Source: a virus | Taxonomy: Duplodnaviria; Caudoviricetes | Length of the DNA: 57,769 bases | Virus record (IMG/VR): IMGVR_UViG_3300043410_002285 | Span: 1 to 57,769 of that record | Direction: 5' to 3' (one strand) | Shown: piece after piece, positions 1-57,769 of the stretch | How positions within the stretch are numbered: the stretch's first letter is position 1 | Layout of the letters: each line of letters begins with the position of its first letter | Made by a program: the position numbers and the translations under genes | The notes under the pieces: generated by a model | The model's database searches: none | The model's input: only the letters and a program-made list of their open reading frames with translations | Told to the model about the DNA's origin: nothing

Positions 1-2
1 TA

Positions 3-1364
3 GGTTTATTCCCTGAACAAAAATTTATCTTTATTGACCACCATGATTCGCATGCTGGTACCGCTTATTATATGAGCGGGTTTGATGAAGATACACTTGT
101 TGTTACAATGGATGCTAGTGGTGGTAAATACAGTGCAAAGTATTTTGTTGGATCAAATGGTGATTTGACATATATTGACGGTATTGATACAACCAGAAAA
201 TCATTTGGTCATTATTATGCAATGTTAACTGAATTTTTGGGTTTTAGAAGATTAAAAGATGAGGGTAAGATTGTTGGTATGGCCGCACATGGTAGACACG
301 ATAGTATATCATACCAAGCTTTTAATGATTGTATTAATATTGAAGGTATTTTAACGGATAAGGATCAATCCGATGTTCTATTGGGTCAGGTTTATGTTGA
401 TTTTTACACTAAATATTACAGAACATTGGGTTCTAAAGTATTTTTTGGTACAAAAGCTGATTTAGCTTACACAGGACAACTCGTTTTTGAAGAGAAGATT
501 TTACAAGTCTTTAATAATTTACATAATATGTACCCAAATATTAAAAAAGTTGGCGTAGCTGGTGGTGTTTTCGCTAATGTTAAATTAAACAAACGTATTA
601 ATGAACTATATTGGGTTGATGAAATGTTTGTTGCCCCACCAATGGGTGATGAAGGTTGTCCACTTGGTTGTGCTTTGTTGGTGCATAAAATGTTTACACC
701 AGATTTTAAACCATTTAGACTTGAAAATATGTTTATGGGTACATCTTATACTGATGATGAAGTTGGTGGTAATTATTGGGACCAAGATAAATTCTCAAGA
801 GAATTATTTACACCGCAATTAGCGGCAAAATATTTAGCTGAGGGTAAAATTATTGGTGTTTTTAATGGTAGGTATGAACATGGCCCCAGAGCTTTAGGTA
901 ACAGAAGTATTATTGGTGAAGTAACTAACCCAGATACTTACGATAAAATCAATAATAAGTTACAAAGAAACGATTTTATGCCATTCGCCCCAGCTGTTAT
1001 GGAAGAACATGCTGATACGATTTTTAATGTAACTAAATCAAGATACACAGCTGAATTTATGACCATGTTGTATGATACAAGGCCAGAATGGGCTGATAAA
1101 ATACCAACAGTTGTTCATCCTAAGGATAAAACAGCTAGAATACAAATAGTAACTAAAACAAGCAACCCAACTTTTTATAAAATACTCGATGAGTATAATA
1201 AATTAACAAATGTACCAGTTCTTTTAAACACATCATTTAATGTGCATGAAGAACCGATTGTTTGCCACCCAAATGAAGCATTTAATCATTTAGAAAATGA
1301 TGTGGTTGATTTATTAATAATAAATAATTTTATCTACAAAAAATATGAAGGACGTCTTAATTAA
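3..1364 (+). CDS. Carbamoyltransferase, NodU/CmcH/TobZ family (5'-truncated by window edge)
   Basis: Frame open from base 3 with HHDSHA (Kae1-like HHxxH). Also DxxG, EGKIVGMAA, AGGVFANVKLN, PPMGDEG, EHGPRALGNRSI, FMPFAP, TARIQ and LLNTSFNVHEEPIV motifs. Confidence 0.93.
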   Translation, partial: GLFPEQKFIFIDHHDSHAGTAYYMSGFDEDTLVVTMDASGGKYSAKYFVGSNGDLTYIDGIDTTRKSFGHYYAMLTEFLGFRRLKDEGKIVGMAAHGRHDSISYQAFNDCINIEGILTDKDQSDVLLGQVYVDFYTKYYRTLGSKVFFGTKADLAYTGQLVFEEKILQVFNNLHNMYPNIKKVGVAGGVFANVKLNKRINELYWVDEMFVAPPMGDEGCPLGCALLVHKMFTPDFKPFRLENMFMGTSYTDDEVGGNYWDQDKFSRELFTPQLAAKYLAEGKIIGVFNGRYEHGPRALGNRSIIGEVTNPDTYDKINNKLQRNDFMPFAPAVMEEHADTIFNVTKSRYTAEFMTMLYDTRPEWADKIPTVVHPKDKTARIQIVTKTSNPTFYKILDEYNKLTNVPVLLNTSFNVHEEPIVCHPNEAFNHLENDVVDLLIINNFIYKKYEGRLN

Positions 1365-2613
1365 CGAATACAATAACACTGAAATCCTAGCCAGAGATTA
1401 CAAACAACCATCAAACTCATTCATTGTACATTTTGTGAATGGTGCTTTATGTGAAATTAAAGGCCCAATTTCAAAAAAATATCACGTTGTTTTCTCGGAT
1501 AATAAAACTGGACAAGTTCACCACACATCTGAAATTACAAATAATATGTGGACAAAAAGTTCCATTGAATATTTTATTGAATGGAATATTAAGGTTTTTG
1601 ATATGGAAAACAATGAACTTGTTTTTGAACACATTTACAATTGTGAAAATAAAAGAGTTTATATCCACCTAGATAGTTCAGCTGTTGGGGATACAATGGC
1701 TTGGTTCCCATATGTTGATGAGTTCAGAAAAAAACATAATTGTAAAGTTCTCTGCTCAACATTCCATAATGAATGGTTTGCACCAATGTACCCAGAGATT
1801 GAATTTGTTAAACCAGGTACACCAGTTATTGATTTATACGCAATGTATAAGATTGGTTGGTTCTATGATAACAAAGAGGTTGTTAAAACAAGAATACCAA
1901 TTGATTTTAAACAACATCCTTTACAAGAAAGTAGCTCATCTATATTAGGTCTTGACTATGTTGAGGTTAAACCAAAAGTTTACGTACCAGATGAACCGAG
2001 TAGAATTGACGGTAAATATGTTGTTATAGCCCCACATGCATCCGCACACGCTAAATATTGGAATCACCCAGGCGGTTGGCAAGCTGTTGTTGATTATTTA
2101 AATAATCAAGGGTATAAAGTTGTTATGTTAACCTCAGAAAAACTTGGTGATGCATGGCACGATTCAAAACTTGGCGGTACACTCCAAAATGTTATTGATA
2201 AAACTGGTGGTCATATTGATCTTGTTGATAGAATGATTGATATTAAACATGCATCAGCGTTTATTGGACTCGGTAGTGGTTTAAGTTGGTTATCATGGGC
2301 AATTGGAACACCAACAGTATTAATATCAGGGTTTAGTTACCCCTTATCTGAATTTGCTGACTGTGAAAGAGTCTTTACTCCAGATCCAGAAAATACTTGT
2401 AACGGATGTTTTAATAGACATTGGTTAAACCCAGGTGATTGGGAGTGGTGTCCAGATCATAAAGATACACCAAGACATTTTGAATGTTCAAAAACAATTA
2501 CAATTGAACATGTTATTACCGCTGTTGATAAAGTTTTAGGTAAACAAGAAACTGTTATTGAAGAAATTATTGATAAAAAAGAGAAAAAAAGTTTTTTTGG
2601 TAAGTTTTTTTAA
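1345..2613 (+). CDS. Autotransporter O-heptosyltransferase-like glycosyltransferase (TibC/Aah, GT9-like fold)
   Basis: GDTMAWFPYVDEFRKKH; FIGLGSGLSWLSWAIGTPTVLISGFS; C-terminal CNGC..WC..FEC four-Cys iron-finger pattern typical of TibC/Aah. Confidence 0.85.
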   Translation: MKDVLINEYNNTEILARDYKQPSNSFIVHFVNGALCEIKGPISKKYHVVFSDNKTGQVHHTSEITNNMWTKSSIEYFIEWNIKVFDMENNELVFEHIYNCENKRVYIHLDSSAVGDTMAWFPYVDEFRKKHNCKVLCSTFHNEWFAPMYPEIEFVKPGTPVIDLYAMYKIGWFYDNKEVVKTRIPIDFKQHPLQESSSSILGLDYVEVKPKVYVPDEPSRIDGKYVVIAPHASAHAKYWNHPGGWQAVVDYLNNQGYKVVMLTSEKLGDAWHDSKLGGTLQNVIDKTGGHIDLVDRMIDIKHASAFIGLGSGLSWLSWAIGTPTVLISGFSYPLSEFADCERVFTPDPENTCNGCFNRHWLNPGDWEWCPDHKDTPRHFECSKTITIEHVITAVDKVLGKQETVIEEIIDKKEKKSFFGKFF

Positions 2614-2636
2614 CTAATTTTGTTAAAAATACTTAA

Positions 2637-3470
2637 ATGAGTAAAGAAATTTTAAAAGATATCCTGGCTACACCCACATATTGTGGCCAGGAACAATATC
2701 TAATAGCTAAAATAACCAGATATCTAAATGAAAACAATTTAGATTATGTTATTGATGAACATGGAAACATTTATGTAACAAAGGGTGTTGCTGATCATTA
2801 TCCATGTGTTGTAGCACACACAGATACCGTACATAGAATAGTTGATATAGAAATAGTTGAAGATCCCAATGAAGAAGATTTTCTATATGCCGTTGAAAAA
2901 GGTTCTAAAAAAAGAACTGGATGTGGTGGCGATAATAAAGCTGGTGTCTATGTCTGCTTGGAGTTACTTAAACGTGTTGAAATACTTAAAGCAGCTTTTT
3001 TTGTTTCGGAAGAATACGGATGTTTTGGTTCAATACTTTCAGATGAAAGTTTTTTTGAAAATGTGGGTTACGCTTTACAATTTGATGCCCCTGAAAATGA
3101 CTGGGTAACTCATTATTGTAATGGTGTTAAATTATTTGATGAAGAAGGTGACTTCTATAAAACAATCCAACCAATTTTAGAGGATTACATGGGTGATTAT
3201 TCTTTAGGTAGACACCCATACACCGATGTTAGTATTCTTGGTGCTTTCCACGACTTCTCATGTATAAATTATTCAGTTGGTTACTACAACATGCATTCTA
3301 ATATGGAATATGTTAGTGTTGGTTATGTTGGACAAGCCAAAAATATCGCTTTAGAGATCATTTCTTCTCTGGGTAATATAAAGTATCCGTTTATTGATGA
3401 AAACGTCAAAATCGACAAAAAAAGGGCCAAAGAAAGGGCTTTATTATCACTTAATGGATTACGAAGATAA
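2637..3470 (+). CDS. Zn-dependent peptidase, M20/M28/M42 clan
   Basis: AHTDTV, GGDNKAG, SEEYGCFGS, QFD and YYNMH metal-ligand motifs. Confidence 0.85.
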   Translation: MSKEILKDILATPTYCGQEQYLIAKITRYLNENNLDYVIDEHGNIYVTKGVADHYPCVVAHTDTVHRIVDIEIVEDPNEEDFLYAVEKGSKKRTGCGGDNKAGVYVCLELLKRVEILKAAFFVSEEYGCFGSILSDESFFENVGYALQFDAPENDWVTHYCNGVKLFDEEGDFYKTIQPILEDYMGDYSLGRHPYTDVSILGAFHDFSCINYSVGYYNMHSNMEYVSVGYVGQAKNIALEIISSLGNIKYPFIDENVKIDKKRAKERALLSLNGLRR

Positions 3471-3473
3471 AAA

Positions 3474-3495
3474 AAAAGGGGCCTAGGCCCCTTTT
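3474..3495. terminator. Bidirectional intrinsic terminator between convergent genes
   Basis: AAAAGGGGCC-TA-GGCCCCTTTT inverted repeat with A and T tracts on either side. Confidence 0.8.
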
Positions 3496-3496
3496 C

Positions 3497-6400
3497 TTAT
3501 TTCTTTAAGTCTTGGATTTCTTTATCCAGATCTTTTATCGCTTCGATAAGTAGACCTACTAAGTTTGCATATGCTACACTTAAGTGTCCGTTGTCTTCTC
3601 TTACAGAGATTACCTCTGGAACAATTTTTTGAACTTCTTGAGCGACAACACCCATTTTCAATGATTTGTCCTCGATATCGTTTCTTGTGTAGTTAACACC
3701 TCTCATGCTTCTAACTTTATTTAAAGCATCGCTGATTGTTACGATATTATCTTTAACTCTCTCATCTGAGTATGCTGTTACGTCACCAGAAGCATAGATT
3801 GTACCACCAACATCCAATGTGTAAGAAGGTGAAGCGTTATTGATACCTAATCTTGTGTTGGTTATGTCAACTTTCAAGAAGCTAACACTTTGTACTGTAG
3901 CGGTACCTGTTGTTCTAACTAAATAATCGGGTTGGTTTGTGAATGAACCACCACTGATACCTGAAGTACCATTGATAGATTGACCACTTGTACCAGCAGC
4001 ACCCGATGTACCATTCGAACCATTTACAGCTGATGTACCCGAGTTACCATTCGCACCAGAAGCACCGTTATTACCTGAAGTACCCTGAGTACCGTTTCTA
4101 CCACTTGTACCATCAGTACCACTTGTTGCTGAAGAACCATTATTAGTTGACAAACCTGAAGTACCAAGTCTACCAGATGTACCACTCGTACCTGAAGTAC
4201 CAGAAGAACCATTTGCACCTGAAGTACCATTTGCACCAACACCCGATGTACCAGCACCTGATGTACCTGAAGTACCATTTGCACCTGAAGTACCATTAGG
4301 GCCGTTCACACCTGAAGTACCAGAAGCACCATTAGCACCGTTGTTACCAGTATTACCTGTGGTACCGTTTGTACCTGAAGAACCTGAGTTTCCTGAATTA
4401 CCGTTAATACCGTTGTTACCTGAAGTACCGTTTGTACCAGTTGAACCTGAAGTACCACTAGACCCTGAAGTACCTGAAGAATCCGATAATCTACTAGCAC
4501 CACCAGCACCTGTTGTTCCTGAAGTACCTGTTGAACCAGAAGTTCCTGATGTACCACTTACAGCACTAGCACCGTTACCACCAGCATTACCATTATTACC
4601 TGTAGTACCATTTGAACCTGAAGTTCCTGATAAACCTGAGTTTCCGTTGGCACCGTTGTTACCACTTGTACCATTTGATCCGTTAGATCCTGATAAACCT
4701 GAGTTTCCTGAATTACCGTTAATACCGTTGTTACCTGAAGTACCGTTTGTACCAGTCGATCCAGAAGATCCGCTTAGAGCGGATGCTCCAATATTACCCG
4801 CATTACCGCTTGTACCGTTTGTACCAGTCGATCCTGATGAACCCGATAAACCAGAATTACCTGAATTACCATTAGCACCATTATTACCGTTTGTACCAGT
4901 AGAGCCATTTGTACCGCTTAAACCTGAGTTACCGTTGTTACCAGCAACACCATTAGTACCATTTGTACCAGATGAACCTGAAGAACCAGATGCGGTTGAT
5001 AAACCTGAACCAACCATTAGACCGTTTGTACCAGCGGTACCTGTTGATCCTGAAGAACCAGATGAACCTGATAAACCAGAGTTAGCTGAACCACCATTGT
5101 TACCAGCAGTACCAGTAGTACCTGTTGACCCAGAAGAACCAGATGAACCAGAGTTAGCTGAATTACCATTGTTACCAGCGTTACCACTTGTACCGTTTGT
5201 ACCAGTTGATCCTGAAGAACCACTTAAAGCTGAATTACCATTATTACCAGCAACACCATTTGTACCATTTGTACCTGAAGACCCTGAGGATCCTGATGCA
5301 GTTGATAAACCTGAAGGAACTGCTAAACCACTTGTACCGCCTGTACCATTTGTACCTGAAGAACCTGAAGTTCCTGAAGAACCAGCGTTATTGCTAGCAC
5401 CATTATTACCAAGAGTACCATTTGTACCTGAAGAACCTGAAGTTCCTGAAGAACCAGAGTTATTGCTAGCACCACTATTACCAGCGTTACCACTTGTACC
5501 GTTTGAACCTGAAGTTCCTGAAGAACCGCTATTAGAACTTGAACCTGAAGTTCTGTTAGCACCAGATGTACCATCCGTACCACTTGAACCTGAAGTTCCT
5601 GAAGAACCAGATAATCTAGATGCACCGTTATTACCAGTAGTACCATCCGTACCACTTGAACCTGAAGTTCCTGAAGAACCACTTAATCTGCTTAAACCAG
5701 CGGTACCGTTTGTTCCTGAAGAACCTGAAGATGCTGATGAACCACTTAATTGTGATAAACCTGAATTACCAGCAGTACCTGTAGTACCAGTTGAACCTGA
5801 AGATCCTGAAGATCCACTTAAAGCGGAAGCACCGATGTTACCAGCGGCACCATTTGTACCGTTTGTACCTGAAGATCCTGAAGAACCTGATGCAGTACTT
5901 AATCCTGAAGGAACCGCTAAACCATTTGTACCAGCAGTACCATTTGTACCTGAAGAACCTGAAGTTCCAGCTGAACCACTTAATTGTGATAAACCATTAT
6001 TACCAGTAGTACCTGAAGTACCACTTGAACCAGAAGTCCCTGAAGTACCAGATGCAGAACTTAGACCTGAAGGGACTGTTAAACCACTTGTACCAGCGGT
6101 ACCATTTGAACCTGAAGTTGCTGAGGTAGCTGAATTAGCTGAAGAACCAGCTAAACCATCAGCACCACTTGTACCACTTGTACCTGAAGAACCCGAAGTA
6201 TTTGAATTACCACCTCTACCACCAGAACCATTTGTACCACCAGTACCACTTGTTGCACTTGTTGCACTTAATCCTGATGACCCGCTTAACCCTGATTGAC
6301 CTGAAGTACCATTTGTTCCTGAAGTAGCAGAACTACCAGAAGTTGCTGAACTACCAGAATTTCCACTTAAACCTGAAGTACCGTTTGTACCCGTAGAACC

Positions 6401-9400
6401 ACTTGATCCTGATGTACCAGAACTTGCTGAAGAACCACTATTTGCTGAAGAACCAGATGTACCAGCAGAACCAGATGTACCACTAGAACCTGATGTACCT
6501 GAAGTTGCAGAAGTACCAGCAGAACCGCTTGATCCGCTTAATTGAGATAATCCTGAAGTACCGCTTGTTCCTGTTGATCCTGAAGAACCGCTAGAACCAG
6601 ATGTACCTGAAGATTTACTTAATGCTGAAGCACCATCTGTACCAGCAGATCCTGAACTACCTGAAGATCCAGATGTTCCACTTGTTGCTGAGGTTCCAGC
6701 AGATCCTGAAGAACCACTTAATTGTGATACCCCACTTGTACCAACTGTACCTGAAGTTGCTGAAGAACCTGAAGTTGCTGAAGAACCACTATTTGCACTC
6801 AATCCACTTGTACCGTTAGATCCTGAAGAACCTGAAGTTGCGGATGTACCTGAAGATTTACTTAAACCTGATTGACCATCTGTACCCGCAGAACCTGAAG
6901 ATCCGCTTGATCCAGACGTTCCTGAAGTTGCAGAAGTACCAGCAGATCCTGATGAACCACTTAATTGTGATAAACCTGAAGATCCAGCGGTACCAGAAGT
7001 AGCTGAAGTACCTGAAGATCCAGCAGATCCGCTATTACTTGATTGACCAGCAGTACCATTTGTACCACTCGAACCAGAAGTTGCTGAACTACCTGAAGTT
7101 GAACTTAAACCACTATTACCCGCATTACCTGAAGTACCATTTGTACCAGTTGATCCTGAAGACCCACTTGATCCAGATGTACCACTTGATTTGCTTAAAG
7201 CAGATGCACCATCAGTACCAGCAGAACCTGAAGATCCGCTTGAACCTGAAGTTCCTGAAGTTGCTGATGTACCTGCTGAACCCGCAGAACCACTTAATGC
7301 TGATTGACCAGATGTACCAACTGTACCTGAAGTAGCGCTTGATCCGCTTGTTGCTGAAGAACCTGAATTACCACTTAAACCTGAGGTACCATTTGTACCA
7401 GTTGAACCTGAAGAACCTGAAGTTCCTGAAGATTTGCTTAATGCTGATTGACCATCTGTACCAGCAGATCCACTTGATCCTGAAGAACCTGATGTACCTG
7501 AAGTTGCAGAAGTACCCGAAGATCCAGCTGAACCACTCAATCCTGATTGACCTGAAGTACCAGCGCTACCTGATGTACCTGAAGTTGCGGATGAACCCGA
7601 AGAACCGCTTGTTCCTGAAGATGCTGAAGCACCGCTTGAACCAGATGTTCCAGAAGAAGCGGCAGAACCACTTGTACCTGACGTTCCACTTGTTGCAGAT
7701 GATCCAGAAGTTGCTGAAGATCCACTATTACCTGATAAACCTGAGGTACCATTTGTACCTGTTGATCCTGAAGATCCTGAAGAACCTGATGTTCCTGAAG
7801 ATTTGCTTAATGCTGATTGACCATCTGTACCAGCTGATCCTGAAGATCCGCTTGAACCTGATGTTCCACTTGTACCTGAGGTTGCTGAAGAACCTGAAGA
7901 ACCACTTAATTGTGATACCCCACTTGTACCAACTGTACCTGAAGTTGCTGAAGAACCTGAAGTTGCTGAAGAACCACTATTTGCGGATAAACCACTCGTA
8001 CCGTTTGTACCTGTAGAGCCACTTGATCCTGAAGTTCCACTTGATTTGCTTAAAGCAGATGCACCATCTGTACCAGCTGAACCGCTTGAACCTGAAGAAC
8101 CTGATGTTCCACTTGTTGCTGAAGTACCAGCAGAACCTGAAGAACCACTTAATCCTGATTGACCTGACGTACCTGATGTACCAGAAGTTGCTGAAGAGCC
8201 AGCCGAACCACTCAATCCCGATTGACCTGAAGTACCAGCAGATCCACTTGTTGCGGAAGAACCTGATGTTGCTGAAGAACCACTATTTGCTGATAAACCA
8301 GATGTACCATTTGATCCTGAAGAACCTGATGTACCTGAAGTTGCAGATGAACCACTTGAACCTGATGTACCTGAACTATTACTATTACCTGAACTACCCG
8401 CAGTACCTGAAGATGCAGATGAACCACTTGTACCACTAGTTCCTGACGTAGCTGAACTACCAGCTGTTGCTGAAGAACCACTATTTGCTGACAAACCTGA
8501 AGTACCGTTTGTTCCAGTTGAACCTGATGAGCCACTAGAGCCACTTGTACCACTTGATTTACTTAACGCTGAAGCGCCATCCGTACCAGCAGATCCTGAA
8601 CTACCTGAAGAACCTGAAGTTCCTGATGTAGCGGATGTACCAGCAGATCCAGAAGATCCACTTAATGCACTAGAACCATTTGTACCTGAAGTACCTGATG
8701 TAGCTGATGATCCTGAAGAACCACTCAATTGAGATAATCCTGATGTACCAGCGGTACCTGAAGTAGCTGAACTGCCTGAAGTCGCAGAAGAACCTGAATT
8801 ACCAGATTGACCGCTTGTACCATTAGAACCAGCAGAACCTGAAGTTCCTGAAGTTGCTGAAGACCCACTTGATCCTGACGTACCTGAAGAAGCCGATGCA
8901 CCTGAAGAACCTGATGTTCCTGAAGATGCGGCAGAACCACTTGTTCCACTTGTTCCTGAAGTTGCAGATGACCCAGCTGTTGCTGAAGATCCACTATTAC
9001 CTGATAATCCTGAAGTACCATTTGTACCAGTTGAACCTGAAGAACCTGATGTACCTGAAGATTTGCTTAAAGCAGATGCACCATCTGTACCCGCAGATCC
9101 ACTTGATCCTGAAGAACCTGATGTACCTGAAGTTGCAGAAGTACCAGCAGATCCCGAAGATCCACTTAATTGTGATACCCCACTTGTACCAGCGGTACCT
9201 GAAGTTGCGGATGAACCGCTTGTTGCTGAAGAACCTGAATTTGCTGAAGCACCTGAAGTACCATTAGAACCTGATGTTGCACTTGTTCCTGAGGTTGCTG
9301 ATGAACCAGCCGAACCACTCAATGCTGAACTACCAGAAGTACCAGTTGTACCACTTGTTGCTGAAGACCCAGCTGTTGCTGAAGATCCACTATTACCTGA

Positions 9401-12400
9401 TAATCCTGAAGTACCATTTGTACCTGTGGAACCTGAAGACCCTGAACTACCTGATGTACCTGAAGATTTACTTAATGCTGAAGCACCATCAGTACCTGCA
9501 CTACCTGAAGAACCTGAAGAACCAGATGTTCCTGAGGTTGCTGATGTACCAGCGGATCCACTTGATCCACTTAATTGGGACAAACCTGATGTACCAACCG
9601 TACCTGAAGTAGCAGAAGAACCAGATGTTGCTGAAGAACCACTTGATGCAGAAGCTCCGCTTGAACCTGAAGTACCTGATGTACCTGAAGTTGCTGAAGA
9701 GCCAGCAGAACCACTTAATGCTGAAGATCCAGAAGTACCTGTTGTACCAGAAGTTGCGGAAGAACCTGAAGTTGCAGATGAACCGCTGTTTGCTGACAAA
9801 CCTGATGTACCATTAGAACCTGATGTACCTGAAGTAGCAGATGAGCCTGAAGTAGCGGAGCTACCACTATTTGAACTTAATCCTGAAGTACCATTTGTAC
9901 CAGTTGATCCTGAAGATCCACTAGAGCCACTTGTACCACTTGATTTACTTAATGCTGAAACACCATCTGTACCCGCAGATCCTGAAGATCCGCTTGAACC
10001 TGATGTACCCGAAGTTGCTGAAGTACCAGCAGAACCTGAAGAACCACTCAATTGAGATAATCCTGATGTACCAGCGGTACCTGAAGTAGCAGAAGAACCA
10101 CTTGTTGCTGAAGAACCCGCATTACCTGATTGACCTGAAGTACCATTTGATCCACTTGTACCTGATGTACCAGAAGTTGCTGAAGAGCCAGCTGAACCAC
10201 TTAATGCACTAGATCCACTTGTACCTGATGTACCAGAAGTTGCTGAAGAGCCAGCTGAACCACTTAATGCTGAACTACCAGATGTACCACTTGTACCTGA
10301 AGTTGCAGATGACCCAGCTGTTGCAGATGATCCCGAATTACCACTCAACCCTGATGTTCCGTTAGAACCACTTGAACCTGATGTTCCTGATGAAGCTGAA
10401 CTTCCTGAAGAACCAGATGTACCCGAACTATTACTATTACCTGAAGTTCCCGCTGAACCAGAAGACGCACTTGAACCGCTTGTACCTGATGTACCTGAAG
10501 TTGCAGATGAACCACTTGTTGCTGAAGAACCTGAATTTGAACTTAAACCTGAAGTACCATTTGTACCAGTTGATCCTGAAGAACCAGATGTACCTGAAGT
10601 CCCACTTGATTTACTCAATGCTGACAAACCGTCTGTACCAGCAGATCCTGAAGATCCACTTGAACCAGACGTACCACTTGTCGCAGAAGTACCAGCAGAA
10701 CCAGATGAACCACTTAAACCTGATTGACCTGAAGAACCTGATGTACCACTTGTAGCAGAGCTACCAGCTGTTGCTGAAGAACCACTATTACCACTCAATC
10801 CTGATGTACCGTTAGATCCTGAAGAACCTGATGTACCTGAAGATGCTGAAGAACCCGCAGAACCACTTAACGCTGAACTACCTGATGTACCACTTGTTCC
10901 TGATGTAGCTGAAGAACCAGCTGAACCACTTAAAGCGGATGATCCTGAAGTACCTGTTGTACCTGAAGTAGCAGAACTACCTGAAGTTGCACTTGAACCA
11001 CTATTACCACTCAACCCTGATGTACCATTAGAACCAGTTGAACCACTTGTTCCTGATGTAGCTGAAGAACCAGCTGACCCACTTAAAGCTGAAGAACCAC
11101 TTGTACCAGCAGATCCTGAAGAACCTGATGTACCAGAAGTTGCTGAAGTTCCAGAAGAAGCGCTTGATCCTGATGAGCCACTTAATGCTGATAGACCAGA
11201 CGTACCGTTTGTTCCTGAAGTTGCCGATGAACCAGCTGTTGCACTTGAACCGCTATTAGCTGATTGGCCATTTGTTCCATTTGTACCAGTTGAACCGCTT
11301 GTTCCTGATGTACCACTTGAAGTACTTCTAGCGCTTTCACCTATAGTACCATTTGTACCACTTGTTCCTGAAGTTGCAGATGTTCCTGAAGAACCACTAT
11401 TTGAACTTAATCCTGAAGTACCGTTTGTACCTGTTGATCCTGAAGATCCACTTGATCCAGATGTACCTGAAGATTTGCTTAATGCTGATTGACCATCTGT
11501 ACCAGCAGATCCAGAACTACCTGAAGATCCAGATGTACCTGAAGTTGCTGAAGTACCAGCAGAACCTGAGCTTGCTGATAATCCTGAAGAACCAGCTGTA
11601 CCTGAAGTACCACTTGTTGCTGAAGATCCTGAGGTAGCGGATGAACCACTATTTGCTGATAAACCTGATGAACCAGCTGTTCCTGAAGTTGCTGATGAAC
11701 CAGAACTTGCTGATGTACCCGAAGATGCTGATGCACCCGAAGATCCATTAGATCCTGTAGAACCAGATGTACCTGATGTAGCAGATGAACCACTTGATGC
11801 GCTTAAACCAGAAGAACCTGTCGTACCTGAAGTAGCTGAACTACCCGAAGTTGCGCTTGAACCACTATTAGCGGATAAACCTGAGGTACCGTTTGTACCT
11901 GATGTAGCGGAACTACCACTTGATGCCGAAGCTCCGCTTGAACCAGCAGAACCTGTTGATCCAGACGTTCCAGATGTAGCTGAACTACCTGAAGATGCAC
12001 TTAGTCCACTAGAACCAGCTGTTCCTGATGTAGCTGAGCTACCAGAAGATCCACTTGAACCCGAATCACCTGATCTACCAGAAGTACCAGTTGTACCTGA
12101 TGTAGCTGAAGATCCTGAAGTCGCAGAAGAACCTGAATTTGCACTCAATCCTGAAGTACCTGCACTACCAGCTGAACCACTTGTTGCTGAAGTACCTGAA
12201 GTTGCAGACGATCCGCTTAATGCACTTGAACCAGCTGTTCCTGAAGAACCACTAGTTGCCGAACTACCTGATGTAGCTGAAGAACCTGAATTAGCGCTTA
12301 AACCAGAAGTACCATTTGTACCTGAAGTTGCACTCGATCCTGAGCTTGCCGATGTTCCTGAAGATGCTGAAGCACCACTTGAACCGTTAGATCCTGTTGA

Positions 12401-15400
12401 ACCAGATGTACCACTTGTTGCGCTTGAACCAGAAGATGCGCTTAATCCAGAAGATCCTGCTGTTCCTGAAGTAGCCGAACTACCAGAAGTTGCAGACGAG
12501 CCCGAATTTGCACTTAAGCCGCTTGTACCGTTAGTACCTGAAGTTGCTGAAGAACCAGAACTTGCAGATGTTCCTGAAGAAGCGGATACCCCTGAAGAAC
12601 CAGCTGAACCTGTAGAACCTGAAGTTCCAGATGTTGCTGAAGTACCTGCACTACCAGCTGAACCACTCAATGCTGAGCTACCAGAAGTACCAGTAGTACC
12701 TGATGTAGCTGAAGATCCTGATGTAGCTGAAGAACCACTATTACCTGATAAACCAGATGTTCCATTAGAACCAGCGGAACCTGAAGTTGCTGAAGTTCCT
12801 GATGAAGCACTTGATCCACTATTTGCTGAAGAACCTGAAGTACCAGCAGAACCAGAACTACCAGATGTACCTGAAGTCGCACTTGATCCTGAAGAACCTG
12901 AAGTTCCAGAACTATTACTATTACCTGAAGAACCAGCGGTGCCAGAACTTGCGCTTGATCCTGAAGAACCAGAAGTTCCTGATGTTGCGGAAGAACCAGC
13001 AGATCCACTTGATCCACTATTTGAACTTAAACCTGAAGTACCATTTGTACCTGAAGTTGCACTTGATCCAGAAGATGCTGATGTACCTGAAGAAGCGGAT
13101 GCTCCTGAAGTTCCATTAGAACCTGTAGACCCTGAAGTTCCACTTGTAGCTGAACTACCTGAAGAAGAACTCAATCCACTTGAACCAGCAGTACCTGAAG
13201 TAGCTGAACTACCTGAAGTTGCGGAAGAACCTGAATTAGCTGATAAACCACTTGTACCATTTGTACCTGAAGTTGCAGAACTACCACTTGACGCAGATGT
13301 TCCTGAAGATGCTGAAGCACCACTTGAACCAGCTGTTCCTGAAGATGCGCTAGAACCAGCAGAACCACTTGTTCCTGAAGTTGCTGAACTACCAGATGTA
13401 GCACTTGATCCACTATTAGCACTCAACCCTGAAGTACCGTTTGTACCAGATGTAGCTGAACTACCACTTGATGCGGATGTACCTGAAGAAGCTGAAGCTC
13501 CTGAAGTACCGTTTGAACCAGCAGAACCACTTGTTCCTGAAGAAGCTGAAGATCCGCTTGAACCACTTAAAGCTGAAGAACCGTTTGAACCAGACGTTCC
13601 TGAAGTTGCGCTTGATCCTGATGTAGCTGATGAACCTGAGTTAGCTGACAAACCTGAAGTACCATTCGTACCCGAAGTTGCTGAAGATCCACTAGAACCA
13701 GCTGTTCCAGAAGATGCGGAAGCACCACTTGAACCGTTAGAACCTGTTGAACCTGAAGTACCTGATGTAGCACTTGATCCTGAAGATGAACTCAATCCTG
13801 AAGAACCAGCAGTACCACTTGTAGCCGAACTTCCACTTGTAGCTGAAGATCCACTATTAGCTGATAAACCACTTGTACCATTTGTTCCACTTGTAGCTGA
13901 ACTACCCGAAGAACCTGACGTACCAGAACTACTACTATTTGCACTAGAACCTGAAGTACCAGCGGAACCAGAACTACCAGATGTACCTGAAGTTCCTGAA
14001 GATCCGCTTGAACCTGAAGTTCCTGAACTATTACTATTACCTGAAGAACCCGCAGTTCCTGAAGAAGCTGAACTACCTGAAGAACCTGAAGTTCCACTTG
14101 TAGCTGAACTACCTGAAGTTGCTGAAGACCCACTATTTGCACTCAATCCGCTTGTACCATTTGTTCCACTTGTTGCTGAAGAACCAGAAGACGCAGATGT
14201 TCCTGAAGAAGCTGATGCACCTGAAGAACCATTAGAACCAGTTGATCCTGAAGTCCCACTTGTAGCTGAACTACCTGAAGATGAACTTAATCCTGAACTA
14301 CCTGAACTACCAGATGTACCTGATGTAGCTGATGAACCTGATGTAGCTGAAGAGCCTGAATTAGCTGATAAACCTGAAGTACCATTTGTACCACTAGTTG
14401 CAGATGAACCAGAACTTGCTGACGTTCCTGAAGAAGCAGATGCTCCCGAAGAACCTGCTGATCCCGAAGAACCAGCTGTTCCCGAAGTAGCTGAACTACC
14501 CGAAGATGCGGATAAACCACTAGAGCCCGCTGTACCTGAAGTAGCACTTGAGCCACTTGATGCGGATGAACCGCTATTTGAACTTAATCCTGAAGTACCA
14601 TTTGTACCTGAGGTAGCAGAACTACCTGAAGAACCTGAAGTACCAGAACTATTACTATTACCACTTGAACCAGATGTACCTGAAGATGCTGAACTACCTG
14701 AAGAACCTGATGTTCCGCTTGTAGCTGAAGATCCTGATGTAGCTGATGAACCTGAGTTAGCACTCAATCCTGATGTACCATTTGTTCCACTTGTAGCTGA
14801 ACTACCTGAAGAACCAGAGGTGCCTGAAGATGAAGATGCACCAGAAGAACCGTTTGAACCAGTTGATCCTGATGTACCTGAAGTTGCGGATGAACCACTT
14901 GATGAAGATAAACCACTTGAACCAGCCGTACCGCTTGTTGCTGATGATCCAGATGTAGCTGAACTACCACTATTTGCACTTAAACCACTTGTACCATTTG
15001 TACCTGAAGTTGCACTTGAACCACTTGATGCGGATGTTCCTGAAGAAGCGGATGCTCCTGAAGAACCTGATGTACCACTTGTTGCTGAGCTTCCTGAAGA
15101 AGCACTTAAACCACTTGAACCTGCTGTACCTGAAGTAGCAGAAGATCCTGAAGTTGCTGAAGACCCACTATTTGCACTTAAACCACTCGTACCATTTGTA
15201 CCAGAGGTTGCGGATGAACCACTTGATGCAGAAGTCCCTGAAGATGCTGACGCACCACTTGAACCAGCTGAACCTGAAGTTGCACTTGTACCTGAAGATG
15301 CTGATGATCCACTTGATGCACTTAAACCAGAAGAACCAGCTGAACCTGAAGTAGCTGAAGATCCACTTGTTGCGGATGAACCACTATTAGCACTCAAACC

Positions 15401-18400
15401 TGAAGTACCATTTGTACCAGAGGTAGCACTTGAACCAGAAGTTGCAGAACTACCTGAAGATGCTGATGCGCCTGAAGAAGCTGAACTACCTGATGTACCA
15501 GAAGTTCCACTTGTTGCAGATGAACCTGATGTTGCGGATGAACCGCTATTTGCTGACAACCCTGAGGTACCATTTGTACCTGAAGTTGCAGATGAACCTG
15601 AAGATGCGCTTGAGCCGCTTGAACCTGAAGCACCGCTTGTAGCTGAAGATCCAGCTGAACCTGATGTTCCTGAAGAAGCACTTGTTCCTGAAGATGCTGA
15701 TGATCCTGATGTTCCACTTGAAGCGGATGTACCAGCGGAACCAGAAGTTCCTGAGGTAGCCGAACTACCGCTTGTTGCTGATGAACCTGAATTTGCGCTT
15801 AATCCTGAAGTACCATTTGTACCGCTTGTTGCTGATGAACCACTAGATCCACTTGTTCCAGAAGAAGCTGATGCACCTGAAGAACCAGATGTACCTGAAG
15901 ATGCTGAGGAACCAGAACTTGCTGAAGCACCTGAACTACCAGAAGTTCCTGATGTACCATTTGAACCTGATGAAGCTGAAGAACCAGAAACACCAGACCT
16001 ACCCGACTCACCAGAAGTACCATTGGTACCACTTGTTGCTGAAGAACCACTTGAACCAGCTGTTCCTGAAGATGCTGAAGCACCACTTGAACCAGCTGTT
16101 CCTGAAGAACCTGCCGAACCAGATGTACCTGATGTAGCGGATGAACCGCTGTTAGAACTTAAACCTGAAGTACCATTTGTACCTGAAGATGCGGATGAGC
16201 CTGAAGTCGCACTTGATCCGCTTGATGCTGAAACACCACTTGAACCAGCTGTTCCTGAAGATGCGCTTGTACCTGAACTTGCTGAAGAACCAGAACTTGC
16301 ACTTAAACCACTTGAACCAGCTGTTCCTGACGTAGCTGATGTTCCTGAAGAACCCGCAGAACCACTTAATGCACTTAAACCAGAGGTACCATTTGTACCT
16401 GAGGTTGCTGAAGATCCACTTGTTGCTGAAGATCCACTATTACCTGATAATCCTGAAGTTGCGGATGAACCAGATGATCCTGAAGTTCCTGAAGAACCAG
16501 CAGAACCTGAAGACCCTGATGAATTACTATTACCTGAAGAACCCGAAGTTCCTGATGTTGCTGAAGAACCAGATGAACCAGAGCTTGCTGATAAACCACT
16601 TGAACCAGCCGTTCCTGATGTTGCTGAAGAACCAGAGCTTGCGCTTGATCCACTTTCACCACTCAATCCATTTGTACCGTTTGTACCTGTACTACCAGAA
16701 GATCCTGAAGAACCAGAAGATCCTGAATCAGCACTTTGACCTGAAGTACCTTTTGAACCTGAACTAGCAGCAGATCCGCTTGAACCTGAAGTTCCTGAAG
16801 ATGCTGATACACCTGAAGAACCAGATGTTCCTGACGTAGCGGAGCTACCTGATGTAGCTGAAGACCCACTATTTGCGGATAAACCACTTGTACCATTTGA
16901 ACCTGATGTAGCTGAAGACCCACTTGTTGCTGAAGACCCACTGTTTGCTGACAAACCTGAGGTACCATTAGTACCAGTGGAACCTGATGAACCTGAAGAT
17001 CCTGATGAACCTGAACTATCTGAAGTTGCTGATGAACCACTTGATCCTTTAGTACCTGAAGTTGCTGATGAACCTGAAGTTGCTGATGAACCACTCGCCC
17101 CACTAACACCACTTGTTCCGTTTGAACCAGAAGTACCACTAACACCACTTGTTCCTCTAGTACCCTCAACACCAGAAGTACCATCTGTACCTGAAGAACC
17201 ACTTTCACCACTTACACCTGAATCACCAGAAACACCTGATGTACCAGCGGTACCATCAGATCCAGATGAACCTGAAGATGCTGAAGATCCACTATTTGAA
17301 CTCAGCCCTGAAGTACCATTAGAACCAGTTGATCCTGAACTACCAGATGTTGCAGATGAACCGCTATTACCAGATAAACCACTTGTACCATTTGTACCAG
17401 TGGAACCTGATGAACCTGATGAACCTGAAGATCCAGATAATTGACTTGAACCGTCACCACCACTTGTACCGTTAGTACCAGTAGATCCTGATGAACCAGA
17501 TGAACCAGATAATTGACTTAAAGCGTCAAGACCAGCCGTACCATTTGTACCTGAAGTCGCAGAAGTTCCTGAAGATGCTGATGCACCAGATGAACCTGAT
17601 GTACCAGTTGAACCACTACTACCATCAGAACCTGATGTACCAGCTGTTGCTGATGTACCTGATGTACCTGAATAACCAGATAAACCATCAATCATAACAC
17701 CAACTTGCTTAGCAACAACAATTATTGAAGGTGCTGCTGGTTTTGTATATGGTGATGATAATGCTGGAACAGCTGTTAATTGAACATTACCATTAGATGA
17801 TGCAAATAATATTTCAACATAATCACCAGCATTAAAATTAGATATAATAGAAACAAATGGTAAATTTTTTGAACTGTTTGAAACAAGGTCTAAAATAGAA
17901 TCTGTTCTAATTATATCGGTACCATTTTTTCTTATCCAAATATCAACACTAGCCGAAGAACCACCTTGTGTTTTTTCAATTTGTGGTGAATAACCTATTT
18001 CATATACACCTGTATTATTAAATGTAATTTGTGAACTACTTACAACACTTATTTCATTTGAAATTTCTGTTGTATCATACGTAATAACAGTTGGGGTATT
18101 AGGTCCTGAAACTACTTGTGTTTGTGTACTACTAAATGAACCATAATAGTTAGCACCAGTTGCTGAAACACCTGATGTACCCGCACTACCTGCGGTAGCT
18201 GATGAACCTGATGTTCCTGAAGATGCTGAAGAACCAGCTGAACCTGATGTTCCACTTGTTACACCTGAATAAGTTATTGAACCCATCTCACCCGTTGTAG
18301 GGTCATAGGTAACTAAATTTGTTGGTGTTGGATCATTAGTTATACCTGATACAACTATACCACCTTCAATAATTATACCGCTACGTATTATATGTTCATT

Positions 18401-18406
18401 TGCCAT
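3497..18406 (-). CDS. Giant (4969 aa) Gly/Ala-X-Y Ser/Thr-rich tail fibre with C-terminal peptidase S74 intramolecular chaperone
   Basis: About 4600 aa of triplet repeats (GSS/GTS/ATS/GTN). C-terminus AYSDERVKDNI...GVNY...MGVVAQEVQKIVPEV...VAYANLVGLLIEAIKDL is the autocleaving chaperone of trimeric phage fibres. Confidence 0.88.
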   Translation of the reverse strand: MANEHIIRSGIIIEGGIVVSGITNDPTPTNLVTYDPTTGEMGSITYSGVTSGTSGSAGSSASSGTSGSSATAGSAGTSGVSATGANYYGSFSSTQTQVVSGPNTPTVITYDTTEISNEISVVSSSQITFNNTGVYEIGYSPQIEKTQGGSSASVDIWIRKNGTDIIRTDSILDLVSNSSKNLPFVSIISNFNAGDYVEILFASSNGNVQLTAVPALSSPYTKPAAPSIIVVAKQVGVMIDGLSGYSGTSGTSATAGTSGSDGSSGSTGTSGSSGASASSGTSATSGTNGTAGLDALSQLSGSSGSSGSTGTNGTSGGDGSSQLSGSSGSSGSSGSTGTNGTSGLSGNSGSSATSGSSGSTGSNGTSGLSSNSGSSASSGSSGSDGTAGTSGVSGDSGVSGESGSSGTDGTSGVEGTRGTSGVSGTSGSNGTSGVSGASGSSATSGSSATSGTKGSSGSSATSDSSGSSGSSGSSGSTGTNGTSGLSANSGSSATSGSSATSGSNGTSGLSANSGSSATSGSSATSGTSGSSGVSASSGTSGSSGSAASSGSKGTSGQSADSGSSGSSGSSGSTGTNGTNGLSGESGSSASSGSSATSGTAGSSGLSASSGSSGSSATSGTSGSSGNSNSSGSSGSAGSSGTSGSSGSSATSGLSGNSGSSATSGSSATSGTNGTSGLSALSGSAGSSGTSATSGTAGSSGLSASSGSSASSGTSASSGTAGSSGVSASSGSSATSGSSASSGTNGTSGLSSNSGSSATSGTSGSAGSSGTAGSSGASASSGTAGSSGSSATSGTNGTSGESGRSGVSGSSASSGSNGTSGTSGSSGASASSGSSASSGTSGSSGASASSGTSGSSGSSATSGTNGTSGLSANSGSSATSGSSATSGTSGSAGTSASSGTSGSSASSGTSASSGTSGSAGSSATSGASGSSGSSASSGSSATSGTNGTSGLSANSGSSATSGSSATSGTSGTSGSSASSGASASSGSSATSGSSATSGTNGTSGLSANSGSSATSGSSATSGSAGSSGLSASSGSSASSGTSATSGSAGSSGASASSGTSASSGSSATSGTNGTSGLSANSGSSATSGSSATSGTAGSSGLSASSGSSATSGTSGSSGASASSGTSASSGSSATSGTNGTSGLSANSGSSATSGSSATSGTAGSSGLSSSSGSSATSGTSGSTGSNGSSGASSSSGTSGSSGSSATSGTNGTSGLSANSGSSATSGSSATSGTSGSSGSSASSGTSGSSGNSNSSGTSGSSGSSATSGTNGTSGLSSNSGSSASSGSSATSGTAGSSGLSASSGSSATSGTAGSSGSAGSSGASASSGTSASSGSSATSGTNGTSGLSANSGSSATSGSSATSGTSGSSGSSGLSSSSGSSATSGTSGSTGSNGSSGASASSGTSASSGSSATSGTNGTSGLSANSGSSATSGSSATSGTSGSSGSSASSGTAGSSGNSNSSGTSGSSGSSGTSGTSGSSGSAGTSGSSANSSSSGTSGSSGSSATSGTNGTSGLSANSGSSATSGSSATSGTAGSSGLSSSSGSSATSGTSGSTGSNGSSGASASSGTAGSSGSSATSGTNGTSGLSANSGSSATSGSSATSGTSGSNGSSALSGSSGSSASSGTSGSAGSNGTSGASASSGTSASSGSSATSGTNGTSGLSANSGSSATSGSSATSGTSGSAGSSASSGTAGSSGASASSGTSASSGSSATSGTNGTSGLSANSGSSATSGSSATSGTAGSSGLSSSSGSSATSGTSGSTGSNGTSGASASSGTSASSGSSATSGTNGTSGLSSNSGSSGSAGSSATSGTSGSSGSSASSGTAGSSGNSNSSGTSGSSGSSATSGTSGSSGSAGTSGSSANSGSSASSGTSATSGSAGSNGTSGLSGNSGSSATSGSSATSGTTGTSGSSALSGSAGSAGTSATSGTSGSTGSAGSSGVSASSGTSASSGSSATSGTNGTSGLSANSGSSATSGSSATSGTAGSSGLSASSGSSATSGTSGSTGSNGSSGASASSGTSASSGSSATSGTNGTSGLSANSGSSATSGSSATSGSSGTAGSSALSGSSATSGTSATSGSAGSAGTSGLSANSGSSATSGSSATSGTTGTSGRSGDSGSSGSSGSSATSGTAGSSGLSASSGSSATSGTSGSTGSAGSSGASASSGSSATSGTNGTSGLSANSGSSATSGSSATSGTTGSSGLSASSGSSATSGTSGSTGSNGSSGASASSGTSASSGSSATSGTAGSSGLSANSGSSATSGSSATSGTSGTAGSSGLSASSGSAGTSATSGTSGSSGSSGSAGTDGQSALSKSSGTSGSSGSSGSTGTNGTSGLSSNSGSSGTSATSGTSGTNGTIGESARSTSSGTSGTSGSTGTNGTNGQSANSGSSATAGSSATSGTNGTSGLSALSGSSGSSASSGTSATSGTSGSSGSAGTSGSSALSGSAGSSATSGTSGSTGSNGTSGLSGNSGSSATSGSSATSGTTGTSGSSALSGSAGSSATSGTSGTSGSSALSGSAGSSASSGTSGSSGSNGTSGLSGNSGSSATAGSSATSGTSGSSGQSGLSGSSGSAGTSATSGTSGSSGSSGSAGTDGLSALSKSSGTSGTSGSSGSTGTNGTSGLSSNSGSSATSGSSATSGTSGTSGSSASSGSAGTSGNSNSSGTSGSSGSSASSGTSGSSGSNGTSGLSGNSGSSATAGSSATSGTSGTSGSSALSGSAGSSATSGTSGTSGSSALSGSAGSSATSGTSGTSGSNGTSGQSGNAGSSATSGSSATSGTAGTSGLSQLSGSSGSAGTSATSGTSGSSGSSGSAGTDGVSALSKSSGTSGSSGSSGSTGTNGTSGLSSNSGSSATSGSSATSGTSGSNGTSGLSANSGSSATSGSSATSGTTGTSGSSALSGSAGSSATSGTSGTSGSSGASASSGSSATSGSSATSGTVGTSGLSQLSGSSGSAGTSATSGTSGSSGSSGSAGTDGASALSKSSGTSGSSGSSGSTGTNGTSGLSGNSGSSATAGSSATSGTTGTSGSSALSGSAGSSATSGTSATSGSNGTSGASANSGSSATSGSSATSGTAGTSGVSQLSGSSGSAGTSATSGTSGSSGSSGSAGTDGASALSKSSGTSGSSGSTGTNGTSGLSGNSGSSATAGSSATSGTSGTSGSAASSGTSGSSGASASSGTSGSSGSSATSGTSGSAGSNGTSGQSGNSGSSATSGSSATSGTAGTSGLSQLSGSSGSSATSGTSGTNGSSALSGSSGSAGTSATSGTSGSSGSSGSAGTDGASALSKSSGTSGSSGSSGSTGTNGTSGLSANSGSSATAGSSATSGTSGTSGSSASSGTAGSSGNSNSSGTSGSSGSSATSGTSGSSGSNGTSGLSANSGSSATSGSSATSGSAGTSGQSGLSGSAGSSATSGTSGTSGQSGLSGSSGSAGTSATSGTSGSSGSSGSAGTDGASALSKSSGTSGSSGSTGTNGTSGLSANSGSSATSGSSATSGTVGTSGVSQLSGSSGSSATSGTSGTSGSSGSSGSAGTDGQSALSKSSGTSGSSGSSGSTGTNGTSGLSGNSGSSATSGSSATSGTSGTSGSAASSGTSGSSGASASSGTSGSSGSSATSGTSGSAGTSGQSGLSGSAGSSGTSATSGTSGSSGSSGSAGTDGQSALSKSSGTSGSSGSTGTNGTSGLSGNSGSSATSGSSATSGTVGTSGQSALSGSAGSAGTSATSGTSGSSGSSGSAGTDGASALSKSSGTSGSSGSSGSTGTNGTSGNAGNSGLSSTSGSSATSGSSGTNGTAGQSSNSGSAGSSGTSATSGTAGSSGLSQLSGSSGSAGTSATSGTSGSSGSSGSAGTDGQSGLSKSSGTSATSGSSGSNGTSGLSANSGSSATSGSSATSGTVGTSGVSQLSGSSGSAGTSATSGTSGSSGSSGSAGTDGASALSKSSGTSGSSGSSGSTGTSGTSGLSQLSGSSGSAGTSATSGTSGSSGTSGSAGTSGSSANSGSSASSGTSGSSGSTGTNGTSGLSGNSGSSATSGSSATSGTNGTSGQSGLSGSSGLSATSATSGTGGTNGSGGRGGNSNTSGSSGTSGTSGADGLAGSSANSATSATSGSNGTAGTSGLTVPSGLSSASGTSGTSGSSGTSGTTGNNGLSQLSGSAGTSGSSGTNGTAGTNGLAVPSGLSTASGSSGSSGTNGTNGAAGNIGASALSGSSGSSGSTGTTGTAGNSGLSQLSGSSASSGSSGTNGTAGLSRLSGSSGTSGSSGTDGTTGNNGASRLSGSSGTSGSSGTDGTSGANRTSGSSSNSGSSGTSGSNGTSGNAGNSGASNNSGSSGTSGSSGTNGTLGNNGASNNAGSSGTSGSSGTNGTGGTSGLAVPSGLSTASGSSGSSGTNGTNGVAGNNGNSALSGSSGSTGTNGTSGNAGNNGNSANSGSSGSSGSTGTTGTAGNNGGSANSGLSGSSGSSGSTGTAGTNGLMVGSGLSTASGSSGSSGTNGTNGVAGNNGNSGLSGTNGSTGTNGNNGANGNSGNSGLSGSSGSTGTNGTSGNAGNIGASALSGSSGSTGTNGTSGNNGINGNSGNSGLSGSNGSNGTSGNNGANGNSGLSGTSGSNGTTGNNGNAGGNGASAVSGTSGTSGSTGTSGTTGAGGASRLSDSSGTSGSSGTSGSTGTNGTSGNNGINGNSGNSGSSGTNGTTGNTGNNGANGASGTSGVNGPNGTSGANGTSGTSGAGTSGVGANGTSGANGSSGTSGTSGTSGRLGTSGLSTNNGSSATSGTDGTSGRNGTQGTSGNNGASGANGNSGTSAVNGSNGTSGAAGTSGQSINGTSGISGGSFTNQPDYLVRTTGTATVQSVSFLKVDITNTRLGINNASPSYTLDVGGTIYASGDVTAYSDERVKDNIVTISDALNKVRSMRGVNYTRNDIEDKSLKMGVVAQEVQKIVPEVISVREDNGHLSVAYANLVGLLIEAIKDLDKEIQDLKK
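3950..17686 (-). repeat. Coding low-complexity 9-nt-period repeat of fibre 1
   Basis: Degenerate units such as CCTGAAGTA/CCTGAAGAA/GCTGAAGAA on +; higher-order modules such as GTNGTSGLSANSGSSATSGSSATSG. Boundaries approximate. Confidence 0.95.
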
Positions 18407-18475
18407 TTGCTATTTCTGTTAATTTCTTGCTTATATAAATATAAAATTGTTTTAAATAATCTCAAGATTTGTTAA

Positions 18476-21400
18476 TTATTTTAATAATAATTTTACTGAA
18501 TATATTATTTCATATTGATCGTTATCACTTGCGTTTATTATTAAGTTAAAATCATCTGGTGAATTATAACTTGTTCTAAATTCACAATTACCCGTTACCC
18601 CACCAATACTTGTTGTTGATGTGTCATCATGAGTAACTAAAGAATTATTATGAGTTGATCTAAATGTGCCAACTCTATGACCACCGCTTGTGATATTTTG
18701 AATAGCATAATCAATAACTAAACCAGCTATATGAGATGCGTTAAATGTTTTAATTATTGTGCTAGTTGGTGACCCACCTGAAACGTTATAAATATCGGAA
18801 TATAAAGCTTGTTTTTGCCCAATTGTTATTGCATTAAAAGCAGATAGATATTTAAAATCATCACTTAAAACCTGGAATCTGTTATTAGCGTAATCCCAAA
18901 TAATAAGATTATTTTGACTTGCAACGTTATCAATATCAACACCAATTGTTATATCATTTGTTAATGCCCCACCACCAGTTAAAGGTGCCTGTACATTTAC
19001 ATTAACATATGTACCATTTGTACCCACATTACCGCTTATACCTGAAGTTCCTGAAGATCCAGCGCTACCGCTTGATCCAGAAGTACCCGAAGAACCTGAT
19101 AATGAACTACCACCATAAGTACCACCAGAACCTGATGTACCTGAAGATCCTGATGTACCAGTTGAACCACTGTCACCTGATGTACCTGATGTACCAGTGC
19201 TACTAGAATTACCTGAAGATCCTGATGTACCAGTTGAACCACTGTCACCTGAAGTTCCATTTGAACCTGTTGATCCTGAATCACCAGATGTACCATTTGA
19301 ACCCGTACTACCTGAATCACCTGAAGAACCTGATGTACCACTACTATTACTTTCACCAGCAGAACCTGAAGTACCAGTTGAACCTGAGCTACCTGAAGAA
19401 CCTGAAGTTCCTGAAGATGTTGATTCACCTGAAGAACCTGATGTACCAGTTGATCCCGAATCACCTGAAGTTCCGTTTGAACCAGTAGAACCTGAGTCAC
19501 CTGAAGAACCAGATGTACCAGTTGATCCGCTATCCCCTGAAGTTCCATTTGAACCAGTTGATCCGCTATCACCACTTGAACCTGAAGAACCTGTTGAACC
19601 AGAGTCACCTGATGAACCATCAGAACCATTTGAACCTGAAGTTCCTGAAAAACCAGACTCACCATTTAAGCCACTTAAACCTGAAGAACCTGAAGAACCC
19701 GTACTACCCGCAGAACCTGATTCACCAGATGTACCATTAGAACCTGTTGATCCAGAATCACCACTTGTTCCTGAAGAACCAGTACTACCTGAATCACCTG
19801 AAGAACCGTCTGAACCTGTTGATCCAGACTCACCGCTCATACCTGAAGTACCAAATGAACCATCAGCTCCTGAGGAACCGTCTGAACCTGTTGATCCTGA
19901 TTCCCCTGAAACACCAGATGAACCATAAGATCCATCTTCACCTGATGTACCTGATGTACCTGTTGAACCACTTTCAGCACTTATACCATTTGTACCTGTT
20001 GAACCAGATTCCCCTGAAGTTCCTGATGTACCTGTTGATGAAGAATCACCTGATGTACCATTAGAACCAGTTGAGCCAGAGTCACCTGATGTACCATTAG
20101 AACCAGTTGAGCCAGAGTCACCTGAAGAACCTGATGTACCCGTACTACCTGAGTCACCACTTGTTCCCGAAGAACCCGTACTACCTGAATCACCTGAAGA
20201 ACCATTAGAACCAGATGAACCGCTTTCGCCTGATGTACCGTCAGAACCTGTAGAACCAGACTCTCCGCTCATACCTGAAGTACCATAAGACCCATCCTCA
20301 CCAGAAGTACCAGATGAACCAGTTGAACCACTTTCACCAGAAACACCGCTTGTACCATAAGAACCATCAGCTCCTGAAGTACCATCAGAACCAGTTGATC
20401 CCGATTCACCTGAAATACCAGAAGTTCCGTTTGAACCATTATCACCTGAAGTACCAGATGTACCTGTTGAACCACTTTCAGCACTTATACCATTTGTACC
20501 CGCTGAACCTGATTCACCAGATGTACCTGATGTACCTGTTGATGAAGAATCACCTGAAGTACCATTTGAACCAGTACTACCAGACTCTCCGCTTATACCT
20601 GAAGTACCATAAGAACCATCAGCTCCTGAAGAACCGTCAGAACCAGTACTTCCACTTTCGCCACTTATACCTGAAGTTCCGTTAGAACCGTCATAACCAC
20701 TACTACCATCACTACCAGTTGATCCTGATTCACCTGAAATACCCGAAGTACCATTTGAACCATCTGCTCCTGAAGAACCGTCAGACCCTGTTGATCCAGA
20801 TTGTCCGCTTACACCAGAAGTTCCATTAGAACCGTTATTACCTGAAGTACCGTTTGTTCCAGAAGAACCTGAAGCTCCGCTTTCACCATTTAAACCACTT
20901 ATACCTGAAGAACCTGAAGAACCAGTTGATCCTGAAGAACCACTTTCTCCTGATTCACCATTTGTACCAAAAGAACCATTTTCACCACTTGTACCTGAAG
21001 AACCAGTAGACCCTGATTCAGCTGAAATACCACTTGTACCAAATGATCCATCATTACCCGATGTACCATCAGAACCAGTACTTCCACTTTCGCCAGAAAC
21101 ACCTGAAGTTCCGTAAGAACCATCTGCTCCTGAAGAGCCATCAGAACCTGTAGATCCGCTCTCACCAGATTGCCCAGAAGTACCGAATGATCCATCATTA
21201 CCACTTGATCCATCGCTTCCTGTTGAACCAGATTCTCCGCTCACACCTGATGTACCAAATGATCCGTTATTACCTGATGTACCATCAGATCCTGTACTAC
21301 CAGATTCCCCTGAAATACCAGAAGTACCTTCAGTACCATCTTCACCCGAAGTTCCTGATGTACCTGTACTACCCGATGCTGCTGACCTACCAGAAGTACC

Positions 21401-24400
21401 TTCAGTACCATCTTCACCCGAAGTTCCTGATGTACCAGTTGAACCAGATTCGCCACTTATACCTGATGTACCATAAGAACCATCTGCACCACTTGATCCG
21501 TCACTACCTGTAGAACCAGATTCACCTGATTGTCCAGAAGTTCCGTTAGAACCATTATTACCTGAAGTACCATTAGATCCTGAAGATCCAGAAGCACCAC
21601 TTTCACCATTTAAACCACTTATACCTGAAGAACCTGAAGAACCTGTACTACCAGATGAACCGCTTTCGCCTGATTGTCCAGAAGTACCAAATGATCCATC
21701 ATTACCCGATGTACCGTCAGATCCTGTACTACCTGACTCACCTGAAACGCCTGAAGTCCCATAAGAACCATCATTACCAGATGTTCCATCGCTACCAGTT
21801 GATCCAGATTCACCACTTATTCCTGAGGTTCCATAAGAACCGTCTGCTCCTGAACTACCATCTGAACCTGTCGAACCAGACTCACCACTTAAACCAGATG
21901 TACCGAACGATCCATCATTACCAGATGTACCATCACTACCTGTGCTACCAGATTCACCTGATTGTCCAGAAGTTCCAAATGACCCATCATTACCAGATGT
22001 ACCATCACTACCTGTGCTACCACTTTCTCCTGATACACCACTTGTACCAGCCGAACCGTCTGCACCTGAAGAACCATCTGAACCCGTTGATCCAGATTCA
22101 CCTGAAATACCAGAGGTTCCAAAAGATCCATCTGCTCCTGAAGAACCATCTGAACCCGTTGATCCAGATTCACCTGAAATACCAGAAGTTCCATAAGAAC
22201 CGTCATCACCTGATGTACCACTTGTACCCGTAGAACCTGAATCCCCTGAAATACCAGAAGTTCCGTTTGAACCATTATCACCTGAAGTCCCATCTGAACC
22301 TGTTGAACCAGATTCTCCCGAAGCACCACTCACACCCCAAGAACCTTCAAAACCTGATGTACCTGAAGTACCATCAGAACCGCTTTCGCCTGAAATACCA
22401 CTTGTACCAAATGAACCGTCTAAACCACTACTACCGTTAGAACCATCAGAACCACTTTCACCTGAAATACCTGAAGTTCCAAATGAACCGTCAGCACCTG
22501 AAGTTCCATCCGAACCAGTACTACCTGATTCACCTGAAATACCACTTGTACCAAATGAACCATCAGCACCAGATGTACCATCTGAACCAGTACTACCTGA
22601 TTCACCAGAAACGCCAGAAGTACCAAATGAACCATCATTACCTGAAGTACCATCTGAACCTGTGCTACCACTTTCCCCTGAAACACCTGAAGTTCCGTTA
22701 TTACCACTAATACCGTCTGAACCATTTGAACCTGAAGTTCCTGAAAAACCAGATTCACCATTTAATCCATTTAAACCAGAAGATCCCGAAGAACCTGTTG
22801 AACCAGCGGAACCGCTTTCACCACTTATACCTGAAGTCCCTGTTGAACCGTTATCACCTGATGTACCATCAGAACCAGTTGATCCACTCTCACCTGAAAC
22901 ACCTGAAGAACCATAGGATCCATCTTCACCTGAAGTACCAGATGTACCCGTGCTACCAGATTCACCACTTATACCTGAAGTTCCAAATAAACCGTCTTCA
23001 CCTGAAGTACCATCTGAACCAGTACTACCTGATTCACCTGAAATACCTGATGTACCATAAGACCCATCAGCACCTGAAGTTCCATCCGAACCAGTTGATC
23101 CCGATTCTCCACTTATACCTGAGGTTCCATAAGACCCATCTTCACCAGAAGTACCTGATGTACCTGTGCTACCACTATCACCACTTATACCTGAAGTTCC
23201 GTTTGAACCATTATCACCAGATGTACCGTTAGAACCTGTTGAACCAGATTCACCTGAAATACCACTTGTACCTGTGGAACCATCTTCCCCTGAAATACCA
23301 CTTGTACCTGTGGAACCTGATTCACCTGATTCACCATTTGTACCAGTACTACCAGAGTCACCACTTGTTCCCGAAGAACCCGTACTACCTGAATCACCTG
23401 AAGAACCATTAGAACCTGATTCCCCGCTTAAACCGCTTGTACCATCAACACCACTCACACCATCAATACCATTTGAACCAGATGTTCCTGAAACACCACT
23501 TGTACCATTAGAACCATCATTACCTGAACTTCCATCAGAACCTGTGCTACCACTTTCTCCACTTATACCTGATGTACCATAAGAACCGTCAGCACCAGAT
23601 GTACCATCTGAACCTGTACTACCTGATTCACCTGAAATACCACTTGTACCAAATGAACCATCAGCACCAGATGTACCATCTGAACCAGTACTACCTGATT
23701 CACCTGAGATACCTGAAGAACCATAAGATCCGTCTTCACCTGATGTACCAGATGTACCAGTACTACCAGACTCTCCGCTTATACCTGAAGTTCCGCTTGA
23801 ACCATTATCACCTGAAGTCCCATCTGAACCAGTTGATCCACTCTCACCACTAGCACCGCTTACACCCCAAGAACCTTCAAAACCCGATGTACCTGAAGTA
23901 CCATCTGAACCAGATTCCCCGCTCATACCTGAAGTTCCGTATGAACCATCAGCTCCTGAAGTACCATCTGAACCAGTTGATCCAGAATCACCACTTATAC
24001 CATTTGTACCTGATGAGCCATTTAAACCACTTGTCCCATCAATACCACTTATTCCATCTAAACCATTAACACCACTTGTACCTGAATTACCAGAAGTTCC
24101 TGAAGAACCATCTTCACCTGAAGAACCTGATTCCCCGCTTATACCTGAGGTTCCATATGAACCATCATTACCACTCATACCAGATGTACCATCTGAACCA
24201 CTTTCACCACTTATACCTGAGGTTCCAGAAGTACCATCATACCCTGAAATACCATCTAAACCATTTATACCTGAAGTACCAGATTCACCAGAAGTTCCTG
24301 AAGAACCATCTTCAGCACTTGATCCTGAAGACCCACTTAAACCACTTGTCCCTGAATTACCTGAAGTACCATTTGTACCATCGTAACCAGAAATACCATC

Positions 24401-26200
24401 CAATCCATTGATACCTGACGTACCATCAGCACCAGTTGTACCAGATGAACCATCAAAACCAGAAATACCATCAAGACCATTTATACCTGACGTACCCGAA
24501 TTACCACTAGTTCCTGAAGAACCTTCCTCACCACTTGTACCATTTGTACCTGTTAAACCTGAAGTTCCAGAATTACCTGAGGTTCCTGAAGAACCATCAA
24601 ATCCACTTATACCATCTAATCCGTTAATACCAGAAGTACCATCGGCACCAGTTGTACCAGATGAACCATCAAAACCAGAAATACCATCTAATCCGTTAAT
24701 ACCAGAGGTACCAGAATTACCTGAAGTACCATCTGAACCCGACTCACCAGAACTACCTGACTCACCAGTTAAACCTGATGTACCAGAATTACCACTTGTA
24801 CCAGATGAACCATCAAAACCAGAAATACCATCAAGACCATTTACACCTGAAGTACCATCAGCACCAGTTGTTCCTGAAGAACCATCAAAACCAGAAATAC
24901 CATCAAGACCATTTACACCGCTCGTACCCGAATTACCCGAAGTACCGTCAGATCCTGATTCACCACTTGAACCCGACTCACCTGTTAAACCTGAAGTTCC
25001 AGAATTACCTGAGGTTCCTGAAGAACCATCGTATCCTGAAACACCGTCAAGACCATTTATACCACTTGTACCATCAGCACCAGTTGTACCAGATGAACCA
25101 TCGAAACCAGAGATACCGTCCAATCCATTAACACCTGAAGTACCTGAATTACCCGAAGTACCATCTGAACCCGACTCACCACTTGAACCCGACTCACCTG
25201 TTAAACCTGAAGTTCCAGAATTACCTGAAGTACCTGAAGAACCGTCAAAACCCGAAATACCATCTAAACCATTTATACCTGACGTACCATCAGCACCAGT
25301 TGTTCCTGAAGATCCGTCAAAACCTGAAATCCCATCAAGGCCGTTTATACCAGATGTTCCTGATTCACCAGAAGTTCCTGAAGAACCAGTTTCACCAGAA
25401 GTTCCTGATTCACCTGTTAAACCTGAAGTTCCTGAGTTACCAGAAGTTCCTGAAGAACCATCGTATCCTGAAATTCCGTCAAGACCATTAACACCTGAAG
25501 TACCATCAGCACCAGTTGTTCCTGAAGAACCATCAAATCCACTTATTCCATCTAATCCGTTTATACCTGAAGTACCCGAATTACCGCTCGTTCCTGAAGA
25601 ACCATCTTCACCACTTGTACCAGTTAACCCAGTAAGACCTGAAGTACCAGAATTACCAGAAGTTCCTGAAGAACCATCGTAACCTGAAACGCCATCTAAA
25701 CCATTAATACCACTTGTACCTGACGAACCGTCAAGACCTGATGTACCATTATAGCCAGAAATACCGTCAAGACCGTCAAGACCTGATGTACCAGAATTAC
25801 CTGAGGTTCCTGATGTACCGTCTGAGCCACTTAACCCTGAATAACCAGAAGTCCCTGAGGTACCAGAGGTACCAATAAATAAAGGTGAATAGGAATATTC
25901 ACCAGTAGTAGCATCAAAAGACACAAAATAACTTGGCGTGTTATTTTGGGTCATACCAGTAACAAATAATTGATTTAATGTGTATATACCCTTAAGATCT
26001 TGGGTATTTTCCCACTGATTAGTGGTGTTGTTATATACTAGAACATCCCCATCATTGGGGCCTGCGATTACAACGTCAGATAAATCTGTTATACCCAGAT
26101 TTTCTATTACGTCTTTTATATTCTGGAAGTTAGCATCTAATTCCGCATAGGACAATGCCCTTCCTAGATTGTCTCTAAGATAAATTGTTACTGTTGCCAT
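18476..26200 (-). CDS. Giant (2574 aa) acidic Gly-X-Y (collagen-like) fibre protein
   Basis: N-terminal LR..LGRALSYAELDANF and DLSDVVI..P.DGDVLVYN..T.QWEN, as in phage fibre N-termini; about 2290 aa of GES/GSD/GTS/GLD triplets; globular C-terminal domain. Confidence 0.82.
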   Translation of the reverse strand: MATVTIYLRDNLGRALSYAELDANFQNIKDVIENLGITDLSDVVIAGPNDGDVLVYNNTTNQWENTQDLKGIYTLNQLFVTGMTQNNTPSYFVSFDATTGEYSYSPLFIGTSGTSGTSGYSGLSGSDGTSGTSGNSGTSGLDGLDGISGYNGTSGLDGSSGTSGINGLDGVSGYDGSSGTSGNSGTSGLTGLTGTSGEDGSSGTSGNSGTSGINGLDGISGFDGSSGTTGADGTSGVNGLDGISGYDGSSGTSGNSGTSGLTGESGTSGETGSSGTSGESGTSGINGLDGISGFDGSSGTTGADGTSGINGLDGISGFDGSSGTSGNSGTSGLTGESGSSGESGSDGTSGNSGTSGVNGLDGISGFDGSSGTTGADGTSGINGLDGVSGYDGSSGTSGNSGTSGLTGESGSSGESGSDGTSGNSGTSGVNGLDGISGFDGSSGTTGADGTSGVNGLDGISGFDGSSGTSGNSGTSGLTGESGSSGESGSDGTSGNSGTSGINGLDGISGFDGSSGTTGADGTSGINGLDGISGFDGSSGTSGNSGTSGLTGTNGTSGEEGSSGTSGNSGTSGINGLDGISGFDGSSGTTGADGTSGINGLDGISGYDGTNGTSGNSGTSGLSGSSGSSAEDGSSGTSGESGTSGINGLDGISGYDGTSGTSGISGESGSDGTSGMSGNDGSYGTSGISGESGSSGEDGSSGTSGNSGTSGVNGLDGISGIDGTSGLNGSSGTNGISGDSGSTGSDGTSGADGSYGTSGMSGESGSDGTSGTSGFEGSWGVSGASGESGSTGSDGTSGDNGSSGTSGISGESGSTGTSGTSGEDGSYGSSGISGESGSTGSDGTSGADGSFGTSGISGESGSTGSDGTSGADGSYGTSGISGESGSTGSDGSSGNDGSNGTSGVSGTSGSNGIDGVSGVDGTSGLSGESGSNGSSGDSGSTGSSGTSGDSGSTGTNGESGESGSTGTSGISGEDGSTGTSGISGESGSTGSNGTSGDNGSNGTSGISGDSGSTGTSGTSGEDGSYGTSGISGESGSTGSDGTSGADGSYGTSGISGESGSTGSDGTSGEDGLFGTSGISGESGSTGTSGTSGEDGSYGSSGVSGESGSTGSDGTSGDNGSTGTSGISGESGSAGSTGSSGSSGLNGLNGESGFSGTSGSNGSDGISGNNGTSGVSGESGSTGSDGTSGNDGSFGTSGVSGESGSTGSDGTSGADGSFGTSGISGESGSTGSDGTSGADGSFGTSGISGESGSDGSNGSSGLDGSFGTSGISGESGSDGTSGTSGFEGSWGVSGASGESGSTGSDGTSGDNGSNGTSGISGDSGSTGTSGTSGDDGSYGTSGISGESGSTGSDGSSGADGSFGTSGISGESGSTGSDGSSGADGSAGTSGVSGESGSTGSDGTSGNDGSFGTSGQSGESGSTGSDGTSGNDGSFGTSGLSGESGSTGSDGSSGADGSYGTSGISGESGSTGSDGTSGNDGSYGTSGVSGESGSTGSDGTSGNDGSFGTSGQSGESGSSGSTGSSGSSGISGLNGESGASGSSGSNGTSGNNGSNGTSGQSGESGSTGSDGSSGADGSYGTSGISGESGSTGTSGTSGEDGTEGTSGRSAASGSTGTSGTSGEDGTEGTSGISGESGSTGSDGTSGNNGSFGTSGVSGESGSTGSDGSSGNDGSFGTSGQSGESGSTGSDGSSGADGSYGTSGVSGESGSTGSDGTSGNDGSFGTSGISAESGSTGSSGTSGENGSFGTNGESGESGSSGSTGSSGSSGISGLNGESGASGSSGTNGTSGNNGSNGTSGVSGQSGSTGSDGSSGADGSNGTSGISGESGSTGSDGSSGYDGSNGTSGISGESGSTGSDGSSGADGSYGTSGISGESGSTGSNGTSGDSSSTGTSGTSGESGSAGTNGISAESGSTGTSGTSGDNGSNGTSGISGESGSTGSDGTSGADGSYGTSGVSGESGSTGSSGTSGEDGSYGTSGMSGESGSTGSDGTSGESGSSGSNGSSGDSGSTGSSGTSGDSGSTGTSGSSGDSGSTGSNGTSGDSGSTGSNGTSGDSSSTGTSGTSGESGSTGTNGISAESGSTGTSGTSGEDGSYGSSGVSGESGSTGSDGSSGADGSFGTSGMSGESGSTGSDGSSGDSGSTGSSGTSGDSGSTGSNGTSGESGSAGSTGSSGSSGLSGLNGESGFSGTSGSNGSDGSSGDSGSTGSSGSSGDSGSTGSNGTSGDSGSTGTSGSSGDSGSTGSNGTSGDSGSTGTSGSSGESTSSGTSGSSGSSGSTGTSGSAGESNSSGTSGSSGDSGSTGSNGTSGDSGSTGSNGTSGDSGSTGTSGSSGNSSSTGTSGTSGDSGSTGTSGSSGTSGSGGTYGGSSLSGSSGTSGSSGSAGSSGTSGISGNVGTNGTYVNVNVQAPLTGGGALTNDITIGVDIDNVASQNNLIIWDYANNRFQVLSDDFKYLSAFNAITIGQKQALYSDIYNVSGGSPTSTIIKTFNASHIAGLVIDYAIQNITSGGHRVGTFRSTHNNSLVTHDDTSTTSIGGVTGNCEFRTSYNSPDDFNLIINASDNDQYEIIYSVKLLLK
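19012..25873 (-). repeat. Coding Gly-X-Y repeat of fibre 2
   Basis: Near-uninterrupted Gly every third residue, D/E-rich; modules GINGLDGISGFDGSSGT and GESGSTGSDGTSGADGSYGTSGIS. Boundaries approximate. Confidence 0.95.
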
Positions 26201-26287
26201 TTATATTTGTTAGTTTAAACTACTAACATATAAATAGTATCAAATACCGATAAGGCAACAGTAACAATAAAATTTTTTAGGTTTTTT

Positions 26288-28753
26288 TTATTCAGTTATA
26301 ACCACATTAATCTTTTCAGCTTTTGAATTGTGTGTTAAATTTATTTTACCTGATTTAGGCATTTGTTTTTTTAACATCTCATCTGAGATAGGATCTTCAA
26401 TATACTTTTGAATGGTTCTTTGTATTTCTCTAGCACCATATAATTTATTAAAACCTTTCTCAAGAATAAAATCTTTAATTTTTTTATCAATTTTAAGATT
26501 AAAACCAACTTCTTTCAAATGATTTTCCAAATCTTTTAATTGTAGTTCAATAATTTTTAAAACATCTTCTTGTGTTAAATAATTAAAATACACAATTTCA
26601 TCTAAACGGTTAATAAATTCTGGTTTAAATGTTTTCTTAAGATTTTTCTCAATAATACTTTTTGAGTTTACTAATGCGTCAGCCTCTGAATCATTAAAAC
26701 CAATCTTTGTACCAAAATCTTGGACTTCTTTCAAACCAATGTTCGATGTCATGATAATAATTGTGTTTTTAAAATTGATTTTTCTACCGTTAGCATCGGT
26801 TAGATAACCTTCATCCAATAATTGCAACATTACGTTAAAAATGTCTGGATGGGCTTTTTCAATCTCATCAAATAAAACCAATGAATAAGGTTTATTCTTA
26901 ACTTTCTCGGTTAATTGACCACCTTCGTTATAACCAACGTATCCTGGGGGCGCTCCAATCAATTTACTGATGTTAAATTTCTCTGAATACTCAGACATAT
27001 CAACACGGATGATAGCGTCTTTAGAACCAAAAACTTTTTGAGCTAAAGATTTTGCTAATTCAGTTTTACCGACACCAGTAGGTCCAATAAATAAGAACGA
27101 ACCAATTGGTTTTGATTGTTTTCTAATACCAGTTCTATTTCTTTTGATAGATGAAACAACCTTCTCAATAGCATCGGATTGACCGATAACGCAATTTGAA
27201 AGTTCTTTATCCATTGATAATAATCTTGTTATTTCATTTTCAGAAACTTTACTCACGGGTATTCCAGTCATCATTGAAACAACTTCAGCAATCATGTCAT
27301 CAGTAACAATATTTCGTTTATCGTTAATCGATAATTTCCATGAAGAAGTTTCTTTTTCTAATTCTGTTAAAATTTTTTTCTCTTGATCACGAAGCTGTGC
27401 TGCTTGTTCAAAATTTTGGGTTTTAACAACTTGTTGTTTTTGATCTTTAATATCTTTCAACTTAGCCTCAAGATCTTTAATTTTTTGTGGTGCTTTAACA
27501 GCAACCTGAGTTCTTGACCCAGCCTCATCCATAATATCAATAGCTTTGTCAGGAAACTCTCTATTTGTGATATATCTGTCAGCCAAAGCAATGATTTCAT
27601 CAATAGCTTCTTCAGTATAAGTTACTTTATGGAAATCTTCATATTTTTCTTTTATGTTCATTAAGATTTCTTTTGTTTCACTTAAAATCGGTGGGTTAAC
27701 CATAACTTTTTGGAATCTTCGATCCAAAGCACCATCTTTTTCAATATGCTCACGATATTCATCTAACGTTGTTGCACCAATACATTGAAGTTCACCGCGA
27801 GCCAAAGCTGGTTTAAATACGTTTGCGGCATCTAAAGAACCAGATGAATTACCAGCACCAACGATTGTATGTAACTCATCAATAAATAAAATCACATTTG
27901 GGCTATCTTTAGCCTCATCAACAATCGCTTTAATTCTTTCTTCAAACTGACCACGATATTTTGTTCCAGCAACTAAAGATGTCATATCTAATGTAACAAC
28001 ACGCTTATTCATTAAAGGTCTTGGGCAGTCACCATTAGCAATTTTAATAGCCAAACTTTCAGCAATTGCTGTCTTACCAACACCTGGATCACCAATTAGT
28101 ATTGGGTTATTCTTTTTTCTTCTAGTCAAAATTTGACAAACCCTCTCAACCTCAGAAGTACGGCCAATAACTGGATCTAATTTACCTTCTTGTGCTAAAA
28201 TAGTTAAATCACGACCAAAATTGTCTAATGTTGGTGTTTTTGATTTAATGTTTTTATTTGCTTCGTTTAAAGGTTTTCTTTCTCTTGGTATTTCATCATC
28301 ATTTGAAAAAACACTAGATTGTGGTGTTGATAGTTGTTTAATTTTTTTGGCAATGAAAGTTTTTGTTAAACCATATTCTTTAAAAAGTTTAACAATTGCG
28401 TTATCCTTTTCCATTGAAATTAGAAAAAACAATTCAACCGTGATATAATCAGTTGGTTTTTTTCTAACAATACACTCCTTTATTATTTCCTGTAAATCAG
28501 ATTCAAACGGTAGGATATTATCTTGTTTGGTGCTTGATGAATCCGACAACCTTTTGTTAATGTCATTTAAATCATTTACCATCACATCAAAATCCAATAC
28601 TTTGTTTTTAACAACCTCGTATATCATATTTTCGGTTGTTAAAATACCGAATATTACGTGTTGCAGTCTAAGCATTGAATCATTATACTTAATTGCCGCA
28701 GATTGGCCCCTTGTAAAAGCGGCTCTTAGTTCATTTGTCATTCTTTCTTTCAT
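26288..28753 (-). CDS. clpC: ATP-dependent Clp protease ATP-binding subunit (ClpC-like)
   Basis: Clp N-domain; NBD1 GDPGVGKT / ILFIDELH; UVR coiled coil ([11 protein letters not shown]); NBD2 GPTGVGKT / LFDEIEKAH; IGF ClpP-docking loop (KIGF). Confidence 0.95.
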
Positions 28754-28773
28754 ATTCGAATCTATATTTTATG

Positions 28774-28804
28774 CAAAGATAGTAATTATCTTGACAAAAC
28801 CAAA
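28774..28804 (-). promoter_or_regulatory. Bacteroidota housekeeping-sigma promoter for clpC
   Basis: Minus strand reads TTTG-N19-TATCTTTG(CA), matching the -33/-7 consensus TTTG / TAnnTTTG. A divergent TATTTTTG lies at 28813-28820 on +. Confidence 0.75.
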
Positions 28805-28835
28805 TTTTTTCTTATTTTTGTTACAAATAAATATC

Positions 28836-29072
28836 ATGGAAAAAATCACAGTCTATTTTAGAAACGGTAAATTCACTGAATTTGCTGATTATACCACATC
28901 AATGATTAGTGGTAACCACCTTATAATAACAACTAAGTCATCCGATTCGAATGATGATGGCCCAGTTGCTATAGCAAAGACAACTGTTATTGATTTAAGT
29001 TCAGTTGACAATTTTGTTAAAATAACACCAACAAGAAAATTTGATTTAGAAGAAAATGTCAGTACTAAGTAA
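28836..29072 (+). CDS. Hypothetical protein (78 aa; start MEKITVY)
   Basis: ATG at 28836 follows the divergent promoter; the longer ORF-track version runs antisense into clpC. Confidence 0.65.
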   Translation: MEKITVYFRNGKFTEFADYTTSMISGNHLIITTKSSDSNDDGPVAIAKTTVIDLSSVDNFVKITPTRKFDLEENVSTK

Positions 29073-29298
29073 ACAATATTTGGGTGAAAACGTTGTAGTT
29101 TCGTATGAAAGCTCAAATATCAAAGAAGGTAAATACAATACCAACACTAAAAAACTACAAGTAACTTTTAATAACGGTGCAATATATGAATATGATGATG
29201 TACCCCATGAAACTTTCGCTGCTATGAATTTAGCAGAAAGTCAGGGTAAATATTTTAATGCAAATATTGCAAAATCATATACTTATAGAAAACTTTAA
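29056..29298 (+). CDS. KTSC domain protein
   Basis: SSNI..GKY......L.VTFNNG..YEY.DVP...F......S.GKYFN..I pattern. Confidence 0.92.
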   Translation: MSVLSKQYLGENVVVSYESSNIKEGKYNTNTKKLQVTFNNGAIYEYDDVPHETFAAMNLAESQGKYFNANIAKSYTYRKL

Positions 29299-29301
29299 TC
29301 T

Positions 29302-29766
29302 ATGTACGTTGATATACGTAACGAATCAAGAGCTAACATAACCTTCCATAATATGGCAAAGGTTTCAATAAGAGGTACCCAAAACTATTTAGTTAAATGG
29401 TTTTTTAATGACGAATTTTTTGGGGAAATGTTTTTAAATAGTGGGACCTGGGGTGCCTATCCAATGTATGAAATTGGTAACTGGAAAATTGAATTTTGGC
29501 AAGAAAATAGGTTAATTTATACCTATAAAAACATTTTAGAAAAAAATAATATATTAATATTATTTGAAAATGATGGTAATGAATTTGGTCAGTACGTCAG
29601 AAAAATTAAAGAATTTTCTGATGAAATTACCGATAAATTTGAATGTAAAACCTCGATCTTCTTTAAAGATTCAGAATTATGTGATTTTAGTCAAAATAAG
29701 GCTATACCTTTAAGAATGAATGATTATGTCCTTAATTTTAAAATTATTTATACAAAAAAACTATAA
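29302..29766 (+). CDS. Hypothetical protein resembling the N-terminal part of the TibC-like glycosyltransferase
   Basis: Visual similarity to 1345..2613, e.g. WKIEFWQENRLIYTYKNILEKNNILI vs WNIKVFDMENNELVFEHIYNCENKRVYI. Confidence 0.6.
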   Translation: MYVDIRNESRANITFHNMAKVSIRGTQNYLVKWFFNDEFFGEMFLNSGTWGAYPMYEIGNWKIEFWQENRLIYTYKNILEKNNILILFENDGNEFGQYVRKIKEFSDEITDKFECKTSIFFKDSELCDFSQNKAIPLRMNDYVLNFKIIYTKKL

Positions 29767-30431
29767 TGGATAATTTAATTAAAATATACGATAAGGCAAT
29801 ACCCAGCGAAATTTGTGATTTTATTATAAATGAATTTGAAAACTCTAATACTCAAATGGAAGGTGTTAGTGGCGCTGGCGTCAATAAGTTGGTTAAATCC
29901 TCAACAGATTTAATGATACATCTAAATTTAGATAACCCAAATTGGAAATACATTTATGATTATTTAAGAGAGAATTTGTTAGGTAACCTTGTTGATTATA
30001 TCGAACATAATTCTTTTATGACAATAACAGGTGGTTTTTCATCAAAAGCTTCAGCAGTTAGAACAGCGCAATCTTGTTACATGGTTGGTAATAACGGCCA
30101 AGAGCACATGCAAATGCAAAGATATATCGATGACCAAGGTTATTATGCATGGCATCATGAAAATGAAGGTGGTATAACTAGTAAAAGAGAACTATTTTTT
30201 ATTTATTATTTAAATGATGTTGATACTGGTGGAGAGACGGAATTTAAATTTAACCCTTTAAAAGTTAAACCAGAAAGGGGTAAATTAGTCATAGCCCCAG
30301 CGTTATGGACACATAAACATCGTGGTAATCCACCACAAAATGGTCAATACAAATATATTATAACTGGATGGATTGAAAAAAGAGATGACCATTATATTTC
30401 TGAGGAATTTGAGGAAGATTACTTAATTTAA
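29766..30431 (+). CDS. 2OG-Fe(II) oxygenase
   Basis: WHHE (HxD/E), YLND...GGETEF, THKHRG and KYIITGW motifs. Confidence 0.9.
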   Translation: MDNLIKIYDKAIPSEICDFIINEFENSNTQMEGVSGAGVNKLVKSSTDLMIHLNLDNPNWKYIYDYLRENLLGNLVDYIEHNSFMTITGGFSSKASAVRTAQSCYMVGNNGQEHMQMQRYIDDQGYYAWHHENEGGITSKRELFFIYYLNDVDTGGETEFKFNPLKVKPERGKLVIAPALWTHKHRGNPPQNGQYKYIITGWIEKRDDHYISEEFEEDYLI

Positions 30432-30456
30432 CCAAAAAACCAGGTATTTATGTTAT

Positions 30457-31200
30457 ATGGACAACATTTTAAAAAGTTTTACTGTTCGACCTAGTTTATA
30501 TTCAGATATATGGGAAAATTCATCATCTGATAATTTTAAGGAAATAAAACTTAAAAAAGAAATTAGAGAACATTTAATTGCAATAGCAAAGGATTTTATA
30601 GAAAGTCTTGGTATTGATAGTTTTGCCATTGAGGATATCCTATTTGTCGGTAGTTTAGCTAATTACAATTGGTCCGAATATTCAGACATTGATCTACATG
30701 TTGTTATTGATAAAAAAGCGGTTAATGATGATGCTGTTTTAGTTGATGAATTTTTTACAGCAAAAAAAGAGTTGTATAATTTAAAACATGATATTAAAAT
30801 TAAAGGTTTTGATGTTGAGTTATATGTTCAAGACGCTGAAGAGGTTTTAGATACAGCAGATGGTATATACAGTATTTTATACAATAAATGGAGAAAAGAA
30901 CCGAATAAGCAAAAACCTGAAATCAATAAAAAAGATATTGTTAAGAAAGTTAAAGAGTTCAATCAAAAGTTAATTGATATTAATAATGAAGAGGACCCAG
31001 ATGCCAAAATTTTAAAACTAAAAAAACTCAAAGAAAAGATTAGAGCTTACAGAAAAAGCGGTTTAAACGCAACTGGTGAGTTCAGTACAGAAAATCTTGT
31101 TTTTAAATATTTAAGGAGATCTGGATACATGGACAAATTAGCCGATATGGGTATTGACGTAAAAGATGAATTTTTATCGCTAGAAAATTTTGAATATTGA
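30457..31200 (+). CDS. Pol-beta superfamily nucleotidyltransferase (phage type)
   Basis: GSLANYNW..YSDIDLH and DVELYVQ motifs. Confidence 0.8.
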   Translation: MDNILKSFTVRPSLYSDIWENSSSDNFKEIKLKKEIREHLIAIAKDFIESLGIDSFAIEDILFVGSLANYNWSEYSDIDLHVVIDKKAVNDDAVLVDEFFTAKKELYNLKHDIKIKGFDVELYVQDAEEVLDTADGIYSILYNKWRKEPNKQKPEINKKDIVKKVKEFNQKLIDINNEEDPDAKILKLKKLKEKIRAYRKSGLNATGEFSTENLVFKYLRRSGYMDKLADMGIDVKDEFLSLENFEY

Positions 31201-31258
31201 TATTTTCCTGTTTTTGCTTATATTTATAAGAACAATAATTATTTTAAATAAATGACAT

Positions 31259-31630
31259 ATGAAACCAATAGGTTCTGAAAAAATAGAAAACGTTGACGAT
31301 AAATTAGCTAGAATCTTAGAGATTGCTGGTATTAAAAAAGAAATTATTAATGAAAATAAAGTGATTTCTAATAAAGCGTCTAACGTATTACATGAAGCTG
31401 TAGCTGCTGATGGTACTGAATACGGTATCGTTCAAGAAGAAAAACACGTGTACATCAAGTCTAAAAACACTGATGGTGAATACGACTATTTGACAGGTGT
31501 ACAAAATATTCACGAACATTCTTACAAATCATATGCTGATGCTTTAAAACATTTAAATATGATGTTCAAAGAAATTAACGAATCTGTTGATTTTAAAGAA
31601 AACATCGATGTTTTAAAAAAAAAAGTATAA
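31259..31630 (+). CDS. Hypothetical phage protein; 0-frame part of a probable frameshifted gene
   Basis: Preceded by TATTTAT; ends GTT TTA AAA AAA AAA GTA TAA. Confidence 0.8.
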   Translation: MKPIGSEKIENVDDKLARILEIAGIKKEIINENKVISNKASNVLHEAVAADGTEYGIVQEEKHVYIKSKNTDGEYDYLTGVQNIHEHSYKSYADALKHLNMMFKEINESVDFKENIDVLKKKV

Positions 31631-32193
31631 CCGAGCGTTATATCCTAAAACTTAAAAGTAATAACCCAGCACCAGCTGTTGATACAACAGTCGATATGGG
31701 TGTCGATACAACTACTGATCCAGTAGCCCCTGAACAAACTGATGTTGCAACAGATTTTTCAGCTGATACAACAGTTGATACAGGTGTTGATGCGGGTGTT
31801 GACACAACTACAGATCCAACACAAGAAGAACCAGCACAAGAAACTGGTAGTGAAAATGTTGACGAGCCAATATTAAAAACAGTTCAAAAACTTACTGGTA
31901 AATTAACTCAAAAAATGAGAGATGGTGACCAGGAATTACAATCAAAAGACTATAAATATGTTGTAAATTCAATCTTATCTGCTATTGATATGACAAAAAT
32001 AACAGAAGAAGATATGAATGATATGCTAAATAAATTACAAAATAAAGATTCAGAAGATACAACAGAAGCTGAACCATCTTCAGGTGAAGAAATGCCACCA
32101 GCGGAAGAACCAGTTCAAGAAACCCAGATGCCGTGGGAATCCAAAAGAGTAACAAAATCAGTTATAGACGAATTTATTAAAAATAGAAAATAA
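31597..32193 (+). CDS. Acidic hypothetical protein; -1-frame continuation of 31259..31630 (first ATG at 31696)
   Basis: The -1 frame is open from 31597 across the A10 run and reads KKKSITERYILKLKSNNPAPAVD... before the first ATG. Confidence 0.7.
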   Translation, partial: RKHRCFKKKSITERYILKLKSNNPAPAVDTTVDMGVDTTTDPVAPEQTDVATDFSADTTVDTGVDAGVDTTTDPTQEEPAQETGSENVDEPILKTVQKLTGKLTQKMRDGDQELQSKDYKYVVNSILSAIDMTKITEEDMNDMLNKLQNKDSEDTTEAEPSSGEEMPPAEEPVQETQMPWESKRVTKSVIDEFIKNRK

Positions 32194-32197
32194 AAAA

Positions 32198-32224
32198 AAT
32201 CCCCGAAAGGGGATTTGTTTTTTT
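32198..32224 (+). terminator. Intrinsic terminator
   Basis: AATCCCC-GAAA-GGGGATT followed by a T tract. Confidence 0.85.
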
Positions 32225-32260
32225 AAAACGTTTTTACTATTATTATATAAATTTATAGAA

Positions 32261-32830
32261 ATGATAGTAGGTATTTTAGGGAAAAAACGTTCAGGTAAAG
32301 ACACCACAGGTGATTATCTTGTTAATAACAAAGGTTTTGTAAAGTATAGTTTTGCCAATCCAATTAAACGTGGTGCTATGGAATTGTTTGGTTTCACAGA
32401 GGATCAAGTTTTTGGTGACGCTAAAGACGAAATTGACCCAACTTGGGGTATTACACCAAGATTAGTACTACAAATAATGGGTACTGAGGTATTTCAATAC
32501 GATATGCCAAAATATATACCAGAATTACAAGCTTTTGGCCGCGCATTTTGGGTTAAACGTTTTGAGCAATGGTATGAAAAAAATAGTGATTTAAATGTTG
32601 TAATCTGCGATGTTAGATTTCAGCATGAAGTCGATTCCATTTTAAAAATGGGTGGTGCTATATGGTCAATACAAAGACCTAATTTAACAACTGGTGATGA
32701 ACACGCATCTGAAAAAGAAATGGATGTTATAGTGGGTATAACGTCTCAAATAATAAATGATGGTACATTAAATGATTTGTATCATAATATTGAAACGACT
32801 TTAAATGATTTACGAAAATCCGTTAGCTGA
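32261..32830 (+). CDS. Deoxynucleoside monophosphate kinase (T4 gp1-like)
   Basis: GKKRSGKDT P-loop, SFANPIK, TPRLVLQIMGTE, DVRFQHE and HASE motifs. Confidence 0.92.
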   Translation: MIVGILGKKRSGKDTTGDYLVNNKGFVKYSFANPIKRGAMELFGFTEDQVFGDAKDEIDPTWGITPRLVLQIMGTEVFQYDMPKYIPELQAFGRAFWVKRFEQWYEKNSDLNVVICDVRFQHEVDSILKMGGAIWSIQRPNLTTGDEHASEKEMDVIVGITSQIINDGTLNDLYHNIETTLNDLRKSVS

Positions 32831-33182
32831 GATATTATCAGTTCATAATTTTAAAGTAAAATCTTCCTTAGCTGAAATGTTATGCTACACTTTCTATGGT
32901 AAAATAGAATGTGACAGAAAAATTAATGTTAAGTTATTTAATAGATTTCATAAATACAAACCTTTATATATTTTTAGTTATGGTGGGGTTTTAAACTACA
33001 CACCTGAAAAACAACCCGTTAAATTAACGGGCATCGAAGTTGTTGTCCCATCTGGGGAAGAGGAAGAATTTTTGGAAAATAACTCTAATTTTATATTTTA
33101 TGGTGGCCCTAATTGTGGGTTACAATGGTTAGATGAAGAAGATGGTGTAAATGTTTACGGTACCTGTAAAGTCACATTTTAG
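32805..33182 (+). CDS. Hypothetical protein
   Basis: 125-aa ORF overlapping the kinase end; no motif recognised. Confidence 0.6.
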   Translation: MIYENPLAEILSVHNFKVKSSLAEMLCYTFYGKIECDRKINVKLFNRFHKYKPLYIFSYGGVLNYTPEKQPVKLTGIEVVVPSGEEEEFLENNSNFIFYGGPNCGLQWLDEEDGVNVYGTCKVTF

Positions 33183-33450
33183 TGATTTTTAATCTCAGAT
33201 TACCAGTCCCCTTTATAACCCTATGCCAATCATGTCTTGCTATTTTTAGTGAGACATTTTTATTTAAATCAATAGGTAATTGATTATCGTATTGAAATTT
33301 CCAATCTGTTTCATTTAAAACATCTACGATACGATCCTCATTATCTCTATGCCACATTAATTCAATGGGATCAATATTCTCATCAAATTCCCTTATAACG
33401 TAATTAGAACCTATTTCAATGTCTTTATATGGTTTACCAGTATCCACCAA
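33172..33450 (-). CDS. Small cupin-like phage protein
   Basis: ELMWHRDNEDR...WKFQ.DN.LP...WHRVIKG pattern with His metal ligands. Confidence 0.65.
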   Translation of the reverse strand: MVDTGKPYKDIEIGSNYVIREFDENIDPIELMWHRDNEDRIVDVLNETDWKFQYDNQLPIDLNKNVSLKIARHDWHRVIKGTGNLRLKITKM

Positions 33451-34390
33451 ATTTAGATTTTAAACCTAACAAATGTGCGTATCTTGGTAATCTGCAAGAC
33501 CAATAAGATGCTTTAGTTCTATCTTTTTTATTCGCACAGTCATGTCTAGCTGCAAATGATTTACGAGCTTGTGGGTTATTTAATTTAACGGACAAACCAG
33601 TTGTATCACCAAAAGAAACTTTTTTAATACCACCACCTGGTTTTCTAACATAAACATAGAATTTTTTAGAACCACCTCTATGTGGTTTACCTAATTCAAC
33701 ATCCTTACCCTGATATTTAGCTTCAGCAATTAATTCATCCTCTTCCATATCTTCGGTAAAAGGTAAATCTAAAGGAACCATTACACCTTCATATAAATCA
33801 AATTTACCAAGATCCGTATTCTCAAATAACTTTGAATCTAAAGCTGATAATTTAATTACCTTCTTTTCCCATAGCTCTCTAGCCTCTTTAATTACAGCTG
33901 CGTGTTTTTCACTACCAGGTCTATAATCATTCTCCAATAAAGATACTTTATTAACTAAATGATGTTTTACATCCTCAGAAACCAAATCTTTTAATACCCA
34001 AGTATCAAAATTTTCCATTAATTTTTTTTCAATTGCAAGTTCCAAGCACTCTTCACAAACAACATTTGATTCAGAAACTAATGAATTAAACTCATTATTT
34101 TCGTACATATCGTTTATAACTTCAAAAACAAACGATAAATCCTTATATTCTGGATTTACAACAACATGATAACAATTATCAGACTTTTCTGTCATTGGTT
34201 TACCAAATTCACCGTCATTTTTTGAAATATAAAATGATGGGTTATCAGATTCTTCTTGAATTGAAAATAATTCAGAAACAACCTCAAGATTTAAACCCTG
34301 TTCTTTCTCTTTTTTATCACTTAATAAACCTTTTTCAGCAAGAATTGCCGACATTTGTGCTTCTGTTATTTTATATAACTTTTTACCCAT
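33434..34390 (-). CDS. Hypothetical phage (probably virion) protein with basic C-terminal domain
   Basis: N-terminal KITEAQMSAIL; C-terminal KKFYVYV..KKVSFGD..RKSFAARHDC..KASYWSC, a domain familiar from large myoviruses; upstream TATTTAT. Confidence 0.7.
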   Translation of the reverse strand: MGKKLYKITEAQMSAILAEKGLLSDKKEKEQGLNLEVVSELFSIQEESDNPSFYISKNDGEFGKPMTEKSDNCYHVVVNPEYKDLSFVFEVINDMYENNEFNSLVSESNVVCEECLELAIEKKLMENFDTWVLKDLVSEDVKHHLVNKVSLLENDYRPGSEKHAAVIKEARELWEKKVIKLSALDSKLFENTDLGKFDLYEGVMVPLDLPFTEDMEEDELIAEAKYQGKDVELGKPHRGGSKKFYVYVRKPGGGIKKVSFGDTTGLSVKLNNPQARKSFAARHDCANKKDRTKASYWSCRLPRYAHLLGLKSKFGGYW

Positions 34391-34418
34391 AAATCAAATC
34401 TATTATTATATAAATATC

Positions 34419-34976
34419 TTAATTTTTGAATAAATTCTTAAAATCATAAACATTATTAGGTATTGGTTTGAGATGTTCAAAGCCGTAAAAGGCGCTCATA
34501 ACTGATTGCTCACGTATTGTTTGGTTTTGAACCAGCATTTTGGAATGAAAACTATTAATTATTGTGGCGTTACAATAACCGCAAACCATAAACTCTGTTT
34601 CGTTAACTTTACAAACAAAAATAGCTTTTTTATACATTGGTCTGTAAAAAATGGGGAATTCACCGTAATTAAAAACAATAACATCAACCCAATCGCTAAA
34701 CGTATTTCTTAATTGTATAATAGGTTCTGTATTAAAATCCCTATAGTCAACTATAGGGTGGTTAATCTGTTTTGACACAGCAGTAATAGCACAAACACTT
34801 TTAAACATATCTTTGTACTTTTCATTTTTTTGGGGTAGTTTTGTGGTACCGTGATTTTTTTTAACAACACCACGTATATAATAAACACAGTTATGTATAT
34901 CGGTTTCGCTTAATTTTATTAAAGAAAACTTATTAACCCTTTTATCGAAAACGCTGTTAAATGTTATTATACCCAT
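34419..34976 (-). CDS. Hypothetical protein (start MGIITFN)
   Basis: ATG at 34976 lies just downstream of a minus-strand promoter; the longer version overlaps the helicase start. Confidence 0.65.
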   Translation of the reverse strand: MGIITFNSVFDKRVNKFSLIKLSETDIHNCVYYIRGVVKKNHGTTKLPQKNEKYKDMFKSVCAITAVSKQINHPIVDYRDFNTEPIIQLRNTFSDWVDVIVFNYGEFPIFYRPMYKKAIFVCKVNETEFMVCGYCNATIINSFHSKMLVQNQTIREQSVMSAFYGFEHLKPIPNNVYDFKNLFKN

Positions 34977-34980
34977 AACA

Positions 34981-35028
34981 CAAAAATATAAAAAAATTTG
35001 TTTATAACCAAATAATTTATTACTTTTG
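34981..35028. promoter_or_regulatory. Overlapping divergent Bacteroidota-type promoters
   Basis: + strand: TTTG(34997)-N20-TACTTTTG(35021-35028). - strand: TTTG(35012-35009)-N20-TATTTTTG(34988-34981). Confidence 0.72.
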
Positions 35029-35033
35029 TTAAC

Positions 35034-36431
35034 ATGAAAGGATATACTAAAGAACAACTTAAATTTATTGAGTTTAGCGGACCTGAATCCGTAATATTAT
35101 CAGCAACAGCTGGTAGTGGTAAAACACACTCCACTGTTGGTAGATTAAATCATTTATTAGAGAATGGTGTTGACCCTGAAAGAATCATATTCTTTTCTTT
35201 CACAAATGATGCTGTTAATGAATTAAGACACCGTATTAATAGTGAGGTTAAAATAACAACAATACACAGTTTCACTAGTAGTACATTAGCTAAATTAGGT
35301 AAATTTAAACCTATTGTAACTTTCTATGATTTTATAAATTGGTATCGTGAAAAAAAGAAACCATCTTTTAAAGACCCCAGAAAAATAAGAGAAGAATATT
35401 ACGCAACAATAGAAAGATTCTATGAAGAAGGTGCTGGTATTTCATCATCTTTTTCAGCTTATAAACTACAATTTTACGATGGTATTAAAGCCCCAAAACC
35501 TAATTTTTATGACCATTATGTGGCTTTTCTTAGAGATACAAATAGTCGTGACTTCTCTGATATGTTGATTGATACAGAAAAATTAACAAGAAATCCAGAA
35601 TACAGAGATTTCTTTAATGGGATGTACGATTATATTTTTATCGATGAATATCAGGATACATCAACTCTTCAAATGAAAATATTATCTGCAATCAACGCTA
35701 AACAATATTATTTGATTGGTGATAAAAATCAATCCATCTATGGGTTTTCTGGCGCTAACTGCGAAAAAATTGAATCTTTATTGAAACAAAAAAAGACCGT
35801 TGTTGAATTGACCTTAACTAAAAATTTTAGATCACATAAAAAAATTGTTGAGAATGCTAACAAATTTAGTTCATTAAGAGCAATACCAGAATCAGAAAAT
35901 GAGGGTTTTGTTGATAATAAATTTATCAATAAAACAAAATTATTTGAAATGATGCAAGACGGTAAACCTTTAACAATTCTTGTTAGAACTAACAATGTTA
36001 TTAAAGAGATTGAAAAACAAGCGTTGAAGAAAAAAATACCGATGCACTATTTCAATTACATCACAAAAACTGATTTAGATAACCTAAAAAAATCTAATAT
36101 AAGTGATAGTCTTAAGAAAAAATTAAATGAGGTCTTACCTTATTTTTTAAATAACCAAGACTTTATCGATTTTATTGAATCCAATAATCAATCGGATGTT
36201 TTTGTGACATCGATACACAAAAGCAAAGGCCGCGAATTCCCTAGATGCGTTGTTATTAATTCAGCTGATCCAGAAATGCTAATTGAACACGGTAGTTTAA
36301 CACATAGTTTAGCTGAATTTTCTTTTATTACTGATGATGGGGATGTTGATGAAGAGGGTAGAAACATACATTATGTTGCCGTCACTAGACCAAAAGAAGA
36401 ACTCTATTTTATGATTTACGATGATTTTTAA
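35034..36431 (+). CDS. UvrD/Rep-family SF1 helicase (compact)
   Basis: ATAGSGKT, IDEYQD, IGDKNQSIYGFSGA, NFRS, SIHKSKGREF and YVAVTRPK motifs. Confidence 0.93.
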   Translation: MKGYTKEQLKFIEFSGPESVILSATAGSGKTHSTVGRLNHLLENGVDPERIIFFSFTNDAVNELRHRINSEVKITTIHSFTSSTLAKLGKFKPIVTFYDFINWYREKKKPSFKDPRKIREEYYATIERFYEEGAGISSSFSAYKLQFYDGIKAPKPNFYDHYVAFLRDTNSRDFSDMLIDTEKLTRNPEYRDFFNGMYDYIFIDEYQDTSTLQMKILSAINAKQYYLIGDKNQSIYGFSGANCEKIESLLKQKKTVVELTLTKNFRSHKKIVENANKFSSLRAIPESENEGFVDNKFINKTKLFEMMQDGKPLTILVRTNNVIKEIEKQALKKKIPMHYFNYITKTDLDNLKKSNISDSLKKKLNEVLPYFLNNQDFIDFIESNNQSDVFVTSIHKSKGREFPRCVVINSADPEMLIEHGSLTHSLAEFSFITDDGDVDEEGRNIHYVAVTRPKEELYFMIYDDF

Positions 36432-36435
36432 AAAC

Positions 36436-36464
36436 AAAAGCCACCAATTACGGTGGCTTTTTTT
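36436..36464. terminator. Intrinsic terminator, probably bidirectional
   Basis: AAAAGCCACC-AATTAC-GGTGGCTTTTTTT. Confidence 0.8.
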
Positions 36465-36572
36465 ATAGAGGTTGTTAAATTTTTTACTTTACTGTACCAT
36501 ATGTATTGGTTTAGGGATAACCACAATTAACTTATAATTAAACCCCTACCTGCTTTAAGATTATTTCTAAAG

Positions 36573-36734
36573 TTATCTTCTACCTTGGCCTCTATATGGT
36601 TTCTTGTAGTTTTTGCTTCTTTTACTTTTACTAGTTTTATTTTTAGAGTGAACGCCTTTTCTGTTTTTTTTAATTCTACGTCTGAACTCTTTAATTCCTG
36701 TTGAAGAAGTTTTCTTTTTACCTGGTGCTGCCAT
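36573..36734 (-). CDS. Small very basic protein (53 aa) ending KKPYRGQGRR
   Basis: Translated by hand: MAAPGKKKTSSTGIKEFRRRIKKNRKGVHSKNKTSKSKRSKNYKKPYRGQGRR; TATTTAT motif upstream; absent from the ORF track. Confidence 0.8.
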   Translation of the reverse strand: MAAPGKKKTSSTGIKEFRRRIKKNRKGVHSKNKTSKSKRSKNYKKPYRGQGRR

Positions 36735-36816
36735 AATTATTTAGTTTTTTCAATAAATATCTTGATAAAATAGAAAATTACCCTATAATATTAAATATTT
36801 ATATGTAAACAAGCTT

Positions 36817-36975
36817 ATGATTATTTTTTATAACAGATTTGACAAAACAAAAGAGCCTATTGGTAAAACTAATAAGCATTCATCACGATTAGAAGCCGCA
36901 AAATTTTTCGCCCAAATTAAAAAAATGAGTCTTAAGGATTTTTTGAAAGTATTTACTGTTAGTAAAATAAAATAA
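36817..36975 (+). CDS. Small hypothetical protein (52 aa)
   Basis: Translated by hand: MIIFYNRFDKTKEPIGKTNKHSSRLEAAKFFAQIKKMSLKDFLKVFTVSKIK; TATTTAT at 36796. Confidence 0.7.
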   Translation: MIIFYNRFDKTKEPIGKTNKHSSRLEAAKFFAQIKKMSLKDFLKVFTVSKIK

Positions 36976-36993
36976 AAAAAAATCTAAAGAATT

Positions 36994-37821
36994 ATGTTAT
37001 TAAAAGTAGGTTCAAAAGGAGAAGATGTTAAAAAACTCCAAACGAAGCTTGGGACAACCGCTGATGGTGTTTTTGGCCCTGGCACGGAAAAATTAGTTAA
37101 AGAATGGCAAGCAGCTAACGGTTTAACCGCTGATGGTATCGTTGGTGATGGTACTTGGGGAAAAATGGGTTTGAATGAAGGTTCAGCACCAGCCGCTGCA
37201 CCTGTTGTTATTCCAGCTTCAAGTTTTAAATTAGAAGCGTTAAAAGGTCATGTACCTGATGCTGTTATTGCTCAGATTCCTGAAACAGCAGCTAAATTTG
37301 GTATTACCAATGTATTAAGATTAGCACACTTCTTGGCTCAGTGTGGCCACGAATCTGGTGGTTTTAAAGCTGTCAGTGAAAACTTAAATTACAGTGCGGA
37401 TGGTCTTAAAAAGATTTTCCCTAAATACTTTCCTGGTGCATTGAATGAATCATACGCACGCCAACCAGAAAAAATTGCTAACCGCGTTTATTCATCTCGT
37501 ATGGGTAATGGTGACGAAGCTTCTGGTGAGGGTTTTAAATTCCGTGGGAGAGGTTACATACAATTAACTGGTAAATCAAATTATGCGTCTTTTGACAAGT
37601 TAGTTGAAGATGATATAATTGGTAACCCAGATTTAGTTGCTACTAAATATCCTTTAGCATCAGCAGCGTTTTTCTTTAACTCAAACGGCCTTTGGTCTAT
37701 TTGTGATAAAGGTGCTGACACAGCAACTGTTACAGCTGTAACAAAAAGAGTTAATGGTGGTACAATCGGTCTTGATGATCGTATTAAACACTTTAATGAG
37801 TATTATAAATTATTAGCTTAA
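36994..37821 (+). CDS. Endolysin: PG-binding domain + GH19 catalytic domain
   Basis: N-terminal DGVFGPGT..WQ..GL.ADGIVG; HFLAQCGHESGGF..ENLNYS, FRGRGYIQLTG and VTKRVNGG motifs. Confidence 0.92.
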   Translation: MLLKVGSKGEDVKKLQTKLGTTADGVFGPGTEKLVKEWQAANGLTADGIVGDGTWGKMGLNEGSAPAAAPVVIPASSFKLEALKGHVPDAVIAQIPETAAKFGITNVLRLAHFLAQCGHESGGFKAVSENLNYSADGLKKIFPKYFPGALNESYARQPEKIANRVYSSRMGNGDEASGEGFKFRGRGYIQLTGKSNYASFDKLVEDDIIGNPDLVATKYPLASAAFFFNSNGLWSICDKGADTATVTAVTKRVNGGTIGLDDRIKHFNEYYKLLA

Positions 37822-37832
37822 AATTTTTTATT

Positions 37833-38285
37833 ATGGATGAATTAATTGGTACAATTAAATTATTTGCGGGTTATTTTGAACCCAGAGGTTACATGGTATG
37901 CGATGGTAGATTATTACCAATAAGCCAATACACAGCCTTATTCTCAATCCTTGGTACATATTATGGTGGTAATGGTCAAACAAATTTTGCTTTACCTGAT
38001 TTAAGAAGTAGGGTACCAGTTGGTGCTGGCCAGGGTATTAACTTAAGTAATGTTTCTTTGGGACAAACTGGTGGTTGTGAAATGAATCAAATGGCTGGTA
38101 AACACATTGGTTTAAATGTTGAAACAAGCTCTTATGATATTAATTCAACAGGCAGAGATGGTGCCCCTGAGTTAGTTAAAGATGTTGCTGTAAACGAACA
38201 ATGGACTCCCATTGAAAACAGACAACCATATTTAGGTTTAAATTATATAATATGTGTTGATGGTGTTTACCCATCAAGAGATTAA
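37833..38285 (+). CDS. Phage tail collar domain protein
   Basis: GTIKLFAG.FEPRGY..CDG.LL.I..Y.ALFSILGT.YGGNG.TNFALPDLR...QPYL.LNYIIC. Confidence 0.92.
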   Translation: MDELIGTIKLFAGYFEPRGYMVCDGRLLPISQYTALFSILGTYYGGNGQTNFALPDLRSRVPVGAGQGINLSNVSLGQTGGCEMNQMAGKHIGLNVETSSYDINSTGRDGAPELVKDVAVNEQWTPIENRQPYLGLNYIICVDGVYPSRD

Positions 38286-38310
38286 AATAAAAATAATAAT
38301 CAAAACAAAA

Positions 38311-38907
38311 ATGAGTTACAGTAAAGAACAAATTGAAACCGCAGTTAAAAGCAAAGGTTATGTGTGGTTTGAAGATGAGAATAATAAAGGTTACGATGTG
38401 AACATTGTGGGTGTTAGGAATGCATCTACGGGTCAAAAAGTTACTAATGCGTTTGATGACACCATGACTTTATCATACAAAGAGAATGGTGAGTGGAAAT
38501 TTCATTCATGGCCTTGTACGACAGATCCTGGTAAAAAAGGTGTCATGGAATACCATAACGCTGCTGGTGTTGCTAGATTAGTTGAGGGCCAATATCGTGG
38601 ATCACATGCCATAGGATTACATCAGGGTAAATATGAGGCTTTAAAGCAAGCTAAAAACGTTAAAGTTTATAGAGACGCTGATAAAGATATGGAATATGAT
38701 GAAGACAAAATCCAAGAAGGTGTTTTTGGTATTAATATCCACAAAGCTGGCGTTGATTCAACGTATGTTGAAAACTGGTCTGAGGGATGCCAAGTATTTA
38801 AAAAAGAAGCCGATTTTAATGCTTTTATGGAAATCTGTAGAAAAGCATCAAAAATACATGGTAATGGTTTCACATATACTTTGATTGAATCCACTGATAT
38901 TAAATAA
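38311..38907 (+). CDS. Putative L,D-transpeptidase-like (YkuD-fold) peptidoglycan enzyme
   Basis: GINIHKAG...WSEGCQV matches the Hx(n)SxGC catalytic motif; probable start MSYSKEQ after an A-rich stretch. Confidence 0.6.
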   Translation: MSYSKEQIETAVKSKGYVWFEDENNKGYDVNIVGVRNASTGQKVTNAFDDTMTLSYKENGEWKFHSWPCTTDPGKKGVMEYHNAAGVARLVEGQYRGSHAIGLHQGKYEALKQAKNVKVYRDADKDMEYDEDKIQEGVFGINIHKAGVDSTYVENWSEGCQVFKKEADFNAFMEICRKASKIHGNGFTYTLIESTDIK

Positions 38908-38942
38908 TAAACTAAAATAAACTAAAACTAAATCAAATTAAA

Positions 38943-39197
38943 ATGGCATTCGTAAAAAATTTAAACGGAAAAGCGGTTGAGTGTACGTATGAAGATGGTG
39001 CTTTATTGGTACCTGAAAATGGATACATTGCTGCTATCATTATGCATGATGAAGTACATTTCTTTGGAGCATCTGACGATGCTGGTATCATTGCTATCGG
39101 CTCAATGGCTAATGGTAGTGAAGTTGCTACTTTAGCTGAAGCTAAAACCGCAATTGCTAGCGTTGGTACTTTGTTCTTGGATGGTGCTGCTGTCTAA
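38943..39197 (+). CDS. Hypothetical protein
   Basis: 84-aa ORF with A-rich start, followed by a terminator. Confidence 0.7.
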   Translation: MAFVKNLNGKAVECTYEDGALLVPENGYIAAIIMHDEVHFFGASDDAGIIAIGSMANGSEVATLAEAKTAIASVGTLFLDGAAV

Positions 39198-39215
39198 TGA
39201 AAAAATTAAACAATT

Positions 39216-39246
39216 AAAAGGGCTTGGTTTTACCAAGCCTTTTTTT
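39216..39246. terminator. Intrinsic terminator
   Basis: AAAAGGGCTTGGT-TTT-ACCAAGCCTTTTTTT. Confidence 0.82.
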
Positions 39247-39257
39247 ATATTTATAGT

Positions 39258-39458
39258 ATGAGTTTTAATAAAAGAATTGTTAACGCAAAAAAAATATTAG
39301 ATAATAAAAATTCACTGGATAAAATTTTTACACCCAGTATTGATGCCTATATTTTTGAAGATGATTTTTCGGCTAAAATATGTGATTTATATTTTGACGA
39401 AGAATTTGAATTAATTACCAAGACTATACTTGAATATGAGGCTAAATCTTTGATCTAA
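39258..39458 (+). CDS. Small hypothetical protein
   Basis: TATTTAT immediately upstream; convergent overlap with 39411..40148. Confidence 0.55.
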   Translation: MSFNKRIVNAKKILDNKNSLDKIFTPSIDAYIFEDDFSAKICDLYFDEEFELITKTILEYEAKSLI

Positions 39459-40148
39459 TGGTTTTACATTTTTATTTAATTCAGAACTTACTGTTGATAA
39501 GTACCCCTCATATAAAAACCCAATTGATGTTGATTTTTTAATAGCTTTTGTTATCGATAAAGTGTAATTACCAACAGTATTTTTAGCCCAAACTAAATCA
39601 TTGCTAGATATAATAGCTGGTTGTAATAGTAAACTATGGTCAATAGTATAATCATTGATTTTATATTTCAATGTGTGTCTATATGAAACCCTTTTACTAC
39701 CAAACCATAATTTTGATATTTCTGATCGATCGTAAACATACGCAAAAGAAACACCACCATTTAATTTATCCGTCTTAAAAGATTTTTTAAGACCCATACC
39801 GCCAGAAACACTTAAATCAAGATTTTTAATCATAGAGTGCTCAACCACTGAAAATAGTATTACACTATAATCATTTTTAATTTCTTTCCATGAAAATATG
39901 TTTAATCTAGCGTCTTCGGATTGTTTAACAAATTGATCATTTTTTTGTCCGTAAAACAAAAAATAATATGGATTTAACGTGACCCCAATATTTTTATCTT
40001 TATTGTTAAGTTCATAAGCCATTTTAGACGTTATCTGAACGTTTTTGTTATTTCCAGTAAGTAATACCCCACCTAAGTCAAAACTCTTTATTTGGGCCTC
40101 TAAATGGCCAAATACACATATTAATAGTATGGTAATAAAATACCTCAT
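39411..40148 (-). CDS. Outer-membrane beta-barrel protein (DUF481-like)
   Basis: Signal peptide, LTGN near N-terminus, alternating amphipathic strands, C-terminal FSLIFKY beta-signal-like strand. Confidence 0.65.
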   Translation of the reverse strand: MRYFITILLICVFGHLEAQIKSFDLGGVLLTGNNKNVQITSKMAYELNNKDKNIGVTLNPYYFLFYGQKNDQFVKQSEDARLNIFSWKEIKNDYSVILFSVVEHSMIKNLDLSVSGGMGLKKSFKTDKLNGGVSFAYVYDRSEISKLWFGSKRVSYRHTLKYKINDYTIDHSLLLQPAIISSNDLVWAKNTVGNYTLSITKAIKKSTSIGFLYEGYLSTVSSELNKNVKPLDQRFSLIFKYSLGN

Positions 40149-40149
40149 A

Positions 40150-40608
40150 TTATAATTTATTTACAGCGTCAATTATCGCTTTTTTCATTGCAATACCTAT
40201 TGATGATTTACTAAAAGGTACTTTACCTTCTTTTAACTCAATAAATGCGTAGCTAGCTGTTGTAGCCGACTCACCTATACCGTCAACAATTTTATCACCA
40301 AAATGTAATTTTAATAATATTTGTGTTGTTTCTGTTGCCGCACCCACACCAGCGATTCTGAAGGTAGTCGATGGTGTACCAACCCTGGTTATCTCAACCA
40401 TAACTGGTATAGCATTTTGTTCACACAATGAATACTTTTCAGATAACACTTCTTCGGTGATTTGTTTAACACCAAATAGTATATTCCTATCTTTAAATTC
40501 TTTTATTTTCATTGTGCTGTAAACCGAATCTACTTTAACACAAGTTTGAGAAAATGCTGGGATTTGTACTGACAGTACAAAAATTAGCGTAAAAATAAAC
40601 TGTTTCAT
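40150..40608 (-). CDS. Secreted protein, distantly CsgG-like
   Basis: Signal peptide; FGVKQITEEVL...GIGES...FSKSSIGIAMKKAI parallels LGVTNIVIEYL...GLGEA...FNQSTIGTSTKKAL of 44396..45115. Confidence 0.6.
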   Translation of the reverse strand: MKQFIFTLIFVLSVQIPAFSQTCVKVDSVYSTMKIKEFKDRNILFGVKQITEEVLSEKYSLCEQNAIPVMVEITRVGTPSTTFRIAGVGAATETTQILLKLHFGDKIVDGIGESATTASYAFIELKEGKVPFSKSSIGIAMKKAIIDAVNKL

Positions 40609-40613
40609 ATTTT

Positions 40614-42911
40614 TTATTGTTTGTATCCTGTTTTTATTATATAGAAATTTGTTGTACCATTATAAATTAAATTATCAACCGTTATTGATTGTGTACCAGC
40701 ATATGTTGATTTTAAATTACTACTTGATGTATTAATTGTTGACCATTGTGTGGATGTAAATAATCTATATTCTGGTGTTGAATTTAACCAAGTTGTCGCA
40801 CCACTATTTTTTCTATAAAAAATTAAATAGATATCTGTAATTGTTAATAAATTATTACTATTTACATCCATTCTATAATAATCTTTTGAATTAAAAGATT
40901 GAGTCAATATTTTTTGATTAAAAAATTGAGCATCACTGATCGCTGGTGTTAACATGGTAATACCATCACCTATTACAATTCTAAAATCATTTAAACTAGA
41001 ACTTAATGATGTTGTTATTGTATATTTACCATTTAAGTCGGTTGTATAACTTCCAGCTAATGTGTACGTTGTTACTGTTTTGTCCTTACTATAGAGTTTT
41101 ACCGCTATACCAGACACCCCGATATTTTCAGCATTATAGACATAACCTGAATAAGCAAAAGGACCGACTATTATCATACCGCTTGATGAATATGCGTATC
41201 CACAAGAACCGCTTTGTAATTGTGCTCTGAATAAAGTACCATCTGTTTGATTGGTATATGCGTAAGTTGTTGCGGTATTTACGATGTCGCTCCAAGTAAC
41301 ACCGCTATTTATTGATTTTTGCCATTTAACAACTGTACCAGTGTAACCACTTAATGTCAACGTACCAGAGTTTGTTGAGGTAGCGTGTACAGCTGATGAA
41401 ACAGATCCACCTGTTGGTGGTGTACCAGATGTTACGGTTATTGATTTACTTGTTGAATAAACAGCGCTACCACAATTTGGTGTTTGAACCTCAACACGAT
41501 AATAATACGTACCAGATGATGATATTGTCTCGGTTAAACTTGCTGTTGTATTTGTTATATTTGTCCAGTTTACATTATCTGTTGACCTTTGCCATTTATT
41601 AATATTACCTTGTTGACCAGATAATGTTAATTCAGCAACACCACCAGCACATATTGAATTATTTGCGGCAAAAACAGAACCAGATTTAGTTGGTTTAACC
41701 GATAAATAAACACTTGATGACGCTAAAGAACTACAACTAACTGGACTACTTGAATTAACGATAGCACGGTAATAAGTTGTTTTAGTAATGTTGGTTACAG
41801 AGATGCTTGAAGACGTGCTTGTGATTGTTGTACCAGCCGTAAAGAAGTTATCATAAGATGATTCCCATCTAACAACACTACCAGTCATATTGTTAAGTGT
41901 TAATGTTGTGCTATTCGAACCAGAACAAACATTTATATCACCACCACTAATTGTACCACTTGATCCATTGCTAACGCTAATTTCCCTCGTAAAAATTGTT
42001 ACGCTAGATGTTAAATCACCTGGCATGTCACCGTATTCACAAATATAACCACCCAAGTTTGTGTTCGGTAAGTCATTCCATTGCCCATTATTAGATGAAT
42101 AAAATTGACCGTAGTGCTCACCGCCAGAGTTATTTGGTTCACCACCAGCCCATTTAGCGTATTGACCTGTAACAGTTACTGGGGTACCATTACCATTAGA
42201 AAAGTTTGTACCCTTTTCTGGTCCAGATATCCAGTGCCATTTGCCCTCAACAGCGGCCTGACTAGCGTAAGTTGTTGTTCCTAGTGCTGCGTTAACATAA
42301 TTGTAATCATCAGATGCACCAAACCAGGCGTCACTTGACATTAGTTTCCAAATAAAGTTATTTTCCGCTTCAGAGGCCATTGTCGCTAAATAACCAGCTC
42401 TACCAAAATAAGATCGGCCATCAGCAGCGGTTTTAGAATTTGTCCATGTAATTGTACCAGAAACGTACTCATAATAATGTTCAGTTAATGGGTTATAATA
42501 AACCGTACCAGCTACGAATGTTACCCTTCTTAAATTAGCGTAACAAGTTGTTGATGTTGATTTAAATCTAACTGTTCTTAATAAAGTTTGCCAGTTTGCT
42601 ACAGTTGTTGTACCATTAAAACTTAAAATACCTGTTGTTGTATTAAAAGATGCTGTTATACCAGTTGGTAATGTACCAGTATAATCCAAAACATCACCAG
42701 ATGTATAACTTTGTGATATTTGAACCCTAAAACCAGTAATATCACCGTTAGCTGTAATTGTTAAATTAGGGTCAACAACAATTGCTGTGTTATATGTTGC
42801 CGATAAACTAGATGTCGTACCACCAACAGTAATAGATGTAGCTTGGGCACCAGCTAATTCTTGTATGCCCAAAATAATTGTAAATAATATGAATAAAAAC
42901 TTTTTAATCAT
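40614..42911 (-). CDS. Secreted C-type lectin + Ig-like + dockerin-like protein
   Basis: Signal peptide; HYYEYV..W..S...GYLAT...EN.F...W.G..D...EGKW.W..GPE...W..GEPNN..GEHY...WNDL...ICEY (C-type lectin, EPN); Ig-like WQ.S.D repeats; C-terminal DVNSNNLLTITD. Confidence 0.8.
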   Translation of the reverse strand: MIKKFLFILFTIILGIQELAGAQATSITVGGTTSSLSATYNTAIVVDPNLTITANGDITGFRVQISQSYTSGDVLDYTGTLPTGITASFNTTTGILSFNGTTTVANWQTLLRTVRFKSTSTTCYANLRRVTFVAGTVYYNPLTEHYYEYVSGTITWTNSKTAADGRSYFGRAGYLATMASEAENNFIWKLMSSDAWFGASDDYNYVNAALGTTTYASQAAVEGKWHWISGPEKGTNFSNGNGTPVTVTGQYAKWAGGEPNNSGGEHYGQFYSSNNGQWNDLPNTNLGGYICEYGDMPGDLTSSVTIFTREISVSNGSSGTISGGDINVCSGSNSTTLTLNNMTGSVVRWESSYDNFFTAGTTITSTSSSISVTNITKTTYYRAIVNSSSPVSCSSLASSSVYLSVKPTKSGSVFAANNSICAGGVAELTLSGQQGNINKWQRSTDNVNWTNITNTTASLTETISSSGTYYYRVEVQTPNCGSAVYSTSKSITVTSGTPPTGGSVSSAVHATSTNSGTLTLSGYTGTVVKWQKSINSGVTWSDIVNTATTYAYTNQTDGTLFRAQLQSGSCGYAYSSSGMIIVGPFAYSGYVYNAENIGVSGIAVKLYSKDKTVTTYTLAGSYTTDLNGKYTITTSLSSSLNDFRIVIGDGITMLTPAISDAQFFNQKILTQSFNSKDYYRMDVNSNNLLTITDIYLIFYRKNSGATTWLNSTPEYRLFTSTQWSTINTSSSNLKSTYAGTQSITVDNLIYNGTTNFYIIKTGYKQ

Positions 42912-44389
42912 AACGCTAATCTTGTACCCATCATTACTGTGTAATTCAAAACGTTTTCACCTATAGAGTACGCCCCGCCAAAATTAAAATTTAATTTAAA
43001 CGTTTTGGTCACACCAAGGTTAACACCCACAATTGGTAAAATAACAAATGGTGATTTTAAAACAGCATCATCGTAATATCTAACAAATGGTGCATAAACA
43101 AACAACGCCATTGTTTTAACATCAACTCGTTTACCTATTTTAAAATCCCTATTACCACCAACAATTGCGGCTGAGCCATAATAAGGTTCTTTATATATTT
43201 GTCCACCAGAAGCGGTTAACATATAAACAGCTTTAAATTTTTTAATATTTCTCATTTGACCAAAAGCAACGGTATTATATATCGACCCACTACCCGCAAA
43301 ACCAATAGTTATAGTATTTGATAATAATGTGATAGCTTTAGGTTTTATCCAAGCATAATATCCAGTTAAATTGCCACCTTGTATTGATGATGTGTAATCC
43401 ACCATAATACCGTGTGATCTTAAACCGTCATATCTTACCGATGAATACCCAGCATTAACCTTTGAACCTTTACTAACCTCACCCTCATTAAATTGAAACC
43501 CAACTAAGTCACTACTCATGAGTATTGATGGCCTACCACCATTTTTACTAGTAGCTGATCCTTTACTATTGCTACTACTACCGCTTTTAACAGCGTTGGT
43601 TGTACCACCTACAGCATCAGATTTTTTATCCGAACTAGTTTCTGTTTGATTTGACGTAGAACCATTACCAGTCCCACCACCAGAACCTGAACCACTTGTA
43701 GTTGTACCGCCTGAGCCACCAGAACCGTTGTTAGTGGTTCCACCTGAGCTGCTAGATCCACTAGATCCCCCAGGATTGTTGTTTGTTGACTCACCTGATC
43801 CACCACCTTGTTCACCTGATCCACTTGATCCCCCAGATCCATTCGAGCCATTACTATTTTCAGTGTTATTAGAACCACCATTACTTCCATTACCAGAGCT
43901 ATTAGAAGTTGTTGATCCGCTAGAATTATTTCCATTTTTATTTTCTTTATTATCGTTAGAAGATTTTGAATCACCACCACTACCAACGTTATTTATTGAA
44001 CCAGTGGCTGCTAATATATTACCAGAGCCACTAGATGCTATATCACTAATTGCGGATAAAGAGTTAAAAATTCCGATAACATTAAGTGCGGTACTTTGTG
44101 TTTGTGAGACAGTTACAGTTGTACCTATACCACCACACGGTGAAGCGTTTTGGAATTGATTAAATACGTTAGCAGCCCATGTATCAAAAGTACCGTTATT
44201 AAAATCATTAGCAGTAAACGTACCCACCTGACCGTAGTACGTTACAGCTATTTGATTTTGCCCATAAGGGATTGATAAATTGTAAACTTTACCGTTACAA
44301 GGATCCGTGTAAGAATAATTAAATGACTGTGCGCTTGCTATATTACATAGAAAGGATATAAATACAACTATAAGAGCTATTATTCTCAC
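42908..44389 (-). CDS. Secreted/outer-membrane protein with G/S/N-rich linker and C-terminal beta-barrel
   Basis: GTG start, signal peptide, YTDPC N-domain, low-complexity linker, amphipathic strands to the C-terminus. Confidence 0.7.
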   Translation of the reverse strand: MRIIALIVVFISFLCNIASAQSFNYSYTDPCNGKVYNLSIPYGQNQIAVTYYGQVGTFTANDFNNGTFDTWAANVFNQFQNASPCGGIGTTVTVSQTQSTALNVIGIFNSLSAISDIASSGSGNILAATGSINNVGSGGDSKSSNDNKENKNGNNSSGSTTSNSSGNGSNGGSNNTENSNGSNGSGGSSGSGEQGGGSGESTNNNPGGSSGSSSSGGTTNNGSGGSGGTTTSGSGSGGGTGNGSTSNQTETSSDKKSDAVGGTTNAVKSGSSSNSKGSATSKNGGRPSILMSSDLVGFQFNEGEVSKGSKVNAGYSSVRYDGLRSHGIMVDYTSSIQGGNLTGYYAWIKPKAITLLSNTITIGFAGSGSIYNTVAFGQMRNIKKFKAVYMLTASGGQIYKEPYYGSAAIVGGNRDFKIGKRVDVKTMALFVYAPFVRYYDDAVLKSPFVILPIVGVNLGVTKTFKLNFNFGGAYSIGENVLNYTVMMGTRLAL

Positions 44390-44395
44390 GCACCG

Positions 44396-45115
44396 TTAAT
44401 TCTTGAATAAACCTTTTTTTATTAATTTAACAACAACCCTAGATGATGCGGTTTCTAACGCTTTTTTTGTTGATGTGCCTATTGTTGATTGATTAAATTT
44501 GATCTCATCCACATCATCTAATATTGTTGACATTTTCACTGTTTTAGCTTCACCAAGTCCGCTACCAACAATAACTTCACCAGTCTCGGCATCAACAAAT
44601 TTAACTTGCATACCTAATCTGGTTGTTTGTGTTGCGGTAGCTTTTCCGTTAACTTTAACAACTTCATCCTCAGATACACTAAAGTCGTAAACTTCAATGT
44701 AAACAAAGTATTTTGCTAATTTAACTTTACCCCTACCATCCACTTTATTTTCAGTAAACCCTTTATCAGATGCTTTAAATTGATTAACCATTCTCTCTTT
44801 GATTTCTAATTTGTCTTCAGTAAAAACAAATCTGTTAGTCATTTCAAGATATTCGATAACAATATTAGTTACACCCAAACCAACACGTTTGTCTTTTAGT
44901 TCAGGATACATCTCATAGAGTTCTTCTGTAAATCCAATTTTTAATAATTGGATTGGATACTTTACAGTATCAGTGTAGTTTGAAACAACATCAATTGATT
45001 GTGTTTGTTCGAAACTAGCTTTGTATTCTTCTGTTTTAACACTACCAATATTCTGTGCCTGGGTTTTACAGGCACAGAATAATATTGGTAATATAATGAA
45101 TAATAGTTTTTTCAT
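44396..45115 (-). CDS. CsgG/HfaB-family lipoprotein
   Basis: Lipobox-like LFCAC; L..TNRF..E, AKYFVYIEVYDF and RLGMQVKFVDAETGEVI typical of the CsgG fold. Confidence 0.75.
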   Translation of the reverse strand: MKKLLFIILPILFCACKTQAQNIGSVKTEEYKASFEQTQSIDVVSNYTDTVKYPIQLLKIGFTEELYEMYPELKDKRVGLGVTNIVIEYLEMTNRFVFTEDKLEIKERMVNQFKASDKGFTENKVDGRGKVKLAKYFVYIEVYDFSVSEDEVVKVNGKATATQTTRLGMQVKFVDAETGEVIVGSGLGEAKTVKMSTILDDVDEIKFNQSTIGTSTKKALETASSRVVVKLIKKGLFKN

Positions 45116-45116
45116 A

Positions 45117-45473
45117 TTATGGTTGTGTCATGTTTGATAATGAAGTTCCATCTTCCTCATCAACTTTTTGAATTAACATTTTATCTCTGTCTTCTGAATT
45201 GAACCAGTAATCAACAACTTTATTTAAGTTACCAACGAAAGCACCTAATAAAATTAATAACATTTCTTTCCAATCCTCTCCGATTGTTACACCGAAAAAT
45301 ACAGCTGAATTGATACCAGCTACGATAAAGAAAAATAGGAATAATACAATACCTGTTATTCTCCATCTATTAGATTGCATTTGTTGCAACATGTAATAGA
45401 ATCTATTTTTATCCTCAACTTGTACTGGCGCAGGTGCGCTAGTAAAACTTTTTAATGTTTCTTTGATTTTCAT
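45117..45473 (-). CDS. Two-TM membrane protein
   Basis: Hydrophobic ITGIVLFLFFFIVAGI and MLLILLGAFVGNL segments; alternative start at 45512. Confidence 0.7.
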   Translation of the reverse strand: MKIKETLKSFTSAPAPVQVEDKNRFYYMLQQMQSNRWRITGIVLFLFFFIVAGINSAVFFGVTIGEDWKEMLLILLGAFVGNLNKVVDYWFNSEDRDKMLIQKVDEEDGTSLSNMTQP

Positions 45474-45505
45474 ATCTTCTTTTTTTGTTTTATTTAATTT
45501 TTTCA

Positions 45506-45838
45506 TTACCAAGGACTATCTTCAGTTTCTGATTTTTTAGCTGGTTTTTCTTCTTTAACAGGTGCAGCTTTTTCAACAACAGTTGTTTTCTCTTTAATGA
45601 TAGTATTAGTACCACCAGCAGCAGCGTTATTTTTAGAAGAATTATCAACATTTATGTTAATTGCTGGTGCTGGCGCGGCTTGTTCCGTTTTTGTTTCTTC
45701 TTTATCACCACCACCAAATAATGTTGTTGTGAAGTAGGTACCACCAGCCATAACAGCTGTTGTGATAACACCAATGATTGTTTTCTTTAAACCTGACCAT
45801 GTTCCGTCTGATTCAGGTACATTTGTTTCTTCTGACAT
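45506..45838 (-). CDS. Single-TM protein
   Basis: TIIGVITTAVMAGGTYF TM segment followed by a low-complexity tail. Confidence 0.7.
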   Translation of the reverse strand: MSEETNVPESDGTWSGLKKTIIGVITTAVMAGGTYFTTTLFGGGDKEETKTEQAAPAPAININVDNSSKNNAAAGGTNTIIKEKTTVVEKAAPVKEEKPAKKSETEDSPW

Positions 45839-45849
45839 TGTTTTAAATT

Positions 45850-47748
45850 TTAGTTTAGTTTTATTGTTTTATTTGTTTTAATTTGGTTTTCTGTTTTTAA
45901 CATACCATAGTATGTACCAGGTATTACATTAGTTAAATCGACAGGGTAAACGTATTTACCTTTGTACATTTTACCACTGAAAACTGTGTGTACTAATTTA
46001 CCATTAGCATCAAAGAATCCAACTAATATTTCACCATCTTCTGGTACACTAAAACTAACATACGCAAAACCTTCTGTCGGGTTAGGTGCCACAATTATTT
46101 CACAATCTTTTGTTGTATTAGCACCACCGTTAATCTTGAATATTTTAACAACACCGTTTGTTGGTGTTATTCTTAGGTCAGTTGCATTTGCATCACCAGC
46201 ATATTTTCTAATAACATATAAAGGACTATGGGTCCAAGTTGTTTGTGCACTTAAAGCTGTAAATTGTAAATTTAAAACAGCATCACCGTTATTAGCCAAA
46301 TATTCATTTTTACTCATATCTGCACCAGCCCATTCAACAACACCATCATTTGGGTTTAAGAATGACATCCAGTTCATGAATTTTTGTTCTGTTTGAATAC
46401 CTTTAAACTCTAATAAATTTTTATCATAAGCTAAAGCTAATTGAATAGAACCAACTTGATCACCAGCGGTTAAAACTTTCATCGGAACATTTACTAATGT
46501 ACCCTCAGTAACTTCAATTTGTGGTAAATTAATTTCAATTGTTGCTGTGGGAAAATCATACTCAACCGTTTCATCGATGATATATTTAGGTGTTTTGCTA
46601 GGATTTAAGATTTCAATAGGAATTGTACGAGCCATATGGAAACCAGTACCGTTAGCATCACCACCACCTAATACATAGAATGTTACAGAGTCTGGTTGGC
46701 CCGCAATAATATCAAATGTTAAGTTAGTTACACCAGCAATTGATGATGTATAGTTAGTTGAAGAGCCATTAATTGTTGCGTATTGAGACGCTGAAAAGAA
46801 TCTAACATCTTTAACACTATTAGGCCATACAGTAAATCTACCCGCTAAACGACCATAAATTGCAGATACGTCAGCAATTGTAATACCATTTGATCCGTTA
46901 ACATCTGATGAGTAGAAATCAAAACCAGTCGGTGTCTCCTCGCCAATAACAAATTTATTTACTTTTTGAGCATCAGCCACAGATACTGTAGCACCAACAG
47001 CCATCGTATCACCCTTCACATATAAATGAGCATCCCAATAAGTTGTATCCAATATTTCATCAAAAGCAAAATAACCAGTAACATCAGTGGTGTCAATCTT
47101 AACTTGAGTCCAAGCACCTGTTGATGTTTTAGGTCTTTTTTCTAAAGCAACTGTAATGTTTTTAGAGCCAGTACCAGTTACGTTTGTGAATCTACCGTGG
47201 TATTTAAGTCTGTTTAATTTGAACTCACCACCATAACTATGTAAAGACAAACCAGTATCCATACCAGCTATTGTAGCCGCATATGATGGGAATGTCATTG
47301 TACCAACAATTTTCAAACTATCAATACTAGTTAAAGCTTGGAATGCCGTTGCATTCTCATGGAAGAATTTTATTTGAAAAGCGGCACCGTTTGCATAAGT
47401 AAACGAGTTGTTGGTACCTGTATACGCTAAGGTAATTGTAATATTACCATTAACTGAGTCAGCTACATATTGCATGTATTGATCAGTTGAACTGTATACC
47501 AAACTAACAATTGGTTTAGCACCACCAAAGGCTACTTTATCGTAGAATACACGAAATTGTAAACCAGCAATTTTAGTCGTTGTTGAATTGTCATAGTAAA
47601 GGTTAGCTAATGTGAAACCTTGTGATTGGGGACCAACATTGTAAGATGAATCAACGACAATCCAATTACCCGTTGAAGGTCCTGTTGTTTGTGCATAGCC
47701 CATTACAGCCAAAAACGCCAGCACTAGCGTTAATAAAAATTTTTTCAT
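45850..47748 (-). CDS. Secreted cohesin/dockerin protein with T9SS type A C-terminal sorting domain
   Basis: Signal peptide; cohesin-like IAGLQFRVFYD and VNVPM..VGSIQLALAYDKNLLEF; dockerin-like DVNGSNGITIADV; CTD VAPNPT...FFDANGKLV...GTYY...KTIK. Confidence 0.85.
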   Translation of the reverse strand: MKKFLLTLVLAFLAVMGYAQTTGPSTGNWIVVDSSYNVGPQSQGFTLANLYYDNSTTTKIAGLQFRVFYDKVAFGGAKPIVSLVYSSTDQYMQYVADSVNGNITITLAYTGTNNSFTYANGAAFQIKFFHENATAFQALTSIDSLKIVGTMTFPSYAATIAGMDTGLSLHSYGGEFKLNRLKYHGRFTNVTGTGSKNITVALEKRPKTSTGAWTQVKIDTTDVTGYFAFDEILDTTYWDAHLYVKGDTMAVGATVSVADAQKVNKFVIGEETPTGFDFYSSDVNGSNGITIADVSAIYGRLAGRFTVWPNSVKDVRFFSASQYATINGSSTNYTSSIAGVTNLTFDIIAGQPDSVTFYVLGGGDANGTGFHMARTIPIEILNPSKTPKYIIDETVEYDFPTATIEINLPQIEVTEGTLVNVPMKVLTAGDQVGSIQLALAYDKNLLEFKGIQTEQKFMNWMSFLNPNDGVVEWAGADMSKNEYLANNGDAVLNLQFTALSAQTTWTHSPLYVIRKYAGDANATDLRITPTNGVVKIFKINGGANTTKDCEIIVAPNPTEGFAYVSFSVPEDGEILVGFFDANGKLVHTVFSGKMYKGKYVYPVDLTNVIPGTYYGMLKTENQIKTNKTIKLN

Positions 47749-47877
47749 GTTAAGTTGTTTTGATTACTTATAAATATTAAAAAAACTCAAAAAAACCATT
47801 TACTTTGAAAAAAAAAGTATTAAAGAAAAAAAATAACTTTTACATTAAATGAAGATATTTATTCGTTAAAAAAGAGT

Positions 47878-48129
47878 ATGAATAAGACAGCTTTTGAATA
47901 TCTTAAAGATTTACAACAACAATTAACAACATTGATTGATGAGCAAGAAAATAAGTTAGATGAAATTGATAATGAAAATTTTAAAGATGATGTATCTGAA
48001 AATATTTTTGGTAGAATTGAGGACGTTCTTTATGAAATAGAAACAATAATGACGGATCTTGAAGAAGGTTATTATAGTGATGATAACAAAGATTTTGATG
48101 AAGATGGAGATGATTTTGAAGAATTTTAA
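47878..48129 (+). CDS. Small highly acidic protein
   Basis: 83 aa, D/E-rich, helical; TATTTAT at 47856. Confidence 0.7.
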   Translation: MNKTAFEYLKDLQQQLTTLIDEQENKLDEIDNENFKDDVSENIFGRIEDVLYEIETIMTDLEEGYYSDDNKDFDEDGDDFEEF

Positions 48130-48145
48130 TTTTTTTTATAAAAAA

Positions 48146-48177
48146 TTTGGTTTTTTGAAAAACTTTACTTACTTTTG
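48146..48177 (+). promoter_or_regulatory. Bacteroidota-type promoter driving the leader + tRNA array
   Basis: TTTG(48146-48149)-N20-TACTTTTG(48170-48177); a second TATATTTG at 48183-48190. Confidence 0.75.
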
Positions 48178-48204
48178 TACTATATATTTGAAATAACAAA
48201 AAAA

Positions 48205-48303
48205 ATGAAAAATATGAACCTACATATTGCAGTGATTAAACCGATGGCGGTGTGCCAATGGTATCCTCGTGCCATATCGGGTTCAGACCAAGTATTTTCA
48301 TAA
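48205..48303 (+). CDS. Leader peptide (32 aa) of putative tRNA-array attenuator
   Basis: MKNMNLHIAVIKPMAVCQWYPRAISGSDQVFS after an A-rich start; codons 6-24 use exactly the 13 amino acids of the downstream tRNAs. Confidence 0.8.
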   Translation: MKNMNLHIAVIKPMAVCQWYPRAISGSDQVFS

Positions 48304-48337
48304 TGTTATAGAGATAAAACTAAAACTACGAAAAACG

Positions 48338-48371
48338 AAGCCCTGAACCAACAAGTTCAGGGTTTTTTTTT
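48338..48371 (+). terminator. Intrinsic terminator (attenuator) between leader and tRNA array
   Basis: AAGCCCTGAAC-CAACAA-GTTCAGGGTTTTTTTTT. CTGAACC (48343-48349) can alternatively pair with GGTTCAG (48280-48286) in the leader ORF. Confidence 0.85.
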
Positions 48372-48373
48372 GT

Positions 48374-48384
48374 TGTTCTTTGAC
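48374..48384 (+). promoter_or_regulatory. boxA-like antitermination element
   Basis: TGTTCTTTGAC resembles rrn boxA (TGCTCTTTAAC) and lies between the terminator and the first tRNA. Confidence 0.55.
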
Positions 48385-48403
48385 GTATTGGTAAAATTAA
48401 AAT

Positions 48404-48478
48404 AGCGTAGTTGGCCAATTGGTAGGCCGCCTCATTTGGGATGAGGACATAGTGCAGGTTCGAGTCCCGTCTACGCTA
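48404..48478 (+). tRNA. tRNA-Pro(TGG) #1, atypical acceptor
   Basis: AGCGTAG/CTACGCT acceptor, GGCC/GGCC D-stem, CCTCA-TTTGGGA-TGAGG anticodon arm, TTCGAGT T-loop. Confidence 0.8.
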
Positions 48479-48484
48479 CTATTT

Positions 48485-48560
48485 CAGGATATGGGGGAGT
48501 CAGGTCGTCCCTACCTGCCTTGGACGCAGGGGATCGCTGGTTCGAATCCAGCTATCCTGA
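48485..48560 (+). tRNA. tRNA-Pro(TGG) #2
   Basis: CAGGATA/TATCCTG-A, CCTGC-CTTGGAC-GCAGG, GCTGG-TTCGAAT-CCAGC. Confidence 0.9.
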
Positions 48561-48566
48561 CACAAT

Positions 48567-48640
48567 GTCTTCGTAGCTCAGTAGGTTAGAGCACCTCACT
48601 TTTAATGAGGGAGTCACAGGTTCGAGTCCTGTCGGGGACA
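48567..48640 (+). tRNA. tRNA-Lys(TTT)
   Basis: GTCTTCG/CGGGGAC, CCTCA-CTTTTAA-TGAGG, ACAGG-TTCGAGT-CCTGT. Confidence 0.95.
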
Positions 48641-48645
48641 CAAAC

Positions 48646-48715
48646 GTATAAGTTGATCGTGGTGGTCGGTTGGTCTGCAAAACCAATGGTGTTGGTTCGA
48701 TTCCAACCTTATACT
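48646..48715 (+). tRNA. tRNA-Cys(GCA)
   Basis: GTATAAG/CTTATAC with U73, TTGGT-CTGCAAA-ACCAA, short D-loop. Confidence 0.88.
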
Positions 48716-48724
48716 CAAATATAC

Positions 48725-48795
48725 ACGGATATGGTGAAATGGTATCATAATGGTCTCCAAAACCACAGTTCAGGGTTCGAATCCTTGTATCCGTG
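48725..48795 (+). tRNA. tRNA-Trp(CCA)
   Basis: ACGGATA/TATCCGT with G73, TGGT-CTCCAAA-ACCA, CAGGG-TTCGAAT-CCTTG. Confidence 0.92.
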
Positions 48796-48802
48796 CTAAA
48801 AT

Positions 48803-48882
48803 GCCCTTGTAGGCGAATGGTATAGCCGCTGGTCTTAGAAACCAGAGCGAAAGCATTGCAGGTTCGAGTCCTGCCAGGGGTA
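48803..48882 (+). tRNA. tRNA-Leu(TAG)
   Basis: GCCCTTG/CAGGGGT-A, CTGGT-CTTAGAA-ACCAG, long variable arm GCGAAAGC. Confidence 0.93.
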
Positions 48883-48887
48883 CACAT

Positions 48888-48960
48888 GCACCTTTAGCTC
48901 AGTTGGTAGAGCGCTGCCCTTACATGGCAGATGTCATAGGTTCGAGTCCTATAGGGTGTA
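48888..48960 (+). tRNA. tRNA-Val(TAC)
   Basis: GCACCTT/AGGGTGT-A, CTGCC-CTTACAT-GGCAG. Confidence 0.95.
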
Positions 48961-48962
48961 CA

Positions 48963-49101
48963 AAGGTTGATCGGGGAATGGTCACATCAATAGTTCGAGA
49001 GTGAATACTGACTGGTGTGATCGGAGTTTACAGGTATTCACCAGAGTAATGCTGATCGTAAAAGAGGATGTCCACTGAACCATCTTCCTCTTCCCTAACT
49101 T
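48963..49101 (+). ncRNA. Unidentified structured RNA (~140 nt) with kissing-loop pseudoknot inside the tRNA array
   Basis: Closing stem AGGTTG..GGGAA / TTCCC-TAACTT; hairpin GGTCACATCA/TGGTGTGATC; hairpin AGTTTAC/GTAATGCT; loop-loop GTGAATAC/GTATTCAC; hairpin GAGGATG/CATCTTC. Confidence 0.7.
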
Positions 49102-49183
49102 GCCAGTATCGCATAGCGGCAATTGCGGCTGACTGTAAATCAGCTCCCTTACGGGTTCGGTGGTTCGAGTCCACCTGCTGGCA
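49102..49183 (+). tRNA. tRNA-Tyr(GTA)
   Basis: GCCAGTA/TGCTGGC-A, GCTGA-CTGTAAA-TCAGC, long variable arm. Confidence 0.95.
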
Positions 49184-49195
49184 CTATTTATTAAT

Positions 49196-49657
49196 ATGAG
49201 AAAATTAATATTAATGATTGTAATGGTTTTATCTACAACGATTTGTAAATCACAAATTGTGATAGATAAAGCTGGGGATGGTTGGGATCTGAGAGCTGAT
49301 AGTGCTTTAGCTATTATCAAACAAACGGATACAACCGCTTATAAACTTGTGTTACGAGTTTGTAATAAAATAACTTTTTGGTCTGGGAACTATTCAACAA
49401 ACGAGGGTTCTAAAGATACAAAAGGGAGTATAATAATATCATCGACAGATGCTAGGGCAAAATCCCTAAACAATCTCGCTGCTGTTATTGTACATGAATC
49501 TTTACACCTTTATCTTAGATATAGGGGTGTCCAAGAATCACCAAAAGAAGAAATACTTTGTTATTCATATGAGTATGACTTTTTAAGGAAAATACCAAAC
49601 GTTGAGCAGTATCTGTTAGATCATTGTTTAAGACAGATAACTTTTCGACAAAATTAA
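49196..49657 (+). CDS. Secreted HExxH metallopeptidase-like protein inside the tRNA array
   Basis: Signal peptide MRKLILMIVMVLSTTICKS; VIVHESLH...EE; own TATTTAT motif at 49185. Confidence 0.75.
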   Translation: MRKLILMIVMVLSTTICKSQIVIDKAGDGWDLRADSALAIIKQTDTTAYKLVLRVCNKITFWSGNYSTNEGSKDTKGSIIISSTDARAKSLNNLAAVIVHESLHLYLRYRGVQESPKEEILCYSYEYDFLRKIPNVEQYLLDHCLRQITFRQN

Positions 49658-49658
49658 T

Positions 49659-49731
49659 GGGGTCATAGCTCAATTGGCTGAGCGCTTCCCTTGCAAGGAA
49701 GAGGATGTGGGTTCGAGTCCCATTGGCTCCA
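49659..49731 (+). tRNA. tRNA-Ala(TGC)
   Basis: GGGGTCA/TGGCTCC-A with G3:U70; CTTCC-CTTGCAA-GGAAG. Confidence 0.95.
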
Positions 49732-49737
49732 CTATAT

Positions 49738-49811
49738 TGTCCTGTAGAATAATGGCAGTTCACCCGACTTTGACTCGGGTCGTCCAGGTTCGAGTCCTGG
49801 CGGGACAACCA
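49738..49811 (+). tRNA. tRNA-Gln(TTG)
   Basis: TGTCCTG/CGGGACA (U1-A72), CCCGA-CTTTGAC-TCGGG, encoded CCA. Confidence 0.93.
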
Positions 49812-49814
49812 AAT

Positions 49815-49889
49815 GGTGAGATAGCTCAGAGGAAGAGCATTCGGCTCATATCCGAAAGGTCGGGATTTCGAAATTCCCTCTCACTACCA
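49815..49889 (+). tRNA. tRNA(CAT): elongator Met or Ile2
   Basis: GGTGAGA/TCTCACT-ACCA, TTCGG-CTCATAT-CCGAA; lacks initiator hallmarks. Confidence 0.88.
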
Positions 49890-49894
49890 TATAT

Positions 49895-49969
49895 GGTTTC
49901 TGTAGCTCAGCTGGTTAGAGTACTTGATTGTGATTCAAGAGGTCGTGGGTTCGAGCCCCACCAGTCACC
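49895..49969 (+). tRNA. tRNA-His(GTG)
   Basis: G-1:C73, CTTGA-TTGTGAT-TCAAG; two acceptor-stem mismatches. Confidence 0.88.
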
Positions 49970-49976
49970 CAAAAAT

Positions 49977-50050
49977 ACCTTCATAGCTCAATGGATGAGA
50001 GCGTTTCGCTACGAACGAAAAGGTTGGGAGTTCGAGTCTCTCTGAAGGTA
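49977..50050 (+). tRNA. tRNA-Arg(ACG)
   Basis: ACCTTCA/TGAAGGT-A, TTTCG-CTACGAA-CGAAA. Confidence 0.94.
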
Positions 50051-50110
50051 CAATAAACCTGTTTTTGCTACGATAAACAAACCATGTTTATTATGCAAAA
50101 TTTAATTTAT

Positions 50111-50184
50111 CGTCCTGTAGCTCAATTGGTTAGAGCGTCTGCCTGATACGCAGAAGGTTAGTGGTTCGAGTCCACTTGGGACGA
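50111..50184 (+). tRNA. tRNA-Ile(GAT)
   Basis: CGTCCTG/TGGGACG-A, TCTGC-CTGATAC-GCAGA. Confidence 0.94.
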
Positions 50185-50272
50185 CTATATGGTATAGATA
50201 ATGTCTATATTAAAATATTGATTATCATTGTTTTATCTCATTTTTTATGGTATATATAAAAAAATATATGTT

Positions 50273-50836
50273 ATGAAAAAAATCCTATTATTAACAATGT
50301 TACTTATTCCATTCCTTAGTAACGCACAAGAATTTAAATTTAGCCCATATGTTGATCAAGTTGTTTCATGTTATGGTAATAATGATGGTTATATACAAGC
50401 TAATTGTAAACCAGAAGGTGAATATGTTTTCACCATAAGTAATAAATCCCTTAAAGATACAAATACCTCGGGTTCATTTTTTAATTTAAAACCTGGTACT
50501 TATACGGTTTGTGCAACAAATGGTGTTTTAAAAAAATGTGAAAAACTAACAGTAACATCACCAAAAAAACTAAACGTGTCTTTTACTGACGAAAAATTAC
50601 CAACACTGTCTGATAATAAAGGTGCTATATCACTAACAATAACTGGTGGTACTACTGAAATACAACCATATTTAGTAAATTGGTTTAATAGTAAGGGTGT
50701 TAGATTAAACACGGATGACACACCATATTCATTGTATATGGAAGATTTACCACCAGATTTATATACAATTAAAATAGAAGATGACCACGGATGTTTTTTA
50801 ACAAAAACACATAGGTTAACAAAACCCAAAAAATAA
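50273..50836 (+). CDS. Secreted SprB-repeat protein
   Basis: Signal peptide MKKILLLTMLLIPFLSNA; VSCYGNNDGYI..F.NLKPGTYTV and GAISLTITGGT..PY..W..L..DLYTIKIED.HGC (two SprB-like repeats). Confidence 0.78.
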   Translation: MKKILLLTMLLIPFLSNAQEFKFSPYVDQVVSCYGNNDGYIQANCKPEGEYVFTISNKSLKDTNTSGSFFNLKPGTYTVCATNGVLKKCEKLTVTSPKKLNVSFTDEKLPTLSDNKGAISLTITGGTTEIQPYLVNWFNSKGVRLNTDDTPYSLYMEDLPPDLYTIKIEDDHGCFLTKTHRLTKPKK

Positions 50837-50858
50837 AACCAGGAAACTGGTTTTTTTT
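50837..50858 (+). terminator. Intrinsic terminator
   Basis: AAAACCAG-GAAA-CTGGTTTTTTTT. Confidence 0.75.
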
Positions 50859-50890
50859 GTTTATAAAAGTATTTATTTATAAATGTTTTT

Positions 50891-51778
50891 ATGAAAAAAT
50901 CTACATTAAACGAAGAACTTTCCAGAATACAAGAAATGATGGGTATAACTCACGTTAGCCCAAGCGGTAAAGTTACGAATATGTCACCAGAAGATGATGA
51001 TTATGAAATTAACTATGGTAAAAATGCTATACAAGAACTATCTCCTTCAGATATGGTTAATTCAATGAGAGAAGAGGAAACTGATGAAAATGAAGAAATC
51101 TTGGATACATTTAAAGACCAATATGGTGATAAAAAGGGTGAAAAAGTTTATTACGCAACAGCTAATAAACAAGATAGAGATCCAGAAACATTTGAGAAGA
51201 ATGAAGAGTCTGTAATAGGTGGATGGGATCTTACTATGGAAGATTCAAGAGTTACTCCAGACAATAGAGTTGATTATCTCACAAATGCCTTAGAACATAT
51301 TTGGGGTATGGGTCGTGGTAACAATAAAATTGATTTACACTCAATGGCCCAATCATTGATTGATGATATGTTTGGTGATCCTGAAGAAAATACTGATGAA
51401 ATCCCAGGTTTTAAGGGCACCAAAGATGCTTTAGATGATTTAAGTATCAGAGAAGAAGAAAAATCTTTCATGCAAACAAGAGGTGGTGCGGAAGGTCCAG
51501 TTTATGAAAACGAAGAAATGGGTGAGGGTAGAAAATTTCAACAAGAAACTTATTTTGAGACTCAAGCTGGTGCTTTACAATCAGCTGAAGAATATGCTAT
51601 TCATAAAGGTTATACTGTTAATTGGGAAAGTATTAACCCAGAACATGTTGCTTATGGAAAAACTGTTAGCTACAGCGTTGAATTAATGAAGGATGGTGTT
51701 CCATCTAGAAAAATGTTACAAATATCTTTGTACAGAATGGAATCTGGTAAATATGAGTTAACAAACTATATTAACTAA
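50891..51778 (+). CDS. Acidic phage protein, possible internal head protein
   Basis: N-terminal LNEELSRIQEMMG; FKDQYG.KKGEKVYYATANK module; TATTTAT upstream. Confidence 0.7.
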   Translation: MKKSTLNEELSRIQEMMGITHVSPSGKVTNMSPEDDDYEINYGKNAIQELSPSDMVNSMREEETDENEEILDTFKDQYGDKKGEKVYYATANKQDRDPETFEKNEESVIGGWDLTMEDSRVTPDNRVDYLTNALEHIWGMGRGNNKIDLHSMAQSLIDDMFGDPEENTDEIPGFKGTKDALDDLSIREEEKSFMQTRGGAEGPVYENEEMGEGRKFQQETYFETQAGALQSAEEYAIHKGYTVNWESINPEHVAYGKTVSYSVELMKDGVPSRKMLQISLYRMESGKYELTNYIN

Positions 51779-51779
51779 A

Positions 51780-52046
51780 ATGAAAGATTTTATCAGACTA
51801 TATGTAATACCTTTTTTGGTTTTGATGATATTCCAATGTGGTTTTGTATATGGTATTTTAGCTCTTATAATTGGTAAAGTAAATCCCTTAGATTGGAACC
51901 CAATAATATACACATTATTTTTTGAGTTTGTTTTATTTATAGGTTACACAAGTTATAGAGCTTTAACTGATGACGATGAATTTTTTGATATAGAAAGTAC
52001 TTATTTTAATTATAAACACGAAGAAGAGAATAAAAACAACAATTAA
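51780..52046 (+). CDS. Small two-TM membrane protein
   Basis: Two hydrophobic segments and an acidic tail. Confidence 0.65.
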   Translation: MKDFIRLYVIPFLVLMIFQCGFVYGILALIIGKVNPLDWNPIIYTLFFEFVLFIGYTSYRALTDDDEFFDIESTYFNYKHEEENKNNN

Positions 52047-52057
52047 ATAAAACAACA

Positions 52058-53281
52058 ATGGCAGGCACATCAAAAAGATATTACGTTGTAAATGACAACT
52101 ATAATCAAGATTTAGATTTATATTATGGAAGTGGATTCCCAAGTTATGTAATATACAAACAAAGAGGTAATGGTGGGGATACCGCTATGATTTTCTTTAG
52201 CGAAAAAAATTTACCAATTGCTGATGTATTTCCAGACCCCCCAGGGTTTGCTTACCCAGTGGGTTACGTTGGTGATACTGTTCACCCATCCGTTGACGGG
52301 TCTAATAAATATATTGTAACAATGACATCAACAATTGACGTTGACAGACACCCAAAATTCTATGTGGCTGATACTGAAAACGATCTAAGGGATATGTTGA
52401 TAAGATTATTCCCTGCGGTTCCTTTAACTGGGACCACATACGATTCTTATTTAAATTTACTAAATGAATTACACGGACCAGGTAATGGTTATTTAACATA
52501 CCATAATATATTACACCCAGGTTTTCCATTCCCTTCTAGTTACAGCGATAGTACATATCTAAATCCTTCATTGGTTATTGACCCATATTTTAGAGATTGT
52601 TGGGATAGATCATCAAATGCTTTTTACGATATATCATACCACAACGGTTCTAGTACTTTTATAAGCCCAGCTGGTGTACCCAACGTTAATTTTAGCACGA
52701 CAGGTGCTTTTACTGGTCTTAACACAAAACCATTGATTGGTATTGATTATTTTAACACTGTCGCACCTATAACATCAACTGGTAGCACAATGGGTATAGA
52801 ATTTTGGGTTAAAAACGCTGACAACACAGCTGGTGTTTCAATCCCAGCGTTTATAAGGGGTTGGTCTAGTGGTCAAATCGCTTGCGGTGTTACAATAAAT
52901 AATGGTACTGTTTACGCATATTCAAACGGTAGTCAAGTTCAAGTTTCAATTAGTAATATTCTTAATGCTGGTATATGGAATCACATTTTTGTGTCTTACG
53001 AACAAGTTGGTGCTGGCGTTGGGATAAGATGTTGGGTTAACGGTGCTGATTTCACATTAGGCGGTTCACCTATCACGGGTAACGCTATTGTTGGAACACA
53101 TCAAGAAACAGCAACAATTGGTTGTTACACAGCAAATGGTACATCCATAGACGGCTCAATGCCAACATTTGGTTCAACACATGAAATAGCTATGGTTAGA
53201 TTTTATGGTAATGACACACTATCATTAAATAGTGAAATAGAATATTTATATCAAGCAACTTACGAAAGATTTTTCCTATAA
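52058..53281 (+). CDS. Virion-type protein with C-terminal LamG/ConA-like domain
   Basis: IEFWVK...WNHIFVSY...WVNG...IG...IAMVRFY...EI..LY pattern. Confidence 0.75.
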   Translation: MAGTSKRYYVVNDNYNQDLDLYYGSGFPSYVIYKQRGNGGDTAMIFFSEKNLPIADVFPDPPGFAYPVGYVGDTVHPSVDGSNKYIVTMTSTIDVDRHPKFYVADTENDLRDMLIRLFPAVPLTGTTYDSYLNLLNELHGPGNGYLTYHNILHPGFPFPSSYSDSTYLNPSLVIDPYFRDCWDRSSNAFYDISYHNGSSTFISPAGVPNVNFSTTGAFTGLNTKPLIGIDYFNTVAPITSTGSTMGIEFWVKNADNTAGVSIPAFIRGWSSGQIACGVTINNGTVYAYSNGSQVQVSISNILNAGIWNHIFVSYEQVGAGVGIRCWVNGADFTLGGSPITGNAIVGTHQETATIGCYTANGTSIDGSMPTFGSTHEIAMVRFYGNDTLSLNSEIEYLYQATYERFFL

Positions 53282-53284
53282 CAT

Positions 53285-53818
53285 ATGCAAAACATTAACG
53301 AACAAATATCACGTATAAAATCCATGATGGGTTTAAATGAAGATGGAACAACCCCACAATCACAAAACCCGACTGGTACAACAAAACATAAATGGGAAAG
53401 TGGTGTTGCAAGAAGCGGACCAGCTAACCCTATTGGTGTTGCACCGTCTAGTGTAAGAACAACACATGGTAGAGCTAATCCTATTGAATTGGCCGAAGAC
53501 GACTCGACAAAACTTGAGTCGTTTGCTGAAACAAGATTAGGTGGTGCTGAAAAAATTGCTGACAATGCCAAAGAAAAAGGCGGTGCGGCTTTATTAACTT
53601 ATCACCATTTCGAGGTTAAATTACCCTATTATGAAAAAGCGGCCAAAGGTGAATTGGATATGGATGATGCTAAAAAAGAATACAAAGATTTGTTAGAAAA
53701 ACTATACACATCCACAAAAGGTGATATGGGTATTGAACAAATAGATTTTCAAGAGTTGCTCGGGAAAATGGAAGTCCTGGGGGAATTGATAATTAAAGAA
53801 AATGAAAAAGGAGCTTAA
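53285..53818 (+). CDS. Phage protein, possible internal head protein
   Basis: N-terminal INEQISRIKSMMGLNE; KWESGVARSGPANPI module; TATTTAT at 53243. Confidence 0.7.
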   Translation: MQNINEQISRIKSMMGLNEDGTTPQSQNPTGTTKHKWESGVARSGPANPIGVAPSSVRTTHGRANPIELAEDDSTKLESFAETRLGGAEKIADNAKEKGGAALLTYHHFEVKLPYYEKAAKGELDMDDAKKEYKDLLEKLYTSTKGDMGIEQIDFQELLGKMEVLGELIIKENEKGA

Positions 53819-53832
53819 AAGCTCCTTTTTTT
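53806..53832. terminator. Bidirectional terminator between convergent genes
   Basis: AAAAAGGAGCTT-AA-AAGCTCCTTTTTT. Confidence 0.8.
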
Positions 53833-53856
53833 ATGTGTTATTATTTTTTTTTTTCA

Positions 53857-55200
53857 TTAAGAGAATGAAAGTGTTATTGGGTCTCCATAAACAAATGGGT
53901 TAACAACAGATGCGGTTTGTGTTAACATACCTGTGTTAACTGATAAACTATAGCTACCACCTATAGCGGTATATACAAACATATTAGGGTTATTTGTTGT
54001 ATATGTTACTGTATTACCATTTTGTGTAATACTTAATGTTCCACCGTTAGTTTGTAAAGCGGCAAATTGTGTTGCGTAATCCACCCCAGCACTATCATAT
54101 TGGTAGAAATAAAGTATTCTTCCATTAACTTTATTTGGATCAAAGGTTTCAGTATTACCACCCATACCATTATTTACAAATATAGCGTTACCATTACTTG
54201 ATGGTGGTCCCACATTTAAACTCCCTTCATCACTGTAAAAAAGCCAACCAGTTCCACCACCAGATCCGCTAGTTCCTGAAGTACCAGATGTACCACTTGT
54301 ACCTGAAGTACCGCCACCACCAGTACCAACAACAACATTGATTGCGTCAGTATTTGCACCAGTTCCCCAAGTGTATGTGTATGTTCCCTCAACTAAACCT
54401 AAAGCACTTAACGTTGTGTTATTAAATGTTTGGTCACTACCAATTTCGGTACCGCTTATATAACCCTCAGGTACTACCAACTGATATGGTGGAGCTCCAT
54501 TAAAGATAACTCCTATAATATCACCAGTACTTGCTGACGCTGAAAGACCACCACCAGTACCAAAACTAGTAGGGTTGCTTGTGATTCCACTATATGAGTC
54601 AAAGTTTCCATTAGCACCCATTACAAATGTTGCGGAATTAACACCAAGACCAGCACCACCTAAAGCACTAGTGTTTACATAAGTTAAACCATCAACATTA
54701 AGTGTTCCCACCCCTGACATAAAGACGTGAGGACCTGCTTGGATAATGTTTATGGTGAATCCTGTTAATGGTCCGCCTGTACCATTGGTACCAGAAGTCC
54801 CTGAAGTACCGCTAGATCCACTAGTACCATAATCATTTACAATTCCAGCACCATATTGTGATGCGTTTAACCAATCTCTAGCATCGGTTGCATTTGTTAA
54901 ATCACCAGGTGAACCAGGTAATTTATTAATTAAATCAACCAAATCTTGATCTGTTAATCCAGCCGATTTCCAAAATGTTGGGGTGTCAGCTGGAGCAATA
55001 CCAGTACCACCACCAGTTGTTCTACCAACTAACCCAGCTGTTGTTGTGTCGCTGACAATAACATAACCGTCACTCTCGTCAACACCACCTACCCAACTAC
55101 CTGTTGTGTAGTCTGGATTATCTATACCAATTGCGATATTATTAACCTGTGTTGTACCCGAAATAGGCCCGCCAGTATTATAAGCTACATCTTTTATCAT
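53857..55200 (-). CDS. Gly/Thr-rich multidomain virion-type protein with short GTS linkers
   Basis: N-domain shared with the 55485 ORF (YVIVSDT..P..W...TD..L...N.LPG...ATDA..W.N); GTSGTSG linkers. Confidence 0.72.
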   Translation of the reverse strand: MIKDVAYNTGGPISGTTQVNNIAIGIDNPDYTTGSWVGGVDESDGYVIVSDTTTAGLVGRTTGGGTGIAPADTPTFWKSAGLTDQDLVDLINKLPGSPGDLTNATDARDWLNASQYGAGIVNDYGTSGSSGTSGTSGTNGTGGPLTGFTINIIQAGPHVFMSGVGTLNVDGLTYVNTSALGGAGLGVNSATFVMGANGNFDSYSGITSNPTSFGTGGGLSASASTGDIIGVIFNGAPPYQLVVPEGYISGTEIGSDQTFNNTTLSALGLVEGTYTYTWGTGANTDAINVVVGTGGGGTSGTSGTSGTSGTSGSGGGTGWLFYSDEGSLNVGPPSSNGNAIFVNNGMGGNTETFDPNKVNGRILYFYQYDSAGVDYATQFAALQTNGGTLSITQNGNTVTYTTNNPNMFVYTAIGGSYSLSVNTGMLTQTASVVNPFVYGDPITLSFS

Positions 55201-55205
55201 AGTAA

Positions 55206-55451
55206 TTATTTTTTATAGTAAATTACGTACTCAATGTTGGACACGTTCTCAATAATTTGATTTTCATCTTTAACCTCTTGATTCTTAACAATAAGAATTT
55301 CTTTTTCAACTTCAAAAGGTTCTTTTAATTCTGATTTAATTAACGCTTTTAAATTTGCACAAGTTAATAATTCTTCAGTGTTGTAATCAGTCAATGTTCT
55401 ACTAATTGTATCACCATTGATTTTAACTTTTTTTGTTATATGATATTTCAT
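55206..55451 (-). CDS. Hypothetical protein
   Basis: 81-aa ORF in line with its minus-strand neighbours. Confidence 0.6.
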   Translation of the reverse strand: MKYHITKKVKINGDTISRTLTDYNTEELLTCANLKALIKSELKEPFEVEKEILIVKNQEVKDENQIIENVSNIEYVIYYKK

Positions 55452-55484
55452 GTTTTCGTTTTTTTATAATATTTTTATAATTTA

Positions 55485-57767
55485 TTAGCACCAGTAGTAT
55501 TCAACATCATTAACTGTACGATCATATTCAACTGTATATGCAGCGCTTTGTTGACCAGTCGCAGTAAATAAGTGTAAATTTTTTGTGGAGCCGTCATTTG
55601 TTGAAATAAACACTCTGTTTTCAACAACACCATATTCATCTGTGTTGTTATCTGTTGTTGTTAATGTCTGAATTGTGTTACCCGAATAATCATAAATGTT
55701 AAAACCTACTGTACCACTATTAGTTCCATAGTTAAAATAGAAATAATCCTTACCTGTATCAAGGTTATAACCAGCATCATAATCACCTGGGAATGAAAAT
55801 TCATTACTCACACCCGTGGCGTTAATACATTTAAATGTACCTGTGCCAGAATTGACTAAAACAATACCACTACCACTGTTATATGTTGGTCTACCCATAT
55901 AATTACGACTTGAGGTGTAGATATCACCATAATCATCTATTGCTGTGAATGTATTGTTTTCATTTAAGTAAACAGCGTTGCCACTATGTTGATAATCTTT
56001 AACGTATAATGTGTTATAAGAGTTCCATGTACTAATACTAATAGAACTTGTATCACCCGTAAATGTATGTGAATCTAAGATTGTACCATCTTTACTGATT
56101 AAATAAGCTGGTAAACTAAGTAAGGTACCGTTTTGATAATCACTTCCTAAAAACGGTGCGATAAAATATTTATCACCAAAAACATTTGTCCAAGCATCAT
56201 CAATCAATGAAGCATCAGCATTTAATGTTGTGTATTGTATGTCATTATCATCTTTAATTGTTAAAAGTTTATAAGCCCCCTCAACCTTTGTTTGGAAAAA
56301 TATACCGCCACCATTTTCCCAGTTCCAGAAACGCAGACCGTTAGTATATGAACCAGTGGTTTGATTAGAAGCAAAATTGACAACATTCATCGGACCATAA
56401 CCTTTAATAAAAGTTACGATATCTAGATATGTGTAATAATTGTAGTTATAACCACCATCATCGTAATCATCACTATATAATATTTGACAACCTAACTCAT
56501 GCTTATAATCATCAACTCTATAATTAGATCTGGTTATACCATAACGATTAATGAAATTGGTACCTCTTGTATGTGATAACACATCATATGAATCGATTGT
56601 CTCATCATATTTAATGAAATAATAAGGGACATCGGTATCGTAACTATAAAACATAATACGTGCCACACCAGAACCAATAAAGTCAAAATCATAATCTGTG
56701 TACACATCAGATAAACCTGTTAAATCCGTGCTACCTAACACATTACCGTTATTATCAAGAACACGGTATAATGTGTATTTGTTATCGATATATGAATATG
56801 TTAACTCAGTAAAGAAATTTGATGAGTATGCGTTATTGAATCGAACATCGTAATCACTATAATTACTTGTCGTAATTGCAGCTGTTATTGTTCCATCGCC
56901 TTTAAGAATATAATATGCACGTTCATTTGTATTCGAATTTTGTATGTAATAAACTAGATCATTATTTGATGTTACCGCATCCCAGTTCCAGTCAAAATAA
57001 TAATCTTCAAAATTTGTATCGTATGTAATAACCACTGGTGCGTTGATACCATCAAATAATTTAACAATACCGTTTGTGCGATCAATAAAAACAGCCCAAG
57101 CACCATCATAAGCATCCCAGTTTCTATTATAAACAGGATTAGCTGATGTGTAATCTTCAATCATTGAGCCATTGTTACCGATAAATTGAATTCTATATAT
57201 ATCACTATTATCATGGAAGATAGACATATATCCTTTGTCATTTAATGGTACTATATCATCTTGATAAAAATCATTCAAGTTAATACCTGAATCAATAAGA
57301 TCGGCTGTAGTTGCTTCATAATTTAAAATAACATAATGGTAATTACTAGAACCATCAACTTGAACAACAGCAGCAAAGCTTTTACCAACATCACCAAATG
57401 ATAAGAAGTAATATGTTCCACTATTATTAACCCATTGGATCGCATCAGTAGCACCTGTGAAAGCTACCTCACCACGTCTACCAGGTAAACGGTTTACTGT
57501 GTTTAAAAGATTTACATCTGTTTTATCACCAGTACACCACATAATTGGTCTACCGACATTATTATCATCAATTGTATAAGAGCTACCATTTACGTCCAAA
57601 ACATTAAATGTATCACTAACAATTACATATTGATTAGTCGGTGCCAAAGAATTGAACCAGTTTAATACCTCTGATGCTGCACCAGCACCATAATCTACTT
57701 CACTAGTTCCAATTTCTAGTTTATCGCCTAATTTTATACCAAAATCGGTTCCTGTTGAGTTGTTAAA
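55485..57767 (-). CDS. Large Tyr/Asp/Asn-rich beta-strand protein (5'-truncated by window edge)
   Basis: Frame stays open beyond the TTG at 57647 to the window end (FNNSTGTDFGIKLGDKLEIG...); shares N-domain with 53857..55200. Confidence 0.75.
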   Translation of the reverse strand, partial: FNNSTGTDFGIKLGDKLEIGTSEVDYGAGAASEVLNWFNSLAPTNQYVIVSDTFNVLDVNGSSYTIDDNNVGRPIMWCTGDKTDVNLLNTVNRLPGRRGEVAFTGATDAIQWVNNSGTYYFLSFGDVGKSFAAVVQVDGSSNYHYVILNYEATTADLIDSGINLNDFYQDDIVPLNDKGYMSIFHDNSDIYRIQFIGNNGSMIEDYTSANPVYNRNWDAYDGAWAVFIDRTNGIVKLFDGINAPVVITYDTNFEDYYFDWNWDAVTSNNDLVYYIQNSNTNERAYYILKGDGTITAAITTSNYSDYDVRFNNAYSSNFFTELTYSYIDNKYTLYRVLDNNGNVLGSTDLTGLSDVYTDYDFDFIGSGVARIMFYSYDTDVPYYFIKYDETIDSYDVLSHTRGTNFINRYGITRSNYRVDDYKHELGCQILYSDDYDDGGYNYNYYTYLDIVTFIKGYGPMNVVNFASNQTTGSYTNGLRFWNWENGGGIFFQTKVEGAYKLLTIKDDNDIQYTTLNADASLIDDAWTNVFGDKYFIAPFLGSDYQNGTLLSLPAYLISKDGTILDSHTFTGDTSSISISTWNSYNTLYVKDYQHSGNAVYLNENNTFTAIDDYGDIYTSSRNYMGRPTYNSGSGIVLVNSGTGTFKCINATGVSNEFSFPGDYDAGYNLDTGKDYFYFNYGTNSGTVGFNIYDYSGNTIQTLTTTDNNTDEYGVVENRVFISTNDGSTKNLHLFTATGQQSAAYTVEYDRTVNDVEYYWC

Positions 57768-57769
57768 AG

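What the first reader, a model, noticed from the sequence alone, without database searches (positions are those of the whole stretch)
48146..50184. Leader-peptide attenuator whose codons mirror the whole downstream phage tRNA array
Seen: promoter (48146-48177), then a 32-codon ORF (48205-48303), then a strong terminator (48338-48371), then 14 tRNAs. Codons 6-24 (48220-48276) are CTA CAT ATT GCA GTG ATT AAA CCG ATG GCG GTG TGC CAA TGG TAT CCT CGT GCC ATA = LHIAVIKPMAVCQWYPRAI. They contain all 13 amino acids carried by the array (P,K,C,W,L,V,Y,A,Q,M,H,R,I) and none of the 7 that are not. The codons also fit the encoded isoacceptors: CTA for Leu-UAG, CGT for Arg-ACG, AAA for Lys-UUU, CAA for Gln-UUG. 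Rough odds of no out-of-set residue at uniform frequencies are (13/20)^19, about 3e-4, before requiring all 13; the window was chosen post hoc. Established: trp/his-type attenuators use ribosome stalling on leader codons to block a terminator, and host defences (PrrC, VapC, PARIS-type nucleases) cleave tRNAs. Inference: the leader is a multi-input sensor. Shortage of any one host tRNA would stall the ribosome and induce the matching phage tRNA set. I know of no described attenuator of this kind controlling phage tRNAs.
Basis: partly seen in the sequence, partly recalled or inferred. Interest (0 to 1): 0.97.

Follow-up and report, generated by a model that had tools for sequence, protein, structure and literature searches.

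The report
Leader-peptide attenuators controlling phage tRNA arrays
A tiny translated reading frame and a transcription stop signal in front of this phage's tRNA genes use just the amino acids whose tRNAs follow, and the same design recurs in other phages, which suggests that these phages switch their tRNA genes on only when those tRNAs run short.

Summary
The window holds a Bacteroidota-type promoter, a 32-codon ORF (48205-48303), a strong intrinsic terminator (48337-48371) and 14 tRNA genes. Codons 6-24 carry all 13 amino acids served by the array and no other. In related and unrelated viral contigs, and in the cultured Cellulophaga phages phi17:2 and phi4:1, I found 14 independent units with the same layout: promoter, short ORF, terminator, tRNA cluster. 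Each leader is enriched in the amino acids of its own cluster. In-set residues number 248 of 429 against 155.8 expected. Own array ranks first for 13 of 14 leaders. None of 1,000,000 permutations reaches the observed score, and all 6 hold-out units rank first. Small arrays give clear cases, such as a seven-codon run of only Pro, Gln and Asp codons before a Pro-Gln-Asp-Pro array. In most units the terminator ends 8-17 nt before the first tRNA, so the tRNAs need read-through. A ribosome-stall folding model places the matching codons where a stalled ribosome preserves an antiterminator. The best reading is ribosome-mediated attenuation giving demand-controlled tRNA expression. No expression data were available, and seven literature searches found no prior description.

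The parts
48146..48177 (+). Candidate sigma-A promoter of Bacteroidota type: -33 TTTG (48146-48149), 20-nt spacer, -7 box TAnnTTTG (48170-48177)
   Evidence: Sequence. Exact box found. The consensus and its position (-12 to -5) come from passages of PMC9723704. This is a consensus match only; no transcription start site data exist.
48183..48190 (+). Second exact TAnnTTTG box, 14 nt before the start codon (alternative -7 box)
48205..48303 (+). Leader ORF, 32 codons plus stop
   Evidence: Kept in frame and length, without indels, in relatives L002-L018, L023, L025 and L029.
48220..48276 (+). Sensing stretch, codons 6-24: 19 codons, all 13 array amino acids, none other
   Evidence: In the stall model the antiterminator persists while the A site is at codons 1-22 and is lost from codon 23.
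48215..48221 (+). Segment 1: 5' strand of the hairpin that encloses the sensing stretch
   Evidence: Minimum-free-energy fold (z = -5.07, 0 of 200 shuffles fold as well). Consensus fold of 6 family members, pairs at columns 21-27 with 85-91.
48279..48285 (+). Segment 2 (codons 25-27): pairs with segment 1, or alternatively with the terminator 5' arm as antiterminator. It has the same letters as part of the terminator 3' arm.
   Evidence: The dominant partner of the terminator 5' arm when the 3' arm is absent is 48281-48286.
48305..48326 (+). Small conserved hairpin in the spacer between stop codon and terminator
   Evidence: 6 pairs, invariant in 6 sequences.
48337..48371 (+). Intrinsic terminator: 12-bp stem, 6-nt loop, run of 9 T. 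Segment 3 is 48343-48349 within the 5' arm.
48377..48391 (+). Conserved 15-nt motif 12 nt before the first tRNA; role unknown
   Evidence: One copy in the window. In 13 distinct contexts in the loci it always lies 1-13 nt before a tRNA, sometimes between two tRNAs.
48404..49184 (+). tRNA genes Pro, Pro, Lys, Cys, Trp, Leu(tag), Val, Tyr
49196..49657 (+). 153-codon ORF inside the array, no Pfam family
49659..50185 (+). tRNA genes Ala, Gln, Met(cat), His, Arg(acg), Ile(gat)

Best explanation
The element is a ribosome-mediated (leader-peptide) transcription attenuator that controls a phage tRNA array. Transcription starts at the Bacteroidota-type promoter and a ribosome translates the 32-codon leader. 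If every codon of the sensing stretch is decoded promptly, the ribosome reaches the last third of the ORF. There it occupies segment 2 (48279-48285), the terminator hairpin (48337-48371) forms, and transcription stops 33 nt before the first tRNA gene. If any tRNA species served by the array is scarce, uncharged or damaged, the ribosome halts upstream. Segment 2 then stays free and pairs with the terminator's 5' arm, and RNA polymerase reads through into the tRNA genes. The product of the array relieves the stall, so the circuit is a negative feedback that supplies phage tRNAs on demand. With 13 amino acids in one stretch it works as an OR gate over 13 inputs. Shown here: the anatomy, its conservation, and the co-variation of leader codons with the downstream tRNA set in 14 independent units. 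Inferred: translation of the leader, the antiterminator switch, the direction of the response, and what causes tRNA shortage during infection.
For: Anatomy in the window.

Recurrence: the same layout of promoter, short ORF, terminator and tRNA cluster occurs in related and unrelated viral contigs and in the cultured Cellulophaga phages phi17:2 and phi4:1.

Co-variation over 14 independent units:
- In-set residues are 248 of 429 against 155.8 expected from pooled leader composition.
- On average 98.7% of array types are present in the array's own leader.
- Own array ranks 1st of 14 for 13 leaders and 2nd for one.
- 0 of 1,000,000 permutations reach the observed sum of z (38.3; largest permuted 27.5).
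- All 6 units found after the hypothesis was fixed rank 1st.
- With swaps restricted to units of the same genome, the true arrangement is the best of 576 (13 units).

Within the window's own family, L023 lost the Ala tRNA together with all 3 Ala codons, and gained Ser(gct) together with a Ser AGT codon in the core.

Small arrays:
- A 7-codon run of only Pro, Gln and Asp codons precedes Pro-Gln-Asp-Pro (unit F).
- An 11-codon run of only Ile, Glu, Ala, Gly and Tyr codons precedes Tyr-Glu-Ile(tat)-Gly-Ala, with both Ile codons ATA (unit H3).
- An 11-codon run of only Gln, Arg, Leu, His, Glu and Pro codons precedes Pro-Glu-Gln-His-Leu-Leu-Arg (unit I, phi17:2).

Prediction borne out: Ser-rich or Met-bearing leaders whose arrays seemed to lack these tRNAs turned out to have Ser(tga) or Met(cat) genes that ARAGORN missed at default settings.

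Dependence on read-through: the terminator stem ends 8-17 nt before the first tRNA in 10 of 14 units listed. An exact -7 box lies within 60 nt upstream of the start codon in 10 of 14 units, but between terminator and tRNA in only 1 of 14.

Stall model:
- In-set codons lie where a stalled ribosome leaves the terminator 5' arm paired upstream; the circular-shift null reaches the observed value in 363 of 100,000 trials.
- The longest in-set run ends within -3 to +1 codons of the modelled loss of the antiterminator in 8 of 12 units.
- The partner of the 5' arm lies in the last third of the ORF in 9 of 11 units.

Coding signature in the family: 14, 7 and 7 variable sites at codon positions 3, 1 and 2, with no indels and the stop kept in place.

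Host machinery: passages of PMC9723704 report the TAnnTTTG box and predicted leader-peptide attenuation upstream of amino-acid biosynthesis operons in a Flavobacterium.
Against: - Translation, termination and read-through are therefore unmeasured.
- Pairing of the terminator 5' arm with upstream sequence is not stronger than in dinucleotide shuffles for most units: only 3 of 11 have 3 or fewer of 100 shuffles reaching the observed value. In the window 55 of 100 shuffles do.
- The model is thermodynamic, assumes a footprint of my choosing, and shows no positional effect in unit B.
- Covariation in the family fold is minimal: 1 of 51 pairs changes on both sides.
- Out-of-set codons sit inside the modelled sensing zone: Asn at codons 3 and 5 in the window, and Thr at codon 23 in L014 and L029.
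- Most tRNA types are represented by one codon, whereas classical attenuators use runs.
- Codon-box matches are good but not perfect: Leu 15 of 20, Arg 7 of 8, Ser 16 of 21, Ile 18 of 24.
- Unit E has an exact -7 box downstream of its terminator.
- The window carries an unexplained conserved motif between terminator and first tRNA that could be a promoter of another kind.
- Several tRNA cluster heads have no such unit, and a crAss-like phage has none at 0 of 6 heads.
Confidence: 0.75

Rival explanations
1. Same sensor, opposite or different output. Fluent translation of the leader would be needed for read-through, for example by keeping RNA polymerase coupled or by blocking Rho. Alternatively, leader translation would control processing or stability of the tRNA precursor rather than termination. 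The circuit would then be a positive feedback or a check that the tRNAs work.
For: The co-variation shows only that leader decoding is linked to the array, not the sign of the response. Free-RNA folds differ between units: in the model some terminate without a ribosome and others read through.
Against: The stop codon lies 19-34 nt before the terminator stem. A terminating ribosome would therefore hardly reach the terminator, but it would cover the modelled antiterminator strand. In-set codons end just before that strand, as in classical attenuators where stalling gives read-through. Positive feedback on tRNA supply has no obvious benefit.
Confidence: 0.1
2. Promoter, ORF and terminator form an autonomous small gene (a micro-protein or a structured small RNA). 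The tRNAs are transcribed from another promoter downstream, for example the conserved 15-nt motif at 48377-48391.
For: The hairpin-plus-terminator RNA folds far better than shuffles. The motif always lies 1-13 nt before a tRNA. Unit E has a -7 box after its terminator.
Against: This reading gives no reason for leader residues to track the downstream tRNA set across 14 units. The peptide sequence itself is poorly conserved within the family, with 12 non-synonymous against 4 synonymous codon differences between the window and L023, while frame and length are kept. In 10 of 14 units only 8-17 nt separate terminator and tRNA, the motif is absent from the units found in L019, L024, L030, L034 and phi17:2 (for the first three; the last two were fetched after that scan and were searched only with the stricter pattern), and the motif occurs once in 57.8 kb. 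No Rfam family matches above threshold.
Confidence: 0.05
3. Chance composition in a post hoc chosen stretch.
For: The 19-codon core was picked after looking. Runs of 19 or more in-set residues occur in 13 of 207 small ORFs of the window.
Against: Full coverage of 13 types in one run occurs in 72 of 2,000,000 random peptides. The association also replicates in independent and hold-out units.
Confidence: 0.01

Closest known systems
Multivalent leader-peptide attenuators of branched-chain amino-acid operons (ilvGMEDA and ilvBN leaders of enterobacteria; recalled from established knowledge, not from a call)
   Same: A short leader ORF whose codons for several amino acids are read by a ribosome that decides between an antiterminator and an intrinsic terminator. 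The leader length is similar, about 32 codons.
   Different: Those operons sense 2-3 amino acids through runs of codons and control biosynthetic enzymes. This element carries up to 13-14 types, mostly as single codons, and the controlled genes are the tRNAs themselves, in a phage.
Classical trp, his, phe, thr and leu leaders, and the pheST attenuator (recalled). Rfam Thr_leader gave only a sub-threshold match at 48300-48371 (23.2 bits against a gathering score of 55).
   Same: Four-segment topology in the window's family: segment 1 with 2, 2 with 3, and 3 with 4. Regulatory codons lie just upstream of the antiterminator strand.
   Different: There is no sequence or model membership, and the regulated genes and host group differ. 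Several units in other phages appear to lack the segment 1-2 hairpin, because in the model the free RNA reads through.
Predicted leader-peptide attenuators upstream of amino-acid operons in Flavobacterium psychrophilum (PMC9723704, passages seen)
   Same: The same host phylum, judged by promoter type, and the same proposed mechanism.
   Different: Those are cellular and control amino-acid biosynthesis. tRNA genes are not mentioned in the passages I saw.
T-box riboswitches
   Same: They sense the state of a specific tRNA and switch between terminator and antiterminator.
   Different: T-boxes bind the tRNA directly, without translation, and control aminoacyl-tRNA synthetase and amino-acid genes. 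No T-box match was found at E up to 10.

Membership tests
Ribosome-mediated (leader-peptide) transcription attenuator | Promoter followed by a short ORF upstream of the regulated genes | tested here: met
   In the automatic scan, every tRNA cluster head with a terminator within 160 nt upstream also had a 19-40 codon ATG ORF ending within 70 nt of the stem. The exception is one GTG-start unit in phi17:2 and phi4:1.
Ribosome-mediated (leader-peptide) transcription attenuator | Leader enriched in codons whose decoding reports on the product of the regulated genes | tested here: met
   in-set residues 248 of 429 against 155.8 expected, and 0 of 1,000,000 permutations reach the observed score.
Ribosome-mediated (leader-peptide) transcription attenuator | Intrinsic terminator between leader and regulated genes | tested here: met
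   stems of 8-14 bp, T runs of 6-9, lying 19-34 nt after the stop codon.
Ribosome-mediated (leader-peptide) transcription attenuator | Mutually exclusive antiterminator whose upstream strand is covered by a ribosome that finishes the leader | tested here: inconclusive
   The position of the partner strand and of the in-set codons fits. Pairing strength does not exceed shuffles in most units, and covariation is minimal.
Ribosome-mediated (leader-peptide) transcription attenuator | Leader is translated, and read-through rises when the cognate aminoacyl-tRNA is limiting | not testable with these tools
Only indirect coding signatures are available.
Ribosome-mediated (leader-peptide) transcription attenuator | Regulated genes are amino-acid biosynthesis, transport or aminoacyl-tRNA synthetase genes, as in all described cases I know (recalled) | tested here: not met
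   The downstream genes are tRNA genes. I therefore file this as a new variant, not as a member of a described leader family.
T-box riboswitch | Match to the T-box covariance model (specifier loop, T-box sequence) | tested here: not met
   No T-box hit at E up to 10 in 47700-50500.
Any curated RNA family (Rfam 15) | Match above the gathering score in 48146-48400 | tested here: not met
   Only sub-threshold matches (ohsC, Thr_leader, MicC), all lying on the terminator.

The most novel reading that the evidence does not exclude
Phage tRNA arrays in a broad group of Bacteroidota phages are built from modules. Each module is governed by its own leader-peptide attenuator, which reads the very tRNA species the module encodes. 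Each block of phage tRNAs is therefore made only when one of those species becomes limiting. This would be a product-sensing, multi-input feedback on tRNA genes, which to my knowledge has not been described in any organism. In its boldest form the circuit is a counter-measure that detects host tRNA depletion or cleavage by anticodon nucleases and replaces exactly the missing species.
Probability: 0.65. Interest if true: 0.93.

Novelty: new variant of a known kind. Interest (0 to 1): 0.9.

Why it matters
How phage tRNA genes are expressed, and why phages carry particular sets of them, are open questions. A leader that spells out the tRNA set of the array behind it implies three things. Phage tRNA supply would be regulated by demand rather than being constitutive. 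Arrays would be organised in separately sensed modules. The selective value of these tRNAs would lie in relieving decoding shortages during infection.

The finding also gives a directly testable system in cultured phages, Cellulophaga phages phi17:2 and phi4:1 on C. baltica. It offers a natural design for multi-input sensors of tRNA availability. It gives a practical annotation rule: tiny ORFs with terminators in front of tRNA clusters are regulatory, and their codons predict tRNA genes that gene finders miss.

Tried and rejected
- Known RNA families: an Rfam scan of 47700-50500 at E up to 10 found only the 14 tRNAs and sub-threshold hits.
- Close DNA relatives of the leader in 50,697 deposited phage records: none. 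There were only 36-46 nt chance-level matches.
- Antiterminator strength: pairing of the terminator 5' arm with upstream RNA is not above dinucleotide shuffles in most units. I therefore rest the structural argument on position, not on strength.
- Codon-level matching is suggestive only. My own one-sided Fisher arithmetic on the Arg codons (CGN against AGR, by acg or tct isoacceptor) gives about 0.07.
- A proteome background from window ORFs of 200 aa or more was skewed by two giant Ser/Gly/Thr-rich ORFs. I report the pooled-leader background and permutations instead.
- The crAss-like Kehishuvirus tikkala (L033) has 0 of 6 cluster heads with such a unit, so the design is not universal in Bacteroidota phages.
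- Many internal cluster heads lack a unit. Examples are Ala at 49659 in the window, 5 of 7 heads in L020, 3 of 5 in L028, and all heads in L035, where endonuclease-like genes precede the tRNAs.
- In L026 an HNH endonuclease gene sits between the terminator and the array.
- The conserved 15-nt motif did not fit the sigma-A consensus when I read it by eye, and it stays unexplained.
- Rows dropped from the counts: near-identical family members (L002-L018, L025, L021/L022 duplicates, phi4:1, and the two L034 homologues of units H and H2) were each counted once through one representative.
- Supplements of papers were not opened. Supplementary tables of PMC9723704 may list the predicted attenuators.
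- Absence from print rests on searches, and on passages of PMC6409571 (no occurrence of leader, terminator or promoter).

Full report
**What is in the window.** The window is a 57.8-kb viral contig, estimated at about 19% of a genome.

- Between an 83-codon acidic ORF (47878-48129) and the tRNA genes lie a Bacteroidota-type promoter match, an A-rich 5' region and an ATG ORF of 32 codons (48205-48303). The promoter match is TTTG, 20 nt, then an exact TAnnTTTG box at 48170-48177, with a second exact box at 48183-48190.
- After the ORF come a small hairpin, a 12-bp stem with nine T (48337-48371), a 15-nt conserved motif (48377-48391) and then 14 tRNA genes (48404-50185). A 153-codon ORF interrupts the tRNA genes once.
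- The 191-nt leader RNA folds far better than shuffles (z = -5.07; 0 of 200 shuffles fold as well).
- Neighbouring proteins carry a cohesin domain with a sub-threshold Por secretion tail and a sub-threshold SprB repeat. These fit a Bacteroidota host.
- Passages of PMC9723704 give TAnnTTTG at -12 to -5 as the sigma-A box in a Flavobacterium. They also report predicted leader-peptide attenuation upstream of amino-acid operons there.

**Is the observation more than chance?** Codons 6-24 are a single run of 19 in-set residues containing all 13 array types.

- In-set residues are common in junk frames of this AT-rich DNA (76%), so long runs alone are not rare: 13 of 207 small ORFs have one.
- Complete coverage is rare. 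Only this ORF among the 207 reaches it, and the next best holds 9 types.
- Random peptides reach it in 72 of 2,000,000 trials. Shuffles of the leader's own residues reach it in 115 of 200,000.
- The flanks of the ORF contain out-of-set residues, so the core was delimited post hoc.

**Relatives of the same family.**

- I found relatives by searching viral contigs with the upstream protein, with a degenerate pattern of the leader and with a 21-nt stretch of the first tRNA.
- These searches gave seven contigs, ten stretches, seven of them in the contigs and twenty stretches, nine of them in the contigs.
- The leader is kept with the same frame, length and stop position, without indels.
- Among four distinct versions the variable sites number 14, 7 and 7 at codon positions 3, 1 and 2.
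- The peptide itself drifts: 12 non-synonymous against 4 synonymous codon differences separate the window from L023. This is what one expects of a regulatory leader rather than a functional peptide.
- In L004-L008 a 1.4-kb insert separates the upstream gene from the leader. The leader, with its own promoter, stays directly before the array.
- L023 is the informative member. Its array lacks tRNA-Ala and has Ser(gct). Its leader has none of the three Ala codons and has Ser (AGT) in the core. Its in-set residues are 27 of 31 and 13 of 13 types are present.
- Against a perfect mirror, L014 and L029 carry Thr at codon 23 with no Thr tRNA detected by ARAGORN or Rfam.

**Unrelated leaders.**

- Further units with the same layout turned up upstream of other tRNA clusters, both in the fetched contigs and in other places of the same contigs. 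I found them first by eye and then with an automatic scan that knew nothing of the tRNA identities.
- The cultured Cellulophaga phage phi17:2 (NC_021798) has three such units, and phi4:1 has the same layout.
- Examples:
  - A seven-codon run made only of Pro, Gln and Asp codons precedes Pro-Gln-Asp-Pro.
  - Eleven codons made only of Ile, Glu, Ala, Gly and Tyr precede Tyr-Glu-Ile(tat)-Gly-Ala. Both Ile codons are ATA, the codon read by that isoacceptor.
  - Eleven codons made only of Gln, Arg, Leu, His, Glu and Pro precede Pro-Glu-Gln-His-Leu(tag)-Leu(taa)-Arg(acg). Their Leu codons come from both boxes and the Arg codon is CGT.
  - The next phi17:2 unit uses AGA and is followed by Arg(tct).
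- Two genomes carry complementary pairs of leaders and arrays (L020, L022/L028).

**Statistics.** For 14 independent units, one representative per homologous leader:

| Measure | Result |
|---|---|
| In-set residues | 248 of 429 (155.8 expected from pooled leader composition) |
| z for own array | at least 2.0 in every unit |
| Array types present in own leader | 98.7% on average |
| Rank of own array among 14 | 1st for 13 leaders, 2nd for one |
| Random permutations reaching the observed sum of z | 0 of 1,000,000 (38.3 observed, largest permuted 27.5) |
| Hold-out units (found after the idea was fixed) | 6 of 6 rank 1st |

- Restricting swaps to units of the same genome removes composition and ancestry as explanations. 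The true arrangement is then the best of 576.
- Leaders that seemed to contain unexplained Ser or Met led to tRNA genes missed at default ARAGORN settings. These were found at a relaxed threshold, and some were also seen by Rfam.
- One such Ser(tga) gene is annotated as a protein-coding gene in phi17:2.

**Mechanism.**

- The terminator stem ends only 8-17 nt before the first tRNA in 10 of 14 units, and 38 nt before it in the window.
- An exact -7 box lies upstream of the leader in 10 of 14 units. It lies between terminator and tRNA in only one, unit E. The tRNAs therefore depend on read-through.
- In the window's family the RNA has the textbook four segments:
  - Segment 1 (48215-48221) pairs with segment 2 (48279-48285).
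  - Segment 2 has the letters of the terminator's 3' arm and can pair with its 5' arm.
- I modelled a ribosome as a 29-nt block at each A-site codon, with the terminator's 3' arm not yet transcribed.
  - In the window the 5' arm stays paired upstream (probability about 0.5-0.6) for A-site codons 1-22. This falls to about 0.1 from codon 23.
  - Across units, in-set codons lie preferentially in the zone where the antiterminator survives (circular-shift null 363 of 100,000).
  - The longest in-set run ends within -3 to +1 codons of the modelled switch point in 8 of 12 units. Distances to the stop codon correlate (Spearman 0.61, p = 0.036).
- Weak points:
  - Pairing strength is not above shuffles in most units.
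  - Covariation is minimal.
  - One unit shows no positional effect.
  - The footprint and the equilibrium treatment are my assumptions.

**Interpretation.**

- The best-supported reading is ribosome-mediated attenuation in which slow decoding of any sensed codon gives read-through into the tRNA genes.
- The sensed quantity is the availability of the same tRNA species that the array encodes, so the circuit is a negative feedback that supplies tRNAs on demand.
- Whether the natural trigger is cleavage of tRNAs by host defence, loss of host tRNAs during infection, a mismatch of codon usage or amino-acid starvation cannot be told from sequence.
- Rivals that keep the sensor but change the output, or that treat the unit as an autonomous small gene, are listed with their odds. 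Chance is excluded for practical purposes.

**Comparison with what is known, and novelty.**

- The element works like the multivalent leader-peptide attenuators of amino-acid operons and meets their anatomical criteria.
- It matches no Rfam leader or T-box model.
- It differs in three ways: what it controls (tRNA genes), where it occurs (phages), and how many inputs it takes (up to 13-14 amino acids, mostly single codons).
- Seven full-text searches found no description of leader peptides or attenuators before phage or cellular tRNA genes.
- A survey of viral tRNA clusters that includes the Cellulophaga phages does not use the words leader, terminator or promoter in its main text.
- I saw search listings and the quoted passages only. 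Subscription literature is not covered.

**Limits.**

- All units come from phages with Bacteroidota-type promoter boxes.
- A crAss-like phage has none.
- Many internal cluster heads lack a unit.
- No expression data could be consulted.

Noticed in passing
window 48377-48391; also L020 792-806 and 9919-9933, L022 6833-6847 and 10884-10898, L023 (reverse strand) and others: A conserved 15-nt motif always lies 1-13 nt before a tRNA 5' end, in front of different tRNAs (Pro, Ile, Ser, Thr). It occurs after terminators and also filling the spacer between two tRNAs. There is one copy in the 57.8-kb window. It could be a processing signal, a special promoter or a cassette boundary; this is undecided.
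   Followed up: partly
L004 4313-4657 and 5598-5672 (also L005-L008, L029 8890-8962): Relatives carry a suppressor-type tRNA with anticodon CTA. Next to the tRNA region they have a PTH2 peptidyl-tRNA hydrolase-like ORF with an in-frame TAG at codon 5. The Pfam match (27.5 bits, cut-off 23) starts at residue 8, upstream of the next ATG. This hints at TAG read as sense in these phages.
   Followed up: partly
L031 5254-5355 (phi17:2 gp078) and L032 6441-6542 (phi4:1 gp076): The annotated hypothetical protein in phi17:2 overlaps a class II tRNA-Ser(tga) gene that ARAGORN finds only at a relaxed threshold (L031 5249-5332), so that CDS is probably spurious. I assume the same for phi4:1 from the parallel annotation; I did not check it.
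   Followed up: partly
L026 2502-3146; L035 about 1880-2140 and 3030-3300: An HNH endonuclease gene (Pfam HNH 21.7 bits, cut-off 21.4) is inserted between a leader-terminator unit and its Gln-Pro-Asp-Pro array. Endonuclease-like ORFs also directly precede other tRNAs in the same contig. These look like homing genes that break up the units.
   Followed up: partly
window 48962-49101: A spacer of about 140 nt between tRNA-Val and tRNA-Tyr is kept at the same length in relatives (L002, L014, L023, L029). It has no tRNA or Rfam match.
   Followed up: no
window 49196-49657: A 153-codon ORF sits inside the tRNA array. It has a hydrophobic N-terminus and an HExxH-like motif, read by eye, and no Pfam family.
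   Followed up: no
L004 5290-5460: A structured-looking stretch of about 170 nt upstream of tRNA-Cys ends in a T-arm-like and acceptor-like sequence. It has no Rfam match at E up to 0.01.
   Followed up: partly
window 3497-18406 and 18476-26200, minus strand: Two giant ORFs of 4969 and 2574 codons dominate the amino-acid composition of the window's long ORFs, which is Ser 20%, Gly 17% and Thr 10%.
   Followed up: no
L031 2389 (phi17:2 first unit): The start codon lies 4 nt after the exact -7 box. If the box sits at -12 to -5 as in Flavobacterium, the leader mRNA would be leaderless, starting at the AUG.
   Followed up: no

What the first reader, a model, noticed from the sequence alone, without database searches (positions are those of the whole stretch)
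48279..48371. Mutually exclusive antiterminator/terminator geometry in the tRNA leader
Seen: GGTTCAG (48280-48286, codons 26-28) repeats the terminator 3' arm sequence GTTCAG and pairs over 7 bp with CTGAACC (48343-48349). GTATTTTC (48292-48299) could extend that hairpin with GAAAAAC (48330-48336). The segment begins right after the sensor codons end. Inference: a ribosome stalled in the sensor block leaves it free, giving antitermination; a ribosome running on to the stop at 48301 disrupts it, giving termination. This also explains why the last 8 codons (SGSDQVFS) leave the tRNA-matched alphabet: they are constrained by RNA structure.
Basis: partly seen in the sequence, partly recalled or inferred. 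Interest (0 to 1): 0.8.

Follow-up and report, generated by a model that had tools for sequence, protein, structure and literature searches.

The report
Attenuator switch ahead of phage tRNAs
A short translated leader in front of a phage's cluster of tRNA genes carries two mutually exclusive RNA hairpins, so the phage probably transcribes its tRNA genes only when ribosomes run short of those same tRNAs: a classic bacterial control trick put to an unexpected use.

Summary
With the terminator's 3' arm left out, 48277-48354 folds into exactly the proposed antiterminator (-13.9 kcal/mol, 1 of 200 shuffles as good).

In this window alone the 7-bp core is not beyond chance (149 of 1000 shuffles). 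The support comes from comparison with other leaders:
- **Close relatives:** all 20 distinct leader sequences, of four types, fold the same way.
- **Terminator co-variation:** in 11 leader types with different terminator stems, the 3' end of each leader ORF pairs best with its own terminator's 5' arm (-13.0 vs -8.2 kcal/mol, 0 of 50000 permutations). The ORF 5' ends show no such signal.
- **Leader matches array:** leader residues match their own array's tRNAs (0 of 20000 permutations). The match drops where region 2 begins (77% vs 53%, P=3e-6).
- **Cultured phage:** Cellulophaga phage phi17:2 has the same promoter-leader-terminator-tRNA modules.

Most likely this is ribosome-mediated transcription attenuation that feeds back on the phage's own tRNA supply.

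Weak points: no experiment, no double compensatory change within the core helix, no conserved 1:2 hairpin, a weak extension helix, and a switch that must be kinetic. Nine literature searches found no description of it.

The parts
48146..48177 (+). Promoter-like site of the Bacteroidota type: TTTG (48146-48149), 20 nt, TACTTTTG (48170-48177). It places the transcript start about 20 nt before the leader ATG.
   Evidence: Sequence read. The pattern TTTG-N18-22-TAnnTTTG matches only 3 times on the + strand and 2 times on the - strand of the whole window, and one match is here. It is conserved before every type A leader, and the same kind of site precedes types B, D and E and both phi17:2 modules. 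The consensus itself is recalled, not tested.
48205..48303 (+). Leader ORF of 32 codons plus TAA: MKNMNLHIAVIKPMAVCQWYPRAISGSDQVFS.
   Evidence: The frame and length are kept in 12 distinct type A sequences. Variable sites fall 4, 2 and 7 at codon positions 1, 2 and 3, and most replacements stay within the array's amino acids.
48208..48279 (+). Sensor block, codons 2-25. It holds at least one codon for each of the 13 amino acids whose tRNAs lie downstream.
   Evidence: Codons 2-24: 13 of 13 array amino acids are covered and 21 of 23 residues are in the array alphabet. None of 16,961 equally long windows from the window's long ORFs covers all 13. Codon-level binomial P=1.9e-6.
48215..48221 (+). 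Possible region 1 (TGAACCT), which pairs with GGGTTCA 48279-48285 in the full-length minimum-energy fold.
   Evidence: It is not significant (216 of 1000 shuffles as good) and is absent or poor in the other leader types. Treat it as doubtful.
48280..48286 (+). Region 2, the antiterminator 5' arm: GGTTCAG, codons 26-28. It repeats the terminator's 3' arm.
   Evidence: All 18 type A and B sequences pair at all 7 positions, 126 of 126 cells. In 11 types with different terminators the own ORF 3' end pairs best with the own terminator arm.
48292..48299 (+). 5' strand of the extension helix (GTATTTTC, A48294 bulged). It covers the last codons and abuts the stop codon.
   Evidence: Predicted in the minimum-energy fold of all 12 type A variants. 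Energetically weak, and the swap test was inconclusive.
48305..48326 (+). Small apical hairpin inside the antiterminator loop (GTT.TAG / CTA.AAC).
   Evidence: predicted in all type A variants. Not tested further.
48330..48336 (+). 3' strand of the extension helix (GAAAAAC).
48341..48349 (+). Region 3, the shared strand. 48341-48348 is the terminator's 5' arm (CCCTGAAC). 48343-48349 (CTGAACC) pairs with region 2.
   Evidence: The three substitutions seen in regions 2 and 3 are all transitions that keep a G-U pair, and those in region 3 keep it in both alternative helices.
48355..48371 (+). Region 4 (GTTCAGGG, 48355-48362) and the run of nine T (48363-48371). Together with region 3 this is an intrinsic terminator of 8 bp (-12.1 kcal/mol).
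   Evidence: 144 of 144 cells are paired in 18 sequences.
48376..48393 (+). Conserved 18-mer TTCTTTGACGTATTGGTA between the terminator and the first tRNA. Function unknown.
   Evidence: Occurs once in the window. Exact matches lie in more than 111 viral stretches, often between a terminator and a tRNA.
48404..50185 (+). The regulated genes: 14 tRNAs (Pro, Pro, Lys, Cys, Trp, Leu, Val, Tyr, then an ORF at 49193-49657, then Ala, Gln, Met, His, Arg, Ile).
   Evidence: ARAGORN and Rfam tRNA hits.

Best explanation
The region 48146-48371 is a ribosome-mediated transcription attenuator that controls read-through into the phage's own 14-gene tRNA array.

**How it would work.**
1. A Bacteroidota-type promoter starts a transcript whose first feature is a 32-codon ORF. 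Codons 2-24 sample every amino acid, and mostly the exact codon box, served by the tRNAs downstream.
2. Region 2 (48280-48286, inside the ORF) can pair with region 3 (48343-49). Region 3 is also the 5' arm of an intrinsic terminator (3:4, followed by nine T).
3. Region 2 is transcribed first, so 2:3 forms unless a ribosome is on or just past region 2.
4. If decoding of the sensor codons is slow because the matching charged tRNAs are scarce, the ribosome lags at codons 2-22. The 2:3 helix persists, the terminator cannot form, and the tRNA genes are transcribed.
5. If decoding is fast, the ribosome melts and occupies region 2 and the extension helix on its way to the stop at 48301. Region 3 is then free to pair with region 4, and transcription ends at the T-run.

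The result is negative feedback of tRNA supply on tRNA synthesis, one module per sub-array.

**Shown here:** the sequence elements, their conservation, the co-variation of region 2 with the terminator, and the match between leader and array.

**Inferred:** that the ORF is translated, the kinetic competition, and the direction of the response.
For: 1. **Fold.** All elements are present and the antiterminator fold is as proposed: -13.9 kcal/mol, 1 of 200 shuffles as good.
2. **Close relatives.** 47 instances give 20 distinct leader DNAs of four types. All 20 fold into a hairpin closed by 2:3 (-13.0 to -23.3 kcal/mol), as stable as or more stable than their terminators (-10.7 to -17.4).
3. **Co-variation across types.**
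   - In 16 leader types, own ORF 3' end against own terminator arm sums to -210.9, against -133.3 expected; 0 of 20000 permutations are as low.
   - In the 11 types with distinct stems the means are -13.0 vs -8.2 kcal/mol, with 0 of 50000 permutations as low. The own leader ranks first for 7 of 11 terminators.
   - The control with the ORF 5' ends shows nothing: 33714 of 50000 permutations as low.
4. **Spacing.** The stop codon lies 22-37 nt before the terminator arm in all 16 types. Region 2 starts 9-40 nt before the stop in all 15 types measured.
5. **The ORF is a sensor of its own array.**
   - In the window 13 of 13 array amino acids are covered, against 0 of 16,961 null windows.
   - Leader against array across 15 types: 0.77 for own pairs vs 0.51 for others, 0 of 20000 permutations as high.
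   - Arg codons fall in the box read by the array's tRNA-Arg in 9 of 10 cases.
   - A lineage whose array lacks tRNA-Ala and has tRNA-Ser(GCU) has a leader with no Ala codon and an AGT codon.
   - Most amino-acid replacements stay within the array's amino acids.
6. **Block against tail.** 276 of 358 vs 62 of 116 residues match the array, P=3e-6.
7. **Footprint-constrained folding.** 0.72-0.75 for stalls at codons 2-22, 0.01 at the stop.
8. **A cultured phage.** Cellulophaga phage phi17:2 has two promoter-leader-terminator-tRNA modules.
   - The leader MKIQRLHLQELEQPIISGGTGV precedes Pro, Glu, Gln, His, Leu, Leu, Arg.
   - The second leader precedes Ala, Ile, Gly, Met, Asp, Thr, Val, Arg, Met.
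Against: - There is no experimental evidence of translation, termination or read-through.
- In the window alone the core duplex is not significant: 149 of 1000 shuffles.
- Among 18 close sequences no core pair has a change on both sides.
- The 1:2 hairpin of classical attenuators is not significant in any type (92 to 1000 of 1000 shuffles as good). An untranslated leader is therefore predicted to read through.
- At equilibrium the terminator is favoured whatever the ribosome position (0.98-0.99).
- In types B, C and D the stop codon lies 27-38 nt after the start of region 2. The simple footprint model then leaves 2:3 intact for a ribosome at the stop (0.87-1.00), so the decisive moment must be the passage through region 2, or steric exclusion.
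- Each sensor codon occurs one to three times, not in runs, so sensitivity is unproven.
- Exceptions:
   - L083 keeps three Ala codons although its array has no tRNA-Ala.
   - Two Asn codons have no tRNA-Asn in this array.
   - Type C is weak (P 0.05-0.13).
   - The Leu box match is only 14 of 23.
   - Unit 2 of phi17:2 has a weak 2:3 duplex (-6.6).
- The conserved 18-mer between terminator and tRNA has an unknown role and could be a start or processing signal.
Confidence: 0.72

Rival explanations
1. A translation-independent RNA switch. The 2:3 / 3:4 alternative is real, but it is set by something other than a ribosome: a protein, a small RNA, direct tRNA binding as in a T-box, or simply transcription speed. 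The ORF would then be incidental.
For: The structural co-variation does not by itself need translation. There is no Shine-Dalgarno sequence before the ATG. At equilibrium the ribosome's position makes no difference.
Against: - An ATG ORF of 23-45 codons lies in the right place in all 16 types, with the stop 22-37 nt before the terminator arm.
- Most amino-acid replacements stay within the array's amino acids.
- The leader's amino-acid set tracks its own array and the tRNA-Arg codon box.
- There is no T-box or other Rfam match.
- From recall: Bacteroidota generally lack Shine-Dalgarno sequences, so the missing one is expected.
Confidence: 0.1
2. An ordinary terminator plus chance complementarity. 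The hairpin and T-run simply end transcripts of the upstream gene (47878-48129) or of a small independent gene. The tRNAs have their own start downstream, for example at the 18-mer.
For: - In relatives without tRNAs (L142, L147) the same kind of terminator and 18-mer follow the homologue of the upstream gene directly, with no leader.
- The window's core duplex is not significant on its own.
- Some arrays have a promoter directly before the 18-mer and tRNA, with no leader.
Against: - Region 2 tracks the terminator sequence across 11 independent types (0 of 50000).
- The leaders mirror their arrays, which makes no sense for uncoupled units.
- The 18-mer has no consistent downstream -10 or -7 element (my reading of the sequences).
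Confidence: 0.08
3. The leader is a translated sensor, but its output is not intrinsic termination. Examples would be control of pre-tRNA processing or stability, or Rho-dependent termination after the ribosome is released.
For: The 18-mer and the A/U-rich spacer could be processing signals. Contigs of an RNA library bridge the leader, terminator and tRNAs, though such contigs may come from DNA.
Against: Every type has a canonical G+C-rich stem followed by six or more T. Region 2 competes specifically for that stem's 5' arm.
Confidence: 0.06

Closest known systems
Leader-peptide transcription attenuators of amino-acid operons (trpL, hisL, leuL, thrL, ilvL, pheL; Rfam Thr_leader, His_leader and others)
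   Same: A short ORF between the promoter and the regulated genes. Regulatory codons report the supply of charged tRNA. An intrinsic terminator's 5' arm is shared with an upstream antiterminator arm, and ribosome position decides between the two.
   Different: - The regulated genes are tRNAs, not enzymes.
- The sensor is a near-complete sample of up to 13 different amino acids, one to three codons each, not a run of one amino acid.
- Region 2 lies inside the ORF, upstream of the stop, not after it.
- There is no conserved 1:2 hairpin.
- There is no sequence membership: the best Rfam hit is Thr_leader at 23.2 bits against a gathering score of 55.

The details of the classical systems are recalled.
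pheST (pheM) leader attenuator of phenylalanyl-tRNA synthetase in E. coli (recalled)
   Same: Leader-peptide attenuation applied to a component of the translation apparatus, read out through the availability of charged tRNA.
   Different: It senses one amino acid and regulates a synthetase protein. Here the regulated product is the sensed molecule itself, so the loop is direct feedback.
T-box riboswitches
   Same: A terminator/antiterminator decision in a leader that depends on tRNA status.
   Different: A T-box binds uncharged tRNA directly through a specifier codon and the acceptor end, needs no translation, and controls synthetase, transporter or biosynthesis genes. No T-box match was found here, and a conserved ORF is present instead.
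Known expression of phage tRNA clusters (T4, T5 and others; recalled)
   Same: tRNA genes clustered in arrays on a large phage genome, transcribed as polycistronic precursors.
   Different: As far as I recall, and as far as nine full-text searches show, no leader-peptide attenuator has been described for any phage or cellular tRNA array. Older subscription papers on the T5 tRNA region, which also holds small ORFs (recalled, uncertain), could not be searched.

Membership tests
Ribosome-mediated (leader-peptide) transcription attenuator | A short ORF in the transcribed leader, between the promoter and the first regulated gene | tested here: met
   Promoter-like site at 48146-48177, ORF at 48205-48303, first tRNA at 48404. 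An ORF is present in 16 of 16 leader types.
Ribosome-mediated (leader-peptide) transcription attenuator | The ORF is enriched in codons whose decoding reports on the regulated pathway | tested here: met
   13 of 13 array amino acids are covered, against 0 of 16,961 null windows. Own arrays match better than other arrays, 0 of 20000 permutations. This is met in a modified form: many different codons, not a run of one.
Ribosome-mediated (leader-peptide) transcription attenuator | An intrinsic terminator before the first regulated gene | tested here: met
   An 8-bp stem of -12.1 kcal/mol plus nine T at 48341-48371. 144 of 144 cells are paired in 18 sequences.
Ribosome-mediated (leader-peptide) transcription attenuator | An antiterminator that shares a strand with the terminator and is supported by comparison | tested here: met
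   20 of 20 distinct leaders fold that way. Co-variation across 11 types gives 0 of 50000 permutations. Within the close types A and B there are only one-sided G-U changes and no double compensation.
Ribosome-mediated (leader-peptide) transcription attenuator | The antiterminator's 5' arm is placed so that a ribosome late in the ORF blocks it while one stalled at the sensor codons does not | tested here: met
   Window: 0.72-0.75 for codons 2-22, 0.01 at the stop. In types B, C and D blocking happens during passage through region 2, not at the stop.
Ribosome-mediated (leader-peptide) transcription attenuator | A 1:2 (anti-antiterminator or pause) hairpin | tested here: not met
   Present in the window's minimum-energy fold, but not significant in any type: 92 to 1000 of 1000 shuffles are as good. 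This concerns the classical four-region form, not the two-hairpin competition.
Ribosome-mediated (leader-peptide) transcription attenuator | The leader is translated, and read-through responds to tRNA supply | not testable with these tools
   Only contigs of RNA libraries were available. One bridges 47894-49300 but may derive from DNA.
Rfam Thr_leader (RF00506) and other curated leader families | A score at or above the family's gathering threshold | tested here: not met
   Thr_leader scores 23.2 bits against 55, E=0.23. No other leader or T-box family is listed.

The most novel reading that the evidence does not exclude
tRNA arrays of large Bacteroidota phages are built from self-regulating modules: promoter, 'pangram' leader ORF, attenuator, 18-mer, tRNAs. 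Each module measures the cell's capacity to decode exactly the codons its own tRNAs read, and transcribes those tRNAs only when that capacity is short. Phage tRNA supply would then be demand-driven, for example after host shut-off, on a host with mismatched codon usage, or when anticodon nucleases of host defence cut tRNAs. It would also be the first case of leader-peptide attenuation that controls tRNA genes.
Probability: 0.6. Interest if true: 0.9.

Novelty: new variant of a known kind. Interest (0 to 1): 0.85.

Why it matters
Why phages carry tRNA genes, and how they use them, is a long-running question. The proposed answers include codon-usage compensation, host shut-off and escape from tRNA-cutting defences. 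How those genes are regulated has hardly been addressed.

A leader ORF that samples the array's own anticodons and gates transcription would show three things:
- The phage measures decoding capacity.
- tRNA output is under feedback control.
- Sub-arrays are independent regulatory units.

It would also extend leader-peptide attenuation, known for amino-acid operons and one synthetase operon, to non-coding RNA genes and to a multi-amino-acid sensor.

The same modules occur in a cultured, non-pathogenic system, Cellulophaga baltica with phage phi17:2, so the idea can be tested directly.

Tried and rejected
- **Rfam.** Only a sub-threshold Thr_leader hit. No T-box and no other leader family.
- **blastn of 47850-50300 against 50,697 phage records.** 882 records matched. 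Among the 30 listed, matches began at query position 716 or later, which is the tRNA genes. None covered the leader.
- **More distant arrays next to homologues of ORF 49193-49657** (L054, L055, L056, L019, L026). No leader or terminator before the first tRNA, so not every array has one.
- **Region 1:2.** Present in the window's minimum-energy fold but not supported statistically or by comparison. I do not count it as part of the mechanism.
- **Extension helix.** I first read two compensatory pairs in the L085/L073 lineage. The helix there is in a shifted register, so this is not column-wise covariation. The swap test gave own -3.2 and -5.2 against swapped -3.1 and -3.5 kcal/mol, which is inconclusive.
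- **Column-wise covariation in types A and B.** No pair has a change on both sides, and the shuffle controls are uninformative because the columns are almost invariant.
- **RNA evidence.** All 24 runs are kept as contigs only.
   - In one RNA library, a 2389-nt contig of a relative (124 differing letters over the 1407 nt laid) spans 47894-49300.
   - This shows neither transcription nor termination, and no habitat is claimed from it.
- **Leader-like ORF before tRNA-Ser in phi17:2 (gp078).** No clear terminator, so it was left out.
- **Rows dropped.**
   - Four of the 18 metagenome pattern matches (L082, L086, L088, L094) have no tRNA downstream and were treated as chance.
   - Of the 18-mer loci, only 77 instances in L096-L171 were examined, out of more than 111 stretches.
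   - Of 15 instances that lie behind a terminator, 12 went. L117, L157 and L147 duplicate L105, L149 and L142 over the roughly 75 nt of flanking sequence printed and were skipped.
   - L142 has no tRNA downstream and no leader. L152 was looked at but not used, being nearly the same as L129.
   - L137 was left out of the array statistics because its array is cut after two tRNAs.
- **Literature.** Nine full-text searches ran, and passages of two papers were read (PMC3082878, PMC4810235). None describes a leader peptide or attenuator before a tRNA array. No supplementary files were consulted.
Full report
**What the window is.** The window is a 57,769-base virus record judged 19% complete, so it is a fragment of a large phage. 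A neighbouring gene (45850-47748, minus strand) has a cohesin domain and a sub-threshold type IX secretion sorting tail (24.6 bits against 27). Together with the promoter-like sites below, this points to a Bacteroidota host, as an inference. ARAGORN and Rfam find 14 tRNA genes on the + strand at 48404-50185: Pro, Pro, Lys, Cys, Trp, Leu, Val, Tyr, then an ORF, then Ala, Gln, Met, His, Arg, Ile.

**The observation.**
- The leader ORF runs from ATG 48205 to TAA 48301-48303 and encodes MKNMNLHIAVIKPMAVCQWYPRAISGSDQVFS.
- GGTTCAG (48280-48286, codons 26-28) is the exact reverse complement of CTGAACC (48343-48349).
- GTATTTTC (48292-48299) can pair with GAAAAAC (48330-48336), with A48294 bulged.
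- The terminator is CCCTGAAC (48341-48348), a 6-nt loop, GTTCAGGG (48355-48362) and nine T (48363-48371).

Folding 48277-48354, the transcript before the terminator's 3' arm exists, returns exactly the proposed hairpin at -13.9 kcal/mol (z -2.84, 1 of 200 shuffles as good). The whole leader, 48200-48375, is strongly structured (-49.5 kcal/mol, z -5.08).

The chance test in the window alone is sobering. 149 of 1000 shuffles of the upstream 125 nt give a duplex with the terminator-arm region at least as good as the 7-bp core.

**Promoter.** TTTG (48146-48149), 20 nt, then TACTTTTG (48170-48177) fits the Bacteroidota -33/-7 consensus as I recall it. The pattern matches only three times on the + strand and twice on the - strand of the whole window. 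It is conserved before all type A leaders. It puts the transcript start about 20 nt before an A-rich, Shine-Dalgarno-less start region.

**Close relatives.** Three searches brought in 47 instances with 20 distinct leader DNA sequences.
- Homologues of the ORF inside the array led to 52 viral loci.
- Pattern scans of the viral collection gave 15 and 17 stretches.
- The metagenome scan gave 18 stretches. Of these, 14 are leaders followed by tRNAs and 4 are chance matches without tRNAs.

The 20 leaders fall into four types:
- Type A: the window's type, 12 sequences.
- Type B: MKNTN[RK]NM..., 6 sequences.
- Type C: L076.
- Type D: a second leader in L075.

Types A and B share the stems GGTTCAG(G) / CCCTGAACC / GTTCAGGG, and region 2 sits at the same distance from the ATG, although the ORFs between differ completely. 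Cut before region 4, all 20 fold into a hairpin closed by region 2 pairing with region 3. These hairpins have -13.0 to -23.3 kcal/mol, as stable as or more stable than their terminators at -10.7 to -17.4.

**Covariation within the close set.** On the 18 type A and B sequences, the seven core 2:3 pairs are standard pairs in 126 of 126 cells, and the eight terminator pairs in 144 of 144. The only changes are one-sided transitions that leave G-U pairs: six cells at three 2:3 pairs. The two changes that lie in region 3 keep pairing in both alternative helices.

**The extension helix.** It is predicted in all 12 type A variants. In the L085/L073 lineage its 5' strand, and with it the tail peptide (QVFS to LVVL), is different, yet a 9-bp helix forms in a register shifted by two. 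The helix is weak, and a strand-swap test is inconclusive (own -3.2 and -5.2 against swapped -3.1 and -3.5 kcal/mol).

**Independent leader types.** An 18-mer that lies between the window's terminator and first tRNA (48376-48393) turned out to be exactly conserved in more than 111 viral stretches. I examined 77 instances.
- 22 are followed by a tRNA within 80 nt.
- 15 lie directly behind an intrinsic terminator, and 13 of those have tRNAs downstream.
- I opened the 11 of these 13 that are not duplicates. Every one has an ATG ORF of 23-37 codons that ends 49-63 nt before the T-run, preceded by a promoter-like site. Most of these ORFs start with MK.
- L142 and its duplicate L147 have no tRNA downstream and no leader.

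Ten of the eleven new leaders were carried into the tests; the eleventh, L152, is nearly the same as L129. Their terminator stems are unrelated to the window's.

This allows a test that was not used to find them: pair the last 48 nt of each ORF with the 5' arm of each terminator.
- Over 16 types the own pairs sum to -210.9 kcal/mol against -133.3 expected; 0 of 20000 permutations are as low.
- Restricted to the 11 types with distinct stems, own pairs average -13.0 against -8.2 kcal/mol; 0 of 50000 permutations are as low. The own leader ranks first for 7 of 11 terminators.
- The same test with the first 48 nt of the ORFs shows nothing: -4.4 against -4.7, with 33714 of 50000 permutations as low.

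The stop codon lies 22-37 nt before the terminator arm in all 16 types. Region 2 starts 9-40 nt before the stop in all 15 measured. This is compensation at the level of whole helices. It is the main evidence that the antiterminator is real.

**The ORF is a sensor of its own array.**
- In the window, codons 2-24 contain all 13 amino acids that have a tRNA downstream. None of 16,961 equally long windows from the window's long ORFs does so. At codon level, 20 of 31 codons are read by the array under strict wobble, against 24% expected (P=1.9e-6).
- Type B leaders use only M, K, N, T, R, V, A and G in their first 22-23 codons, and their arrays are Thr, Lys, Lys, Asn, Arg, Val, Ala, Met, Gly, (Thr), Gly.
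- Across 15 types, the fraction of block residues that belong to the array is 0.77 for own arrays and 0.51 for other arrays (0 of 20000 permutations). Without the two near-duplicate types it is 0.74 against 0.50.
- Arg codons fall in the box read by the array's tRNA-Arg in 9 of 10 cases. The figures are 14 of 23 for Leu and 3 of 5 for Ser.
- Most amino-acid replacements among close relatives stay within the array's alphabet.
- The lineage whose array lacks tRNA-Ala and has tRNA-Ser(GCU) has a leader with no Ala codon and with AGT.
- The match drops where region 2 begins. Pooled, the block matches in 276 of 358 residues and the tail in 62 of 116 (P=3e-6). In the window the figures are 21 of 24 and 2 of 7.

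Exceptions:
- L083 keeps three Ala codons although its array has no tRNA-Ala.
- The two Asn codons of the conserved MKNMN start have no tRNA-Asn in this array.
- L003 and L079 have Thr at codon 23.
- Type C is only weakly significant.

**Ribosome-constrained folding.** I forced a 27-nt footprint (A-site -15 to +11) to stay unpaired and ended the transcript before region 4.
- In the window, region 3 is paired upstream with probability 0.72 without a ribosome, 0.72-0.75 for a ribosome at codons 2-22, 0.48 at codon 23, 0.04-0.28 at codons 24-32, and 0.01 at the stop codon.
- With region 4 present, the equilibrium favours the terminator at every position (0.98-0.99). The antiterminator can therefore act only kinetically, by forming first, as in classical attenuators.
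- In types B, C and D the stop lies 27-38 nt beyond the start of region 2. The footprint model then leaves 2:3 intact for a ribosome at the stop (0.87-1.00). There the ribosome must act while it crosses region 2, or by sitting inside the small loop that 2:3 would have to close. That is inference.
- A 1:2 hairpin (48215-21 with 48279-85) appears in the window's fold but is not significant in any type. I therefore expect an untranslated leader to read through.

**A cultured example.** Cellulophaga phage phi17:2 (NC_021798.1) has an identical promoter-like sequence twice (L203:1353 and 2295).
- After the first comes the ORF MKIQRLHLQELEQPIISGGTGV, then a terminator (-12.9 kcal/mol, own 2:3 duplex -11.8), then tRNAs Pro, Glu, Gln, His, Leu, Leu, Arg.
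- After the second comes an ORF annotated as hypothetical protein gp077, which I read from a GTG start as QLTKTGITVIDKTKGARAYLGDTVIG. It is followed by a terminator, then Ala, Ile, Gly, Met, Asp, Thr, Val, Arg, Met. The next terminator lies just before tRNA-Tyr.
- The second module's 2:3 duplex is weak (-6.6).

Each leader matches its own sub-array and not the other, by my count.

**Mechanism, and what is known.** The best reading is ribosome-mediated attenuation used as negative feedback on tRNA supply. Slow decoding of the sampled codons keeps the ribosome before region 2, 2:3 persists, and the tRNA genes are transcribed. Fast decoding carries the ribosome through region 2, and the terminator forms.

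The logic is that of the trp, his, leu and thr leaders and of the pheST leader (recalled). Four things differ:
- The regulated genes are the sensed tRNAs themselves.
- The sensor is a near-pangram of the array's amino acids rather than a run of one.
- Region 2 lies inside the ORF.
- There is no conserved 1:2 hairpin.

It belongs to no Rfam leader family. Nine full-text searches, and passages of two papers, turned up no description of a leader peptide or attenuator before a tRNA array. Older subscription literature on the T5 tRNA region could not be searched. I therefore rate it a new variant of a known kind. It is of high interest and rests wholly on computation.

**RNA data.** All 24 public runs offered are kept only as contigs. 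In one RNA library, a 2389-nt contig of a relative spans 47894-49300. This decides nothing.

Noticed in passing
It often lies between an intrinsic terminator and a tRNA, 10-25 nt before the tRNA. In a large group it sits in a different, highly conserved context next to tRNA-like calls of unknown anticodon. It could be a processing signal, a recombination site for tRNA cassettes or a start signal; the role is unknown.
   Followed up: partly
window 48962-49101; L156 about 12420-12500: The 141-nt spacer before tRNA-Tyr holds a hairpin (AAGAGGA ... TCCTCTT in the window) just before the tRNA. It recurs before tRNA-Tyr in an unrelated locus as AAGGGGA ... TCCCCTT. That is a change on both sides, around a similar loop. 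Nothing in Rfam matches it.
   Followed up: no
L004-L008, positions 2801-2950: Close relatives carry a tRNA-Cys and a tRNA with anticodon CUA (an amber-suppressor type, which ARAGORN labels Pyl) about 90-240 nt upstream of the leader ATG. The window lacks them. This may hint at stop-codon reassignment in this phage group.
   Followed up: no
alignment A1, ORF nucleotides 1-23: Leader types A, B and C share invariant bases at ORF positions 1-8, 10, 12-14 and 20-23 (MKN[MT]N and an ATAT) although the rest of the ORFs differ. Several type E leaders have AAACATATG at the same place. This suggests an extra constraint on the start of the ORF, such as initiation region or nascent peptide.
   Followed up: no
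L142, L147 (same records as L012, L013): Relatives in which the homologue of the upstream acidic gene (window 47878-48129) is followed directly by a similar terminator and the 18-mer, with no leader and no tRNAs. It looks like a natural deletion, or the state before the array was acquired.
   Followed up: partly
L083: A leader identical in peptide to most type A leaders (three Ala codons) stands before an array that lacks tRNA-Ala and has tRNA-Ser(GCU). It looks like a recent exchange of array content that the leader has not yet followed.
   Followed up: partly
window 5005-25165, + strand: CTGAACC occurs 36 times here, in places at spacings of 63, 72 or 81 nt, all multiples of 9. This suggests a very long repetitive coding region and is unrelated to the attenuator.
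   Followed up: no
window 49193-49657: The 154-residue ORF inside the tRNA array has no Pfam family. It has relatives in 52 viral loci, several of them next to tRNA arrays. It starts with a signal-peptide-like hydrophobic stretch.
   Followed up: partly
L075 6874-6905: A near-perfect inverted repeat (GGAATGTGAAAAATA / TATTTTTCACATTTCC) lies between the promoter-like site and the type D leader ORF. It could be an operator or a 5' stem-loop.
   Followed up: no

What the first reader, a model, noticed from the sequence alone, without database searches (positions are those of the whole stretch)
48963..49101. Unassigned ~140-nt pseudoknotted RNA filling the tRNA-Val/tRNA-Tyr gap
Seen: a GC-richer spacer with a closing helix and three internal hairpins. 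The loop of hairpin 1 (GTGAATAC, 49001-49008) is perfectly complementary over 8 bp to the loop of hairpin 2 (GTATTCAC, 49034-49041). A T-loop-like GTTCGAGA sits in the first loop. It abuts both tRNAs, so tRNA processing would release it as a discrete RNA. It is not a tRNA, and I cannot match it to an RNA family by eye. Inference: a phage ncRNA co-regulated with the tRNAs (decoy, ribozyme or protein sponge).
Basis: partly seen in the sequence, partly recalled or inferred. Interest (0 to 1): 0.72.

Follow-up and report, generated by a model that had tools for sequence, protein, structure and literature searches.

The report
New pseudoknotted RNA in phage tRNA arrays
The 140-base gap between two tRNA genes holds a real, conserved, folded RNA gene of a family not found in Rfam, which sits in the tRNA arrays of many freshwater jumbo phages and whose function is still unknown.

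Summary
The finding holds up and grows. Window 48962-49101 matches no Rfam family, tRNA or tmRNA. Its single-sequence fold is no better than shuffles, and an 8-bp inverted repeat alone arises in 8.8% of shuffles. Comparison with relatives settles it. Pattern scans and a covariance model gave 113 distinct relatives (110-144 nt) from IMG/VR contigs, always on the tRNA strand of a tRNA array.

Covariation supports a three-way junction: P0 3-5/133-135, P1 7-13/91-97 and P3 100-106/126-132. P1 carries hairpin P2/P2a, whose loop pairs with a downstream strand. About 97% of cells are paired, against 32-56% in slid controls.

P3 shows a 19-nt loop with two invariant blocks. The middle domain is swappable, with a type B paralogue and an 80-nt minimal form.

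Five of five 245-321 kb phage records hold one copy each. Metatranscriptome contigs bridge Val-RNA-Tyr. T4 rnaC/rnaD are positional analogues, not homologues. My best reading is a processed, trans-acting RNA.

The parts
48888..48961 (+). tRNA-Val(UAC), upstream neighbour. No encoded CCA is visible (read).
   Evidence: ARAGORN; Rfam tRNA 70.1 bits
48962..49101 (+). The whole 140-nt RNA element (type A, class 1 of the family).
   Evidence: CM R1 154.2 bits, E 6e-35; 126 of 140 columns invariant among 10 close relatives, as high as the tRNAs
48964..48966 (+). P0 5' strand (AGG). It pairs with 49094-49096 (CCU) and clamps the two ends.
   Evidence: 3-135 paired in 110/113, 4-134 in 112/113 (GC 109, AU 3, one compensatory type), 5-133 in 113/113. 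Weakly tested.
48968..48974 (+). P1 5' strand. It pairs with 49052-49058.
   Evidence: 100% of cells paired; 4 of 7 pairs change on both sides in A2 (CG/UA/UG at 11-93; GC/AU/GU at 12-92)
48975..48979 (+). J1/2, GGAAU, near-invariant in type A.
   Evidence: invariant and near-invariant columns G14, G15, A16, A17, T18
48980..48988 (+). P2 5' strand. It pairs with 49014-49022.
   Evidence: 9 of 9 pairs change on both sides; 95.5% and 96.3% paired
48992..48994 (+). P2a 5' strand. It pairs with 49011-49013.
   Evidence: 3 of 3 pairs change on both sides; 83% and 82% paired (the weaker helix; the class 2 rows are poorly aligned here)
49001..49008 (+). Pseudoknot 5' arm (GUGAAUAC) in the apical loop of P2/P2a.
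49023..49033 (+). J2/PK joiner with invariant GGAGUU.
   Evidence: G63, A64, G65, T66, T67 invariant in 60 sequences
49034..49041 (+). Pseudoknot 3' arm (GUAUUCAC), in a single-stranded joiner.
   Evidence: 98.7% and 95.4% paired; 6 of 8 and 7 of 8 pairs change on both sides
49042..49051 (+). JPK/1 joiner with conserved AGUAAYG.
49052..49058 (+). P1 3' strand.
49061..49067 (+). P3 5' strand. It pairs with 49087-49093.
   Evidence: pairs 103-129, 104-128 and 106-126 paired in 113/113, pair 105-127 in 112/113, with GC, CG, AU and UA types. The three bottom A-U pairs never covary.
49068..49086 (+). P3 apical loop, 19 nt: NN-GUCCAC-NNRA-CCAUCUU. The two blocks are invariant and the centre is hypervariable.
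   Evidence: positions 109-114, 119-122 and 125 identical in 113/113; 115-117 vary over 12 tetranucleotide types
49087..49093 (+). P3 3' strand.
49094..49096 (+). P0 3' strand (CCU).
49102..49184 (+). tRNA-Tyr(GUA), downstream neighbour. Its 5' end would define the 3' end of the element.
   Evidence: tRNA-Tyr is the downstream neighbour in 31 of 63 distinct contexts.

Best explanation
Window 48962-49101 is a gene for a small structured RNA of a family that Rfam 15 does not hold.

How it is made. It is transcribed as part of the tRNA polycistron. It would be freed when RNase P cuts at the 5' end of the downstream tRNA and the host 3'-end machinery trims the upstream tRNA. This is how T4 species 1 and 2 RNAs (rnaC, rnaD) are said to be made (recalled, not read here).

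How it folds. The released RNA, about 140 nt, forms a three-way junction.
- A short helix, P0, clamps the two ends.
- Arm P1 carries a swappable middle domain. In this window that domain is hairpin P2/P2a, whose apical loop forms an 8-bp H-type pseudoknot with a downstream joiner, set among invariant junction nucleotides.
- Arm P3 presents a 19-nt loop with two invariant blocks, GUCCAC and CCAUCUU.

How I think it works. The stems covary freely while the P3 loop and the junction nucleotides do not change. The P0/P1/P3 module persists even when the middle domain is replaced or nearly deleted. I therefore read it as a trans-acting RNA. Its P3 loop would be the recognition surface for a partner, a protein or RNA of the translation or tRNA pathway in the phage or its Bacteroidota host. 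The middle domain would be an accessory fold.

Shown: the family, the strand, the structure, the context, and presence in RNA libraries.
Inferred: excision as a discrete stable RNA, action in trans, and the loop as the binding surface.
For: 1. Not a known RNA. Rfam gives nothing in the spacer at E<=10, and there is no tRNA or tmRNA. blastn against 50,697 GenBank phage records gave only 19-nt chance matches at E=6.

2. Constraint. 126 of 140 columns are invariant and the length is exactly 140 nt in all 11 close loci that keep the Val-Tyr gap. Neighbouring ORFs show 46-79% invariant columns and intergenic DNA 60-76%.

3. A large family. CM R1 gave 99 matches in 96 sources and 78 in 74 further loci, which collapse to 113 distinct full-length sequences.

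4. Structure. On A2, 97.1% of cells are paired, 25 of 37 pairs change on both sides, and 0 of 500 shuffles reach this; slid controls give 32-53%. A4 was ascertained without the P3 loop or the pseudoknot. It gives 96.6%, 23 of 37, and slid controls of 39-56%. G-U pairs are frequent (UG 47 of 60 at 7-97), which fixes the RNA strand as the tRNA strand.

5. It behaves like a gene in the array. Every flanking tRNA seen is on the same strand, 58 of 58 on each side. A tRNA lies within 6 nt downstream in 51 of 63 contexts and within 7 nt upstream in 36 of 63. Neighbours differ: Val-X-Tyr, Asn-X-Tyr, Lys-X-Val, Tyr-X-Trp, Trp-X-Tyr.

6. One copy was found in each of 5 of 5 records of 245-321 kb; 3 of them are at least 90% complete.

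7. Constant module. The P3 loop blocks are identical in 113 of 113, including the 58 sequences not selected on the loop. The type B paralogue and the 80-nt form in L211 keep P1 and P3 but not the pseudoknot domain.

8. RNA libraries. A 371-nt contig of run X17 (depth 111) lies on 48882-49184, that is Val, the element and Tyr, with 7 differences. X18 contigs cover 48920-49080 and 48990-49087.
Against: No experiment or read-level data show a discrete 140-nt species, its ends or its stability. The RNA-library evidence is contigs only, and the tool warns that DNA can be present in such libraries.

No partner was found. The complement of the P3 loop is not enriched in the window (5 matches against 4.6 expected). 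It is also not enriched in three Bacteroidota MAGs that hold the element, where matches are fewer than for the reversed-pattern control.

Invariant junction nucleotides around a pseudoknot are also what a ribozyme core or a ligand pocket looks like.

P0 is only 3 bp and has a single compensatory type.

Each alignment is ascertained by a pattern, so the invariance of the block used for retrieval is not independent within that set.
Confidence: 0.45

Rival explanations
1. A self-cleaving ribozyme, or another cis-acting processing element, that helps mature the neighbouring tRNAs. The precedent is the HDV-like theta ribozymes next to phage tRNAs.
For: The element abuts tRNAs: 51 of 63 contexts downstream and 36 of 63 upstream. 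About 45 invariant positions cluster in junctions around a pseudoknot. Theta ribozymes show that phages place ribozymes beside tRNAs (PMC10879173; search listing and abstract only).
Against: No Rfam ribozyme family scores in the spacer at E<=10. The helix order does not fit the HDV nested double pseudoknot: I found no P1.1 partner, and J1/4 is UA (my reading against a recalled consensus). The 80-nt minimal form loses the pseudoknot and its junction but keeps a terminal loop, which is an odd place for a catalytic core. RNA-library contigs run unbroken across the element, which is weak evidence.
Confidence: 0.13
2. A cis-regulatory RNA that controls transcription through the array, such as a riboswitch, an attenuator or a put-like antiterminator. 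P1/P2/PK would be the sensor and P3 the expression platform.
For: The junction-centred conservation looks like a pocket. P3 is flanked by an A-tract and a U-rich tail. In 27 of 63 contexts no tRNA lies just upstream, so the element can head a sub-array.
Against: The P1 3' strand and P3 do not overlap, so no mutually exclusive pairing is evident. The P3 loop is 19 nt and invariant, unlike a terminator, and the terminator scan does not flag it. The sensor domain is replaced or nearly absent in type B and in the minimal form, while P3 is kept.
Confidence: 0.1
3. A decoy that soaks up a host defence or a host enzyme acting on tRNAs. This is a special case of the trans-acting reading, with a defined class of partner.
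For: It sits in a tRNA array and is expressed with the tRNAs. The loop carries two CCA-containing blocks, UCCAC and ACCAU. That phage tRNA arrays counter tRNA-targeting defences is recalled knowledge.
Against: Nothing in the fold copies a cloverleaf, an anticodon arm or a T-arm: ARAGORN and the Rfam tRNA model are silent, and GUUCGAGA occurs in only 20 of 113. No defence partner is identified.
Confidence: 0.1
4. A decayed tRNA pseudogene, a neutral spacer or a short protein-coding ORF.
For: The length is about that of two tRNAs. There is a T-loop-like heptamer. ORFs of 33-112 aa overlap the spacer.
Against: Compensatory covariation occurs in five helices and includes G-U pairs. Conservation equals that of the tRNAs. 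Family lengths of 110-144 nt differ by non-multiples of three. The overlapping ORFs run into the tRNAs.
Confidence: 0.02

Closest known systems
Phage T4 species 1 and species 2 RNAs (rnaC, 139 nt; rnaD, 119 nt)
   Same: These are small non-tRNA RNAs encoded inside a phage tRNA cluster, on the tRNA strand and 1-6 nt from their neighbours. They lie in tandem, as the type B plus type A pairs do here, and are of similar size. Their function is still unknown (recalled).
   Different: There is no homology: model R1 has no match on rnaC or rnaD even at E<=10 with filters off. The T4 RNAs end in tRNA-like T-arm and acceptor or CCA sequences (read), which this family lacks. This family has a pseudoknot domain and a 19-nt invariant loop.
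HDV-like theta ribozymes of gut phages (PMC10879173; listing and abstract seen)
   Same: They are structured, pseudoknotted RNAs placed directly beside phage tRNA genes, in phages some of which carry suppressor tRNAs. Relatives of this window carry a CUA-anticodon tRNA.
   Different: No Rfam HDV-type model hits. The helix order and junctions do not fit the HDV fold. Adjacency here is stronger to the downstream tRNA than to the upstream one. Cleavage is untested.
Bacterial and phage Y RNA-like YrlA (RF02553)
   Same: Some phages encode this ncRNA near tRNAs, and it has a modular design (recalled).
   Different: The only YrlA match, 30.3 bits against a gathering score of 69, lies on tRNA-Leu/Val and not on the element. 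The element has no T-arm or D-arm module. No Ro60/TROVE or RtcB gene was found in 0 of 5 large phage records.
E. coli rtT RNA from the tyrT operon (recalled, not tested)
   Same: It is a small RNA released as a by-product of tRNA-Tyr operon processing. Half of the contexts here (31 of 63) have tRNA-Tyr as neighbour.
   Different: rtT lies downstream of tRNA-Tyr and is a repeat-derived spacer. No Rfam family, rtT included, hits the element.

Membership tests
tRNA (RF00005) / tmRNA | A cloverleaf with a 7-bp acceptor stem next to a T-arm, or a tRNA-like domain plus tag ORF for tmRNA | tested here: not met
   ARAGORN finds nothing in 48962-49101. Rfam tRNA matches stop at 48960 and restart at 49102. 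Covariation gives no T-arm beside P1 or P0.
T4 rnaC/rnaD-type stable RNAs | Encoded within a phage tRNA cluster, on the same strand, abutting tRNAs | tested here: met
T4 rnaC/rnaD-type stable RNAs | Sequence or structure homology to rnaC or rnaD | tested here: not met
   R1 with filters off on the T4 tRNA region: 17 weak matches (9.3 bits or less), none on rnaC or rnaD
T4 rnaC/rnaD-type stable RNAs | Accumulates as a discrete stable RNA after RNase P-dependent processing | not testable with these tools
   Only contigs of RNA libraries were available; they cannot show ends.
HDV-like / theta ribozymes | A nested double pseudoknot (P1, P1.1, P2, P3, P4) with a catalytic C in J4/2 | tested here: not met
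   No HDV-family Rfam match at E<=10. The helix order P0-P1-[P2/PK]-P1'-P3-P0' has no P1.1 or J4/2 equivalent. The consensus used for comparison is recalled.
HDV-like / theta ribozymes | Self-cleavage at the 5' end of P1 | not testable with these tools
   Needs an in-vitro cleavage assay.
Y RNA / YrlA | A Ro-binding terminal stem plus a tRNA-like module, with an Ro60 partner | tested here: not met
   No YrlA match on the element. TROVE found in 0 of 5 phage records. Host Ro60 was not examined.
H-type (hairpin loop to 3' strand) pseudoknot, as a structural class | The apical loop of a hairpin pairs with a downstream single strand, supported by covariation | tested here: met
   40-47/73-80: 6 of 8 and 7 of 8 pairs change on both sides; 98.7% and 95.4% of cells paired

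The most novel reading that the evidence does not exclude
This is the founding member of a new class of phage RNA. It would be a single-copy, near-core gene of a large clade of freshwater Bacteroidota jumbo phages. A constant P0/P1/P3 scaffold with an invariant 19-nt loop engages a specific host or phage factor of the tRNA or translation pathway, or is itself catalytic. The interchangeable middle domain (pseudoknot, type B, minimal) tunes or retargets it. L019 holds other unmatched spacers of about 125-130 nt that look structured. Phage tRNA arrays in general may therefore be nurseries for several such RNA families, which would give the 50-year-old T4 rnaC/rnaD puzzle a broad comparative handle.
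Probability: 0.25. Interest if true: 0.85.

Novelty: new variant of a known kind. Interest (0 to 1): 0.66.

Why it matters
Non-tRNA RNAs inside phage tRNA clusters have been known since T4 species 1 and 2, yet their function is still unexplained. Its secondary structure is resolved by covariation and includes a pseudoknot. Its build is modular, and it has one sharply defined invariant loop. That makes the question testable by loop mutants, pull-downs, and processing and cleavage assays.

It also shows that ARAGORN and Rfam leave real RNA genes unannotated in jumbo-phage tRNA arrays, and that single-sequence folding statistics (z = +0.39) would have dismissed this one.

Caveat on novelty. A 2023 catalogue of 8,495 candidate structured RNAs from IMG/VR (PMC10690425) may already list it. 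One entry, DNAVirus_1423, sometimes overlaps tRNA-Tyr predictions. The supplements are closed, so I could not check.

Tried and rejected
Single-sequence folding gave z +0.39 on the plus strand and +0.86 on the minus strand, so it is uninformative. Of the covariation-supported helices the MFE contains only P2. The supported nested fold scores -19.9 kcal/mol, plus -8.1 for the pseudoknot duplex, against an MFE of -32.7.

I did not count it separately.
- P3a (107-109/120-122): rejected. Positions 107 and 108 vary (UU 35, CA 9) without compensation.
- Alternative P3 register (103-106/123-126): 83-109 of 113 paired and no covariation.
- Candidate tertiary pairs 14-17/131-134 and 63-65/123-125: compatible but invariant, so untestable.
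- Mutual-information scan: nothing beyond the known helices that is not explained by class structure.
- blastn against GenBank phages: nothing.
- T4 rnaC/rnaD: no match.
- Antisense target of the P3 loop: not enriched in the window or in three MAGs.
- Loop triplet against neighbour tRNA identity: no relation. UGAA occurs with both Tyr and Val downstream.
- Ro60 and RtcB: 0 of 5 phage records. CCA-adding or poly(A) polymerase family: 3 of 5, so not universal.
- Terminator scan: P3 is not flagged.
- In runs X17 and X18 the ORF stretch 49238-49639 has no cover while the tRNA and element stretches do. A part without cover proves nothing, so I do not use it as evidence.
- Of 8 pattern matches in genome contigs, 5 were not family members. 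L063 was a false positive.
- Supplements of PMC10690425 are closed, so prior cataloguing cannot be excluded.
- Literature searches that found no description of this RNA.

Full report
WHAT IS THERE. The window is an IMG/VR viral record of 57.8 kb, estimated 19% complete. It carries 14 tRNA genes on the plus strand at 48404-50185. tRNA-Val ends at 48961 and tRNA-Tyr starts at 49102, which leaves exactly 140 nt. The spacer has 0.44 G+C against 0.30-0.38 around it.

Rfam 15 finds only the 14 tRNAs at gathering thresholds. At E<=10 it finds nothing inside the spacer. The weak YrlA and Plastid-ycf2 rows lie on the tRNAs.

IS IT MORE THAN CHANCE? On this sequence alone, no. The MFE of -32.7 kcal/mol has z = +0.39, and 131 of 200 shuffles fold as well. 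The minus strand is no better. A perfect 8-bp inverted repeat appears in 441 of 5000 shuffles. The case rests on relatives.

RELATIVES. The neighbouring 632-aa protein brought in 26 loci. Eleven of them keep Val and Tyr with a gap of exactly 140 nt, giving 7 distinct sequences with the window. Across 10 aligned loci the spacer has 126 of 140 invariant columns and no indel. That is like the tRNAs (62-100%) and above the ORFs (46-79%) and intergenic DNA (60-76%).

Two exact-pattern scans of IMG/VR gave 29 and 106 stretches, with one false positive, L063. Together they yielded 60 distinct variants of 110-141 nt. A third scan was anchored on P1/J1-2 plus GGAGTT and was therefore blind to the pseudoknot and the P3 loop. 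Covariance model R1 matched 99 places in 96 sources and 78 places in 74 new loci. These collapse to 113 distinct full-length sequences.

Distribution elsewhere:
- A scan of 185,579 species-representative prokaryote genomes gave 8 pattern matches. Three are true members, all on contigs of 0.6-2.8 kb binned with Bacteroidota MAGs: Chitinophagales, Sphingobacteriaceae and "Bacteroidetes".
- GenBank phages hold nothing similar to the window's copy.
- Near-identical DNA sits in freshwater and lake metagenomes of several studies.
- The 632-aa neighbour has a T9SS sorting domain, which again points to a Bacteroidota host.

STRUCTURE. Coordinates below count within the spacer; add 48961 for window coordinates. 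Covariation supports:
- P1, 7-13/91-97
- P2, 19-27/53-61
- P2a, 31-33/50-52
- pseudoknot PK, 40-47/73-80
- P3, 100-106/126-132

On A2 (60 sequences) 97.1% of cells pair and 25 of 37 pairs change on both sides. No shuffle of 500 reaches any measure, and sliding the partners by 1-3 columns drops pairing to 32-53%. On the independently ascertained A4 (58 distinct rows) the figures are 96.6%, 23 of 37 and 39-56%.

PK covaries outright, for example GTGTATTT/AAATACAC, GTTTATA/TATAAAC and GCATTCAC/GTGAATGC. A 3-bp P0 (3-5/133-135) pairs in 110-113 of 113 sequences with one compensatory type, G-C to A-U in 3 sequences. I treat P0 as likely, not proven. With P0, the RNA is a three-way junction, and the P3 3' strand runs straight into P0.

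Frequent G-U pairs (U-G 47 of 60 at 7-97; G-U 18 of 60 at 20-60) show that the folded strand is the tRNA strand. GUUCGAGA occurs in only 20 of 113.

CONSTANT AND VARIABLE PARTS. The P3 loop reads NN-GUCCAC-NNRA-CCAUCUU. Positions 109-114, 119-122 and 125 are identical in 113 of 113, including the 58 sequences not chosen on the loop. Positions 115-117 run through 12 tetranucleotide types. In type A the joiners GGAAU, GGAGUU and AGUAAYG are also near-invariant.

The middle domain is not constant:
- Class 2 to 4 variants have other apical hairpins that still pair with the downstream joiner.
- A type B paralogue (112-129 nt, 72-76 bits) replaces the pseudoknot domain with other hairpins. Its loop centre is GCAC, and it sits in tandem just upstream of a type A copy.
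- In L211 P1 encloses only 17 nt, giving an 80-nt form.

So P0/P1/P3 with its loop is the core, and the pseudoknot domain is an accessory.

CONTEXT. There are 63 distinct sequence-plus-neighbour contexts. Every flanking tRNA seen is on the same strand, 58 of 58 on each side. A tRNA starts within 6 nt of the model's 3' end in 51 of 63 (Tyr 31, Val 7, Trp 6, Arg 4, Thr 3). A tRNA ends within 7 nt of its 5' end in 36 of 63. Neighbour pairs differ between lineages, so the element moves as a unit, like a tRNA gene. Five of five phage records of 245-321 kb hold one match each; 3 are at least 90% complete and one has terminal repeats.

EXPRESSION. Six metatranscriptome runs hold part of the array, and four were laid. 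In X17 a 371-nt contig (depth 111) lies on 48882-49184, which is Val, the element and Tyr, with 7 differences. In X18 contigs lie on 48920-49080 and 48990-49087. X15 and X16 have long contigs of a relative across the whole stretch. Contigs show presence in RNA libraries and that the three genes are bridged. They do not show ends or levels, and DNA carry-over cannot be excluded.

WHAT IT IS NOT.
- Not a tRNA or tmRNA.
- Not homologous to T4 rnaC or rnaD. Those sit after tRNA-Arg in the same tandem, abutting fashion but do not match R1, and they end in tRNA-like sequences.
- Not an Rfam ribozyme or riboswitch.
- Not YrlA-like, and the phages lack Ro60 and RtcB.
- Not coding. The overlapping ORFs run into the tRNAs, family lengths differ by non-multiples of three, and substitutions follow base-pairing.

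MECHANISM. The best-supported account is a small RNA gene that is co-transcribed with the tRNAs and cut out by the enzymes that mature them. It folds as a P0-clamped three-way junction. The invariant terminal loop on P3, kept even where the rest is swapped, is most simply a recognition surface for a partner acting in trans. The pseudoknot domain would be an accessory fold.

I put the steps at roughly these odds:
- 0.9 that it is a bona fide structured RNA gene
- 0.6 that it is released as a discrete RNA
- 0.4-0.45 for the trans-acting, loop-as-surface reading

The rivals are a ribozyme or processing element (0.13), a cis-regulator (0.10) and a tRNA-pathway decoy, which is a special case (0.10). 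Their evidence is listed in the rival section. I found no partner: the loop's complement is not enriched in the window or in three MAGs.

NOVELTY. The kind is known: non-tRNA RNAs in phage tRNA clusters (T4) and structured RNAs beside phage tRNAs (theta ribozymes, PMC10879173, of which I saw the listing and abstract). The family and its architecture are not in Rfam 15. Four literature searches turned up no description.

The 2023 IMG/VR catalogue of candidate structured RNAs may contain it. I read passages of PMC10690425, where DNAVirus_1423 is said to overlap tRNA-Tyr predictions in some regions. Its supplements are closed. The "moraphage" paper on aquatic Bacteroidota jumbo phages (PMC12619734, passages read) does not discuss ncRNAs. 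I did not establish whether this window belongs to that lineage.

VERDICT. This is a real and widespread structured RNA family that is new to Rfam, and its function is open.

Noticed in passing
window 3497-18406 (-) and 18476-26200 (-): Two giant ORFs of 4,969 aa and 2,574 aa lie back to back on the minus strand, in a stretch with higher G+C (0.41-0.46) than the rest of the window.
   Followed up: no
L002 4203-4277 (-), also L003, L009, L010, L015; L055 8890-8962 (+): Close relatives carry a tRNA with anticodon CUA, an amber suppressor that ARAGORN labels tRNA-Pyl. In L002, L003, L009, L010 and L015 an extra tRNA-Cys sits next to it, upstream of the same array. The window lacks the suppressor. 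This may point to stop-codon recoding in part of this phage group.
   Followed up: no
L101 4006-4134, L085 2322-2450, L126 797-925, L060 5524-5652, L152 3740-3868, L177 8033-8144: A divergent type B paralogue of the element sits in tandem 2-3 nt upstream of a type A copy. It has the same P1 and P3 but a different middle domain, and its loop centre is GCAC. In the loci read, tRNA-Tyr follows the pair.
   Followed up: partly
L019 3617-3740 and 3816-3944: A more distant phage (neighbour protein 46% identical) has other gaps of 124 nt and 129 nt in its tRNA array. One of them also lies just upstream of tRNA-Tyr. Their ends are complementary (TTGGTGG...CCACCTAA; AAGAGAGAC...GTCTCTCTT). R1 does not match them, so they may be further RNA families.
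   Followed up: partly
window 50052-50110: The 59-nt spacer between tRNA-Arg and tRNA-Ile is kept at that length in relatives, with 44 of 59 invariant columns. It is too short for a tRNA.
   Followed up: no
L006 4365-4467, L014 4378-4480, L044 6613-6715; L002 2225-2345: Some relatives have extra gaps where the window has 4-6 nt: 103 nt between Val and Leu, and 121 nt between Arg and His. These are unexamined inserts.
   Followed up: no
window 49197-49657 (+): A small ORF sits inside the tRNA array between tRNA-Tyr and tRNA-Ala. Its N-terminus is hydrophobic, like a signal peptide (read). It has 79% invariant columns and no PHROG hit for the overlapping 165-aa frame.
   Followed up: partly
window 48337-48366 (+): A strong terminator-like hairpin (12 pairs, then a T-run) lies 37 nt before the first tRNA of the array. 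The array's promoter must therefore lie in a very short interval, or the hairpin is read through.
   Followed up: no
window 45850-47748 (-), 26288-28753 (-): The 632-aa neighbour has a cohesin domain and a T9SS C-terminal sorting domain, a Bacteroidota hallmark. An 821-aa ClpB-like double AAA+ protein is also encoded.
   Followed up: partly
L043 12185-12260 (-): ARAGORN reports a tRNA with a two-base anticodon ('ct', tRNA-???) in a related array.
   Followed up: no
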